52,638 nt of DNA from Desulfobacteraceae bacterium (GTDB lineage Bacteria; Desulfobacterota; Desulfobacteria; Desulfobacterales; JACKCP01): the NCBI GenBank assembly GCA_050253255.1, contig JBFWJK010000003.1:1-52638 (forward strand). Reading direction: 5' to 3'. The position numbers and the translations under genes were made by a program. Under the pieces are notes generated by a model that saw nothing but the letters and a program-made list of their open reading frames with translations, made no database searches and was not told the DNA's origin. Each line of letters opens with the position of its first letter. Position 1 is the stretch's first letter. Of this stretch, positions 1 through 52,638 are shown in pieces.

Positions 1-324
1 TTTATGCCATAATCTTCCTGCCACTTCTGTATTTGCCCTTATAGTAAAAGTTTAATTATGAGGTGTATAAAAATCAGCAGACCAGAGCCGGTTCATATAA
101 CTTTTGATGAAGAGACCGAATTTTATTAATCCTCAAGACTTTCATGAATAAAGATAAAAAAATCCGGCAGGAGTCCGTTAGTTACAAAAAAATTCAGTTT
201 TGGTAAACTCTGCTGACTGATTTTAGCCAGTTTTATACTTAATATTAATATCTAACACTAAATGCAGGTTCAGGTCAACGAGGCACAACAAAGAAAATTG
301 GATATTTTCTCTTTTTTTTAAAGT

Positions 325-1014
325 TTATCTTGGTTTTCTGAATTTATGATAAATTTTTTTCCTGTAGAAGATAAGAAGAAATGAAATTATGCCTGTCACT
401 GCCGCAAGAACAGCTGTGAACAGATACTCACCGTCATAAAGCATTTCACCCTGAATACTTAAGAGAAGTGTTCCGGGCATTCTTCCCAGAAAAGTAAAAA
501 GAAGAAATACAGAAAATCTTATATTCGTTATTCCAAGAAAAAGACAAAAATAATCCTTTGGAAAACCTGGAAAAAGAAACAGGGCAAACACAAAAACCTT
601 ACCTTCTTCCTCAAAAAATCTGTCAAAATTTCTAAAATATTTTTCAGGAAGAATTTTTCTGACAATATCCCTGCCTGCGTATCTTGCAAGAACAAAATTG
701 ATTACCGAGCCAAGAGTAAGAGCAAAACTTGAAATAAAAAAACCTTTCAAAGCTCCGAATATGTACCCTCCGGCAAGCCCTGAAATCTCGCCGGGAATTG
801 GAGCAAGAAGCACCTGTGCTGCCTGAACAAGAATAAATACAAACGGAGCATACATTCCATAAGATTCTATCTCACTCATCAGAAGCTGCTTATCTGACAA
901 AATTTCGATTAGAGGAATTCTGTCTTTCAAAAAATAAACCAGCGCAAACAAGCAAAAAAATATTGAAATGATTAAAAGCTTAAAAGCTGTTTTTTTAAAA
1001 AATCTGAATTGCAT
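325..1014 (-). CDS. TVP38/TMEM64 (DedA/VTT superfamily, YdjX-like) membrane protein
   Basis: 229 aa, hydrophobic; motifs 'APIPGE..GLAGGYIFG', 'GS.INF.LAR..GR' and 'LFPGFPKD'. Confidence 0.85.
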   Translation of the reverse strand: MQFRFFKKTAFKLLIISIFFCLFALVYFLKDRIPLIEILSDKQLLMSEIESYGMYAPFVFILVQAAQVLLAPIPGEISGLAGGYIFGALKGFFISSFALTLGSVINFVLARYAGRDIVRKILPEKYFRNFDRFFEEEGKVFVFALFLFPGFPKDYFCLFLGITNIRFSVFLLFTFLGRMPGTLLLSIQGEMLYDGEYLFTAVLAAVTGIISFLLIFYRKKIYHKFRKPR

Positions 1015-1107
1015 TAATGTCTGACTCCCGAAACATCTGCAAAAATTTAAAATATAAAAAAGGTTTGTCTATTTTTTTTCAATCCTGAATTAAACATCAA
1101 AAATTTT

Positions 1108-1407
1108 TTATTGATTTTTTTTAAAAAATAGAAATTTTTTCCCGGCTGTTTTTTTTTTCTTCTGATTTTCTATAGATTTCTTTCTCGCCCATCTGGAAAA
1201 AAAATCAGTATTTCCTGACTCATACGATGCATCAAGCATTTCCTCTTGTTTTTCAATACCTTTTTCTGAATCAAGAGCAGACCTTATGCATTCCTTTTTA
1301 AAGGTGCAGTTATCAATACAGTTTTCCGGGGTTTTTCTGTACCCCTCATCCGTCATTGGAAAAACAATATCAAGATCACCAAAGCATTTTGGTTTTTTAT
1401 TTTCCAT
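1108..1407 (-). CDS. Small hypothetical protein with four Cys (possible metal binding)
   Basis: 99 aa ORF overlapping the radC stop; Cys in PKCFG and C-x3-C-x5-C. Confidence 0.65.
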   Translation of the reverse strand: MENKKPKCFGDLDIVFPMTDEGYRKTPENCIDNCTFKKECIRSALDSEKGIEKQEEMLDASYESGNTDFFSRWARKKSIENQKKKKTAGKKFLFFKKNQ

Positions 1408-2152
1408 GTATCAAAACATCTCTTTCAAAATTTAAAAATTCTTCTGAAAATTTTCTGATGTAACCCTGATCTGCAAAACTGAAATACCTGTTATTTCCTA
1501 TTATAATATGCTCATGAACCTTTATGTCCATGTGAAGGCAGGCATGAACAAGCCTTCTTGTTATTGAAATATCCGAATTTGAAGGTTCAACAGAGCCTGA
1601 CGGGTGATTGTGGGCGAAAATAAGGGAGGATGCTTTTTTTTCAAGAGCTGATTTGATTATTTCTCTTGGATATACTGCACTTGAGGATATACTTCCTTCA
1701 TGAATATCTTCTATTCCTGTAATCTCATTTTTCGAATTGAGAAACAGCACCTTGAAAACTTCAATATCTTTTCCCCGCATGGAAAAATAAAGATAGTTGA
1801 ATACATCATCAGAGCAGGACACAATATCCCTTTTTTCTGTTTTACTCTTTAAATAAATTTCAGCGGCTTCTCTTACAAACAAAACAGGAAAAGCGTTATT
1901 GTCCCCAATTCCTTTTACAGATTTAAGTTCTTTTAGGGAAGCGTCAAAAACACCAGGAAGATTTTTAAATTTTTCAATAAGCTCTTTTGCAGCAGGTTTG
2001 CAGTCTTTTACAGGAGTGCCGAGTGTCAGTAAAATTTCAATTATTTCGTAGTCGTGAAAACCTGAAATGCCGGCTTCAAAAAATTTATCCCTCAGCCTTT
2101 GTCTGTGGCCTGAATTAGAATTTTTCTGCTTTTTGTTATCCGGCATTTTCAA
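1397..2152 (-). CDS. radC: RadC family JAB-domain protein
   Basis: GHRQRLR N-terminus, HhH 'VKGIG', 'VYPRE', JAB motif HNHPSG..PS.SD. Confidence 0.92.
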   Translation of the reverse strand: MKMPDNKKQKNSNSGHRQRLRDKFFEAGISGFHDYEIIEILLTLGTPVKDCKPAAKELIEKFKNLPGVFDASLKELKSVKGIGDNNAFPVLFVREAAEIYLKSKTEKRDIVSCSDDVFNYLYFSMRGKDIEVFKVLFLNSKNEITGIEDIHEGSISSSAVYPREIIKSALEKKASSLIFAHNHPSGSVEPSNSDISITRRLVHACLHMDIKVHEHIIIGNNRYFSFADQGYIRKFSEEFLNFERDVLIHGK

Positions 2153-2157
2153 CCATT

Positions 2158-3198
2158 TTACATATCAATATCAGAATCGATTTCATTTTTCAGGCTTCTT
2201 GTCATAAGCCTTACAACTGATCTGTCAGGCTTTTCGCCATTATAGAGTACATTGTATATTTCTTCACATATAGGAAGCTCAATTCCAAGATTTTTACCGA
2301 GGTTGTATACAGATTTGGCAGTTTTAATACCTTCTGCAACCATTCTCATTTCCTTTAGAATGTCATCAAGCTTTTTTCCTTCGCCAAGCTTAAACCCTAC
2401 TGTATGGTTACGGCTCAGACTTCCTGTACAGGTGAGAATGAGATCCCCCACACCTGAAAGACCTGAGAATGTATGAGGATTTGCTCCCATAGCAAGGCCG
2501 ATTCTCCTTATTTCAACAAGTCCTCTTGTAATAAGAGCCGCCCTGGCATTGAGTCCAAGCTTCATCCCGTCAACAACACCTGATGCTATTGCTATAACAT
2601 TTTTTACAGCCCCTCCGACTTCAACACCTATTGGATCTTCACTTGTATAAACCCTGAAATAAGTTGAGGCAAAAACCTTCTGAACATAGGCTGCAGTGCC
2701 GATATCTTTTGAAGCAACAGTAACAACTGTAGGTTTGAGCTCTCCGAGTTCACGGGCAAAACTCGGCCCTGAGAGAACACCGCACCTTGAAGGCTCTATT
2801 TCAAGAATTTCTTCAATTATACTGGTCATTGTTTTGTAGGTATTATTTTCTATTCCTTTGGAAGCCGAAATAAAAATCATTTCTTCCTTTAAAAAAGGCC
2901 TGATTTTTTCAAGAGTTTCTCTCATTACATGGGAAGGAACAACAAGTATGACAAGATTGCTTTCATATAAAACTTTTTCCAGATCAGTATCAGGCACAAT
3001 ATTTTTTGAAAGTCTTATTTCAGGAAGATAAATCCTGTTTTCACGTTTAGAACTGATTGAATCGAAGACATCTTCTTCATAACACCATAACTTTACCTTA
3101 AAACCCTTCACCGCCAGAAGATTTGCAAGAGAGGTACCCCAGCTTCCTGCGCCGATAACTGAGACTTTGGTATTTTTGACTTTTTCATCTATATTCAT
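2158..3198 (-). CDS. gpsA: NAD(P)H-dependent glycerol-3-phosphate dehydrogenase
   Basis: GAGSWG Rossmann motif, LSGPSFA, GGAVKNVIAIA, GDLILTC...SRN. Confidence 0.96.
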   Translation of the reverse strand: MNIDEKVKNTKVSVIGAGSWGTSLANLLAVKGFKVKLWCYEEDVFDSISSKRENRIYLPEIRLSKNIVPDTDLEKVLYESNLVILVVPSHVMRETLEKIRPFLKEEMIFISASKGIENNTYKTMTSIIEEILEIEPSRCGVLSGPSFARELGELKPTVVTVASKDIGTAAYVQKVFASTYFRVYTSEDPIGVEVGGAVKNVIAIASGVVDGMKLGLNARAALITRGLVEIRRIGLAMGANPHTFSGLSGVGDLILTCTGSLSRNHTVGFKLGEGKKLDDILKEMRMVAEGIKTAKSVYNLGKNLGIELPICEEIYNVLYNGEKPDRSVVRLMTRSLKNEIDSDIDM

Positions 3199-3407
3199 GA
3201 CATTCTTTCATTTTTTGCTTTTTCATGAATCCGGCATTTCAATCTGAGTCTGTTCTTATTGATTTTCTGGGCCGGATTCACTTTTCATAAGCCGGAGACA
3301 AAATAAAGTTTCTGCCTCCGGTTCCGGATCTGCCCAAAAGTTACCCTAAAATAACACCATAATTTTCAAGTTCAACTTTTAACATCACTTCAAGCAAAAA
3401 ACCGTGT

Positions 3408-5891
3408 TTATTCCTCATCGGTCAAATCTGAATCCTGATTGTCCGTATCCTGTTCTTCGTCCGGATCTTCTTCTTTTTCATCAATTCTTGCGGCACCTAT
3501 AAGCTTTTCATCTTCAGAAAGATTTATAAGTCTAACCCCGAGGGTATTTCTTCCAACAGACGAAATATCAGAGGCAGACATTCTTATGAGTTTTCCTCTG
3601 TCAGAAATGAGCATAATCTCATCATTTTCATCCAGAAGAAGCATATCGACCACGTTTCCGTTTCTTCCAGAAGTCTTGATATTGATTACGCCTTTCCCTC
3701 CTCTGTGTCTCAATGGATAGGCCTCAAAAGATGTTTTCTTCCCATAGCCTAATTCTGTTGCCGCAAAAACAGTCTTGTCATCGCTTTCAGAGACCCCGAC
3801 TCCCACAATAGAATCATCTTCTTCCATGCGAAGACCTATAACACCGCGCGATACCCTTCCTGTAGGTCTTACATCGCTTTCCTTAAAACGGATCACTTTT
3901 CCGTTTTTTGATCCAAGGAAAACATCCTTTTCTCCGTTAGTCATTCTTACAGCAATAAGTTCATCGTTTTCTCCAAGATCAAGAGCAATTATGCCCCCTG
4001 CTCTCGGCCTGGAGTAAGCCATAAGATCTGTTTTTTTGACATATCCGTTTTTGGTTGCCATGAGAAGATAGTGGTCTTTTTCAAAAGAGGAAACATTTAA
4101 AATTGTGGCAAGCTCTTCACCTTCCTGAAGATCCAGAAAGTTGACAAGTGCCTTTCCCTTTCCTGAACGCTGCGCCTCCGGGAGTTCATAGACCTTTGAC
4201 CAGTAAACCTTGCCGAAATTAGTAAAAAACAGAAACATGTCATGTGTGGAGGCTACAAAAAGATGGGCAATAAAATCCTCGTCCCTTACAGACATTGCAA
4301 TCTTTCCCTTTCCTCCCCTTTTCTGGCTCTGATATGTTGAAAGGGGTGTACGCTTGATATAGCCTGTTCTTGTAACAGTAACAACCATATCTTCCCTTGC
4401 GATAAGATCTTCAATGTCAATATCTGCTGTTGAAGCAACAATACGGGTTCTTCTTTCATCACCGAATTCTGTTTTAACCTGGGATATTTCATCCTTTATG
4501 ATCTGGTAGACAAGAGGTTCCTCTGTAAGAATCCTTCTGTACCACGCAATATCTTTGAGCAGAGCCTGATATTCCTCTTCAATTTTACCTCTTTCAAGCC
4601 CGGTAAGCCTTTGAAGTCTCATATCAAGGATTGCCTGTGCCTGTTTTTCTGAAAGAGAAAATCTCTCAATCAGCCCGGCTTTTGCGTCTTCGGGTGAATT
4701 TGCCGCACGGATAAGAGCAACCACTTCGTCAATATTATCAAGAGCAATCTTAAGACCTTCAAGAATATGAGCTCTTGCCTCGGCTTTTTTAAGATCGAAC
4801 TTGGTTCTTCTTATAACAACTTCTCTTCTGTGGCGCACAAAATGAGACAGGATTTCCTTAATGTTCATCTGCTCAGGTTTTCTGTCCACAACAGCAAGGA
4901 AATTTATACCAAAGCTTATTTCAAACTGAGTGTGTTTATAGAGCTGATTTTTTACAACTTCCGGGATTGCATCTTTTTTAAGAGCAACGGCAACCCTTAT
5001 ACCGTCCTTGTCAGATTCGTCCCTTACATATCTTATGCCTTCAATAACCTTGTCTCTCTGAAGTTCGGCTATTTTTTCAATAAGCCTTGCCTTGTTGACC
5101 TGATACGGAATTTCGTTTGAGACAAGAACTGTCCCTGAGCCGTCTTTTTCCTCAAAAATTTCAGAACGGACCTTTATGATTCCGCGTCCTGTATGATAAG
5201 CATCACGAATTCCGTTTACTCCGTAAATAATACCTCCGGTAGGAAAATCAGGCCCTGGAATTATCTCCATAATTTCGTCTATTGTAATTTCAGGGTTATC
5301 TATCAGAGCAACAAGAGCATCCGAAACTTCTGTAAGATTATGAGGCGGAATATTTGTAGCCATACCGACCGCAATCCCTGAAGAGCCGTTTACAAGAAGA
5401 GCAGGCATTCTTGTGGGCATTACAACCGGTTCATAAATAGATTCGTCGTAGTTCGGAATAAAATCTACTGTTTCCTTTTCAAGATCAGCCAGAATTTCAT
5501 GGGATATCTTTTTCATTCTCACTTCTGTATAACGCATGGCAGCAGGTGAGTCTCCGTCAATGGAGCCGAAGTTTCCCTGACCGTCCACAAGAGGATATCT
5601 CATGGCAAAATTCTGTGCCATTCTAACTATTGCATCATATACAGCAGAATCACCGTGGGGATGAAATTTACCGATAACTTCTCCGACAATTCTCGCTGAT
5701 TTTTTATACGGCTTGTTATAATCGTTTTTCTGTTCATGCATACCAAAGAGAATTCGCCTGTGAACAGGCTTCAGGCCGTCTCTTACGTCAGGAAGAGCTC
5801 GTCCTATGATAACGCTCATTGCGTAATCCAGGTATGACTGCTGCATTTCCTTTTCTATACTGATTCCAGAACTTTTTTGTTCTTCAGACAT
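3408..5891 (-). CDS. gyrA: DNA gyrase subunit A
   Basis: [32 protein letters not shown] catalytic Tyr, GyrA-box QKRGGKG, acidic tail. Confidence 0.98.
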
Positions 5892-5979
5892 ATCACAACC
5901 TTACTTATAAAATTTGAAAAAAGCCTCAGTATTATTCAAACAAGGCATAACCTTATTAATATACATTTCATTCAGTGTT

Positions 5980-7026
5980 TTATTCAACCATTTTCTGGTA
6001 TTTTTTATGGTAAATATCAGATAAAGTAAAAAAGAATGTAACAATAAGAGGGCCGTATATTATTCCCAGCACTCCAAAAAGCTTGAGCCCTCCGATTATA
6101 GCGAGAAAAACAAGAAGAGGATGCATTTTAACCCTGTCGCCTACAAGTTTTGGCTTGAAATAATATTCTGTGAAAAGAGAAGCTACCGTATAAAATACAA
6201 CTGTGGTTATTCCAAGGAAGATTTTCCCCTTCAGAAAAAGAAAAACAGCCACAGGAAACATCACAACACCGATTCCAACAATAGGAAGAAACGCCAGAAT
6301 ACCCATCACCACCCCCCAAAGAAAAGGAGAAGATATACCAATAAGCTTAAAGTAGATACCTCCGGCAACCCCCTGAATTACACCTGCTATTCCGTTGACA
6401 ATAAGAATTGCTCCTGCCATTTCCCTGAATTTTGTTATTATGGTTTCATCTTCTTCTCTTGGAAGAGGAGAAAGATAAATCAGGTAATCAATAACTTTTC
6501 TTCCATCCACCAGAAGAAAAAAGAGTACAATTAAGAGCATAAAAAAGCTTACTGTGAGCTTCAAAATATTGGAGGCCACCATACTTGCCTGGTCAAAAAG
6601 GGTCTTTCCGAGAAACTTGCCAAGCTCTGCAAACGGGGCAATAAGATCATCTCTTGTAACTTCAAGATCAAATTTCGACAGAAGCATATTTAATTTTTCA
6701 AGCTGCTCACTTGAAACAATAGACATAATTTCATCCCTAAGAACAGCTCCTCTTGCAACAAGATAAAGAGAATATGCTTCCTTTGAAACTATTCCGGCAA
6801 AAACAGTTACAATAAACCCTGTAATCACAAAAACAATAAAACATATAACCATTGCAGACGGAACAGGTTTAATTTTTGAGGAAAGCTTTACGTGAAGCGG
6901 ATAAAGAAATGCAGCAAATACGGCTGCAATGAAAAGAATGGAGACAAAAGGCCATAAAAGTCTTCCCATCAGAACCAGGGATACAAGAAAAAGAACAAGA
7001 AAATATTTCAATATTGAAGGTTTCAA
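5980..7026 (-). CDS. AI-2E family (PerM/TqsA) transporter
   Basis: 348 aa multi-TM; C-terminal 'KPKLVG...MHPLLVFLAIIGGL.LFGVLGIIYGP' signature. Confidence 0.9.
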   Translation of the reverse strand: MKPSILKYFLVLFLVSLVLMGRLLWPFVSILFIAAVFAAFLYPLHVKLSSKIKPVPSAMVICFIVFVITGFIVTVFAGIVSKEAYSLYLVARGAVLRDEIMSIVSSEQLEKLNMLLSKFDLEVTRDDLIAPFAELGKFLGKTLFDQASMVASNILKLTVSFFMLLIVLFFLLVDGRKVIDYLIYLSPLPREEDETIITKFREMAGAILIVNGIAGVIQGVAGGIYFKLIGISSPFLWGVVMGILAFLPIVGIGVVMFPVAVFLFLKGKIFLGITTVVFYTVASLFTEYYFKPKLVGDRVKMHPLLVFLAIIGGLKLFGVLGIIYGPLIVTFFFTLSDIYHKKYQKMVE

Positions 7027-7312
7027 TCTAAGAACTCCTTTTTATGATGAAAAGGAAACACTGAATAACCGGGGCTGCCAAAAGACAGAAAAAACCGATC
7101 AGATAAAAAAGAAAATTCATTTTTCCAAAAAACTCCTGAACCTGACTCAAAATTCAATCCAGAAAATACATAAGTATTCTGCAGGGTAAATTTTCAGATG
7201 CGGCTCTGCAAAAACAAAGTTTCCGGCAAATCAAAAAATACAGTTTCAAAACTCCGGCAGAGAACTAAAATTATTATCCTTCAATTAACATTTTTTTTCA
7301 TGCAAATGAATA

Positions 7313-7342
7313 AAAACTGCCTTTAAATTTCTTTAAAGGCAG
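7313..7342 (-). terminator. Intrinsic terminator of the thiolase gene
   Basis: CTGCCTTTAAA-N4-TTTAAAGGCAG stem followed by a T-run on the minus strand, just downstream of the thiolase stop. Confidence 0.75.
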
Positions 7343-7368
7343 CTTAATAAAAAAATATTTAACTTTTA

Positions 7369-8655
7369 TTACTTGTCAACAACCATTGCCATACCCATAC
7401 CACCGCCGATACACATGGAAACAAGGCCTGTATTCCAGTTGTTTCTCTTCATTCCATGGATAAGGGTAACCATCTGTCTTGCACCTGTACATCCGATCGG
7501 ATGACCTATTGAAATACCGCTTCCGAACTGATTTGGCTTTTCAGTATCTATTCCAAGCTCGATCATACAGCCGATTGCCTGAGCTGCAAAAGCTTCGTTA
7601 AGCTCTATCATGTCTATAGAGTTTACATCCATTCCTGTTTTTTTCATGAGCTTTCTTATTGCAGGAACAGGTCCAAGCCCCATATAGGCAGGGTCCATTG
7701 CACCTGAAGAAAATCCTTTGATTACTGCAAGAGGCTCTAGTCCGAGTTCTTTTGCCTTTTCAGCAGACATCAGAAGAACCGAAGCTGCACCGTCGTTTAT
7801 ACCTGAAGCGTTTCCTGCTGTAACAGAACCGTCTTTCTTGAAGGCAGGCTTCATCTTGCCCATTTTTTCCATATCTGTTTCCATAGGGCGCTCATCTGTA
7901 TCAACTACAATGTCGCCTTTTCTGGATTTCATTACAACCGGTACAATCTCTTCCTTGAAAAGGCCTGTCTTAACTGCGTTTAAAGCTCTGTTGTGACTTA
8001 GAACAGCAAGCTCATCCTGTGCTTTTCTGGAGATATCATATTTTGCAACAATATTTTCAGCAGTAATACCCATGTGGTATCCGTAAAAGATTTCGTAAAG
8101 CCCGTCATAAACCATGAGGTCATGAACTTTTCCAACCCCTGTAAGCTCCATTCTGTGTCCCCATCTTGCATCGAGAAGAGCCATGGCGGTATTGCTCATG
8201 CTTTCCATACCTCCGGCAAGAACAACATCAGATTCTCCTGTCATGATTGCCTGAGCACCGAGTGCAATTGCCTTGAGACCTGATCCGCAAACTTTATTTA
8301 CAGTAAAAGCAGGGGTTTCCTTTGACATACCGGCTGCAATCATTGCCTGCCTTGTGGGGTTCTGACCAAGCCCTGCTGTAAGAACACATCCCATTATAAC
8401 TTCGTCAACTGCCAGAGGAGTCAGCGAATCATCATAGTCATAACCTGTTTTTTCAAGATCTATCTGTCCCTGATCCTTAAGTGAGTCAGGGTAAATTTCT
8501 TTCATTTCAGCTGAGGGAGCAGGTCTTACACCAGCCTTTTTAAGAGTCTCCTTCATTACAGTTTTGCCAAGTTCAATCACAGAAGCGTTTTTTAAAGATC
8601 CCCCGAAACTTCCGACAGCTGTTCTTGAACCGCTGACTATTACAACATCTCTCAT
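7369..8655 (-). CDS. Acetyl-CoA C-acetyltransferase (thiolase)
   Basis: NKVCGSG, NEAFA, GHPIGCTG and CIGGGMG catalytic motifs. Confidence 0.96.
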   Translation of the reverse strand: MRDVVIVSGSRTAVGSFGGSLKNASVIELGKTVMKETLKKAGVRPAPSAEMKEIYPDSLKDQGQIDLEKTGYDYDDSLTPLAVDEVIMGCVLTAGLGQNPTRQAMIAAGMSKETPAFTVNKVCGSGLKAIALGAQAIMTGESDVVLAGGMESMSNTAMALLDARWGHRMELTGVGKVHDLMVYDGLYEIFYGYHMGITAENIVAKYDISRKAQDELAVLSHNRALNAVKTGLFKEEIVPVVMKSRKGDIVVDTDERPMETDMEKMGKMKPAFKKDGSVTAGNASGINDGAASVLLMSAEKAKELGLEPLAVIKGFSSGAMDPAYMGLGPVPAIRKLMKKTGMDVNSIDMIELNEAFAAQAIGCMIELGIDTEKPNQFGSGISIGHPIGCTGARQMVTLIHGMKRNNWNTGLVSMCIGGGMGMAMVVDK

Positions 8656-8734
8656 GGACTTCCTCCTTATCGATTTTTTAAAATAATATTTAAAACTTTA
8701 TAGTTGACACTCACCGAAATTTAATTATAGACGC

Positions 8735-8763
8735 AGATTAGCCGTATTAAAAGTGAAAGTCAA
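8735..8763 (-). promoter_or_regulatory. Putative sigma70 promoter of the thiolase gene
   Basis: Minus strand TTGACT-17 nt-TAATCT about 80 nt upstream of the ATG. Confidence 0.5.
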
Positions 8764-8813
8764 TAATCTGGTTAAACAGATTAAACCTACAATAAACACT
8801 GTGTGCAAAGAAA

Positions 8814-9569
8814 ATGTGTCTGATTATTTTTTCGTTCCGCCAAAATAAGAATTATCCGCTCATCATTGCGGCAAACCGCGATGAATTTTACAAAAGAGAA
8901 ACAAAAACTCTTGATGTAACTGATGAAAATCCCCTTGTAATTTCAGGAAAAGACCTTGAATCGGGAGGAACATGGATGGGTGTAAACAGAAAAACAAAAA
9001 AGTTTGCAGCAGTTACAAATTACAGAGATCCTTCAAAAAACAAAACCAATGCAAAATCAAGGGGAATAATTGTAAGCTCTTTTTTAAATGAGAATGAAAA
9101 CCCTCTCCGCTTTCTTGAAAACCTGAAAAAGGAAAAAGACCTTTACAATGGTTTTAATTTTATTCTTGGAAATACTGAAGAAATCTACCATTATTCAAAC
9201 ATCACAGATGAAATAACAAAAATTGGGTCAGGACTTCACGGAGTAAGCAATCACCTTTTAAATACTCCCTGGCCTAAAGTTGTAAAAGCAAAAAACCTGT
9301 TACAAAAATCTTTTGAATCTGAGAATATAGTTGAATCAAGCCTTGAAATGCTCAAAAACGATGAAATTTTTGATGATGAAAAACTTCCCCAAACCGGAAT
9401 GGGACTTGAATGGGAAAGGCTTTTGTCACCTGTTTTTGTTAAAAGTGAAATTTACGGTACAAGATCTTCTTCTGTTCTTTTAATAGATAAAAACGGAAAA
9501 ATCCGTTTCAGGGAAAGGGCTTATCTTGAAAAAGGACTTGTAAAGGACACCGATTTTTTTATTTCCTGA
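8814..9569 (+). CDS. NRDE/TANGO2 family protein
   Basis: MCLI N-terminus, AANRDEF, GGTWMG, YGTRSS. Confidence 0.93.
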   Translation: MCLIIFSFRQNKNYPLIIAANRDEFYKRETKTLDVTDENPLVISGKDLESGGTWMGVNRKTKKFAAVTNYRDPSKNKTNAKSRGIIVSSFLNENENPLRFLENLKKEKDLYNGFNFILGNTEEIYHYSNITDEITKIGSGLHGVSNHLLNTPWPKVVKAKNLLQKSFESENIVESSLEMLKNDEIFDDEKLPQTGMGLEWERLLSPVFVKSEIYGTRSSSVLLIDKNGKIRFRERAYLEKGLVKDTDFFIS

Positions 9570-9575
9570 AAAGCA

Positions 9576-9603
9576 GGAGCCGCATCGGCATGACTGCGGC
9601 TCC
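9576..9603. terminator. Hairpin/terminator between convergent NRDE and rsgA genes
   Basis: GGAGCCGCA-N10-TGCGGCTCC perfect 9-bp stem. Confidence 0.6.
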
Positions 9604-9611
9604 AGAAGATT

Positions 9612-10652
9612 TTATTTTTTCATTTTCCTTATTTTTTTATGAATATCCTTCCATTTTTCCTTTTCAATACGATCAAAGGACTTTGACTGTCTGTCCTTTA
9701 TAAATTTTTCCTCAAGACTTAATTTTCTGTAATTTTTAAGCCTTTTAAGATCAAGCTCTCCAGACCTGACAGCATTTAACACAGCACATCCAGGCTCATT
9801 TTCATGGGTGCAGTTTCTGAACCTGCATTTTTGCTCGAGAGCTTTAATATCTGCAAAAGTTCTTGTTACGCCTTCATTTCCTTCAGCAAGAGAAATTTCT
9901 CTTATGCCGGGATTGTCAATAATCATTGCTCCTGATTCAAGAACAATTAAGTCCCTTGTGGTTGTGGTGTGTCTCCCTTTACCCGAAAAACTGCTTATTT
10001 CACTGGTTTTTCTTTTTTCAAATCCGCAAATAGAATTTATTATGGATGATTTCCCGGCACCTGAAGAGCCGATAAGAGCACAGGTATCAAAAGGTTTCAT
10101 GTAGTTTTTTATAAGATCAGTTCCGGTATTTTCCTTTGCGGAAACAGCAAAAACCTCTACACCCGGAACAGACATTTCCACTTCCGATACTGTTTCAGAC
10201 AGATCATCACAAAGATCACACTTGTTCAAAATTATTACAGGCTTTATTGAGCAGCTGTATACAAGCGCACAATATCTTTCAAGCCTTCTTGGATTAAAGT
10301 CATTGTCAAGGCCTCCAACAACAAAGACATAGTCAAGGTTTGATGCAATAACCTGCTCTTTCTGGCCAAAATTGTCTTTTTTATTATTTTTGCCGGAACT
10401 TCCTCTGATAAGAGAATTTTTTCTTTCAAAAACTCTGACTATTGTTTGATCTGATACTTCAACAAAATCACCTGCAGCAGGATAAATACCCTGATTTAGA
10501 AGACGTCCTGCCGGTTTTGCATAAATTTCTTTTTTTCCGTTTGACGAAAGATAAATATTTCTTCCGGATGATACTATCCTGAATATATTTGAAGTGTCTG
10601 TATCTGAATCTGTATTGTAAAATCTGCCAAATCCCATTGGTTTAATAGACAT
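9612..10652 (-). CDS. rsgA: Ribosome small subunit-dependent GTPase A (RsgA, probably a second paralog)
   Basis: Circularly permuted GTPase: NKCD, GSSGAGKSS, GRHTTT, DNPG, Zn finger CRFRNCTHENEPGC. Start moved to ATG 10652, which has RBS CAGGAG. Confidence 0.92.
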   Translation of the reverse strand: MSIKPMGFGRFYNTDSDTDTSNIFRIVSSGRNIYLSSNGKKEIYAKPAGRLLNQGIYPAAGDFVEVSDQTIVRVFERKNSLIRGSSGKNNKKDNFGQKEQVIASNLDYVFVVGGLDNDFNPRRLERYCALVYSCSIKPVIILNKCDLCDDLSETVSEVEMSVPGVEVFAVSAKENTGTDLIKNYMKPFDTCALIGSSGAGKSSIINSICGFEKRKTSEISSFSGKGRHTTTTRDLIVLESGAMIIDNPGIREISLAEGNEGVTRTFADIKALEQKCRFRNCTHENEPGCAVLNAVRSGELDLKRLKNYRKLSLEEKFIKDRQSKSFDRIEKEKWKDIHKKIRKMKK

Positions 10653-11037
10653 TGTTTTATTCTCCTGAAAACAGCGGCTGTTAAACAAAGCTTAAAACAG
10701 CCTGATTCAATAAACAGCAGTTGACTGAAAAATATATATTTTCGTTCTGCCGATAAATAAATTAATATGATCAGTTTACAATGGAATGCCGCTTAAAAAG
10801 GGGGAATTAACTTTTCAGGATATAAAAACTTATAATAAAACCTAAACCAGAGGTTAGATATTTTTAAAATAAAAAAACCAGCCCTTTACTAAGCAGCTTT
10901 AAAAACAATCTCTTTTTTGGGATTAAACATAAAAACTTTCCTTAATTTTTAACTGAATTGAACTTTTCATAATTTCAAGCTCAGACAATAAATCTAAAAA
11001 AAGTCTGAAAAAGTCAAATAAATTTTTCTTTAAAAAA

Positions 11038-12366
11038 TCACTTTTTTCCTGTTTTTTCTCTTCTTGATTCCCAGAATGCGAGCCTTTTTTTTATGAGTGC
11101 TTCGTGACCGAAATCAGAAGGCTCATAAAATTTTATCCCTTTAAGTTCCTCTGGCAGATACTCCTGATCGGCAAATGCATATTCAAAGTCATGGGGATAT
11201 TGATATCCTTTGTGATATCCAAGTTCCTTCATAAGTTTTGTGGGAGCATTTCTCAAATGCATTGGAACTTCAAAAGCCTTGCTTTCCTTAACAGTCTTTT
11301 CCGCTTTTCTCAAGGCAAGATATGACCTGTTGCTTTTTGGAGCTGTTGCAAGATAAACAGCACATTGTGCCATTGCAAGCTTTCCTTCGGGAAGCCCCAT
11401 AAACTTAAAAGCGTCTACAGCGGAAACTGCAATTTTAAGAGCTTCAGGGTCTGCATTTCCAATATCTTCAGATGCAACTGCAACCATTCTTCTTAAAATA
11501 TATAAAGGGTCTTCACCAGAAGACAGCATTCTCTCCATCCAGTAAAGGGCTGCATCAGGGTCACTTCCCCTTAAACTTTTATGAAAGGCTGAAATAAGAT
11601 CAAAGTGATTTTCACCTGATTTATCGTATCTTATAGTTTTTTCACCAAAGACTGCCTTTAGATCCTGTTTTTCGATTCTTTTTTTTGAGGAATCGACACA
11701 GAAGAGAACAAGACTTTCAAGATTGTTGAGACAAAGCCTCAAATCACCCTCACCTGCCGATGCAACCATTGAAAGCACTTCGTCATCAGCTTCCACACCA
11801 AAAATTTTGAGCCCTTTTTCTTCATCATCAAGAGCTTTTTTAAGAACACTTACAATATCATTTTCCTCAAGTGAATTGAGCCTGAAGACCTTGAGTCTTG
11901 AAAGGAGAGGAGAAATAATTTCAAAGGAGGGATTTTCGGTTGTAGCTCCAACAAGTGTAATAAGGCCTTCTTCCACATGCTTTAAAAAGGCGTCCTGCTG
12001 GGATTTGCTGAATCTGTGTATTTCATCAACAAAAAGAACAGTTTTTTTCCTGAATTTAAAAAGCTTTTCCTTTGCCTCTTCAAGAACTTTTCTGACATCT
12101 GCAACACCTGACAGAACAGCTGAAAGCTGGACAAACAAATATCCGCTCTCATTTGACAGGGCTCTTGCAATGGAGGTCTTTCCGCATCCGGGAGGCCCCC
12201 ACAGAAGAAAGGAAAAAATCCTTTTTTCCTTTAACGATGTGCTTAAAAGAGATTTTTCCCCAGTAATATGGGGCTGGCCGATTACTTCAGACAAGGAAGC
12301 CGGCCTCATTCTTTCTGCAAGGGGCTGGTATAAAAGCCTGTCAGTATTCTGCTCAAAAAGATCCAA
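11038..12366 (-). CDS. rarA: Replication-associated recombination protein A (RarA/MgsA AAA+ ATPase)
   Basis: PLAERMRP, GPPGCGKT, VDEIHRF, GATTENP, SAFHKSLRGSD, VPMHLRNAP. Confidence 0.95.
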   Translation of the reverse strand: MDLFEQNTDRLLYQPLAERMRPASLSEVIGQPHITGEKSLLSTSLKEKRIFSFLLWGPPGCGKTSIARALSNESGYLFVQLSAVLSGVADVRKVLEEAKEKLFKFRKKTVLFVDEIHRFSKSQQDAFLKHVEEGLITLVGATTENPSFEIISPLLSRLKVFRLNSLEENDIVSVLKKALDDEEKGLKIFGVEADDEVLSMVASAGEGDLRLCLNNLESLVLFCVDSSKKRIEKQDLKAVFGEKTIRYDKSGENHFDLISAFHKSLRGSDPDAALYWMERMLSSGEDPLYILRRMVAVASEDIGNADPEALKIAVSAVDAFKFMGLPEGKLAMAQCAVYLATAPKSNRSYLALRKAEKTVKESKAFEVPMHLRNAPTKLMKELGYHKGYQYPHDFEYAFADQEYLPEELKGIKFYEPSDFGHEALIKKRLAFWESRREKTGKK

Positions 12367-12368
12367 AA

Positions 12369-13781
12369 TCAGCGCCTTTTTTTAAGTCTCTTGTTTTTGC
12401 CTTTTTTGGTGGGTTTTTTATTGGAAGGCCTTGCGGGAAGCTTTTCCATAAAACCTTCCTTTCCCTTTCTCTGCTTCAGATAAAAAACAACCGGACTCAT
12501 TTCAAGACCTGTTTCTGTTCTTATCTGATTAATAAGGAATCTTTTATAGGAAAAATGAACTGCATCAGGATAGTTTACAAATGATACAAAAGTAGGAGGA
12601 CAGGCTTTTACCTGAGTTGAATAGTAAAATTTCAGCCTTCTGTTTTTGTGATATGGAGGAGTATTTTTTTCAACAGCAGAATTTATAATATCATTTACTT
12701 TTGATGTGGAAATTCTTGTTGAGTATTCCTTATAAACCTTATTTACAAGATCAAAAATCTTGTGGACCCTTTTACCGGTTTTTGCAGAAATTGTAATTAC
12801 CGGAGCATAGGAAAGAAAAGCAGCCTGATACCTCAGGTCATCAACAAAGCGCTTCTGGGCCTTTGAATCCCTTTCAACAAGATCCCATTTATTCAGAACA
12901 AAAATCGCACCGCATCCTCTTTCTTCTGCATAACCTGCAATTTTTACATCCTGATCTGTAACACCTTCCGAGGCATCGATCAAAATCAGGGCAATATCGC
13001 ATTTTTCAAGGCTTTTAAGTGCTTTAATAACTGAAAACTTTTCAATCTTTTCATTGACCTTGCCTTTTCTTCTTATACCTGCTGTATCAACTATAAGGTA
13101 GTTTTTTCCATCAAAACTTATTTTAGAATCTATGGAATCCCTTGTAGTTCCGGGTACATCACTTACAACCATTCTTTCTTCGCCAAGAATTTTGTTTGTA
13201 AGTGAAGATTTTCCTGCATTAGGTCTTCCTACAATCGCAATTTTTATAATATCATCTTCTTCATTTTCTTCATCTTCTTCATCTTCTGAAGGGATATGTT
13301 CGCATACAGCATCTAAAAAATCATTTATTCCATATCCGTGTTCTGCTGAAACAGGAAAAAGATATTCTGTCCCTGTCTGATAAAAATCATAAATAAGGTC
13401 TTCTTTTTCAGGAGAATCTATTTTATTTACAAGAAAAAACTTGGGCTTGTCTATGTCTCTTACAAGATCCAAAAGATCGTAATCATATGATGAAAGGCCT
13501 GATTTACCGTCAAAAACAAGAACAATTATATCACATTCCTTCATACCTGCTTCAAGCTGGGTTTTTATTTCCTTTGCAAATGAATCGGTATCATTTGATA
13601 AAAAACCGCCTGTATCGACAAGAAGAAAAGATTTGTCATCATAAACCACATCACCGTAGTTCCTGTCCCTTGTAACCCCGGGCATATTGTCAACTATTGC
13701 ATCCCTTGACCTTGTGAGTCTGTTGAAAAGGGTCGATTTTCCAACATTGGGTCTTCCAAAGAGAGCTACTGCTTTTTTCAT
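12369..13781 (-). CDS. der: Ribosome biogenesis GTPase Der (EngA)
   Basis: Two GTPase domains (GRPNVGKS/DTGG and GRPNAGKS/DTAG), acidic linker, C-terminal KH-like domain. Confidence 0.97.
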   Translation of the reverse strand: MKKAVALFGRPNVGKSTLFNRLTRSRDAIVDNMPGVTRDRNYGDVVYDDKSFLLVDTGGFLSNDTDSFAKEIKTQLEAGMKECDIIVLVFDGKSGLSSYDYDLLDLVRDIDKPKFFLVNKIDSPEKEDLIYDFYQTGTEYLFPVSAEHGYGINDFLDAVCEHIPSEDEEDEENEEDDIIKIAIVGRPNAGKSSLTNKILGEERMVVSDVPGTTRDSIDSKISFDGKNYLIVDTAGIRRKGKVNEKIEKFSVIKALKSLEKCDIALILIDASEGVTDQDVKIAGYAEERGCGAIFVLNKWDLVERDSKAQKRFVDDLRYQAAFLSYAPVITISAKTGKRVHKIFDLVNKVYKEYSTRISTSKVNDIINSAVEKNTPPYHKNRRLKFYYSTQVKACPPTFVSFVNYPDAVHFSYKRFLINQIRTETGLEMSPVVFYLKQRKGKEGFMEKLPARPSNKKPTKKGKNKRLKKRR

Positions 13782-13939
13782 TACACTTCTACCTTAATTT
13801 ATATTAAGAAAACTGAATTTTTTGACACATTTTCTGAAAATATGCAATAAATTTAGTAATTTTAATATAATTTAATAAACTTCCGGGAACAATAACAAAA
13901 CGTATAATCTTTTAACCGGGAAAAAATCTGCCGCTATTT

Positions 13940-15487
13940 TTACTGTTTCTGGCGCTCTAAAATATAATTTACGGCCTGGCTTACCGTAAGCCTGCTGCAG
14001 GAAGGACCGGAACGGATAAAAAATTCCTCCTCCTTATTCTGAGTAAGGTAGGCAGGAGTTTTTGACGGCTCAACTCTTATTTCCACAACATCTTTTTCCA
14101 GCACATTATGTATGCTTATACTCAGATATCTGTGAAACTCAGTTCCTATGCACTGCTTTATCAGATTTGTCACATGAAGTATGCATTTATCCTGGCTTGA
14201 AAAATTATCAGGTTCAAGCCCAAGCACTTCACCGTCATCCGCAACTCCCAGGAATACACAACCGCCGTTGGAGTTAAGGAATGCAGCAACATTTTTCAGC
14301 CAGGCATGTTCAATTTCCCTTCCGTTCTTTTCCGACTTCAGGTTGAAGCGCACTGTTGATTTAAACTCAAGATTTTCACTTTCTCCCCTGGAAATCAGAT
14401 CTAGAATTCTCTCTTCATCTGTTTTTGATTCACTGCTGTGCAGAGCATCCAGCTGTGAAGCTGTTCTGCGGTATGTTCTGATCAGAGCTGCAAAAAACAG
14501 TGCCCCAATGCCAATTACACCTGACAGCACTCCGTACCATTTATAACGACTCGATGAAACCTCCGGAACAAGTTCAGACTCAGGAGTTATCATTCCTATG
14601 AGCACATTGCTGTTTTTTTCTGATCTTAAAATTCCGGTCCACCACATGTCATCTCCAATAAGATATGAGGAGAATGTTTTATTTCCTGAAAGAGATTTTG
14701 AATCTTCAAAAATTTTACCCATCAGCTGTTTCTGCTGTTCGGTTATCTTTTCATCCATAGACAGATTGTTCAGCAGTGTCACCACATGCCCCGAAGGCGA
14801 AAAAAGAAAAATATGATTTTTTTTATGGAGATAATTTTTTGTGTCTCCGGATGTAATTTCATCCATTGTAATCTCAAACATCACCACGCCATTTTTCCCT
14901 TCGGCCTTGTCTGTATAGGGCATGGCAAGACTGCCGGTGCTGTTTTGACTGAATATATGATTCTGGGTAAACACTCCCTTACCCTCTGACACTGCATTTT
15001 TATACCATAGTGTATTCCTGAGATCTTCGATTTTTACGGTCAGAGGAACTGATTTTCTGTTATTTTCCGGATCGATTTCCCATTGCTCTGACTTACCATC
15101 CACAACCATTACCATATCCACTGAAGAGCCTTTTTTTATAAGTGCCGCAGTATCACCGTTTTCACTTACAAGACATAAGGCCAAAATATTTTTATACTGC
15201 CGGAGCAGCTGGACAAACTGCGACTGCAGGGCATCTTCATCTTCAATTTTAATAAGTCCGCTCTCTCCCCAGCTTTTTGCCATTTCCAGATTGGAATTTA
15301 TGCTGTCGAGATTCATGGTCATTTCAATATCTGCTTTTTCAAGGGTAGATTCCATAACTGCAGATATGGTCTGGCGCTTTACACTGTTAATCTGCACAAG
15401 AGAAAAAACTGACATCGCAAGCACAAGTGCTGCCACTATAAAAATTAAAAACTTCAGAAAACTCTTTATATCGACATGGGATTTCAT
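13940..15487 (-). CDS. Membrane protein: TM, Cache-like extracytoplasmic region, TM, C-terminal Schlafen/AlbA_2 domain
   Basis: TM near aa 10-32 and aa 316-336; 'DLRNTLWYKNAV' Cache-like motif; C-terminal 'GESENLEFKS...VAAFLNSNGG.VFLGV.DDG' AlbA_2 signature. Confidence 0.8.
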   Translation of the reverse strand: MKSHVDIKSFLKFLIFIVAALVLAMSVFSLVQINSVKRQTISAVMESTLEKADIEMTMNLDSINSNLEMAKSWGESGLIKIEDEDALQSQFVQLLRQYKNILALCLVSENGDTAALIKKGSSVDMVMVVDGKSEQWEIDPENNRKSVPLTVKIEDLRNTLWYKNAVSEGKGVFTQNHIFSQNSTGSLAMPYTDKAEGKNGVVMFEITMDEITSGDTKNYLHKKNHIFLFSPSGHVVTLLNNLSMDEKITEQQKQLMGKIFEDSKSLSGNKTFSSYLIGDDMWWTGILRSEKNSNVLIGMITPESELVPEVSSSRYKWYGVLSGVIGIGALFFAALIRTYRRTASQLDALHSSESKTDEERILDLISRGESENLEFKSTVRFNLKSEKNGREIEHAWLKNVAAFLNSNGGCVFLGVADDGEVLGLEPDNFSSQDKCILHVTNLIKQCIGTEFHRYLSISIHNVLEKDVVEIRVEPSKTPAYLTQNKEEEFFIRSGPSCSRLTVSQAVNYILERQKQ

Positions 15488-15713
15488 GAGGCCTCATTTG
15501 TTGGTAAGAACAGGTCTTTTGTTTACCAAAAAAAGTTTTTTATTTCAATACCAAGCAGCAGGTAAAGCAGACCTTAATCCTATGCATTGATTGTATGCCG
15601 CCAGATATGTTATTATCCCAAAATCCATAATATGCAGACATAAAACCGGGATTACGGCTGACCTCTTTTCAAGACCTTGGTCTGCATTCACCTGAAAACC
15701 ATTAACCAGGGTT

Positions 15714-16859
15714 ATGACAATGCAGACACAATTATACAAAAAACTTGCAGATCACCTTGACTCTCTTCCAGGAGGGTTCCCGGGTACAGAGTCGGGAGTT
15801 GAGCTGAAAATTCTTGAACTCCTTTTCACTGAGGAAGAAGCAAAACTTGCTCTCCACCTCACCCTCATGGCCGAAAACGCACGCACAATAGCTTTCAGAG
15901 CAAAAAAAAATACAGAAGAAACAAGCAGGCTTCTGGAAAAGATGGCATCAAGGGGTCTTATACTTAGAACCAAAAACCCGGACAAGGAACCGAAATATAT
16001 GGCTCTCCAGTATGTTGTAGGGATCTGGGAATTCCAGGTGGACAGACTCACTCCGAAACTTCTTGAATACATGGAAGAATACATACCTCATCTTCTTGAT
16101 GTGAAAACATGGAAAAAAACCCCGCAGATGAGAACAATTCCAATTGGTGAAAGCATTGACAACAGGCTGAAGGTAATGACCTATGAAAATGCGTACAAGC
16201 TTGTCGAAAGGAAAAAAAATTTTGTTATAAGTCCGTGCATCTGCAGAAAAGAAATGGATCTTCAGGGAAAAGGATGCGGAAAACCTGTTGATACATGCAT
16301 TTCCTTTGGAGATGAGGAAGATTTTTATATAAAAAACAATATTGGAAGAAAAGCTTCTAAACAGGAAGTTATCGATGTATTAAAACTGTCAAACAAAAAA
16401 GGGCTTGTCCTGCAGCCAAGCAACGGCAAGGACATTCACTGGCTCTGCTGCTGCTGCGGATGCTGCTGCGGAATTCTCAGAACCGCAAAAACATATCCAA
16501 AGCCTGCGGATTTTCTCTCCTCACCTTTCAGGGTCTTTGTATCGGATGACAGCTGCACAGGCTGCGGCCTGTGTCTTAAAAGATGCCCGATGGATGCTCT
16601 GAAAATAAAAGAGAAAAAAGTCATTGTTGACTATGACAGATGCATCGGCTGCGGGCTGTGTGTTTCAACCTGCCCCTCAGAAACACTTAAGCTTGAAAGA
16701 AAACCCAGAGGGTCTTTCCCGGCAGTTTCAAGCAATATTGTAACAGCTTCACTTAAAATTCTTCACTCAAGAGGAAAAACAAGCCCCATGGAAATCTCCA
16801 AAATGATAGGGAAATCTTTTTTTGACAGATACAAGTCAGGAACCCTTAAAAAGAAATAA
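15714..16859 (+). CDS. 4Fe-4S dicluster (ferredoxin) domain protein with N-terminal wHTH-like region
   Basis: CICR, CCCCGCCCG, two CxxCxxCxxxCP motifs. Confidence 0.85.
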   Translation: MTMQTQLYKKLADHLDSLPGGFPGTESGVELKILELLFTEEEAKLALHLTLMAENARTIAFRAKKNTEETSRLLEKMASRGLILRTKNPDKEPKYMALQYVVGIWEFQVDRLTPKLLEYMEEYIPHLLDVKTWKKTPQMRTIPIGESIDNRLKVMTYENAYKLVERKKNFVISPCICRKEMDLQGKGCGKPVDTCISFGDEEDFYIKNNIGRKASKQEVIDVLKLSNKKGLVLQPSNGKDIHWLCCCCGCCCGILRTAKTYPKPADFLSSPFRVFVSDDSCTGCGLCLKRCPMDALKIKEKKVIVDYDRCIGCGLCVSTCPSETLKLERKPRGSFPAVSSNIVTASLKILHSRGKTSPMEISKMIGKSFFDRYKSGTLKKK

Positions 16860-16873
16860 CCTGCAAAAGTGGA

Positions 16874-17773
16874 TTGTCGACGAAAATGAAGTTTATTAAA
16901 ACTCTGTTATTCTTAATACGGGAAGCCCTTCTGAAGTTTAAAAATGACGACTGCATAACCCTGGCCTCTGCAATTTCATTTGTCTTTATGCTCTCTTTAA
17001 TACCTTTTCTGACTCTTGCCGCAAAAATATTCGGACTGATACAAAACTACTTCATTTACAAGGGCCGGTTTGTCAACCATACAGACCTTATTATCAGCGA
17101 ACTGCACAAAATAATACCATTTGTCTCTTCTGAATGGTTCAGGACAAATACAGTAACAAGCGGTTCAAAGTCACTGACTTTTTTCAGCCTGATCATGCTT
17201 CCGGTAATAAGCGGAATTATCTTCCACGAGCTTGAAACTGCATACAGAAAAATATTTTCAATACCTGCAAGAATGATTATTGTGAATCAGTTTTTTTATG
17301 CCTTATTCACAATAGCTGTTCTTCTTTTAATTTTTACGGCCAACTTTGCGTGGGTAGTTTTGTCTTCCATATTGACAAACATTACAGCTGCATTTCATGA
17401 CAGCCCTGCAATATTCAGGTTTCTTCAGGCTTTGAAAACCTTTAATTTTTTCAGCGTTGACATGATTTCATTAATTATTCTCATGCTTTTTTTCATAATA
17501 ACTTCAGTTATTTTCCTTCCTTCCAATATTCATATTAAAATCAAACACAGACTTGTTTCAGCCTTTATTTTCGCTTTTCTCTGGAACACTGCCAAAACCA
17601 TCTTCTCATTTTACATAAGAAACATTTCAATTGTTAACCTGATTTACGGCTCAATAAGCTCAGTAATAATAATTCTCATATGGATATTCTATTCTTCTGC
17701 TATTTTACTTTTTTCAGTTCAGATAATGTTCCAGCTTTATAAAAGAGATTCTGAGCCTTCACCTGAACAATAA
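16874..17773 (+). CDS. YihY/virulence factor BrkB family membrane protein
   Basis: 'KFKNDDC..LASAISF..MLSLIP' and 'IYGSISSVIIILIWIFYSS.ILL' motifs; true start may be the ATG 4 codons in. Confidence 0.85.
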   Translation: MSTKMKFIKTLLFLIREALLKFKNDDCITLASAISFVFMLSLIPFLTLAAKIFGLIQNYFIYKGRFVNHTDLIISELHKIIPFVSSEWFRTNTVTSGSKSLTFFSLIMLPVISGIIFHELETAYRKIFSIPARMIIVNQFFYALFTIAVLLLIFTANFAWVVLSSILTNITAAFHDSPAIFRFLQALKTFNFFSVDMISLIILMLFFIITSVIFLPSNIHIKIKHRLVSAFIFAFLWNTAKTIFSFYIRNISIVNLIYGSISSVIIILIWIFYSSAILLFSVQIMFQLYKRDSEPSPEQ

Positions 17774-17960
17774 AGAGCAAATGAGATATTCTGCCGCAGG
17801 CATTAAAAATCTCAAAATAAACTGAAGTGTTTAAAATTTTACAATCATACAAAAATAATTTATTCTTAAAAAAATTATTCTTATCAAAAAAAAACAGCTG
17901 GACAACTTACTGGCAGGCTCCTAAACAAACGATACAACTATCTGATTACAGGAGAAAAAT

Positions 17961-19124
17961 ATGCTCAAATCAATCAGGAGTTTAAGAAAATTCATAGCAC
18001 CGGAAATAATATTTGGAAACGGCTCAAGAATGCTTGCCGGGCAATACTGCAGAAACTTTCATACAAAAAAAGCCCTTGTTGTTTCAGATCCCGGAGTGAT
18101 TAAAGCCGGATGGGCAGATGAAGTTATTCAAAGCCTTGCCGAATCTCGGATTAATTATACTCTTTTTTCAGATATAAGCCCTAATCCCAGAGAACATGAG
18201 GTAATGACCGGAGCAGAAACCTATCTTGCCCAAAAATGTGACTCAATTGTGGCTGTAGGGGGAGGAAGCCCCATGGACTGTGCAAAAGGAATAGGGATTG
18301 TTGCCGCAAACCAGGGACATATACTTGATTATCAGGGCATAGACAAAATTTCAAATCCTCTTCCCCCGATGATTTTTATTCCGACAACAGCAGGAACCTC
18401 GGCAGATGTGTCACAGTTTGCAATTATTGCCGACACATATGAACTTGTCAAAATTGCAATTGTAAGCAAGATAATTCTTCCTGACGTTGCCCTCATCGAC
18501 CCTGAAACAACCCTGACAATGGATAAATATCTTACGGCATGCACAGGAATGGATGCTCTTGTTCATGCAATAGAGGCCTTTGTTTCAAAAGCCTCTTCCC
18601 CGCTCACTGATGTACATGCCCTGGAAGCGGTAAGAATACTGACTGAAAATCTGCCAAAAGTTTACTCAGACCCGGACAATATAAAAGCAAGAAACAGTGT
18701 CATGTTCGGAAGCATGGAGGCCGGCCTTGCCTTTTCAAATGCAATACTTGGTGCAGTCCATGCCATGTCCCACAGCCTGGGCGGCCTGATGGACCTTGCC
18801 CACGGGGAATGCAATTCAATGCTGCTCGAACATGTCATAAACTATAACTTCAACTCTCTGCCCCACCGTTTTTCAATAATTGCTGAAAGCATGAGTATTG
18901 ACACAAGAGGATTGAGTCAGGATCAGATAAGAAAAAAAATGTTTTCAAAAATAAGGGAACTGAAAAATATTACAGGAATAACAAACACTTTGAAGGACAC
19001 AGGAGTAAAAAGCTCAGATATTCCGGTTCTTGCTTCAAAAGCTCTAAATGATGCCTGCATTGTTACAAATCCAAAAAAAGCAGTAAAAAGGGACATTGAG
19101 ATAATATATGAAGAAGCCATGTGA
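17961..19124 (+). CDS. ercA: Iron-containing alcohol dehydrogenase-like protein, ErcA type
   Basis: RKFIAPEIIFG, GGGSPMD, PTTAGTSADVSQF, DALVHAIE, HAMSH...HG; overlaps the downstream kinase. Confidence 0.8.
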   Translation: MLKSIRSLRKFIAPEIIFGNGSRMLAGQYCRNFHTKKALVVSDPGVIKAGWADEVIQSLAESRINYTLFSDISPNPREHEVMTGAETYLAQKCDSIVAVGGGSPMDCAKGIGIVAANQGHILDYQGIDKISNPLPPMIFIPTTAGTSADVSQFAIIADTYELVKIAIVSKIILPDVALIDPETTLTMDKYLTACTGMDALVHAIEAFVSKASSPLTDVHALEAVRILTENLPKVYSDPDNIKARNSVMFGSMEAGLAFSNAILGAVHAMSHSLGGLMDLAHGECNSMLLEHVINYNFNSLPHRFSIIAESMSIDTRGLSQDQIRKKMFSKIRELKNITGITNTLKDTGVKSSDIPVLASKALNDACIVTNPKKAVKRDIEIIYEEAM

Positions 19125-20718
19125 AAATCCTGAAAACGATATTCTCGAAAAACTGATAGGCCTTGGAAGTTCATCAATTCAGAAAAGCTATTATCCGCAG
19201 CTTCAGAAAAAAATTGAAGAACTGGAAGAGGAAAGGAAAAAATACAAATCCTTTTTCAACAATGCCTTTAACGGAATACTCAGAGTAGACAGAAACGGGG
19301 AAATATTTGAAGCAAACCCTGCAATTCTTCACATGACAGGCTTCGGCAGCACCAGTTCCGGGCTTAAAGGGAGAAATTTTCAACAAGACCTCATGGTATA
19401 TCCTGATGAGTGGGGTTTAATAATAAAAGAACTCGAACTGAACAAACCTGTAAAGAATTTTCAGATTAAATTAAAAAAAGAGAATCAAAAAGAATTATCA
19501 GTTTCTGCAAATATTTTAAAATCAGAGCACAATGAAAATATAATTGAAATCTTCTGTGAAAATATTTCTGAAAAAAAAAGAATGGAGGAAGAACTTGCAC
19601 ACAGGCAGAAAATGGATGCACTTGGACAGCTTGCAGCAGGAATTGCCCATGATTTCAACAATGTCCTCACAGGGATTTTAGGTTCATGCGAACTTGTCTA
19701 CAATCATGTTGATGACGACTACAAAAAATTTGTTGATACAATAAACTATTCAGCAAAAAGAGCAGCAGCTCTTATTTCTCAGCTTCTGACTTTCAGCAGA
19801 AAAGGCCCGCTCACCCTTCTGGAGCTTGATATTCATAAACTAATTGATAACACAGTTGAAATTCTTGAAAGAAGCATAGATAAAAAAATCATCATTTCAA
19901 AGGATTTTCAGGCTTTTGACCCTTTGATTACCGGAGATGAGTCTCTGATTCAGAATGCCCTTCTCAACCTTGGAATCAATGCAAAAGACGCCATGTCAAA
20001 AGGCGGAGTTCTTTTTTTCAGAACAAAAAACAAAGTAATCGACGATAATACAATTAAATATCTTCCATATGAAATAAACCCCGGAAACTATCTTGAAATA
20101 GAAGTTGAAGATTCAGGAGACGGAATACCTTTTAATATAATTTCAAAAATTTTCGATCCGTTTTTCACCACAAAAGAAACAGGTAAAGGCTCTGGTCTCG
20201 GGCTTTCATCAGTATACGGAACAGTAAAAAAACACAACGGAGTAATTACAGTCTACAGCGAACCCGAAAAGGGAACTTCCTTTAAAATACTCCTTCCTCT
20301 GTCAAAAAATAAAACCGCCCATGAAAATTCCGATTCAAAAGAATTTTTAACCGGCAGCGGCACAATTCTCCTGGCAGATGATGAAGAGTCCATAAGGCTT
20401 ACATCTTCGGCTCTTCTCAAAACCCTTGGCTACACTGTTGAAACAGCGGAAAACGGATTTGAAGCTCTGCAGATATACAAAAAGAATCCTGAAAAATACG
20501 ACATTGTAATTCTTGATATGGTCATGCCTCTCATGGACGGCAAAGAAACTTTTTTTGAAATAAAAAAAATTAATCCCCTTGCAAAAATAATAGTTTCATC
20601 CGGATTTTCAAAAGAGAGTGAAATCAAAATTTTAAATAAAAACGGGTTATGCGGTTTTATAAAAAAACCTTTCAGCAGGTCAGTTTTAAGCCGGATTTTA
20701 TTTTCTGCACTAAGTTAA
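19108..20718 (+). CDS. Hybrid sensor histidine kinase (PAS-HisKA-HATPase-REC), ErcS-like
   Basis: N-terminal LIGLG...KSYYPQL, H-box AHDFNN, PFFTTK..GKGSGLGL, receiver ADDE...DMVMP...KP. Confidence 0.9.
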   Translation: MKKPCENPENDILEKLIGLGSSSIQKSYYPQLQKKIEELEEERKKYKSFFNNAFNGILRVDRNGEIFEANPAILHMTGFGSTSSGLKGRNFQQDLMVYPDEWGLIIKELELNKPVKNFQIKLKKENQKELSVSANILKSEHNENIIEIFCENISEKKRMEEELAHRQKMDALGQLAAGIAHDFNNVLTGILGSCELVYNHVDDDYKKFVDTINYSAKRAAALISQLLTFSRKGPLTLLELDIHKLIDNTVEILERSIDKKIIISKDFQAFDPLITGDESLIQNALLNLGINAKDAMSKGGVLFFRTKNKVIDDNTIKYLPYEINPGNYLEIEVEDSGDGIPFNIISKIFDPFFTTKETGKGSGLGLSSVYGTVKKHNGVITVYSEPEKGTSFKILLPLSKNKTAHENSDSKEFLTGSGTILLADDEESIRLTSSALLKTLGYTVETAENGFEALQIYKKNPEKYDIVILDMVMPLMDGKETFFEIKKINPLAKIIVSSGFSKESEIKILNKNGLCGFIKKPFSRSVLSRILFSALS

Positions 20719-20739
20719 AAACAGCATCAGGAGCAGCTA

Positions 20740-22908
20740 ATGTACAAAGAATTGTTTTCACCGATAAAAATCGGAAGTGTTGATCTCAGGAACAGAATAG
20801 TAATGGCACCAATGGGAAACATAAACATGGCAGACCCCATAGGAAGACCGCTTCAGAAAATGATTTCATATTTTGAAGAAAGGGCAAAAGGAGGAACAGG
20901 TCTTATAATAAGCGGGCTTGTTCCTGTTTCTTTTGGAATTGACCCCACAATTTCAGAAGAAAATGACACAACATATTTCCCAAGGATTGACGGATCATCC
21001 AGGACAAGAATGTCAGGATGGAGAGACCTTGTTTCAACCCTTCACTCCTATGATTCAAAATTTTTTATCCAGCTCACAGCAGGACTTGGAAGGGTCGGTT
21101 CTCCTGAATGTGCACTGAAATTAAAGCTTCCAAAATCAGCTTCGTTTAACAGAAATTTTTATCTTCCGGCAATTCCCCACTTTCCGTTTACTGACATGGC
21201 AATCAAAAAAATAGTAAAAAGTTTCGGCCAGAGTGCAATAAATGCCAAGGTATGCGGAGCAGACGGAATTCATCTTCACGGCCATGAAGGTTATTTAATG
21301 GATCAGCTCACATCCCTTCCATGGAACAGAAGAAAATTCGGAAGATACAAAAACAGATTTCAGTTTGCCATAGACATTGTAAAGGAAATAAAAAATATCT
21401 GCGGAAACAACTTTCCTGTAATTTACAGAGTTGACCTTACCCAGGGACTTGAATTTACCTACGGAAAAGAAATCTTTAAAAAAAGATTCATGGGAATGGA
21501 AAGAACAATTGAAGAAGGTCTTGAGTTCTGCAAAGAACTTTACAAGGCCGGAGTTGATGCTTTTGATGTTGACAAAGGATGTTATGACAACTGGTTTTTC
21601 CCCCACCCTCCTGCATATTTTAAAGATATGCCCTACGTTGAGGAAATGGCAGGAAGCCTAAAAAAATTTTTTGAAAAGGAAAATATAAAAGCACCTGTAA
21701 TTGCCGTTGGAAAACTTGGAAATCCAGAAGCTGCATCAGATGTTTTAAAAAACAATACAGCAGACATGATAATGCTTGGAAGACCTCTTCTTGCAGATCC
21801 TTACTGGCCGGAAAAAGTAAGAACAGGAAAAGAAAATCAGATTGTTCACTGCATCGGAGATCAGGATGCCTGTATTCAGTCTTTTATTCTTGGAGGACAT
21901 CCCTGCTGCAGCATTAATCCTTATGCTGGCTTTGAGGATGTAAAAATTTTAAAACCTGCAGATAAAATAAAAAATGTTGCTGTGGTAGGAGCAGGTCCCG
22001 GCGGATGTGAAGCAGCAATAACAGCGGCAAAACGAGGACATAGGGTAACCTTGTTTGAAAAAGGCAAAAATATTGGAGGACAGTTTTATCTTGCCTCAAA
22101 AATGGAGATAAAACATGATGTAAAAATTTATCTGAACAACCTTGAAAACCGTCTTAAAGCACTTGAAGAACAGGGTCTTGAAATAAAATTAAACACAAAA
22201 CCTTCAAAAGAAGAGCTTATTTCATCATTTGATTCAATTATCTGTGCAACCGGAGTAAAACCCCTTGTTTTAAATATTAAAGGCCTTGAAAATATTCCAT
22301 TCACAGATTCGCGGACATTTCTTGAAAATAATCTTGAGCTTGATGAAAAGTATAAGAAAATAACAATAATAGGAGGCGGAATTGTAGGATGCGAACTTGC
22401 CTGTGAAATGGGTGCAAAATACAAGGATATTGAAATAACTGTAATTGAAATGGAAAAAGACCTTATGAAAGGTGTTGTCCAGGCAAACAGGGCAATGCTC
22501 TTATGGCTCATGATGGGACTTGGTTCAACAGACAACTCAAAAAATCCTCTGATAAAAAATCCTGTAAAAGCTTATACATCTTCAAAAGCAGTAGAAGTCA
22601 GACAAAATTCAGTTGTTATAGAGGCAAACAAAAAAAGAAAAGATCCTTTCACTCCATGGCATACACTTATCCCTGAAAATATTCACAATCCTTTTGATAA
22701 AAAATTAAATATTAGTGATACAGAAAAAATTGAAATTGATACTGATTTTATAATTTTTGCAACAGGAGCATTGTCAGAAAATTCTCTTTACTCAGAAATT
22801 TCAAATTCAGATTTTAAGGGAGATATTTTTACAATCGGAGATTCAAGAGAGCCTGCAAGCGGGTGGCAGGCAATTACTTCTGCAAATGATGTTGCAAGGT
22901 TTATCTGA
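20740..22908 (+). CDS. 2-enoate reductase-like NADH:flavin oxidoreductase (OYE plus FAD domain)
   Basis: NRIVMAPM, ERAKGG.GLI, H.HEGYLMDQ, CIGDQDAC, GAGPGG. Confidence 0.88.
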   Translation: MYKELFSPIKIGSVDLRNRIVMAPMGNINMADPIGRPLQKMISYFEERAKGGTGLIISGLVPVSFGIDPTISEENDTTYFPRIDGSSRTRMSGWRDLVSTLHSYDSKFFIQLTAGLGRVGSPECALKLKLPKSASFNRNFYLPAIPHFPFTDMAIKKIVKSFGQSAINAKVCGADGIHLHGHEGYLMDQLTSLPWNRRKFGRYKNRFQFAIDIVKEIKNICGNNFPVIYRVDLTQGLEFTYGKEIFKKRFMGMERTIEEGLEFCKELYKAGVDAFDVDKGCYDNWFFPHPPAYFKDMPYVEEMAGSLKKFFEKENIKAPVIAVGKLGNPEAASDVLKNNTADMIMLGRPLLADPYWPEKVRTGKENQIVHCIGDQDACIQSFILGGHPCCSINPYAGFEDVKILKPADKIKNVAVVGAGPGGCEAAITAAKRGHRVTLFEKGKNIGGQFYLASKMEIKHDVKIYLNNLENRLKALEEQGLEIKLNTKPSKEELISSFDSIICATGVKPLVLNIKGLENIPFTDSRTFLENNLELDEKYKKITIIGGGIVGCELACEMGAKYKDIEITVIEMEKDLMKGVVQANRAMLLWLMMGLGSTDNSKNPLIKNPVKAYTSSKAVEVRQNSVVIEANKKRKDPFTPWHTLIPENIHNPFDKKLNISDTEKIEIDTDFIIFATGALSENSLYSEISNSDFKGDIFTIGDSREPASGWQAITSANDVARFI

Positions 22909-22921
22909 TTAAACGAAACTG

Positions 22922-22952
22922 AAAAAGCGGAGTTTTTTAACCTCCGCTTTTT
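22922..22952 (+). terminator. Intrinsic (bidirectional-type) terminator
   Basis: AAAAAGCGGAG-N9-CTCCGCTTTTT directly after the reductase stop. Confidence 0.85.
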
Positions 22953-23150
22953 CATTATGTTCCAGCCTGTATGTTCCATTAAATATGCTTAAGCTTCATC
23001 AATCCACTTCCAGAGATCGTCTTATTTTTCATTTTGACTTTTACAAGTAACCTGCTTGTTAATATTTTTAAAAACTTAAACACATGTAAATCAAGACTCA
23101 GACCGCAGCTTATTTTCCAGGACAGCAGCAAATATAGACATCTTTTTAAA

Positions 23151-23164
23151 TTAGACTTATCTAA
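23151..23164. promoter_or_regulatory. Palindromic operator candidate upstream of the TonB operon
   Basis: TTAGA-N4-TCTAA just upstream of a TTGACT -35-like hexamer (23173). Confidence 0.35.
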
Positions 23165-23274
23165 AATAATTATTGACTCCGCATAGATTTAACAGTAAAT
23201 AACTTACCTGAAAACCGGCCAGAAAATATTATTGTTTTTTTAAATATAACAAGAGGTTAAATCAGGAGGAGATT

Positions 23275-24039
23275 TTGAAGCACTTTAAGCTTGTACTGAT
23301 GTTTTTTGCAGCTTTTTTTACATATCAGACTTCTGCCTCAGCAGAATCAATTGTAAAAAAACTGGATGAAACTGTAACAAAAACAATTGATACAGAAATT
23401 GAAACACAGAAAATAAATTCAGAATGGCACAATGAAAAATCAGTATTAAAAAACCGGTTTGAAAACCTGCAGCATATTAATCACAGACTAAAAAAAGAAC
23501 TTGAAAGAATTGAATCTGTCTATGCCATGGAACAGGAAAAATACAGCCAGATTTTAAGAAAACAGGAACAGACAGAGAAAATAAAAAACGAACTGGACAC
23601 CTTTCTTGAAAACGTTGTGAGTGAACTTGAAACTTTTGTAAAAAAAGACCTGCCATTTCATCTTGAGGAAAGAGAACAAAGACTTATAAAGCTGAAGGAA
23701 CTTTTATTAAACAATGAGATTAAATCTGCAGAAAAATACAGACAGATTTTTGAAGCCCTGAAAACAGAAACAGATTACGGCAAAACAATTGAAGTATATC
23801 AAAAGGAAATAAATTCAGGCAGTGAAACAAAAACAGCTGATATTTTGAGGATAGGCAGGGTTTCACTTTTCTACCTTACTCCTGATAAAACCGAGAGCGG
23901 TTTTTTTAACCCGCTCAGCAGCAATTATGAAAAGCTCAGTTCAAAATACAACTCTAAGATTGAAAAAGCCGCTTCGATTGCAAAAGGAGAGCAGATTTCA
24001 GAGTTTGTGGATCTCCCCTTTGGAAGGATAGCAAGATGA
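23275..24039 (+). CDS. DUF3450 family exported protein (TonB2/TtpB-like)
   Basis: Signal peptide, coiled coil, DLPF...ER, AEKYRQIFEA...E.DYG, LRIGRVSL; TTG start with AGGAGG RBS. Confidence 0.85.
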   Translation: MKHFKLVLMFFAAFFTYQTSASAESIVKKLDETVTKTIDTEIETQKINSEWHNEKSVLKNRFENLQHINHRLKKELERIESVYAMEQEKYSQILRKQEQTEKIKNELDTFLENVVSELETFVKKDLPFHLEEREQRLIKLKELLLNNEIKSAEKYRQIFEALKTETDYGKTIEVYQKEINSGSETKTADILRIGRVSLFYLTPDKTESGFFNPLSSNYEKLSSKYNSKIEKAASIAKGEQISEFVDLPFGRIAR

Positions 24040-25411
24040 AAAAATCAGTTTTATTAATTGCATTTATATTTTTAATCCCTTCGTTTTCATTTTCAAGGGA
24101 TATAAGGGAACTTTCCGTTCTTGCACGGGAAAAATATCAGAAATCTGTTGAAGAGCAAAAAGAGCTGAAAAGAACAATTTTTAAAAACAAAGCAGAACTT
24201 AACGCTGAAATAAAAAAACTTGAAAATTCAAATACTGAAACAGAAAAAAAAATAAAGGAACTTGCTGCAAAGACTGAGGCCCTGAGTCAGAAAAGAATTG
24301 AACTTGAAAAAATTTCGAAATCAGACCAGTCAGATATTGAAGAACTTACAGGAGCTGTAAGAATCTCTGCAAGGGAACTTCAGTCGGTAATAGATAAATC
24401 GGTTTTTACAGCATTTGATCCTGAACGGGCCGGCAAATTAAAACCTATTCTTGACAAAAAAATATTTCCAGGAATAGAGGATATGCAAAAAATAGCATCT
24501 CTTTATCTTGAAGAGGCAGAACTTTCAGGCAGTGTAACAATAAAACCGCACACCTACATAAATAAACAGGGTGAAAAAACCTCGGGAGATATCCTTACAA
24601 TAGGAGGATTTACAAATTATTATGAAAAAGGTTTTTTAAATTACAGCGGTTCAACAAACACCTTTTACTCTCTTTCAAAAGATCCGTCATTTTTTATCAA
24701 AAACAATATAAAAAAATATTTCAATGGAAAATCAGACTCAATTTATGCAGATATTTCAGGAGGCGGGGCTTTTGCACAGCTCATACACAAGCAGAGCCTG
24801 ATTGAAAAAATAAAAAAAGGCGGATTTCTTGTCCTGCCGATCCTTGGAATCGGACTGGCAGCTGTTTTAATAGGACTGGAAAGGGCTTTTTCATAGCACG
24901 GGTTCATGGAAATACAGATACTGTAATGGGCCGGGTAAACGAACTTGCAGAAAAAGGAAAATGGGATGAATGTTCCAGAATTGTCGGAAATGAAAAGAAA
25001 AAACCTGTCTACAATGTATTGAGACAGGGGCTTGAGGCAAAAAACGAAGACAGGGAAACCCTTGAAAGCATTCTTCAGGAATCTATTTTAAAAGAGCTTC
25101 CCAAACTGGAAAAATTTCTTCCCCTGCTCAATATTCTAGGAGCAATAGCCCCGCTTTTAGGACTTCTCGGAACAGTTACAGGAATGATTAACACTTTTCA
25201 GGTAATAACCGTATACGGCACAGGAGACCCCAGAATGATGTCAGGAGGAATTTCCACAGCCCTTGTTACTACAATGCTTGGACTTAGCGTTGCCATTCCC
25301 ATCATGCTTCTTCACACTTTTTTAAGCAGAAGAGTTGATCATGTAATAGGTGACATGGAAGAAAAAGCTGTTGCACTGTCAAACATAATTTTCAGGGACA
25401 GGAATCTGTAA
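24036..25411 (+). pseudogene. Large MotA/TolQ/ExbB (TtpC-like) gene split by a 1-nt frameshift
   Basis: ORF 24036-24896 stops after ERAFS; one extra T in the T5 run (24887-24891) gives ERAFFIARVHGNTDTVMG, joining ORF 24926-25411 (APLLGLLGTVTGMI). Confidence 0.75.
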
Positions 25412-25412
25412 A

Positions 25413-26009
25413 ATGGAATTAATTTTTATCCCGTTGCAGAATTATATTCAGAAAGGCGGATTTGTACTTATTCCGATTCTGATTTCTTCAGTTTTCATGT
25501 GGACATTTATTTTTGAGAGAATTTTCTGGTTTAAAAAAGCATGCACAAACGACATTTCAATAAACGAAATATCAAAAATTATCTCTGGCACAAAATCACT
25601 TCATGCAAAAAAAGGAATCAATGCTTTTTTGCTTGAAAAATATCTTTCAAAAAAAACCGGAGTAAGAAAAAAAGACCTGAAAATAATTGACCAGTCCATG
25701 ATGGAAATTAAAAAAAATCTTTATTCATACATTGCCGCAATTTCAATTCTTGCCGCAGTATCGCCTCTTTTCGGTCTTCTTGGAACAGTTACAGGAATGA
25801 TTAACACCTTTGATGTTATTTCCTTTTTCGGGACAGGAAATCCAAAAGCCATGGCAGGGGGAATATCACAGGCTCTTATAACAACACAGACCGGACTTCT
25901 GACTGCCATTCCCGGAATGCTGATGGCTGTAATTTTATCTGGCAAGGCAGGAAGAGCTGAAGACAGCCTTAATGAAGCTGCAATGACAATAAAAAGGAGC
26001 ATTAAATGA
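25413..26009 (+). CDS. exbB: MotA/TolQ/ExbB proton channel protein
   Basis: SPLFGLLGTVTGMI...AGGISQALITTQ.GL. Confidence 0.88.
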   Translation: MELIFIPLQNYIQKGGFVLIPILISSVFMWTFIFERIFWFKKACTNDISINEISKIISGTKSLHAKKGINAFLLEKYLSKKTGVRKKDLKIIDQSMMEIKKNLYSYIAAISILAAVSPLFGLLGTVTGMINTFDVISFFGTGNPKAMAGGISQALITTQTGLLTAIPGMLMAVILSGKAGRAEDSLNEAAMTIKRSIK

Positions 26010-26416
26010 TAAATGTAAGGGGAAGTCTCAGATCAAGATCGAGCAATGCTGAAATAAACATTTCTCCTTTAATAGATCTTGTTTTTCTTCTTTTGATTTT
26101 TTTCATGGTTACAACAAGCTTTGTAAAAGAAACCGGAGTTGATGTAAACAGACCGTCTGCAGCAACAGCTGAAATATCTGAGAATACAGGAATAATGATT
26201 GCAGTGTCAAAAACCGGAGATATCTTTTTTGACAGAAAAAAAACAGACATCAGAAGCATAAGATCCCTTGTTGCAATATCCCTTGCAGAAAACCCCAAAG
26301 CCCAGGTCATAATAGTTGCAGACACTGAAAGCCAGACAGGTGAAGTTATACAAATCATGGATGAATGCAGGCTTTCAGGGGCTGACAGTATAAGTATTGC
26401 AGCCACAAAAGAATAA
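26006..26416 (+). CDS. exbD: ExbD/TolR family protein
   Basis: EINISPLIDLVFLLLIFFMVTTSF. Confidence 0.93.
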   Translation: MINVRGSLRSRSSNAEINISPLIDLVFLLLIFFMVTTSFVKETGVDVNRPSAATAEISENTGIMIAVSKTGDIFFDRKKTDIRSIRSLVAISLAENPKAQVIIVADTESQTGEVIQIMDECRLSGADSISIAATKE

Positions 26417-26426
26417 GGCGGCTTAA

Positions 26427-27095
26427 ATGGAAGAAAGTTTATTTAAAAAAAACATATTAAAAGCTTTTCTGCTGGCTGTATTTGCAAACATTATAATTCT
26501 TGTGGTACTGACCCAGCTTATTGAAGGAGAGTTTAACAGTCCGGAAGACAAGCTGATACAGGGAATAACAATAAAAAACGTAAAGCTCAGACCTAAAATT
26601 CCCGAACCCGAAGAAATCAGGGAAAAAGAACCTGAACAAAAAAAAGAAGAAATCGTAAAACCTCAGACAGAAAAACTTTATACAAAAACCCAGAAATTTG
26701 ATTTTGAAATGCCCTCATTTGAGCTCAATCCAAATCTGAAGGCAACCGGATTTTCAATCCCTTTAAACCTCTTGACTTTTGCAGACCACAGCAAAGACCA
26801 GATGATATCTTTTGATGAACTGGATAAAATCCCTGTTCCCAGATACAAAAAACCGCCGGTCTATCCATACAGAGCCAAAAGAATGGGAATAGAGGGAGAA
26901 ATTTCAATAAGCTTTGTTGTTCACAGAGACGGTTCAGTTTCAGACATTAAAATCTTAAAGGCAAAGCCTGAGGGAATTTTTGAACAAAGTGTAATGGATG
27001 CGGTTTCATCATGGAAATATTCACCCGGAGAACTGATGGGAGAAAACGTTAAAACCCTTGTCAGAACCAATATAGTTTTTAAACTGGAGGAGTAA
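26427..27095 (+). CDS. tonB: Energy transducer TonB
   Basis: N-terminal TM, Pro/Glu/Lys linker, TonB_C 'PVYPYRAKRMGIEG...DGSV'. Confidence 0.9.
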   Translation: MEESLFKKNILKAFLLAVFANIIILVVLTQLIEGEFNSPEDKLIQGITIKNVKLRPKIPEPEEIREKEPEQKKEEIVKPQTEKLYTKTQKFDFEMPSFELNPNLKATGFSIPLNLLTFADHSKDQMISFDELDKIPVPRYKKPPVYPYRAKRMGIEGEISISFVVHRDGSVSDIKILKAKPEGIFEQSVMDAVSSWKYSPGELMGENVKTLVRTNIVFKLEE

Positions 27096-27099
27096 GCAA

Positions 27100-28203
27100 A
27101 TGAAAAAAATATTTTTTTTATTCATCCTTGTTTTTTTCCCTTTGAATTTATCTGCAGACAATGGAGATAAAAACCTTTCTCAAAAAGCTGTTTTCTGTCT
27201 TCAAAAGGCTGAAAATTTCAGAGCATCCAGAGAACTCACTAAAGGTGCAGAACTTATAATTCAATTTCAAAAAAAATATCCAAAGGAAAACCACCATTAC
27301 CTGGAATACCTTCTTGGAACATTTTTTCTTGAGTCAGGCAAACCTGAGCAAGCCCTGAATTCATTTGAAAAAAGTGTAAGGCTTTACCCTTCCTTTTGTG
27401 CAGGCTGGCACATTGCAGGCAGTACAGCTTATGATCTGGAGTTATATGAAAAGGCTGCACTCAGCTTTGAAAAAGCATATCTTGTATCAAAAAAAAAAGA
27501 GGACAAAATTCTTTTTGCATCAGCAGTATCTTACCTGAAATGCGGGATGGACGAAAAAGCCTTTGAACTTTTAAATAAAATTATTCAAAACTGGAAAAGT
27601 GACGAAAACCATATAAATACATTTACAGCAACAGGAATTAAACTTAACAGACAAAATCAGGTATCAGAGGTTCTTGACAGCCTTATTGAAAAAAATCCGG
27701 AAAAGAAGCTCCTTTTAAAACTTGCGGCAAATACAGCTCTTTCACAGAACAACAACAAAAAAGCACTTAAATACTTATCAATCATAATGCTCGATTCAGA
27801 AACAGATTTCAAAACGGCCAGACTTGCCGGAGATCTTGCTCTGTCAGTTAATTCTCCCAAAAGAGCTGTTGAATTTTACGAAAAAGCCCTTGAAAAGAAG
27901 CATGACAAAAAAATTTTCCAGATGATTGTGACGGCTCTCATGGAAAGCTCTGATTACGACAAAGCGTTTTCAAAAGCTGAACAGGGACTAAAAAAATATC
28001 CAGACTGTGCAAAATTGTGGAAACTAAAGGCATACATCAGCTATGAAAGAAAAGATTATGAAAACTCTTATTTCTGTGCATCAAAAGCACTGAAACTCAA
28101 TTCAGATGACAAAAACCTTGCTGATCTGATTTCTTATTGTGCAGCCAAATCAAACAAAACAGACATAAGTAAAACTTTTCAGGATGCTGCAGGCAATATT
28201 TAA
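27100..28203 (+). CDS. Exported tetratricopeptide repeat protein
   Basis: Signal peptide and repeated helical TPR patterns (A...FEKA/S). Confidence 0.8.
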   Translation: MKKIFFLFILVFFPLNLSADNGDKNLSQKAVFCLQKAENFRASRELTKGAELIIQFQKKYPKENHHYLEYLLGTFFLESGKPEQALNSFEKSVRLYPSFCAGWHIAGSTAYDLELYEKAALSFEKAYLVSKKKEDKILFASAVSYLKCGMDEKAFELLNKIIQNWKSDENHINTFTATGIKLNRQNQVSEVLDSLIEKNPEKKLLLKLAANTALSQNNNKKALKYLSIIMLDSETDFKTARLAGDLALSVNSPKRAVEFYEKALEKKHDKKIFQMIVTALMESSDYDKAFSKAEQGLKKYPDCAKLWKLKAYISYERKDYENSYFCASKALKLNSDDKNLADLISYCAAKSNKTDISKTFQDAAGNI

Positions 28204-28315
28204 AGTTTTGAAGAACAAAAAGGGCTGCGTTTTTTATACATGGAAATATGTTGCGGTGTTGTATTTTTTCACATATTTTAAAAAAATTCATTACTTCTGA
28301 AATAAAAGGATTTCC

Positions 28316-29200
28316 ATGGACAACTTTAAAAAAGTATCAGATAAGATCACTATTCTGATTATTGCTTCAGTTTTTATAATCTTTTTCCAGAATCCGGCAT
28401 TCGGAGATTTTATGATTTACAATGAAGACAATACAAAAATTTATTATGAAATCCATGGAAAAGGCAGACCTCTTGTTCTGATTGCAGGCCTTGCATCCGA
28501 CAGCCAGAGCTGGATTACAGTTATTCCCGAACTTTCAAAGCATTATAAGGTAGTTGTTTTTGACAACAGAACAACTGGCAGAACAAAATCAGATGAAAAA
28601 GAGCTTTCAATCGATCTTATGGCAGATGATGCACTGAGGCTGATAAATCATTTAAATTTAAGTGAAGTTACACTTCTTGGCCACTCGATGGGAGGTCTTA
28701 TTGCCCTTAATGCAGCCGCAAAAAACAATAATTTGATAAAAAATCTTATTATTGCAGCAAGCCCGGATAAAATTTCAGAAAAAAACAAGGAGCTTTTCTC
28801 AGACTGGCTTGTTTATCTGAAAAATAAAATGAATCAACGCTTGTGGTTTAAAAACCTTTTTTACTGGATTTTAACAGATCAATTTTTTGAAAATAAGGAA
28901 ATTCTGAACGCAGGTCTCGATTACAGCGTAAACTACCCTTTTCCTCAGACAATTGAAGGTTTTGAAAAACAGATCAATGCACTGAAAAACTACAGACCTC
29001 AGGACACTCCCCGGAAAATAACCCAGAGAACCCTTGTTCTCGCACCGGAAAAAGACAGACTTTTTTCTGTTGAAGAATGCCGCAGTCTTTCAGATTTAAT
29101 TAAAAATGCTGAATTTAAAATAATTAAAAATGCAGCCCACTCAATTCATTCTGAGTTCCCGGCAGAGCTTTGTAATGAAGTTTTTTTGTTTTTGGATTAA
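28316..29200 (+). CDS. Alpha/beta fold hydrolase
   Basis: GHSMGG nucleophile elbow, catalytic Asp (EKD) and His (AAHSIH). Confidence 0.9.
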   Translation: MDNFKKVSDKITILIIASVFIIFFQNPAFGDFMIYNEDNTKIYYEIHGKGRPLVLIAGLASDSQSWITVIPELSKHYKVVVFDNRTTGRTKSDEKELSIDLMADDALRLINHLNLSEVTLLGHSMGGLIALNAAAKNNNLIKNLIIAASPDKISEKNKELFSDWLVYLKNKMNQRLWFKNLFYWILTDQFFENKEILNAGLDYSVNYPFPQTIEGFEKQINALKNYRPQDTPRKITQRTLVLAPEKDRLFSVEECRSLSDLIKNAEFKIIKNAAHSIHSEFPAELCNEVFLFLD

Positions 29201-29444
29201 TTGAAAATATTCTCAGGAATAAATCTGAAAAGCCATTTTGAATCAGGATAGTTTACAACGACCTGAAAATACTTGAACTCTTGAAAAAAGAAGGCTTAAG
29301 ATGCCTTCCTGTTTTCTCATCAACAGGTATTGCCAAATGCAGAGTCAGCCTTGCAGCTTCTTGGATAAATATAAAATGCATACAAAAGAATCCTAAAAAT
29401 TACTTCTGTAAAAGATTATTCCATTTTTCAGGTCATCCTGATTC

Positions 29445-32400
29445 GATTAAATTCCTAATAGGTACTGTGAAAACGAATAATTATAAAACAAAAAACAAAT
29501 TGTAAAAAAAGTTTCAATTCCTTATAGGTACTGTGAAAACTTCCCATAAGCCTGTCAAGGTTCAGAGAACCCCAAGTTTCAATTCCTTATAGGTACTGTG
29601 AAAACCAAAAGCAACGCACTTGCACCCACTTTTTATTTTTCGTTTCAATTCCTTATAGGTACTGTGAAAACCTCTTTTTCCTGCCTGAGCGTCGGGATTT
29701 GAGCTCATGTTTCAATTCCTTATAGGTACTGTGAAAACCAATAAAGTTGAAAATACCTGAGTATATTTTTTGAGGTTTCAATTCCTTATAGGTACTGTGA
29801 AAACAGCTGTGTTTGTACCTGTGTGTTTAAATGAATTATGCGTTTCAATTCCTTATAGGTACTGTGAAAACGCAGTAAACCAACTGATTTTAATGACCTT
29901 GCAACATGTTTCAATTCCTTATAGGTACTGTGAAAACTAAAATCCTTTTGAAAGAGCTGCCTGGTATTCTTAACGTTTCAATTCCTTATAGGTACTGTGA
30001 AAACCAATATCAGCTTTGTAAATATTTTCAATGATTCCGCTGTTTCAATTCCTTGTAGGTACTGTAAAAACAAGATGGACAATGGAGTAATTCTGTTACG
30101 CCATATCGTTTCAATTCCTTGTAGGTACTGTAAAAACCTTAAAAGTGTCCACAGAATGTCCACAGGATTTTTTAGTTTCAATTCCTTGTAGGTACTGTAA
30201 AAACCGACTTTATTACCCGCACCATCTAGAACAAATGATGTTTCAATTCCTTGTAGGTACTGTAAAAACAGATTTATATAAAATAATAACTAAATACTCT
30301 AGTGTATTGTTTCAATTCCTTGTAGGTACTGTAAAAACAGATGATAGAAGAGTATGAAGAACAACCAGACCCAGGTTTCAATTCCTTGTAGGTACTGTAA
30401 AAACGCTTGCTCTGCATTTGCTGCAATAGTTGTCTGTGCCGTTTCAATTCCTTGTAGGTACTGTAAAAACGACACCTGGTAGAACCAAGGGCCATGGTGG
30501 TTGATATGTTTCAATTCCTTGTAGGTACTGTAAAAACTAGGGATTGTTATTCGAGCATGGTATTTAGCAAAAAAGTTTCAATTCCTTGTAGGTACTGTAA
30601 AAACCCACACCAGAGTGTAGAGAAAAAGAAAACTTTAAACTAGTTTCAATTCCTTGTAGGTACTGTAAAAACGAAAATATCTGACACTGTTTTTGATGCG
30701 GCAATATTCAGTTTCAATTCCTTGTAGGTACTGTAAAAACCAGGACTTGAAGTCCAGTCATTTGGATTAAATTCTGTGTTTCAATTCCTTGTAGGTACTG
30801 TAAAAACTGATCTAAGCATAATAAGAGCTGTAAGGTTTCTATAGTTTCAATTCCTTGTAGGTACTGTAAAAACGGCAAGAGAAAAAATTCTCTTAGGTCA
30901 GGAATATAGTATGTTTCAATTCCTTGTAGGTACTGTAAAAACTAAAATCATCGAGCTTTCATGGGAAATGATTGTAAAGTTTCAATTCCTTGTAGGTACT
31001 GTAAAAACCTGACGAGATTGCTGCTGGATACGGGTATACAGCTGGGTTTCAATTCCTTGTAGGTACTGTAAAAACCCCCAACCTCTTATTTCATACCAAA
31101 AACCATCATCTGTTTCAATTCCTTGTAGGTACTGTAAAAACATGGTATAAATGGAAATGTTAACAATATTATAAATCTGTTTCAATTCCTTGTAGGTACT
31201 GTAAAAACAATTTTTTAAAAACTATTTCTTTAAGCTGACTTTCTGGTTTCAATTCCTTGTAGGTACTGTAAAAACCTGATACGCATCTGTCTTATTCTGA
31301 TATAACACACAGGTTTCAATTCCTTGTAGGTACTGTAAAAACGAAGCGGAGTCTGCTGGAGCGGCTCCGTTTTCTTTGTTTCAATTCCTTGTAGGTACTG
31401 TAAAAACCAAAGAAGATGCCTTACATCTTTTAGGTAAGAAAGTGTTTCAATTCCTTGTAGGTACTGTAAAAACACTTGGAGCGGTTCAGCTATATCGTTA
31501 CTAGGTACGTTTCAATTCCTTGTAGGTACTGTAAAAACTAAATATAATCCAGACCTCAGAGGCCTCTTTTCTGAGTTTCAATTCCTTGTAGGTACTGTAA
31601 AAACTAAAAAAAGTTCGTCCCCATATTTCTTAATTCTACGCAGTTTCAATTCCTTGTAGGTACTGTAAAAACGCAGCCTCTAAAACGGCAGTCCATAGTT
31701 TTTTCTCTGTTTCAATTCCTTGTAGGTACTGTAAAAACTTAAATGACTTTTAACTTGTCTTATCATTAATTTTTGTTTCAATTCCTTGTAGGTACTGTAA
31801 AAACTTAGGCATATTGCAAACCTGATGAAAGATTTATTGTGGTTTCAATTCCTTGTAGGTACTGTAAAAACCTATTGTTGGTTATGATCTACATGACAAA
31901 ATATCAGTGTTTCAATTCCTTGTAGGTACTGTAAAAACACGACTATCAATCAGGCCGGCAACAATACGATCACATGTTTCAATTCCTTGTAGGTACTGTA
32001 AAAACACTTTTTCCCGTCTGTACATCAGATTATTAATCTTCTGTTTCAATTCCTTGTAGGTACTGTAAAAACGCCATCATACGTGGTATAAACCAAGCTG
32101 GTAGTAATTGTTTCAATTCCTTGTAGGTACTGTAAAAACTGCACCCTCAAGGCTACACCAAAAAGTTTTAATCCCGTTTCAATTCCTTGTAGGTACTGTA
32201 AAAACCAATCAGGATAGGAAGGTTTAAGTTAAAAACTTCTTGGTTTCAATTCCTTGTAGGTACTGTAAAAACAATATCTGTATTATTTAGCCAAGATTAA
32301 CCAACTCTGTTTCAATTCCTTGTAGGTACTGTAAAAACGACCAAACCTGTTTAAGCAAAAGTTTAATGATTCCGGTGTTTCAATTCCTTGTAGGTACTGT

Positions 32401-34129
32401 AAAAACTTTTTCAAAAAATTAAACAGTGCCAATAAACAAAACGTTTCAATTCCTTGTAGGTACTGTAAAAACACTTGATTATATTACCAAACTTGATTTA
32501 AAGGTCGGGTTTCAATTCCTTGTAGGTACTGTAAAAACACCTTTCAGGGGATAGCAAAAGCAATGGCAACTCAAGTTTCAATTCCTTGTAGGTACTGTAA
32601 AAACCTTTTGAAACAAGGCTTATGAGCCTTCACAAAAAAGTGTTTCAATTCCTTGTAGGTACTGTAAAAACAACTTGAAAAGAGAATACTTTTCCTTGAA
32701 AGATACCTGTTTCAATTCCTTGTAGGTACTGTAAAAACCAAAATGTCTTAATGAAGGTTTTTTAACTCCTGTCTAGTTTCAATTCCTTGTAGGTACTGTA
32801 AAAACCTTATATCCACCTTGGTATTTTCATTAAAAATGAAAGTTTCAATTCCTTGTAGGTACTGTAAAAACACGGTGGCCTGTTTCAAAAAGAGGGACTT
32901 TATTTTGAGTTTCAATTCCTTGTAGGTACTGTAAAAACCTAATTAAAAAAATTAATTAAAAAAGGATTGATTAGTTTCAATTCCTTGTAGGTACTGTAAA
33001 AACCAACAATATCAGCTGCAACAGTAGCAAGGCCAGAAAGTTTCAATTCCTTGTAGGTACTGTAAAAACTTGCAGGGTGGCGAGGCAAACGTTTTTTCAA
33101 ATAAAGTTTCAATTCCTTGTAGGTACTGTAAAAACACAATCCAACAGATGTTGAAGCAAAAGACCTTGCAGAAGTTTCAATTCCTTGTAGGTACTGTAAA
33201 AACCCGATTGTATCAGTTTCAGCAAGGTTCGTTAAAGTTGTTTCAATTCCTTGTAGGTACTGTAAAAACAACACTGAACATAAAAAAACTTGGGAGGTAA
33301 AAAATCAGTTTCAATTCCTTGTAGGTACTGTAAAAACGCCATAGAAAGGTTTAATTATGAGCTTCAGAAAGCACGTTTCAATTCCTTGTAGGTACTGTAA
33401 AAACTGTTTTTGGCGAACTTGAAAAAGCGTGCTTTTCAAGGTTTCAATTCCTTGTAGGTACTGTAAAAACTTTGAGGGCCAGATGATTTCTAGGCTTGAA
33501 ACACATGTTTCAATTCCTTGTAGGTACTGTAAAAACTTGATTTTGATATTGAGGATATTGGTATATAAAAAAGTTTCAATTCCTTGTAGGTACTGTAAAA
33601 ACGGTAGTATTGTCCACGATTATGCATCGGGTAACAAGTTTCAATTCCTTGTAGGTACTGTAAAAACCAAGGAAAATCAGGAAAGTTACCGTGTGTATAA
33701 ATAGTTTCAATTCCTTGTAGGTACTGTAAAAACTATCGATTGGAAATTAGTTAAATGGAACTCTAATTAGTTTCAATTCCTTGTAGGTACTGTAAAAACA
33801 TACCAGAGTGTAGAGAAAAAGAAAACTTTGAACTAGTTTCAATTCCTTGTAGGTACTGTAAAAACCTTAAAAATCATAAGCAATAATCAAGTAAATATTG
33901 GGTTTCAATTCCTTGTAGGTACTGTAAAAACAAAGAAAAGTATCAAGCAGAGCTTGCAAGAAAAGAGGTTTCAATTCCTTGTAGGTACTGTAAAAACCAT
34001 TTTTAGTACAAACATAAACATAATTTACATCAGGTTTCAATTCCTTGTAGGTACTGTAAAAACTCGAGTTTTTGTCATTTCAAGGCTAAAAATACAACAG
34101 TTTCAATTCCTTGTAGGTACTGTAAAAAC
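29445..34129 (-). CRISPR. CRISPR array, 30-bp repeat GTTTTTACAGTACCTACAAGGAATTGAAAC (crRNA orientation), about 71 repeats and 70 spacers of about 35-39 nt
   Basis: Manual count: 62 major repeats (30042-34129), 8 variant repeats (29511-30004), 1 degenerate terminal repeat (29445-29474); the ATTGAAAC 3' handle and leader position give the orientation. Confidence 0.98.
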
Positions 34130-34262
34130 TCCAAGTTTTATAATAAAAAAACAACGGACAATCAAGGAATTCATAATAAATTGTCAAAGATCATATATAA
34201 ATATACATAAAAATCTGTCGACCCCCGGGGATTTTTGCACTACCGGAGGTCGACAGATTTTT
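34130..34262 (-). promoter_or_regulatory. CRISPR leader with GTCGACC/GGTCGAC inverted repeat
   Basis: AT-rich region between cas2 and the first repeat; AAAAATCTGTCGACC (34209-34223) / GGTCGACAGATTTTT (34248-34262); candidate promoter TTGATT-17-TATAAA at 34165-34137. Confidence 0.85.
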
Positions 34263-34527
34263 ACAGAAACTGAGTTTCGCCCTTTTTATCCACGCCGTAT
34301 ACTTTTCTTTCATAGTATTTCATATGCCTGAACTTATAGGCAACAATTGAATCATTTAAATCTTTATCAATTATTTTCTCAAGCTCAAAAATCATCTTTT
34401 CATATTTTGCTTCTGTAATTTCTCCTTCGAAAACCGAATTCTGAACCCATTTCAGATATTTTCTGCATGTCTTAAGTGCATTGCTGCATTTTTTCTGATT
34501 TACATCATAAAAAAGAATCACAAACAT
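34261..34527 (-). CDS. cas2: CRISPR-associated endonuclease Cas2
   Basis: MFVILFYDV, WVQNSVFEG; 88 aa. Confidence 0.96.
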   Translation of the reverse strand: MFVILFYDVNQKKCSNALKTCRKYLKWVQNSVFEGEITEAKYEKMIFELEKIIDKDLNDSIVAYKFRHMKYYERKVYGVDKKGETQFL

Positions 34528-34528
34528 T

Positions 34529-35524
34529 TTACCAGTCCATAATAAAAGGTTTATATACTTCTTCTTCCATCAAGTGCTTTTCAAGCTTATAAAGTTCCAG
34601 TCTGATAAGCCGCCTGTAGCTTGTATGCTTTTTTGTTCCGGAATGTTTAATTGTCTGCTTCAGTCTTTCTTCAAGATTCTGAATAAATTTCTTTTTCCCG
34701 GATTCTTTTAAAATGATTCCATCAAAATCCTTATGAAAGTCATTTTCAGTTATTATTTTCTTATTAAGAACGGAAAAGATTACCCTGTCTCCAACAACAA
34801 TCTTAAAAATCTCTGCTATATCAAGATTTAAAGAAAACCGTCTGAAATTTGTGGTATGAAGATAGCCGATTCTAGGGTCAAGATGAGTTTTATAAATCTC
34901 ACTTAAAACCTGAGTATAAATAACCGAGTTGCCAAACGAAATAAGAGTGTTGATATAATCTTTTGGAGGCCGTCTTGTTCTTGCTTCAAACCTGAACTCG
35001 GGATTGTCGATTATATGACTGAAAGCTCTGTAATAAGTCTGTTTTATCTGGCCTTCAAAGGCCATTGCCTGCTCTATAGTATCCTGAGATAAAGCCTTTT
35101 CTTTCAAAGACTCAATCTGCTCTATGAATATTTCAAGGTTCTTTTCACGCCTGTTGTAATATTTCAAAACCTTAAGTGTATTTTTAGCAGCACCGTCAAT
35201 TATTTTAGAAGCAATAAAAAACCGCTTTTTCTCATCAATATAATGCTCAGACTGCTTTAATATCATAAATCCGAAATTATAATGCTCACGGGGATAAAAA
35301 CTACCTGCATAATATCCGTAATAATTGAAATAATGCAAAATTATCTCTTTCTGGGATAGAAAATTCAAAATCTTTGCATTAAGATCAATTTCACCAAAGG
35401 CATAAATCTCTTTTACATTTTCAACGGGAATGAACTTTTTGTTTCCGTCTTCGGTTTCAAAGAAAAGGGTGTTTTCCTTTCTTTTGAGTCTTCCGTTGGA
35501 GAAAATGTAGATGGATTCTTTCAT
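34529..35524 (-). CDS. cas1: Type I-B Cas1
   Basis: RKENTLFF, FEG, RTRRPP.D.INTLISFGNS, GYLH, LDIAEIFK. Confidence 0.97.
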   Translation of the reverse strand: MKESIYIFSNGRLKRKENTLFFETEDGNKKFIPVENVKEIYAFGEIDLNAKILNFLSQKEIILHYFNYYGYYAGSFYPREHYNFGFMILKQSEHYIDEKKRFFIASKIIDGAAKNTLKVLKYYNRREKNLEIFIEQIESLKEKALSQDTIEQAMAFEGQIKQTYYRAFSHIIDNPEFRFEARTRRPPKDYINTLISFGNSVIYTQVLSEIYKTHLDPRIGYLHTTNFRRFSLNLDIAEIFKIVVGDRVIFSVLNKKIITENDFHKDFDGIILKESGKKKFIQNLEERLKQTIKHSGTKKHTSYRRLIRLELYKLEKHLMEEEVYKPFIMDW

Positions 35525-36684
35525 TAAGCCTCACTCCAAAGACCATACCCCACAGCTGTTTTAGCTCCCAGGCCATGTTCTGACAGACTTTCACTTAAAT
35601 ATTTTTTTGACTTTTCTAATAAATTTTCATCTTTTGATCCCAACAAAAATTTAAACTTAGTGTTTTTTATCGTTAAAAATATAATTGGATTTGGGTTCTG
35701 GTCATCTGTAGGATTTTTATCTTTACTGTAATAATCTGGATAATGAACATTCATTATATCAGGCTCAATATTAGGAGGCTCCATTGGAAATGAATCAAAA
35801 AAAATAACACTGCCTTTTTTATTTTGTGAGCCGAATATATTCTGATAATTTTCTATAATTTCAATCATTTCTTTTTTTATATGAGATTTTTCATTATAAA
35901 AATGGTTGTAAATTTCTTTAGAAGGTGCATTTGAAAATTTACTTTTAAAAGACTCAAATTTTTTTTCTTCATCATTTTTTTTATTTTGATCTTTTTTATC
36001 TTTAAAAGTAAAATTTTCCAGAACTTTTTCGAAAATACTAATTTCTGGCCACTTACAATTTGTTTTTTCAAATTCAGACAAAATAAAATAATGTCTTGTA
36101 ATACCTTTGATTGCGCTCCCTGGAATGTATGGAATTCCATAGATATGATGAAGAGTAATTGAAGTTTCATAAACCGAAGGATCACCAATTCCGACTACCA
36201 TTCGCCAGTCTGGTTTCATTTTCAACTCTTTAACTCTTAAATTCATGGACTTTATTTTTCTTGTATAATCAGTATCGAAAACAGAAAAATCAAAAGCCCA
36301 GGAGTCAGCACAAATATTATAGATAATTTTTCCTTTGGAAGTTTTAAAAAAGAAAAAATCTTTCCCATCAAAAAGAGAAAATTTACTCAATTTTAATAAA
36401 AAATTATCAACACAACCGTCATTTGCAAGAAAAGCCCTATATGTATCTTTAAAAGGAACTAAAGGACGTATAATTTTTATATTTTTAGCTTCTTCTTTTT
36501 GAGTTTTTCGATTTTTATTCATATCAAACTCAACAAGCTCATTTTTTAATGGAATTAATTTTTGATCTCTCTTATTTTTAGATAAACTTTCTTCTTTAAA
36601 ATATAAATCTTTGCCTTTATTTCTTTTTATGTATCCAAACTTTTTGTCTTCTTTATAAACATTTACTTTACCAACCTCACTCAT
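35524..36684 (-). CDS. cmr6: Type III-B Cmr6 with N-terminal cold-shock domain
   Basis: RAMP motifs HHIYGIPYIPGSAIKG, DIMNVHYPDYY, GLGAKTAVGYG; N-terminal GKV..Y..DKKFGYI...KDLYF. ATG 36684 preferred over 36699. Confidence 0.9.
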   Translation of the reverse strand: MSEVGKVNVYKEDKKFGYIKRNKGKDLYFKEESLSKNKRDQKLIPLKNELVEFDMNKNRKTQKEEAKNIKIIRPLVPFKDTYRAFLANDGCVDNFLLKLSKFSLFDGKDFFFFKTSKGKIIYNICADSWAFDFSVFDTDYTRKIKSMNLRVKELKMKPDWRMVVGIGDPSVYETSITLHHIYGIPYIPGSAIKGITRHYFILSEFEKTNCKWPEISIFEKVLENFTFKDKKDQNKKNDEEKKFESFKSKFSNAPSKEIYNHFYNEKSHIKKEMIEIIENYQNIFGSQNKKGSVIFFDSFPMEPPNIEPDIMNVHYPDYYSKDKNPTDDQNPNPIIFLTIKNTKFKFLLGSKDENLLEKSKKYLSESLSEHGLGAKTAVGYGLWSEA

Positions 36685-37108
36685 TATCATCCCCTTCAAT
36701 CAGTCCCTCTGCAAAACGTCTTAGCCAACTAAAAAAAGCTAAAACTTCAATAGTAATCATTCTATATTTTGAGGAATCTTCAGAAATTATATAATTATTT
36801 AATTTTTCAAATGAATTAATAATCTGATCTGAGGGTAAAAGTCCTTTTTCATCAGCTTTTAACCAATCTAATATTTGTTCCCCTATAAATTCATAGGTTC
36901 CTCCTTTTGAAAGCATAAAAGCAAAGGTAGCACCAAGACCATTTGTTTTTATAAGCATGGGTATTTTTTTTGTATAAGCTTTATATTCCTTCGATTTATC
37001 ATTTTTATCTTTATATTCTTTTTTTTTATCCAGAAGGCTTCCTTCTTTGGCACATTCATATGCAAATTTTGCTCTGCCCTGCTCTAATCCTGAAATTTTA
37101 CTTTCCAT
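36677..37108 (-). CDS. cmr5: Type III-B small subunit Cmr5
   Basis: LEQGRAKFAY, KIPMLIKTNGLGATFAF, WLRRFAEG. Confidence 0.93.
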   Translation of the reverse strand: MESKISGLEQGRAKFAYECAKEGSLLDKKKEYKDKNDKSKEYKAYTKKIPMLIKTNGLGATFAFMLSKGGTYEFIGEQILDWLKADEKGLLPSDQIINSFEKLNNYIISEDSSKYRMITIEVLAFFSWLRRFAEGLIEGDDNE

Positions 37109-38138
37109 TTTGTGCTGCCTCCATTTTTTTTATTTCAACAACACCCTTTCCGATTGTTGCATTTCCTCCAATCTGCATAACCTCAGGAACACCATTTTCA
37201 AAAAAATCCATAACAAGTTTTTCTTCATTTTGACTTTCGAAGATACCTTTATCTTTTTTATTAAAAATTGGAGTTGTTAAAGCTAAAGAATATAAAATTG
37301 TTTCAGAAGGAAGATATTCTTCTGTAAATAATGCTCCGCCTTTAACAGTTCCTGTCTCGGGATCAATGCATGTTCGAGTTACTACTTCTGTGGAAAGGTT
37401 TACAAAATCTCTAAAGTCTTCATCTGATAAAACGACAAGTTTTTCTACAACAGAATTAAGACCCAATTTATCCGTAATGAATTGAGCCAAATTTTTGGTA
37501 TTTTCATCACTCTTTACCGAAAAACTATATTCTTCCAAAACGACAATATTTTTATCTTTAATTGTCAAAGGACTTGCATTAGTATCAAAAACTGAATTTG
37601 GTGAAGGAACAGTTTCGATATTATATTTCTGCATATCTATACTTTCCATTTTTATACAAATACCTAAATCTTTATAAAATCTTTCAATCACCGAAGGACA
37701 GGTTATATAAGCAAAAACCCCTTTCATTGATTTTACAGGGAATAAAAGAATCTTTGCATCTGTAAAGCCTAAAGCACCAGCATGTGCATCACCGTCTTTT
37801 GGTCCAAAAGACAAAGAGATTGCTTGATCAAATTTAATTAACTCTTTTCCATTTTTATCTTTTTTTACTTCTTGGGAATTATCCTTCCTGACCATCCATT
37901 TTTCTTCTAAACCTTTAAAATTATCTTTAAGCTTATCTGAATTAACAATATTATCAGATAATTTTAACCCTTCAAAAACTTCTCTTATGCTGCCTTTTAA
38001 ACCTGATGCCTCAATTTTTGGAAAGCCTGTATGCCTTTCCCTTTGGATTGGCATATCAACAATTCCAAGATCCTGTCCGCTGCCTGCATGTAATGGTGTT
38101 ATTACTTTTATAAAAAAAGGTTTAGCTAATTTAAACAT
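37098..38138 (-). CDS. cmr4: Type III-B Cmr4 (RNA-cleaving Cas7 subunit)
   Basis: TPLHAGSG...VDMPIQRE (catalytic Asp present), SGLKG, QIGGNATIGKG. Confidence 0.95.
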   Translation of the reverse strand: MFKLAKPFFIKVITPLHAGSGQDLGIVDMPIQRERHTGFPKIEASGLKGSIREVFEGLKLSDNIVNSDKLKDNFKGLEEKWMVRKDNSQEVKKDKNGKELIKFDQAISLSFGPKDGDAHAGALGFTDAKILLFPVKSMKGVFAYITCPSVIERFYKDLGICIKMESIDMQKYNIETVPSPNSVFDTNASPLTIKDKNIVVLEEYSFSVKSDENTKNLAQFITDKLGLNSVVEKLVVLSDEDFRDFVNLSTEVVTRTCIDPETGTVKGGALFTEEYLPSETILYSLALTTPIFNKKDKGIFESQNEEKLVMDFFENGVPEVMQIGGNATIGKGVVEIKKMEAAQNGK

Positions 38139-38148
38139 TACTTATCTC

Positions 38149-39387
38149 CTAATTATCAAGATAGTGATTTAATCTTTCCTCAATTTTATCAATTCCCCAG
38201 ACTTCAAGAGATGCTCTTTTTGCCGCAAGAACAGATTTTTTTATATTCTTATAGCACCCCTCTTTAAGAAGCTTATTGAACTCGCCAACATCATTAATTT
38301 CTTCTTGAGTCAAAGGTGTTATCAAAATAGGCAAACCATAAGCCCCGCTAACGGCATAGGTGGAATATTTAGTACTTTTTGCAATATCACCAGACATAGC
38401 ACCGCTTTTACACTCAAAAATCATAAATTTCCCATTTCTTGTAAGCAGAGCTATATCAAATTCATCAATTGCAGATTCCGTAACTTTTTCATGCTTATCA
38501 TTAAAATTTATTTTCTCTGAGAAAGATAAATCTGCAATTTTATTTTTCGCAACATCATATATTTTATAGCCAGCTAGTTTTTCTAAAATATAACCAAGAG
38601 GATATTCTTTATTAAAATCATTTTCAAAATTATCATAAGTAAGACCATTCATTTTTTCAAATATGGTTTCCTTAACCGCATTTTTATTATTTTTTATATT
38701 AAAATCAACCACTTGCAATCTAAAAAACCTGTCATTTATGAATTCTTCTAATAATTTAATATAGAATTTTTTTTCTCTTATTTTCGTTTCATTGCTTTCA
38801 AGGTTTTCAAGCAATTTTCTTTGGGATGTTTTTGTATCCTTTATTTCGAAGCCCATCAACTCTAATGCAGTTTCTATCTTCAGCAGTTCCTTAGTGGTAT
38901 AATTTTCAACAATATCAAAATTTTCAAAATTATTTCTTTGAAGTACTATTTTATTTTTATTCCCTTCAAGATAACAAACAACATCTTCAGGACCAGATAT
39001 CTTATTAATGGCGAAAGCAACAGATCTCTGCCCCCCAGTCACATTCCAGAAAACCTTCTGGCCTTCAAAATTTTCAGCAAGACAATCTTCCATCTTACTT
39101 ACATCACTTATTAATTCTTGTTCAAAACTCAGAGTATATTTTTCACCTAAAGGAGCTGATATAATTTTTTCTTTGATTAGAATTTTTTGTAAATTCTCAT
39201 CCCATTTTTTATTCTTAGAATATTTACTGCCAGATGTTGTGATATTGTAAATTTCCTTAAATTTATAAATGCCTAAAGGTATATAATTTACCATCTGATT
39301 TAAAGTTGAAACCATTACATAAATATAATCTGCAAAAATATCTTCTTGTACTATGCTATTTTTGTTCGACCTTATTTTACTCAACAT
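38149..39387 (-). CDS. CARF plus PD-(D/E)xK nuclease, Card1/Can2 (DUF1887)-like ancillary effector
   Basis: N-terminal CARF-like strand 'VMVSTLNQMVNYIP' and 'WNVTGGQR'; C-terminal 'GYILE...EFDIA...IFECKSG'. Confidence 0.75.
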   Translation of the reverse strand: MLSKIRSNKNSIVQEDIFADYIYVMVSTLNQMVNYIPLGIYKFKEIYNITTSGSKYSKNKKWDENLQKILIKEKIISAPLGEKYTLSFEQELISDVSKMEDCLAENFEGQKVFWNVTGGQRSVAFAINKISGPEDVVCYLEGNKNKIVLQRNNFENFDIVENYTTKELLKIETALELMGFEIKDTKTSQRKLLENLESNETKIREKKFYIKLLEEFINDRFFRLQVVDFNIKNNKNAVKETIFEKMNGLTYDNFENDFNKEYPLGYILEKLAGYKIYDVAKNKIADLSFSEKINFNDKHEKVTESAIDEFDIALLTRNGKFMIFECKSGAMSGDIAKSTKYSTYAVSGAYGLPILITPLTQEEINDVGEFNKLLKEGCYKNIKKSVLAAKRASLEVWGIDKIEERLNHYLDN

Positions 39388-39396
39388 AAAAATCTC

Positions 39397-40413
39397 CTAT
39401 ACATTAAGAACTTCATATTTTCCAAACCCCTTAAAAGCATCTTCACTATTTATTGATGTACTCTCATCAAAATATTTTGTTTCAAATATATAAACACTTC
39501 CTCCAGGAACATAACGTTTCATTGGTTTCGGCATACCTTTACCATCATTTGCAGCCATATCAAATCCACCGATATTCAGAGGTTTTCCTATACTTGCACA
39601 TAAAGGCTTAACATTAGTTTCCCAGCCATTACAAAAATAACATGGCGTCTTAAAAACTATTTTGAAATATTCTTCATCCTTTATAGACTTTAAAATATTC
39701 TTTTTGTAGTCACTGACTCGAACTAAAGTTTTTGGTTTTTCTATCTTTTTGAAATATGCGGTTTTTCCTTCACCACCGAGTTTTAATAGACCATCCGATG
39801 AAAAAGTGGCATCAGAGAGTTGATACTCCACTAAAAAAGACCAATCTTGTTTAAATTGAGTTAAGTCTATTCTGTATAAATATTTTTCTTCAGAAGCTTT
39901 TGTAAGATATGTTCTTTTTATTCCAATCTTACTGTCAGGGACAAAAATTTTTTCACTCCGGTAGACAATCATACTCCCTGAATAATTTCTTGAATAATGA
40001 TTAAATAATGAAGAAACGTCTATAAAAGCATTTTCCAGAGGTTTAACTTTTTTATTTTTTACCATAGCCAAAAAAGGCATTGGATAATTAGACACGAAAT
40101 CAACTTCTTCATACTCCGGCAAATAAAATTTCCCGTAATCATCAGTGAAAATATCAAGGGGTGCGGGAATAAGAACAGTCTGATTTTTTTCATTATAAAG
40201 ATATATATTTTCTATTTTTAATCTTTCGGCCTCTTTAGAAGGATTCTTTCTGCATATTTTTTTTTCAGAAAATAAAACGGAAAACATAGCTCCCCAGATA
40301 ACAGAAGGATTTGGTAAAAAGCTGCTGTCTGTCCAGCTGTTTTCACCTGCTGTAAAAGGTTTGCCGCCTCTGAAAAATAAAGTATCTTTTGGTTTTATGG
40401 TCATAAAAGCCAT
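39397..40413 (-). CDS. cmr3: Type III-B Cmr3 (Cas5 family)
   Basis: P.DTLFFRGGKPF, P.PSVIWGA, LGGEGK, GGFDM, VPGGSVY, GFG. Confidence 0.93.
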   Translation of the reverse strand: MAFMTIKPKDTLFFRGGKPFTAGENSWTDSSFLPNPSVIWGAMFSVLFSEKKICRKNPSKEAERLKIENIYLYNEKNQTVLIPAPLDIFTDDYGKFYLPEYEEVDFVSNYPMPFLAMVKNKKVKPLENAFIDVSSLFNHYSRNYSGSMIVYRSEKIFVPDSKIGIKRTYLTKASEEKYLYRIDLTQFKQDWSFLVEYQLSDATFSSDGLLKLGGEGKTAYFKKIEKPKTLVRVSDYKKNILKSIKDEEYFKIVFKTPCYFCNGWETNVKPLCASIGKPLNIGGFDMAANDGKGMPKPMKRYVPGGSVYIFETKYFDESTSINSEDAFKGFGKYEVLNV

Positions 40414-42017
40414 TACATCACCTTCCTTAACTGCTCCAGGGTTTTAAGATAACCAATAAAATTTTCAAAATCTATTCTGTTTGCGTTGGAGCCTTCTTCT
40501 ATTGTCTGGTCTCTTAAAAAATTAATAATTCCATCAACCCGCTTATCCTTAACATCCTTATTTTCTCTTTTTAAAAGGCGGATTATCTCTGTTTCCAGCA
40601 TGGATTTATTAAGTAAATAATTGTCGTAGGAGTTTACGTCTTTAAGAAAAGGAAATTGTAAGCCTAGTTTAAAATGAAGATTATTACCGGTCTTCTCCTT
40701 CCATAACTTCTCAAGCAGCATAAAATTTTCATGCCTGCAATAACATTTAGAATGAATGGAACTATTGCTTAAAACAATAACTCCCATGCCGTTTTTATCA
40801 TCAAAGGCATTTTTTGTTTCTTCCATGAGTTCTCTGGATAAATCCAGGACTTTGTGAAGTGGGGATTTGTAATGAGAAATTACTATTGACATAGAATAGG
40901 TTAATTTTTTTAAAATGCTGTGTTCTTCAAATTTAAAAATATCTTTAATTTCTGAGACGACTTCAAATAAATATTCTAAATTAACAAAACCTAAAAAATC
41001 ATCGCCTCCGGCATAAACAGTTTGTCCATAACCTTTATCATCAATATCAATAATACTTTTTATTTTTGATGATAACTTATTAAGCGTTTTAGATATGTCT
41101 ACCTGAAAATCTTTGAGTTCTTTCCCGTCTGTGCCATATTTACCAGACAACCATTTGCCCATATCATCTATATCGATCTTGAGAAGAGCATAGTATTTTT
41201 TCTGTTTTTTGACATCCAAGCTATGTTGCTTTATAAAATCTTTGACAAAATCTAATTCTGGATTGAATAACATTTCTTCATCAAAAAAATTTATTTCTGT
41301 TCTTAATTTAACCAGCTCATCTTTTTTGATATTTTTCAACCAATCCATTAAACAGATCTCAGCCAGTGACGGCAAAGGATAGTCTAACACCCTTTTTGTA
41401 TAACAAACACCACAAAGCCCTTCATTTTCTTCAATAAAGTCTTCTCGAATTAAATTATTTTTCCACTTTTGCTTTCCCTTTTTTCCGCAAAACAAAGCAT
41501 TTCTAACGCCGCACAAAGAACACTTACGCCCAGGTTTCTCTTCAAACGGAATAAATCTTTTCACATTTTTAATGGCAGAATGTAGTTCAGATATTTTTTT
41601 ATAGGACTCTTGGTAATTATTTTTTTCATAGGGATAAAAAAGCCAGTTTACTTCTAAAAAATCATTTATTTGAGCATTAAAACATTCAGTTAAATCGGAA
41701 GGTAATTTAATATTTAGCCGAGCTTTGTCTTCAAATTTTTCCTTAACAGCCTCTTCAATACACTCACCTATTTTTGCTAATTCATTTTCCCCTTTTTCCA
41801 CATAAATATCACCAAGAAATATATTCGGCATAAATTCGGAATTTTCTGCTGGTAAGATAACCTTCCCACCATATCCCTCAAATTTTTCAATAGCTTTTCT
41901 GCAAAGTTCTGAAAGCACATTACTTCCTGCATACAAATCTTTTGTCTTTCGAGCCTGAGAGATAAAACTCTGAACAGGAGAAATAGACAAAATAAAAAGA
42001 AACTGATTATTATTCAT
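40413..42017 (-). CDS. cas10: Cas10/Cmr2 lacking the HD nuclease domain, cyclase motif intact
   Basis: Starts at 'ISPVQSFISQARKTKDLYAGS'; Zn finger CSLC/CGVC; DIDDMGK; YAGGDDF; 534 aa. Confidence 0.93.
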   Translation of the reverse strand: MNNNQFLFILSISPVQSFISQARKTKDLYAGSNVLSELCRKAIEKFEGYGGKVILPAENSEFMPNIFLGDIYVEKGENELAKIGECIEEAVKEKFEDKARLNIKLPSDLTECFNAQINDFLEVNWLFYPYEKNNYQESYKKISELHSAIKNVKRFIPFEEKPGRKCSLCGVRNALFCGKKGKQKWKNNLIREDFIEENEGLCGVCYTKRVLDYPLPSLAEICLMDWLKNIKKDELVKLRTEINFFDEEMLFNPELDFVKDFIKQHSLDVKKQKKYYALLKIDIDDMGKWLSGKYGTDGKELKDFQVDISKTLNKLSSKIKSIIDIDDKGYGQTVYAGGDDFLGFVNLEYLFEVVSEIKDIFKFEEHSILKKLTYSMSIVISHYKSPLHKVLDLSRELMEETKNAFDDKNGMGVIVLSNSSIHSKCYCRHENFMLLEKLWKEKTGNNLHFKLGLQFPFLKDVNSYDNYLLNKSMLETEIIRLLKRENKDVKDKRVDGIINFLRDQTIEEGSNANRIDFENFIGYLKTLEQLRKVM

Positions 42018-43054
42018 ATTTTTATCTCCAAAAACTCAATATTTTTGCCTTTTAAATAATCAAAAAATTCATTAATAATTTTTTCATCTGGATATGCCTG
42101 ATTATTTTTTTTATTTTTATCCATGAATTTATATTTGTCTGGTAACAAATCCCCAGCCAACCAAATTATTAAAGGAAAATATTTTTCTTCTGCAGTTTTT
42201 ATGACTTTAAAAATTAAAGGAGATGACCTGCGTTCAAGTAGATCAAAACCATCTTTATTATTTTCTTTTTTTTTTCCAGCAACCATTGTCATGCCGTTTT
42301 TATGTGAAATAGGAAATCCAAAGTTTGGTGTTTCATCAACCCTTCCTTTATGGTCTCCTCTAAAAGTAGAAAAAGGTTCACCTATAGTTTCTAATGCCCT
42401 CTTCCAATCTTTTTCAGGGTTAAAGACATAGACTTTTGCACCTTTGAGTGTTGAAAAGCTTTTGCTAGATTTTTCTATTAAAGGCCTAACGTTATCTTTA
42501 ATAAACCTCTTAAGCCCTTCTTTAGAATTAATTAAAGGATCAAAAAAATTATTCTCTAACCCTTCCTCAATTAAAAAATTTCCTCCCCCTCTTCTTGAAC
42601 GCGAGCCAATGCCTCCAAAAAGAGAAAATACAAGAAAAACTTTTTTAACTTTCTCAATATATTTATTATCATTTGATTTGATTTTTATTTCAAACCCTTG
42701 TCCTGGTTTAATACAATTTTTGTCCTGATTCCCTGCCATAAGCCTTGAATAAAAAAGATAACCAAGTCCTGGATAGTTATGTTTATTTATTAATTTTTTA
42801 GTAATATCTTGTTCAATATTGTTTCCATTAACTTGTATAATTACTTTACTTCGTCCTTCTTTTTCCCCGGTTCCACCAAAAAGTTCAGCTTCATTTTCTT
42901 TCATTTTTGTTACAGCTGAATCAGGATTCATGGCTCTCCACCAAAACCGAAGTCCTCCTTTAATAGATGGGGGTCTTATTTCAGGCTCTGAATCATCAGC
43001 ACCATAACAAAACATTGGAGTAATAGTTCTGCATTTTAATGTTATCTCTTCCAT
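42014..43054 (-). CDS. cmr1: Type III-B Cmr1
   Basis: ITPMF.YGAD, RPPSIKG.LRFWWRA, GGIGSRSRRGGG, RRSSPL. Confidence 0.92.
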   Translation of the reverse strand: MEEITLKCRTITPMFCYGADDSEPEIRPPSIKGGLRFWWRAMNPDSAVTKMKENEAELFGGTGEKEGRSKVIIQVNGNNIEQDITKKLINKHNYPGLGYLFYSRLMAGNQDKNCIKPGQGFEIKIKSNDNKYIEKVKKVFLVFSLFGGIGSRSRRGGGNFLIEEGLENNFFDPLINSKEGLKRFIKDNVRPLIEKSSKSFSTLKGAKVYVFNPEKDWKRALETIGEPFSTFRGDHKGRVDETPNFGFPISHKNGMTMVAGKKKENNKDGFDLLERRSSPLIFKVIKTAEEKYFPLIIWLAGDLLPDKYKFMDKNKKNNQAYPDEKIINEFFDYLKGKNIEFLEIKI

Positions 43055-43083
43055 ATATTTTCCTTAATCAATAAATCAGTTTC

Positions 43084-43581
43084 TCAACTCCAGCAAAACT
43101 CAAGATAAGAACAGCTTGCACAAGGTCTTATCCTCTTTTTTTCAGGAGGTTTTTCCATATTTATTATATCTTCTATTTCTTTAATCAGATTTTCAATATA
43201 GTCTTCTTTTTCTTTGGTAAGTTCAAGAGGAATTACTTTTTTCTCTTTTGGAACCCTTATTTCCCCCAGGGCTTCTTTTAACTCATTTTTATAGGAATAA
43301 AGATAAAACAAGAGCTGAGCTTCGGTTGCATCAAGCTTTTTGGAGCTTTTCTTTGTCTCGGCAATTATAAGAGTGCTGTTTTCGTTTCTTATGAAATCTA
43401 TTTTATTATCTCCGAAAATTATCTCTTTCTTATTTCGCTCATAAGACTTTTCTGAAATAAACCGGCCTATTTCAAGGAACTCGTTTTCCTGATCTCCGGC
43501 TATATTTCGTGACATAAGCCAGGCTTGTCTTTTGCAGACCATAAAAGCGTATACAACTGATCCTGTGATTTTAAACTCCAT
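43084..43581 (-). CDS. cas4: Cas4 exonuclease
   Basis: CKRQAWL, KID, ETKKS, QL.FYL, C..CSY.EFCW Fe-S Cys. Confidence 0.95.
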   Translation of the reverse strand: MEFKITGSVVYAFMVCKRQAWLMSRNIAGDQENEFLEIGRFISEKSYERNKKEIIFGDNKIDFIRNENSTLIIAETKKSSKKLDATEAQLLFYLYSYKNELKEALGEIRVPKEKKVIPLELTKEKEDYIENLIKEIEDIINMEKPPEKKRIRPCASCSYLEFCWS

Positions 43582-43601
43582 CTTTTATTTCCTGACTTTT
43601 G

Positions 43602-45920
43602 TTAAATAAATTCAACATCTGTAATATCTTCGTATTCGTCTGTAAGCCCGATTTCGCTGTCATATCTGCATTTAACTACATAAAAAGACTGCTTTTTAAT
43701 ATTTTCTCCATCAATATATTTTACTTCTATCTGTCCCTGGGAAAGATATTTCATGAAAAGGTTTCTGCTTATACTTACAAGCAGCTTATCTGCCTCTATA
43801 AAATCAAAATTTTCAATCAAGTCTTTATATCTTGAGTAAAAAATTGCCGGCAGAGCCTTAATATTTGTAAACTTATCATAAAAGGCTTCCTCTGTTGCTG
43901 TGCAGTCGGCATATGGCTGAATAGCTTCAAGTGAGGATTTAAAAAGATTTACAGTATTTTCAAATTCGTCTTTTTCTTTTTCTGTCCAGCCGGGATAAAC
44001 ATTATCAAGCATAACTCCTGTTTTTTCTTCTTCTAGTACATCTGTTTTCTCAAGCTCTTTTATTGTTCTTAAAACAATTTCTTCAGGATAAATAAAATGA
44101 TCGTTTTCTCCTGGCTGTCTGCATACATAAACAGTCGACAGCTCTTTTTGAGCCTTTCTGTTTATTCTTCCAAAACGCTGTAAAAGTGCATCAAGAGGAG
44201 CCGGTTCTGTAATAAGAACATCAAAATCTATATCAAGGCTTACTTCTATGGCCTGGGTTCCAACCAGAATTTTTGTCTCTTCATCAAAAATCTTACGTTC
44301 TTTTCCGTTCCTGTCATGCTGATTGAACCGGCCGTGCAGGAGTACAATCTCAGCATCAAAACAGATTTCCATATCTTTTATTTGTAAAAAAACTTCCTGT
44401 GCATTTTTTACAGTATTGCAGGCAATTATTATCCTTTTGCCTTCTTCAATAAAATCTTCAATCATATCAAGGGAATCAAATATACTGGCTTCAAAAATTT
44501 TTACTCTGTGTCTTATTAAATTTTTCATAAGAGTTTTATCAGGATTAATTACTTTTTCTGAACCTATGGCCTTTTGCAGTTCTTTAAGCATGAATGTGGG
44601 AAGGGTTGCTGTCATTATCATAATTTCGCAAAAAAGCTTTTCTTTTAAAAATTTGATCATCACAATAATCTGAGCAAAGGTTATTACATCGTATGCATGA
44701 ATTTCATCAAAAACCAGTTTTGCTCCACCAAGAAAAGTGAGCCCCTTTTCAAAACCTTTTACTCCGTAAAGATATTTTAAAACCTGAAAAGGTGTACATA
44801 TGCTTACCGGAGCTATCAAAGATTTATACTGAGCAGCAATCTTTTTTATTTTCTCATTTCGTTCTATATTTTGTGACTTATCAAAACCTTCCTCAAAAAA
44901 ATCTGAAATATAATGAGAAATATTTCCATGCTGAAGACCAATAACTTCGGAAGGATTTGAACCCGTGTTATCCATATTTTGGGATAGTCTTTTATGCATG
45001 GCGTTAATGGATGCGGTGTATGGAAGTATATAAAAAAATCTTCCCTGCCCTAAATCGAGCTGCTTTTTTAGCCAGCCTATTGCAGATTCTGTTTTGCCCG
45101 AACCTGTGGGTGCAATGAGAAGACATGAACCTGATGTTTCAAAACATGTTTTCTGATGTGAATAAAAATCCTTATTTTCATTTTTGAGAGCTATACCCAT
45201 TTGATTTAAAAATTCAAAATTATGGGAATTAAGAATTTTTATTTCTTTTATTCCGCCTGAACCCAGATGATCGCAAATTTTCAGGCTGCCCCACATTAAA
45301 AGATTCTGAAAATATTCTTTACCTATGTATTTAAAATCCAATAAAGGTTTTGCAATCTCTTCCACAGGATGCTTAAGATTTTCAAGACTTACAGGTGTTT
45401 TTAAAAGGCGAATATCAACATTATTTTCTTTTGCAGATTTTTCAAAATTTTTCAATAAATCAACAAGATCTTTTGTAGGAAGCCTGAATTTTATATTTTT
45501 ATTAAAATCCTTTGGATGAAATTTAAGATTTTCTTTCCATTTTGAATTAAACTCAAAATCAAGATCATCTTTGCTGATCATTTTCTTAACAAGTTCTGGC
45601 AAGACTTTATGATGGGTTAACACAGAGAGTTTAATAAGCTTTTTATTATCTGTATCTATCTTGTCTATAAATGGTATGGAATATATTTCATGTCTTTGAT
45701 TTTCCCATACGTTATCTTCATTATTCAGCATTTTCTGAAATTCAGTATGAATCTTACCAAAGTCATGGAAATAGACAGAGCAGAAAAGCAGATCCCAGAA
45801 AGATTCAAGGCAGGTAATATTATCAAGTACCGGCAAAGCTTTTTTAAGCTCCAGGTAAACAGCAATACAATCATCAATATGCTCTTCAAGTGTTGTTCCG
45901 TCAGATTTTGCAAGTACCAT
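43602..45920 (-). CDS. cas3: Cas3 HD nuclease-helicase
   Basis: LAKS..TL.EH, HDFGK, APTGSGKT, DEIH, MTAT, QRFGRINR; start moved to ATG 45920 (MVLAKS). Confidence 0.96.
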   Translation of the reverse strand: MVLAKSDGTTLEEHIDDCIAVYLELKKALPVLDNITCLESFWDLLFCSVYFHDFGKIHTEFQKMLNNEDNVWENQRHEIYSIPFIDKIDTDNKKLIKLSVLTHHKVLPELVKKMISKDDLDFEFNSKWKENLKFHPKDFNKNIKFRLPTKDLVDLLKNFEKSAKENNVDIRLLKTPVSLENLKHPVEEIAKPLLDFKYIGKEYFQNLLMWGSLKICDHLGSGGIKEIKILNSHNFEFLNQMGIALKNENKDFYSHQKTCFETSGSCLLIAPTGSGKTESAIGWLKKQLDLGQGRFFYILPYTASINAMHKRLSQNMDNTGSNPSEVIGLQHGNISHYISDFFEEGFDKSQNIERNEKIKKIAAQYKSLIAPVSICTPFQVLKYLYGVKGFEKGLTFLGGAKLVFDEIHAYDVITFAQIIVMIKFLKEKLFCEIMIMTATLPTFMLKELQKAIGSEKVINPDKTLMKNLIRHRVKIFEASIFDSLDMIEDFIEEGKRIIIACNTVKNAQEVFLQIKDMEICFDAEIVLLHGRFNQHDRNGKERKIFDEETKILVGTQAIEVSLDIDFDVLITEPAPLDALLQRFGRINRKAQKELSTVYVCRQPGENDHFIYPEEIVLRTIKELEKTDVLEEEKTGVMLDNVYPGWTEKEKDEFENTVNLFKSSLEAIQPYADCTATEEAFYDKFTNIKALPAIFYSRYKDLIENFDFIEADKLLVSISRNLFMKYLSQGQIEVKYIDGENIKKQSFYVVKCRYDSEIGLTDEYEDITDVEFI

Positions 45921-45932
45921 AAAAACCTTTTC

Positions 45933-45967
45933 AATACTGCGGTCTGATATAAACAAACCGCAGTATT
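45933..45967. promoter_or_regulatory. Intergenic stem-loop between cas5 and cas3
   Basis: AATACTGCGGT-N13-ACCGCAGTATT perfect 11-bp stem. Confidence 0.6.
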
Positions 45968-45970
45968 ATT

Positions 45971-46636
45971 TTATAATTCCTGCCAGTAAACATCCCAGTC
46001 AATTTTCAGCCTGTCTTCTTTATCAGAAAACCCTTTTGAAAAGACTTCTGCTCCAGACTGCTTATAATCCGAACTCAAAACATAATACGGCTGAGTACCT
46101 ATGTTTCTTCTTGGTATAGTATTGGAAAAATATTTTGGGAGCGCCTGAACTGCTCCTGGCATCAAACCAAGTTTAAACGGAATTATTGTTCCTTTTAAAT
46201 TTGTAAGCTTTTCTTTTTCATCTGCTTCAAACTCTTTTATTCCATCCACGCTCGCAAGATCATTTAAACGTCCAAGCAGCAAAGGGAACTTAGGTTTTTC
46301 AAAATAAGAACAGATTTTTTTGCTGTCTGTATAAAGAAAGAGCTCTGCGAATGAAAAGAATTCCCTTTGAATAACATTGGAGTTAATTCCAGAAAGAGAA
46401 TTTTTCATCTGGTAAATTTTTTCTATATCAACATTTTTAGAGTCTGCTCTGAAAACAAAACCGATTTTTTCATTTTCAGGTTTAAAAGAATCTCCTTTGG
46501 CAGCAGCAATAAGTCCATTTACGGTTGAAAACGGAGGAGCATCCAAAGTAGGCTGAAAACCGCTTATCATGTTGGGATACCTGAATGATGCAGTCCAGCT
46601 GGATAAGTGAATTCTGTAAACTTTCATTTTAATCAT
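45971..46636 (-). CDS. cas5: Type I-B Cas5
   Basis: WTASFRYP...PPFSTV.GLIAAA, LLLGR..DLA. Confidence 0.92.
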   Translation of the reverse strand: MIKMKVYRIHLSSWTASFRYPNMISGFQPTLDAPPFSTVNGLIAAAKGDSFKPENEKIGFVFRADSKNVDIEKIYQMKNSLSGINSNVIQREFFSFAELFLYTDSKKICSYFEKPKFPLLLGRLNDLASVDGIKEFEADEKEKLTNLKGTIIPFKLGLMPGAVQALPKYFSNTIPRRNIGTQPYYVLSSDYKQSGAEVFSKGFSDKEDRLKIDWDVYWQEL

Positions 46637-47678
46637 CCAGATTAATATTGTTCACAAAACTGTCTATTATTGAATTAACAGGACCAAATTCAATTTTACC
46701 TTCATCTTTAAGCTGATTAAGACCGGGTTCAAGTTCATCCATAAAACCTTTCCTTTTTCCAACATAAATCTTCCCATCAAACTGATCTTTGCAGTCTTCA
46801 ATAATTTCTTTTAAGGCATCAATTGAAAATACTGCTTTTCCTGCTTCCTCTTTGGCAAGATGCGAGAATGGGTGATTCCCAGAATTCCAGTTTGCAAGAA
46901 CAATAAGCTTTGGAGTAACGTCTGAAAGGTTTGTTGTCTGCTTTGCACCTCCAGAAAGAGTTTTCAATGCTGATACAGTGTCTTTTACTCTTTTTTCTCT
47001 TTCAGAGTTTTCAAGCCTTACAAGCTTTAAAGACTTACCTTCCTTATCTATTGCAATTGGGTCATCAATCTCTTTTGCACCTGCTTCAAGATAGTTTTTT
47101 TTCATTTCTTCATTAATATTTTGAAAACCTGTTTTGTTTACAGAAGAAAATGTACCTGCCATTTCAAGATCTATTGAAAACATTCCTTTCATTACCGCAC
47201 AATATTCATCAATAGCAAAAGGTACGGCATCTCCTTGTTGTCTTGTCATAGAAGCCCAGTTCTGAATAACAGGATTATATGCAACTCCAATAAGAGCTGA
47301 ATTTTTTAATGGAGAAGTTCTTGTAAGGGTTACATTCACTTTTTTTGTTTTATTTGTTTCAGGATCAACAATCTCTTTTTTGCCAGCTCTCATGTATCCA
47401 AAAATATCATCATCAGGATATTTCATGGGTTCAGCCTCTGTAAAAGCAATTTTTGTTTCTCTTATCACAGGAGACATTTTCCAGCCTAAATTATGGATAA
47501 GTGATTCCCTCCACCAGTATCTCCATGCCTGTCCGGAAGCATATGGATATTCTTTGCCATTTTTTCTTATTTTTTTGGTAATAACAGCATTATCAAGATT
47601 TGTTGTATTATCACTTCCTGCATTGTTCAAAGCCGCAACATCTACATCAATTAGAATAAAACCCTGAATTGTTTTCAT
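46629..47678 (-). CDS. cas7: Type I-B Cas7 (Cst2/DevR)
   Basis: ALNNAG, PY.SGQAWRYWWR, DDDIFGYM, R.SPL, GGAKQT. Confidence 0.93.
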   Translation of the reverse strand: MKTIQGFILIDVDVAALNNAGSDNTTNLDNAVITKKIRKNGKEYPYASGQAWRYWWRESLIHNLGWKMSPVIRETKIAFTEAEPMKYPDDDIFGYMRAGKKEIVDPETNKTKKVNVTLTRTSPLKNSALIGVAYNPVIQNWASMTRQQGDAVPFAIDEYCAVMKGMFSIDLEMAGTFSSVNKTGFQNINEEMKKNYLEAGAKEIDDPIAIDKEGKSLKLVRLENSEREKRVKDTVSALKTLSGGAKQTTNLSDVTPKLIVLANWNSGNHPFSHLAKEEAGKAVFSIDALKEIIEDCKDQFDGKIYVGKRKGFMDELEPGLNQLKDEGKIEFGPVNSIIDSFVNNINLDD

Positions 47679-47690
47679 TGATCATCTCCT

Positions 47691-48053
47691 TTATATTTCC
47701 GATAATTCTTTTTCATCTGTTTCTTCTAAAGGAATCTCCTCAACTTCTATCCCCTTTACATTTTCTTCATGCAGCAATTCATACAAATAAATCAGAAGAA
47801 GATCCCTTACCTCTCCCCAGTACTGACCATCCGGAAAAAGGTATTCAACATAATCGCCCAATGTAATTAGCGGCCTTTCTTCACCTGCTGCATAATTTTT
47901 CTTAACAAGTGAAATTAAGACAGATCTTAACTGATAAGCTTTTCCTGCACCTTCAATCTTAGTGAGATATTTTTTGAAATTGTCTTCTTTTCTGGCAATT
48001 TCAATAATTGACTTTCCAAGTTTTTTTATTAGCTCCATCTGTTCAGGACTCAT
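47691..48053 (-). CDS. cas11: Putative internally translated Cas11 small subunit (120 aa, in frame with the cas8b C-terminus)
   Basis: Minus strand AAAGGAGGTGAGGAATATG: near-perfect Shine-Dalgarno before in-frame Met (MSPEQMELIK...). Confidence 0.75.
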   Translation of the reverse strand: MSPEQMELIKKLGKSIIEIARKEDNFKKYLTKIEGAGKAYQLRSVLISLVKKNYAAGEERPLITLGDYVEYLFPDGQYWGEVRDLLLIYLYELLHEENVKGIEVEEIPLEETDEKELSEI

Positions 48054-49085
48054 ATTCCTCACCTCCTTTAAATAGTAATCAACCATTAATGAGCTTATTT
48101 TTATTTCTTTGAAAAAATTCTCCCTGAAATATCTGCAAAAAAGTCCAAGTATTGATTTCTCACTTATAAGTCTCTCAAAAACCAAATTTTTATTATTAAG
48201 ATAATCTTCATCTTTCAATATGCCGTCTTTAGTGCTCCATTTTGAATTCTTATAATCCCAGCTGGTCTGTTTTATAAGATAATGCCTTCTAACAAATGCA
48301 AACCATTCTGCAGAGCAGGAACGGATAACTTTGCTCATAAAAATAAATACAGGATCAGGGAGATAATAAATGCTGCTGTAGGGAGCCTGAGCATAATTTG
48401 TGAAATGAAAAAGCTGAAGAGATTCGTTCTCAGCATCCATCTGAATTATCAGATCCGTTGCCATTGCAAACAATGCATTTTTAGGATTTGTAAAAGAAGA
48501 TTTTATCATGCCTTCTGAATTATTCCGGCCGACGTCTGCAAGATTTTTTAAAATGGTTTTTTTAGCCCAGTACTTTTTTATTTTATCACTTCTTAAACCC
48601 GGGACTACAAGATTTCCAACCATAAACATCATTGTAAACGGCATAAAAAAAAGTTTAACAGAACAGTTAGAACATAGGAATATTCCGTTTTCATGACTGT
48701 GATAAAAATTAACCAGACTTCCTGAACCAATTATTGGGAAAAATTCTCTTGACTGAGGATAAAGAACTGAATCTCTTCCACAGATTCTGCAACCACCTGA
48801 TTCAGAGAGCTGTTTTTGATTTTTATGTATTTTTTCTTCTTTTAAATATGCTTGGAATAAATCCTTTAAAGATTTTGTTCCAATCTTATTAACTCCATTT
48901 GTGTGAAAAACAGTATAAAGATTCTTGCCCCACTTTTTAAGATATACTTCAGTTGCAAATTCATAAATATTTTCCAGAGACTTATCAGGAAATTGTTCAG
49001 ATAAATATTCCAGTGCTAACGCACCTGCATCAACAAAGGGATCACCAGTAATTCTAAAAAAATTTTCATCTAATTTGACTGTCAT
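47691..49085 (-). CDS. cas8b: Type I-B large subunit Cas8b (Cst1, CxxC-CxxC)
   Basis: TGDPFVDAG, CRICG, PIIGSG..VNF, CSNC; start moved to ATG 49085 with RBS AAAGGTGG. Confidence 0.88.
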   Translation of the reverse strand: MTVKLDENFFRITGDPFVDAGALALEYLSEQFPDKSLENIYEFATEVYLKKWGKNLYTVFHTNGVNKIGTKSLKDLFQAYLKEEKIHKNQKQLSESGGCRICGRDSVLYPQSREFFPIIGSGSLVNFYHSHENGIFLCSNCSVKLFFMPFTMMFMVGNLVVPGLRSDKIKKYWAKKTILKNLADVGRNNSEGMIKSSFTNPKNALFAMATDLIIQMDAENESLQLFHFTNYAQAPYSSIYYLPDPVFIFMSKVIRSCSAEWFAFVRRHYLIKQTSWDYKNSKWSTKDGILKDEDYLNNKNLVFERLISEKSILGLFCRYFRENFFKEIKISSLMVDYYLKEVRNMSPEQMELIKKLGKSIIEIARKEDNFKKYLTKIEGAGKAYQLRSVLISLVKKNYAAGEERPLITLGDYVEYLFPDGQYWGEVRDLLLIYLYELLHEENVKGIEVEEIPLEETDEKELSEI

Positions 49086-49126
49086 ATTTCCACCTTTATA
49101 TTTTAAGGCCTTATTTTGAGACAAAA

Positions 49127-49864
49127 TCAAACAACCTCAACCATACCAAAACCACCACTATTTCGGCTCCCAAGTCCGGCACTTATTGCAAATTCCAAAA
49201 ACCGAGGGTCTCCTTCAATAAAATAATGTCCTGAATATCCTTTAATTACAGTTTTTTTAAAAACTCTGATCTGCTCTTTGCAAAACTGAATTCTCACAGG
49301 CTCAATTTTTAAATGATATAAACAATCTTCATCAAAAAGAGCTTTCCATTTTTTCTTCAGGTTATTATTTACAATTTCACTGAATTCTTTTTCCGAGGGA
49401 GAATAATAATAAGTCTTTTTTTCTCCGTCCTTTTTTTCCAGAGTTGAATGAACTTCTATAGGAGTTAAAGCATTTATTCTTACTTTGCTTTCTTCAATTT
49501 TTTCATCTGGAATTATTTCCACACCTGAGACATTTAAATTGTTTTTCCCAATTCTTACCTTTTCTGAAATTACTATATTTTGTGCAACCTGCTTTATAAT
49601 CCAGTCAACCGGAGAAGAAATAATAAAGCTTACTGAATCTGGGAAAATAAAAACTTTTTCTTTTTTAATAATTTCAGGCTTTTCAAGAAACGATGAAAAT
49701 GTAAAAAATTTAAAAGTCCGTTTTTCATATTTAAATCCGGTTTCATGCAGCCATTCAGAAGAAACACGATCTAAAAAATTATAAACCAATGCCTGCAGAT
49801 ACTCTGAAAAGCCAAATGGCACTTTTATTAATTTATCGTTTTGCAAAGAAATTTTAAGTTTCAT
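49127..49864 (-). CDS. cas6: crRNA processing endoribonuclease Cas6
   Basis: LH..GF, FK.FTFS, C-terminal Gly loop GLGSRNSGGFG. Confidence 0.96.
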   Translation of the reverse strand: MKLKISLQNDKLIKVPFGFSEYLQALVYNFLDRVSSEWLHETGFKYEKRTFKFFTFSSFLEKPEIIKKEKVFIFPDSVSFIISSPVDWIIKQVAQNIVISEKVRIGKNNLNVSGVEIIPDEKIEESKVRINALTPIEVHSTLEKKDGEKKTYYYSPSEKEFSEIVNNNLKKKWKALFDEDCLYHLKIEPVRIQFCKEQIRVFKKTVIKGYSGHYFIEGDPRFLEFAISAGLGSRNSGGFGMVEVV

Positions 49865-49906
49865 AAACTGTCCTGATTTTTAATTTTCAACAACCATAAC
49901 ACACAA

Positions 49907-49929
49907 GGTCTGTCAAAAACTGACAGACC
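49907..49929. promoter_or_regulatory. Palindromic operator candidate upstream of cas6
   Basis: GGTCTGTCA-N5-TGACAGACC perfect inverted repeat overlapping the WYL stop, about 43 nt before the cas6 ATG. Confidence 0.6.
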
Positions 49930-50884
49930 CAAGATATTTTTTTAAATTTTTTTTAAGTTTATCAATTACAAGCTCTTTTAAAAATTCAGGAGATTCAACA
50001 ACCACGCCATCGCCGTGGCGTAAAATCTCCATCACAAGCTCAGTTGGATTGCTGAAGGGAATTTCTAAAACAAGGTCTTTGCCTTCAAAATATTTTTTCT
50101 GATTCTTGTGCCAGATTTCGTCCTTGACCCAGTTTGAGTTTGGTTCAGAAAATCTTAATTTTGCGATGTGCCCGGCTTTTCCCGAAAAAACTCCAAAGCC
50201 GTCTTCAAGAAAGGAGTCTATTTCTTTAGAATCAATTTTTTTTGCATTTTTTTCTGTTTTTAAAATTTTTATTTTTTCAACAGAAAAGATTCTGAGTTCC
50301 TGTGTTTTTTCGCAGAAGGCACACAAATACCAGTTGTCTTTATAGTGGACAAGCCTCTGAGGATGGAGTTTTCTTGTGCTTTTTCTTGTACATGATCTTG
50401 TAAAATATTCAGCTTCAATAATTTCAAAATTTATCAAAGCAGAACAGACTTTTGAAAAACTGCCCTTTTTCATGATTCTTGAATAAAGGGGCATTACTTT
50501 AATCAATGATTTTAAATTTTTGGGTGAGTGGCCTGAGTTTGAAATTATTTCTTCAATTTTTTCGGTAAGAGGGCTTATTATTGATGAAATCCCAATTTCC
50601 TCACTTTTTTCAATAACCTGAAAACAGACAAATAAAGCATAAATTTCATCAGGACTCAGCCAGAAACCGGGAAGGTCGAATTTTTTTTCCGACTCATCAT
50701 AATAATATCCGTTTTTTTCAGGATCGTATTTTAATGGAGCTCCGTAATAATCAGTAAGGTTTTGTTTAAGCCTGTTTACTGTTGATTCAGAGCATTCGAG
50801 TTCTTCCATTATTCTTTTAAGGGAAGGATAACTAAGATTTTTTATAAGGGTATGGAACCTGTAAATTCGTTCTGTTTTGTTCAT
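49913..50884 (-). CDS. wHTH-WYL-WCX transcriptional regulator
   Basis: N-terminal HTH (EELECSESTVNR), 'R.LHPQRLVHYKDNWYL.AFC...LRIFSVEKI', 'WH..Q', 'ILRHGD.V.VESP'. Confidence 0.93.
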   Translation of the reverse strand: MNKTERIYRFHTLIKNLSYPSLKRIMEELECSESTVNRLKQNLTDYYGAPLKYDPEKNGYYYDESEKKFDLPGFWLSPDEIYALFVCFQVIEKSEEIGISSIISPLTEKIEEIISNSGHSPKNLKSLIKVMPLYSRIMKKGSFSKVCSALINFEIIEAEYFTRSCTRKSTRKLHPQRLVHYKDNWYLCAFCEKTQELRIFSVEKIKILKTEKNAKKIDSKEIDSFLEDGFGVFSGKAGHIAKLRFSEPNSNWVKDEIWHKNQKKYFEGKDLVLEIPFSNPTELVMEILRHGDGVVVESPEFLKELVIDKLKKNLKKYLGSVSF

Positions 50885-50966
50885 TTGACAATACCGGTGT
50901 TTTGATTATTTATTTACCAATATCATCAAATTATTATTAATCAAGATTTTTTAGTATGCTTTTGGT

Positions 50967-52638
50967 TTAAACTTCAATAATATAACCAATAAAATGGGAA
51001 ATTTCACCTTTGTCATCAATAATTTTTTTAACATGATGACGAAAGTCTTTTTTCTCTCCTGCATTTGTATAAATAGATACTGTTCTGTCTGCAAAAGTAA
51101 CTTCTGAGTTTTCCAGCTCTTCAAAATCTGACATTACTGCCGTGTAGTCTTTAATATCCATTATGTCTTTATAAAACACAGAGCCTGACAGAAATTCTGT
51201 TTCCGCATAGCCTGTAAGTTCTTCAATGTTTGAGCTTGCGCACTCCACAGGAAGTCCGCTGTCATTTTTCCAGATAACATAGGCAACAGGCCCGCGGTTG
51301 AAAAAATATTTCATTTCGCTCAAAAATCTTTCTTCACTTTTGTGCCTTGAAATTTCATAGGTGATTCCTACCATTCTTCTCGCTTCACCTGATTCCCCGC
51401 GCTCTATTACCTGTCCCTTGTCGCAGACCCATACAAAAGAACCATCCTTTCTTATCAGCCTGTGCTCGCTTATGTAATAATTTGTTTTACCTTCAAGATG
51501 CATGTTTATCGATTCTTTTGCAGCACTTCTTTCATTGGGATGAATGACTGAAATAAATTCATCAAGGTCACTTATATTTTTTTCTTCATAAAATCCCAGG
51601 AAATTTTTCCATGAATCCGAATATACAATCGTGCCTGTAACAGGATTTAATTCCCATACTCCTGTATCTGTTACATCTACTGCCTCGGAAATCATTTTTG
51701 AAACATTGTCTTCTATCGATTTCTCGCTGTACATATTTTTTATTATGAATACAAATCCGATTGATTCATTAAAATCTGAAGTAATGGCAGATGCATTGAG
51801 GGTTATCTGAATATCTCTTCTTGTAAAATCTGAGGGTGAACATTCAAATATTATTTTTTTGGTTTTGATTATTGACTCAAGAATATCGTCACTGTCGCCT
51901 ACATATGGTGATGAAACAGCAGCCCTGAAATTAAAAACATCTCTTATGTTTTTGCTGCCTGCATAATCCGGCGAAAGCCCTGTCATTATCTGAGCTGAAG
52001 AGTTAATTGCGGTTATAAACCCGCTTATGTCGGCAATTATAACACCCTCTTCAATTGCATCGAGTGAAGCTTTGAGATTCCTGTCCTTTTCAAGACTTAA
52101 ATTATAGTACTCGTCTTTTTCGGAAATAATATCAGATACTGTTCTGTTCATTCTTTCTGTATATGTATAAAGAAACATGATTATAATCATGCATACAAGA
52201 GTCCCCAGAAAAATTTCAATAAAAAAGTATTTAGAACCCGGATATCCGCCCTCAACCTTTTTCACAAAATATCCCCTTGAAAAAAACCTGAAAAGATCAC
52301 TGTGAAAATTTGCTCTCGATACAAGATAGGTTTCTTTAAACATTTTCAGAAACAAAAGTTCGGAGTCGTCTTTTTCTGCCTGCTCAAAAAGTTTTCTTGA
52401 TATATCCCGAAGCCCTGTTGAATAAATTTCTTCATGCCTGATTTCAGAACCGCCGTAGGATACAAAAATAAACTCATATCCAAAAAGTGCCTTCAGATCA
52501 TTTACAATTCCAGTTATGTCAAACACAACATTAAGGTACTGGTAAGTTCCGGTTCTTGAAATATCTGAAGAAATTATGTTTAAAAGAATCCTGTCATTTT
52601 CTATGCTTATAAGCGAGACTTTTTCATTTTCATTGAGT
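50967..52638 (-). CDS. Membrane sensor with three PAS/PAC domains (5' end beyond the window)
   Basis: Frame stays open from 52526 to the window edge; TM near 'IEIFLGTLVCMIIIMFLY'; PAS motifs incl. IHPNE, EHRLIRKDGSFVWV. Confidence 0.8.
   Translation of the reverse strand, partial: LNENEKVSLISIENDRILLNIISSDISRTGTYQYLNVVFDITGIVNDLKALFGYEFIFVSYGGSEIRHEEIYSTGLRDISRKLFEQAEKDDSELLFLKMFKETYLVSRANFHSDLFRFFSRGYFVKKVEGGYPGSKYFFIEIFLGTLVCMIIIMFLYTYTERMNRTVSDIISEKDEYYNLSLEKDRNLKASLDAIEEGVIIADISGFITAINSSAQIMTGLSPDYAGSKNIRDVFNFRAAVSSPYVGDSDDILESIIKTKKIIFECSPSDFTRRDIQITLNASAITSDFNESIGFVFIIKNMYSEKSIEDNVSKMISEAVDVTDTGVWELNPVTGTIVYSDSWKNFLGFYEEKNISDLDEFISVIHPNERSAAKESINMHLEGKTNYYISEHRLIRKDGSFVWVCDKGQVIERGESGEARRMVGITYEISRHKSEERFLSEMKYFFNRGPVAYVIWKNDSGLPVECASSNIEELTGYAETEFLSGSVFYKDIMDIKDYTAVMSDFEELENSEVTFADRTVSIYTNAGEKKDFRHHVKKIIDDKGEISHFIGYIIEV

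Follow-up and report, generated by a model that had tools for sequence, protein, structure and literature searches.

The cmr6 gene in the window, that is, in the whole stretch of 52,638 nucleotides of Desulfobacteraceae DNA that was analysed, encodes a Cmr6 protein carrying a cold-shock domain (CSD) at its N-terminus. The identity of this domain on Cmr6 is nearly certain. CSD-Cmr6 is a sub-family of Cmr6 that is widespread and has been recognised before, of which the window protein is a further example, and its gene belongs to a type III-B module within a type I-B locus. As for the mechanism, the CSD may serve as a tethered arm that binds single-stranded RNA at the 'seed' end of the complex, where Cmr1 and Cmr6 are placed, a proposal based on sequence and on analogy that we hold tentatively, with doubt slightly ahead of belief. 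Taken as a whole, the description of sub-family, locus and RNA arm leans modestly towards being correct.

The CSD-cmr6 gene and its locus

The open reading frame of CSD-Cmr6 (35524-36684, minus strand) encodes 386 aa in one frame without internal stop, ending with the stop codon at 35524-35526 (minus strand). The CSD occupies residues 1-71 (36472..36684, minus strand), as delimited by Pfam PF00313, AlphaFold2 and Foldseek. It is followed by residues 72-155 (36220..36471, minus strand), which form a linker or N-terminal extension of Cmr6 and are delimited by conserved motifs and by alignment with 9arw_H, and then by the RAMP core, residues 156-386 (35527..36219, minus strand), recognised by TIGR01898, Pfam RAMPs and Foldseek. 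The segment 36460-36684 (minus strand, 225 bases), to which the original prediction referred, corresponds to residues 1-75. The motifs quoted there are present in the translation in frame with Cmr6, namely KFGYI at residues 15-19, DLYF at 26-29, LVEFDM at 50-55 and AKNIKI at 66-71.

The translation start region (36677..36696, minus strand) was read from the sequence and from the ends of the open reading frames. The start of cmr6, with its ATG at 36682-36684, overlaps the end of cmr5, with its TGA stop at 36677-36679, and the sequence AAGGGG is located at 36691-36696, 6 nt ahead of the ATG. The genes cmr5 and cmr6 may be translationally coupled. Of the 41 aligned homologue rows, 35 begin with methionine at position 1, and the homologues share this start with the window protein. 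A start downstream of the CSD is not indicated, the start context and the N-terminal residues both being in agreement with the homologues.

The assembly is of the metagenome type with 249 contigs, and the whole-protein score of the Pfam CSD model stays below its threshold. Both points would favour an artefact, such as a chimeric contig, a small csp gene of its own or a true start behind the CSD. Such an artefact is hardly conceivable and this reading is largely refuted, given the single stop-free frame, the agreement of the start with the homologues and the recurrence of the same architecture, which dozens of homologues and one solved chain share. In addition, short contigs from an independent study differ from the window at 0-1 positions over 36355-36703, and one of these contigs spans the cmr5/cmr6 junction. 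Because these contigs cover 36355-36703, the CSD-Cmr6 fusion is no assembly chimera.

The cmr6 gene is the last gene of a complete Cmr module, nested inside the type I-B locus. All of cmr1, cas10, cmr3, cmr4 and cmr5 are located directly upstream on the same minus strand: cmr5 (36677..37108; Pfam Cas_Cmr5, E 1.1e-29), cmr4 (37098..38138; TIGR02580, E 2.4e-66), cmr3 (39397..40413; Pfam Cas_Cmr3, E 5.3e-43), cas10/cmr2 (40413..42017; TIGR02577, E 1.1e-45; Pfam Cas10-Cmr2_palm2 and Cmr2_N) and cmr1 (42014..43054, 346 aa; TIGR01894, E 4.6e-18). Between cmr3 and cmr4 lies a gene for an effector with a CARF domain and a PD-(D/E)xK nuclease (38149..39387, minus strand), which was identified by PADLOC as CARF4--CARF_PDDEXK (PDLC01886, E 2.8e-101) and in Pfam gave merely a weak match to Card1_endonuc (E 0.061). 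Cas10 is of the short form (534 aa) and contains GGDD ('AGGDDF'); no N-terminal HD region was matched in the profile scans of this protein. Directly downstream of cmr6 are cas1 (34529-35524, minus strand; Pfam Cas_Cas1, E 5.4e-94) and then cas2 (34261-34527, minus strand; Pfam CRISPR_Cas2, E 1.3e-20). A repeat search located a CRISPR array at 29445..34130 with 30-nt repeats at a spacing of about 66-67 nt and roughly 70 units; its repeat family has 64 copies, and the last repeats can be read in the translated ORF 33954-34331. Upstream of the Cmr module are the type I-B genes cas4, cas3, cas5b, cas7 (Cst2/DevR), cas8b1 and cas6 (43084..49864, minus strand), assigned by the NCBIfam models TIGR00372, TIGR01587/TIGR01596, TIGR01895, TIGR02585, TIGR01908 and TIGR01877. 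With six cmr genes, a Cas10 containing GGDD, the CARF nuclease and a long array, the Cmr module looks functional as far as its genes can be read. A look-up of RNA runs listed none that contains this stretch. Separately, a contig form was noted in which 12 other letters connect position 35688 with 36845 (X2, X3 and X5; depth about 3.8; 80% likeness); this form is not in the main joint table.

Identity of the cold-shock domain and of the Cmr6 core

When residues 1-75 were scanned alone, Pfam PF00313 matched with E 4.7e-7 and 30.0 bits over profile positions 3-64 of 66, above the gathering cut-off of 27 bits. The same model gave 28.7 bits, again above the cut-off, in a six-frame scan of the whole genome. 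The match is borderline, since the scan of the whole protein gave 25.2 bits, slightly below the cut-off. A family profile was constructed from the CSD and linker of the window protein and of 9 named loci. This profile matched free-standing cold-shock proteins (Csps) in the PDB over their full length (E 2e-14 to 1e-12), and 52 of its 52 PDB matches at E <= 0.001 had names of the cold-shock or Y-box type or were CSD-containing chains. With the single sequence of residues 1-75, the PDB search gave weak Csp matches (best E 0.016), and the homologue search returned the query only, among 28 candidates, the word index being too coarse for this divergent CSD. AlphaFold2 predicted an OB-fold barrel of five strands within residues 2-71 (2-11, 16-21, 27-30, 50-57 and 64-71; pLDDT about 90, block pLDDT 77-93), and Foldseek superimposed the domain on the Bacillus caldolyticus Csp 5jx4_A with a TM score of 0.89 (by target) and an rmsd of 2.2.

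RNP1 and RNP2 are aromatic and basic motifs on CSD strands 2 and 3, and in free Csps their aromatic positions form the nucleic-acid face. The window CSD has K15-F16-G17-Y18-I19 and L27-Y28-F29 as its RNP motifs. Y10, F16, Y18, Y28 and F29 fall in columns where 33-41 of the 41 homologues have an aromatic residue (at column 28, also His). Column 10 is aromatic and G17 is kept in 41/41, F or Y is present at column 16 in 39/41 and at column 18 in 40/41, H, F or Y at column 28 in 40/41, and F at column 29 in 33/41. At column 9 the window CSD has V, as against F in 34/41 homologues. The domain is basic, with a net charge of +7. The N-terminal CSD that had been predicted from the letters is therefore real, as supported by the Pfam match of residues 1-75, the five-strand barrel, the structural superposition and the retained RNP aromatics.

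Pfam names this family 'Cold-shock DNA-binding domain', and single-stranded DNA is, like RNA, a ligand of CSDs. The CSD might on these grounds bind the single-stranded DNA of the transcription bubble and keep the complex at transcribed invader DNA. We consider this very improbable, because the short window Cas10, in which no HD region was matched by the profile scans, offers no obvious DNase to position, and of the 7 CSD loci in which cas10 was seen, 4 have a short form of it.

Behind the CSD, TIGR01898 (Cmr6) matched residues 155-382 with E 2.3e-53 and 181.3 bits over profile positions 2-193 of 195, as compared with the equivalog cut-off of 51.1 bits, and Pfam RAMPs matched the core with E 2.8e-15. 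The best Foldseek matches of the window protein were the Cmr6 chains 9l7c_I, 3x1l_H and 4w8v_A, in a library that extends to 2026-04-08 without 9arw, 9z7q, 9z7v and 9z7x. In the linker, the motifs P77, D80-T81 and N94-F95-x-L97 ('DNF.LKL') are conserved, P77, N94, L97 and K101 being invariant in the homologue alignment, and this region aligns with residues 70-156 of 9arw_H. The AlphaFold2 model has a block pLDDT of 46-63 over residues 71-130 and of 78-90 beyond residue 131. The profile matches, the model and the Foldseek comparison agree with the claim that the CSD is in frame with a complete Cmr6 of a complete Cmr operon.

Spread of the fusion and exchange of the N-terminal module

Both PF00313 and PF03787 were detected on 37 of 120 homologues (the best 120 of 1292), and Cmr6 carries a CSD in 10 of 71 named genome loci (the best 80 of 340 being examined), which belong to several phyla and to both domains of life. 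Cmr6 motifs follow the CSD in at least 20 of the 150 listed representatives at 50% identity, a lower bound in a search dominated by multi-CSD proteins. In the nearest Cmr6 cluster of the ESM Atlas, 56% of the 130 members have a CSD. The original prediction had asked for a survey of such fusions, and by these counts the fusion is common. Its statement that no characterised example was known has to be revised, since the PDB entries 9arw, 9z7q, 9z7v and 9z7x include a chain deposited as 'CSD domain-containing protein Cmr6', whose alignment with the window protein starts at residue 1. A literature search, with subscription papers and recent releases outside its scope, found no paper on CSD-Cmr6, on 9arw, 9z7q, 9z7v or 9z7x, or on Cmr1-MntA; text matches to 'CSD' in PMC3150331 and PMC5965380 refer to the gene names Csd1/Csd2 and not to the cold-shock domain.

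On near-identical RAMP cores, the N-terminus of Cmr6 may be the CSD, a second OB-like barrel (hereafter ALT) or no domain at all. Among 108 homologues, the ALT barrel is present in 32, and 30 lack any N-terminal domain. In sister pairs differing in the N-terminal module the cores are 73-94% identical, and the exchanged segment includes the linker, the breakpoint coinciding with the beginning of the RAMP core. The nearest relatives of the window protein, P0002 and P0003, carry the ALT barrel and not the CSD. Their RAMP cores are 76-81% identical to that of the window protein and their loci are of the same type, the gene between cmr3 and cmr4 again encoding a CARF effector, whereas the N-terminal 155-200 residues are merely 28-33% identical. 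Judged from these alignments, the exchange itself is well supported. The CSD is not strictly required in this Cmr6 clade, because relatives carry another barrel or none.

The ALT barrel has no Pfam match and lacks the RNP motifs, and Foldseek gave nothing at E <= 0.001. VIA-align gave a middling best Z of 6.0, with many OB and CSD domains at Z 4.5-5.5, and hhalign detected a weak profile link with the CSD (local probability 81% over 38 columns). For the modelled ALT barrel, an OB/CSD-like fold is thus suggestive only. No link was found between the type of N-terminus and the class of effector, CARF-RelE or CARF-PD-D/ExK occurring in both CSD and ALT loci. Comparison of the type of N-terminus with Cmr1 over 13 rows gave 3 changes, a number as low as that obtained in 53-66 of 500 shuffles.

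The interchange of the CSD with a barrel free of RNP motifs and of Pfam matches raises the question whether this barrel serves the Cmr1/Cmr6 cap chiefly in docking proteins or as a structural part, and not in binding RNA. Its partner might then be Cmr1 or an accessory protein, or else a second complex or a host nuclease that trims 3' ends. The transfer of the linker together with the barrel, as far as the RAMP core, would fit such a role, as would the pairing of CSD-Cmr6 with an unusual Cmr1-MntA fusion in the solved relatives. We regard the docking role as unlikely, however, since the aromatic RNP positions are retained among the homologues as described above, the two kinds of barrel are both basic, with median net charges of +2 and +7, and the low confidence of the linker in the model fits a flexible tether.

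The N-terminal 150-200 residues, barrel and linker together, might form a recombining cassette whose exchange is adaptive, tuning which RNAs are captured at the seed end or permitting escape from anti-CRISPR proteins with which phages block this end. We are doubtful of this reading, and any adaptive value of the exchange, or anti-CRISPR pressure behind it, is speculation. No description of the exchange was found in the literature searched, and it is the part of these observations that may reward further work.

Proposed role of the domain and comparison with known systems

In the Thermus thermophilus complex TtCmr, according to passages of PMC8376896, target binding starts at an exposed 3' seed of the crRNA at the Cmr1/Cmr6 end and requires both Cmr1 and Cmr6. 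By analogy, the RAMP core of the window Cmr6 would take its usual place beside Cmr1 at the crRNA 3' end, with the CSD tethered to it by the extension of roughly 80 residues. The CSD would bind single-stranded RNA by the aromatic face of RNP1 and RNP2, and might thereby raise the affinity or on-rate for target transcripts where pairing between guide and target starts. Target binding would then lead to cleavage by Cmr4 and to signalling by Cas10, which would act on the embedded CARF nuclease. The place of the CSD in the complex, its binding of RNA and its effect on interference are thus all putative, and the RNA-chaperone function of the original prediction is plausible on the same sequence features and analogy.

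[quoted passage not shown] The same passages of PMC8376896 place the crRNA 3' end, largely exposed, at the Cmr1/Cmr6 end and attribute its length to an unknown trimming step. A tethered single-strand binder would be well positioned there. The evidence applies equally to guide RNA and target RNA, but close relatives without any N-terminal domain have the same type of locus, and because of this a role of the CSD in crRNA maturation would be non-essential in the clade; we judge this alternative to be quite improbable. If the CSD is instead an arm for target RNA, CSD-Cmr6 would represent a natural RNA-guided complex with an extra, putative single-strand binder beside the seed, which bears on the search of type III systems for structured transcripts and on the engineering of Cmr-based RNA detection.

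The window CSD resembles free Csps such as Bacillus CspB (1csp), Thermotoga Csp (1g6p) and B. caldolyticus Csp (5jx4) in its five-strand OB barrel and in its RNP1- and RNP2-like aromatics, and the profile of CSD and linker matched Csps of this kind at E of about 1e-14 to 1e-13. It differs from them in being fused, in its basic charge and in the greater length of the loop that joins strands 3 and 4 (residues 31-49). Four ordinary csp genes of the same genome scored 91-102 bits, as against 28.7-30 bits for the window CSD, which is far below these housekeeping genes and is therefore no recent capture of one of them. Among named CSD families, residues 1-75 scored best against the Retron Se72-family CSD effector (NCBIfam NF038236, E 1.2e-10, 41.1 bits; PADLOC CSD_V, E 2e-11), another case of a CSD recruited into a defence system. 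This is a resemblance only; membership in the Retron Se72 type was rejected, the score being 41.1 bits against a cut-off of 82 and the locus having no retron context.

Canonical Cmr6 proteins, from Pyrococcus furiosus (4w8v), Archaeoglobus fulgidus (3x1l_H and 9l7c_I) and TtCmr, share with the window protein the RAMP core and the position in the operon (E 1.3e-47 to 3.4e-37 in the sequence search, and 3e-17 to 3e-13 with Foldseek), and passages of PMC8376896 describe their role together with Cmr1 at the crRNA 3' end. In contrast to the window protein they have no CSD, and the alignments begin at window residue 132-155.

The Cmr6 of 9arw (chain H), and likewise that of 9z7q, 9z7v and 9z7x, has the same order of CSD, linker with LPxDT and IDNF.L.LNK, and RAMP core. 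By phmmer, 9arw_H aligned with the window protein end to end (E 6.9e-48, query 1-384, in the stretches 1-209, 289-354 and 352-384), and the profile of CSD and linker matched its residues 1-156 with E 1.2e-30. The best solved relatives of the window Cas10 and Cmr1 also belong to entries of the 9arw/9z7q type, being 9arw_A for Cas10 and 9z7q_I 'Cmr1-MntA' for Cmr1 (E 3.2e-51, the Cmr1 part alone being aligned). The solved protein is a relative of moderate identity (376 versus 386 aa), and in its complex the Cmr1-MntA fusion has 438 aa and Cas10 has 612 aa, unlike the plain Cmr1 and the shorter Cas10 of the window. The CSD on Cmr6 is accordingly a common and structurally studied variant of type III-B systems, and no novel fusion.

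Cold-shock domain at the N-terminus of Cmr6

The cmr6 open reading frame runs on the minus strand from the ATG at 36684 to 35527 (stop codon, 35524-35526) and encodes 386 residues, of which residues 1-75 correspond to 36460-36684. The motifs quoted in the original prediction are all present in frame: KFGYI (residues 15-19), DLYF (26-29), LVEFDM (50-55) and AKNIKI (66-71). The start at ATG 36684 is well supported. This ATG overlaps the stop codon of cmr5 (36677-36679), the sequence AAGGGG lies six bases ahead of it, and its product begins M-S-E-x-G-K like the homologues (of 41 aligned rows, M in 35, S in 27, E in 31 and G5 in all). The mechanical call starts further out, at TTG 36699, and no open reading frame of 60 aa or more was found on the plus strand across 36460-36684. 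An assembly artefact as the origin of the fusion was ruled out, because short contigs from a different study span 36355-36703, differing at 0-1 positions, and one crosses the cmr5/cmr6 junction. No RNA run was found to contain the stretch.

Contig pieces from the sludge sequencing runs X2-X5 were the same as the window over cmr6 (35516-36703) and carried 6-22 differences each over cas1 (34500-35524). In three runs a further contig form, at a depth of about 3.8, links 35688 to 36845 through 12 other letters.

Residues 1-75 alone scored 30.0 bits against the Pfam cold-shock domain (CSD, PF00313; E 4.7e-7, cut-off 27), covering 62 of the 66 profile positions. The whole-protein scan gave 25.2 bits, slightly below the same cut-off, and a six-frame genome scan gave 28.7 bits. 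Single-sequence search of the PDB detected weak Csp matches (best E 0.016). With a profile of the CSD plus linker, made from the window protein and nine named genome loci, Thermotoga Csp (2.1e-14) and Bacillus CspB (2e-13) were matched over the full length of each protein, and all 52 matches at E <= 0.001 had cold-shock/Y-box-type names or were CSD-containing chains. The AlphaFold2 model, built on a 42-row alignment in which one row later turned out to carry the other N-terminal type, predicted five strands within residues 2-71 (block pLDDT 77-93), and Foldseek placed its N-terminal part on B. caldolyticus Csp 5jx4_A with a TM of 0.89 and an rmsd of 2.2. On this evidence residues 1-71 are a divergent CSD, as first proposed. 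The RNP1/RNP2 aromatics are present (Y10, F16, Y18, Y28, F29), and among 41 homologues the corresponding columns are aromatic in 41 (column 10), 39 (column 16) and 40 (column 18), H/F/Y in 40 (column 28) and F in 33 (column 29).

Because the four ordinary csp genes of the same genome score 91-102 bits (Pfam CSD, genome scan), the Cmr6 CSD is old and diverged rather than the product of a recent capture of a housekeeping csp. This genome (G000) includes a further CSD of 33 bits at G000:C153:3003-3239, within a 259-aa open frame, that represents another CSD fusion.

The remainder of the protein is Cmr6. Residues 155-382 matched the Cmr6 equivalog TIGR01898 (E 2.3e-53), and the best Foldseek matches were Cmr6 chains from solved Cmr complexes. 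The predicted in-frame fusion to a complete Cmr6 is therefore borne out within a single open reading frame, and the window protein joins a cold-shock barrel, with a conserved nucleic-acid face, to Cmr6.

Organization and spread of CSD-cmr6 loci

Directly upstream of cmr6 on the same strand are cmr5, cmr4 and cmr3, with the gene for a 412-aa CARF plus PD-(D/E)xK nuclease between cmr3 and cmr4 (38149-39387, minus strand; PADLOC PDLC01886, E 2.8e-101). Also upstream on this strand are cmr1 and cas10, the latter short (534 aa) with GGDD present and the HD region unmatched in a domain search. Binding of the CSD to single-stranded DNA of the transcription bubble is unlikely here, because this Cas10 is without the HD region. 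Downstream of cmr6 are cas1, cas2 and an array of about 70 repeats of 30 nt, while cas4, cas3, cas5b, cas7, cas8b1 and cas6 are located further upstream of the Cmr module. The Cmr module (cmr1 to cmr6) is thus embedded in a type I-B locus, flanked by cas4 on one side and cas1 on the other.

Within 34261-49864, a single cas6, adaptation module and array are common to the Cmr module and the I-B locus; a similar I-B and III-B gene mixture was observed in L007 (Loosdrechtia). The array (29445-34130) contains two repeat variants, ...CCTTATAGGTACTGTGAAAAC at about 29576-30004 and then ...CCTTGTAGGTACTGTAAAAAC for the remainder, and one spacer near 30604-30641 is nearly duplicated by another near 33800-33835. 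A 323-aa open reading frame adjoining cas6 (49913-50884, minus strand) gave no NCBIfam match at E <= 1e-10.

The window cmr6 is poorly kept in relatives, with a match in 5 of 41 genomes, G000 included, and in one of four same-genus genomes, where the match is distant. Patchy presence is usual for CRISPR modules.

The fusion, the frequency of which the original prediction could not judge, proved to be widespread. Among the best 120 of 1292 homologues at E <= 0.001, 37 (the query counted) carried precomputed PF00313 plus PF03787. In named genomes, 340 loci with relatives were detected; the best 80 were fetched, 71 of these had a recognisable Cmr6 frame, and 10 of the 71 carried a CSD on cmr6. 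The taxa include Acidulodesulfobacterium, a gammaproteobacterium, the anammox planctomycete Loosdrechtia, Methanosarcinaceae (archaea), Desulfuromonadaceae, Tepidanaerobacteraceae, Dehalococcoidia, Syntrophales and Thermosediminibacterales. Screening of 1.84 billion representatives at 50% identity, using the CSD plus linker profile, gave Cmr6 motifs on at least 20 of the 150 listed, a lower bound because multi-CSD proteins crowd the list. Of the 130 members of the closest ESM Atlas cluster, which bears the name Cmr6, 56% carry the CSD.

After scanning 119 open reading frames in nine CSD loci (L051, cut by a contig end, was omitted), the order cmr1-cas10-cmr3-CARF gene-cmr4-cmr5-CSD-cmr6 was found in seven (L001, L004, L007, L027, L032, L062 and L063), and L056 is cut upstream of cmr3. 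For L055 (1-9894), cmr1, cas10 and cmr3 were not detected in the five upstream frames at E <= 1e-8; CARF-RelE, cmr4, cmr5 and CSD-cmr6 are retained, and it may be a reduced module. A CARF gene directly precedes cmr4 in all nine; seven of these genes encode CARF-RelE and the other two CARF-PD-D/ExK, and of the two, that of L032 matches the same PADLOC model as the window effector. Across 15 related loci the cmr3-cmr4 slot is occupied by CARF-RelE in 12 and by CARF-PD-D/ExK in three (two with Csx20). Among the CSD loci, four have a short Cas10 (535-590 aa) and three a long one (904-927 aa). The Cmr1 proteins encoded at L062:2436-3575 (Syntrophales bin) and L027:2443-3576 (Methanosarcinaceae archaeon bin) are nearly identical (end branches 0.011/0.094) and the locus layout is identical, pointing therefore to recent inter-domain transfer or a binning error.

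Exchange of the N-terminal module

The nearest relatives of the window protein, P0002 and P0003, share 76-81% identity with it across the RAMP core and only 28-33% before the core, where they carry a different domain of about 75 residues, herein designated ALT. This domain was found in 33 of the best 120 homologues (of 1292), P0006 and P0007 being further members, and, among the 71 loci from the best 80 of 340, in 12 (L009, L011, L012, L016, L031, L033, L035, L038, L064, L070, L076 and L079). ALT gave no match in Pfam, lacks RNP motifs and is strongly basic, with a median net charge of +7 versus +2 for the CSD. Its predicted model has five strands (pLDDT 79). With this model, Foldseek detected no match at E <= 0.001 and VIA-align reached at most Z 6.0, scoring many OB and cold-shock domains at 4.5-5.5; profile-profile alignment of CSD and ALT was local (81% probability, 38 columns). 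Because of the modelled strands, the VIA-align scores and the profile alignment, ALT is predicted to be an OB-like barrel, and possibly a very diverged CSD.

A tree of the region starting 95 residues ahead of the TLHH motif was constructed for 108 rows (CSD 40, ALT 32, none 30, other 6), 12 of 120 being dropped where a landmark motif went undetected. The four labels require 26 changes, and the starred branches alone force at least 15 for the CSD label; without the linker, 28 changes are needed, or 14 for CSD versus ALT alone (72 rows). For 26 rows, the best tree keeping CSD rows together was 810 log-likelihood units worse (p-AU 2e-58), a post hoc test because these rows were picked after the first tree. 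ALT replaces the CSD on cores up to 94% identical, with the breakpoint where the RAMP core begins. N-terminal and core identities are 29% and 94% for P0067/P0081, 33% and 87% for P0007/P0009, 42% and 78% for P0005/P0006, and 46% and 73% for P0020/P0031. The N-terminal type does not track effector class, RelE and PD-D/ExK numbering seven and two in CSD loci, and five and one in six ALT loci. Judged from these sequences, the N-terminal module of Cmr6 is exchanged like a cassette, and herein lies the main interest of the finding.

Possible role and solved relatives

The TtCmr paper (PMC8376896) states that the crRNA 3' end is capped by Cmr1 and Cmr6 and largely exposed, that target binding starts at this end, the seed, and that it needs Cmr1 and Cmr6. 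By analogy, the CSD may act at the seed end of the Cmr complex as a tethered binder of single-stranded RNA, the extension tethering it to the core being of low confidence in the AlphaFold2 model (residues 71-130). Such a binder would improve the capture or the retention of target transcripts and could unwind local RNA structure; the RNA-chaperone interpretation of the original prediction is plausible. Of three rivals to this reading, a docking or structural role for the barrel ranks first, because the CSD is interchangeable with a barrel devoid of RNP motifs; second comes a CSD holding the crRNA's own 3' end, and third the binding of single-stranded DNA.

The best solved relative of the window Cmr6 is 9arw chain H (also 9z7q, 9z7v and 9z7x), aligned from residue 1 at E 6.9e-48 and deposited as "CSD domain-containing protein Cmr6", so the earlier remark that no characterised example was known is outdated. 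These entries are probably recent, because they are absent from a fold library ending 2026-04-08, and no paper on CSD-Cmr6 or on the entries was found in the literature outside subscription journals. The window Cas10 and Cmr1 also have their best solved relatives there. Among the CSD loci, L001 encodes a homologue (438 aa, E 2.8e-109) of the solved Cmr1-MntA chain 9z7q_I. It is the first of two cmr1-like genes at L001:1842-4521, between which a 128-aa open reading frame without PADLOC match could be a partner of the MntA part. In the solved entries Cmr1 is a 438-aa "Cmr1-MntA" fusion, whereas the window Cmr1 is without MntA. The CSD-Cmr6 fusion is common and already recognised, and the window gene adds a new example.
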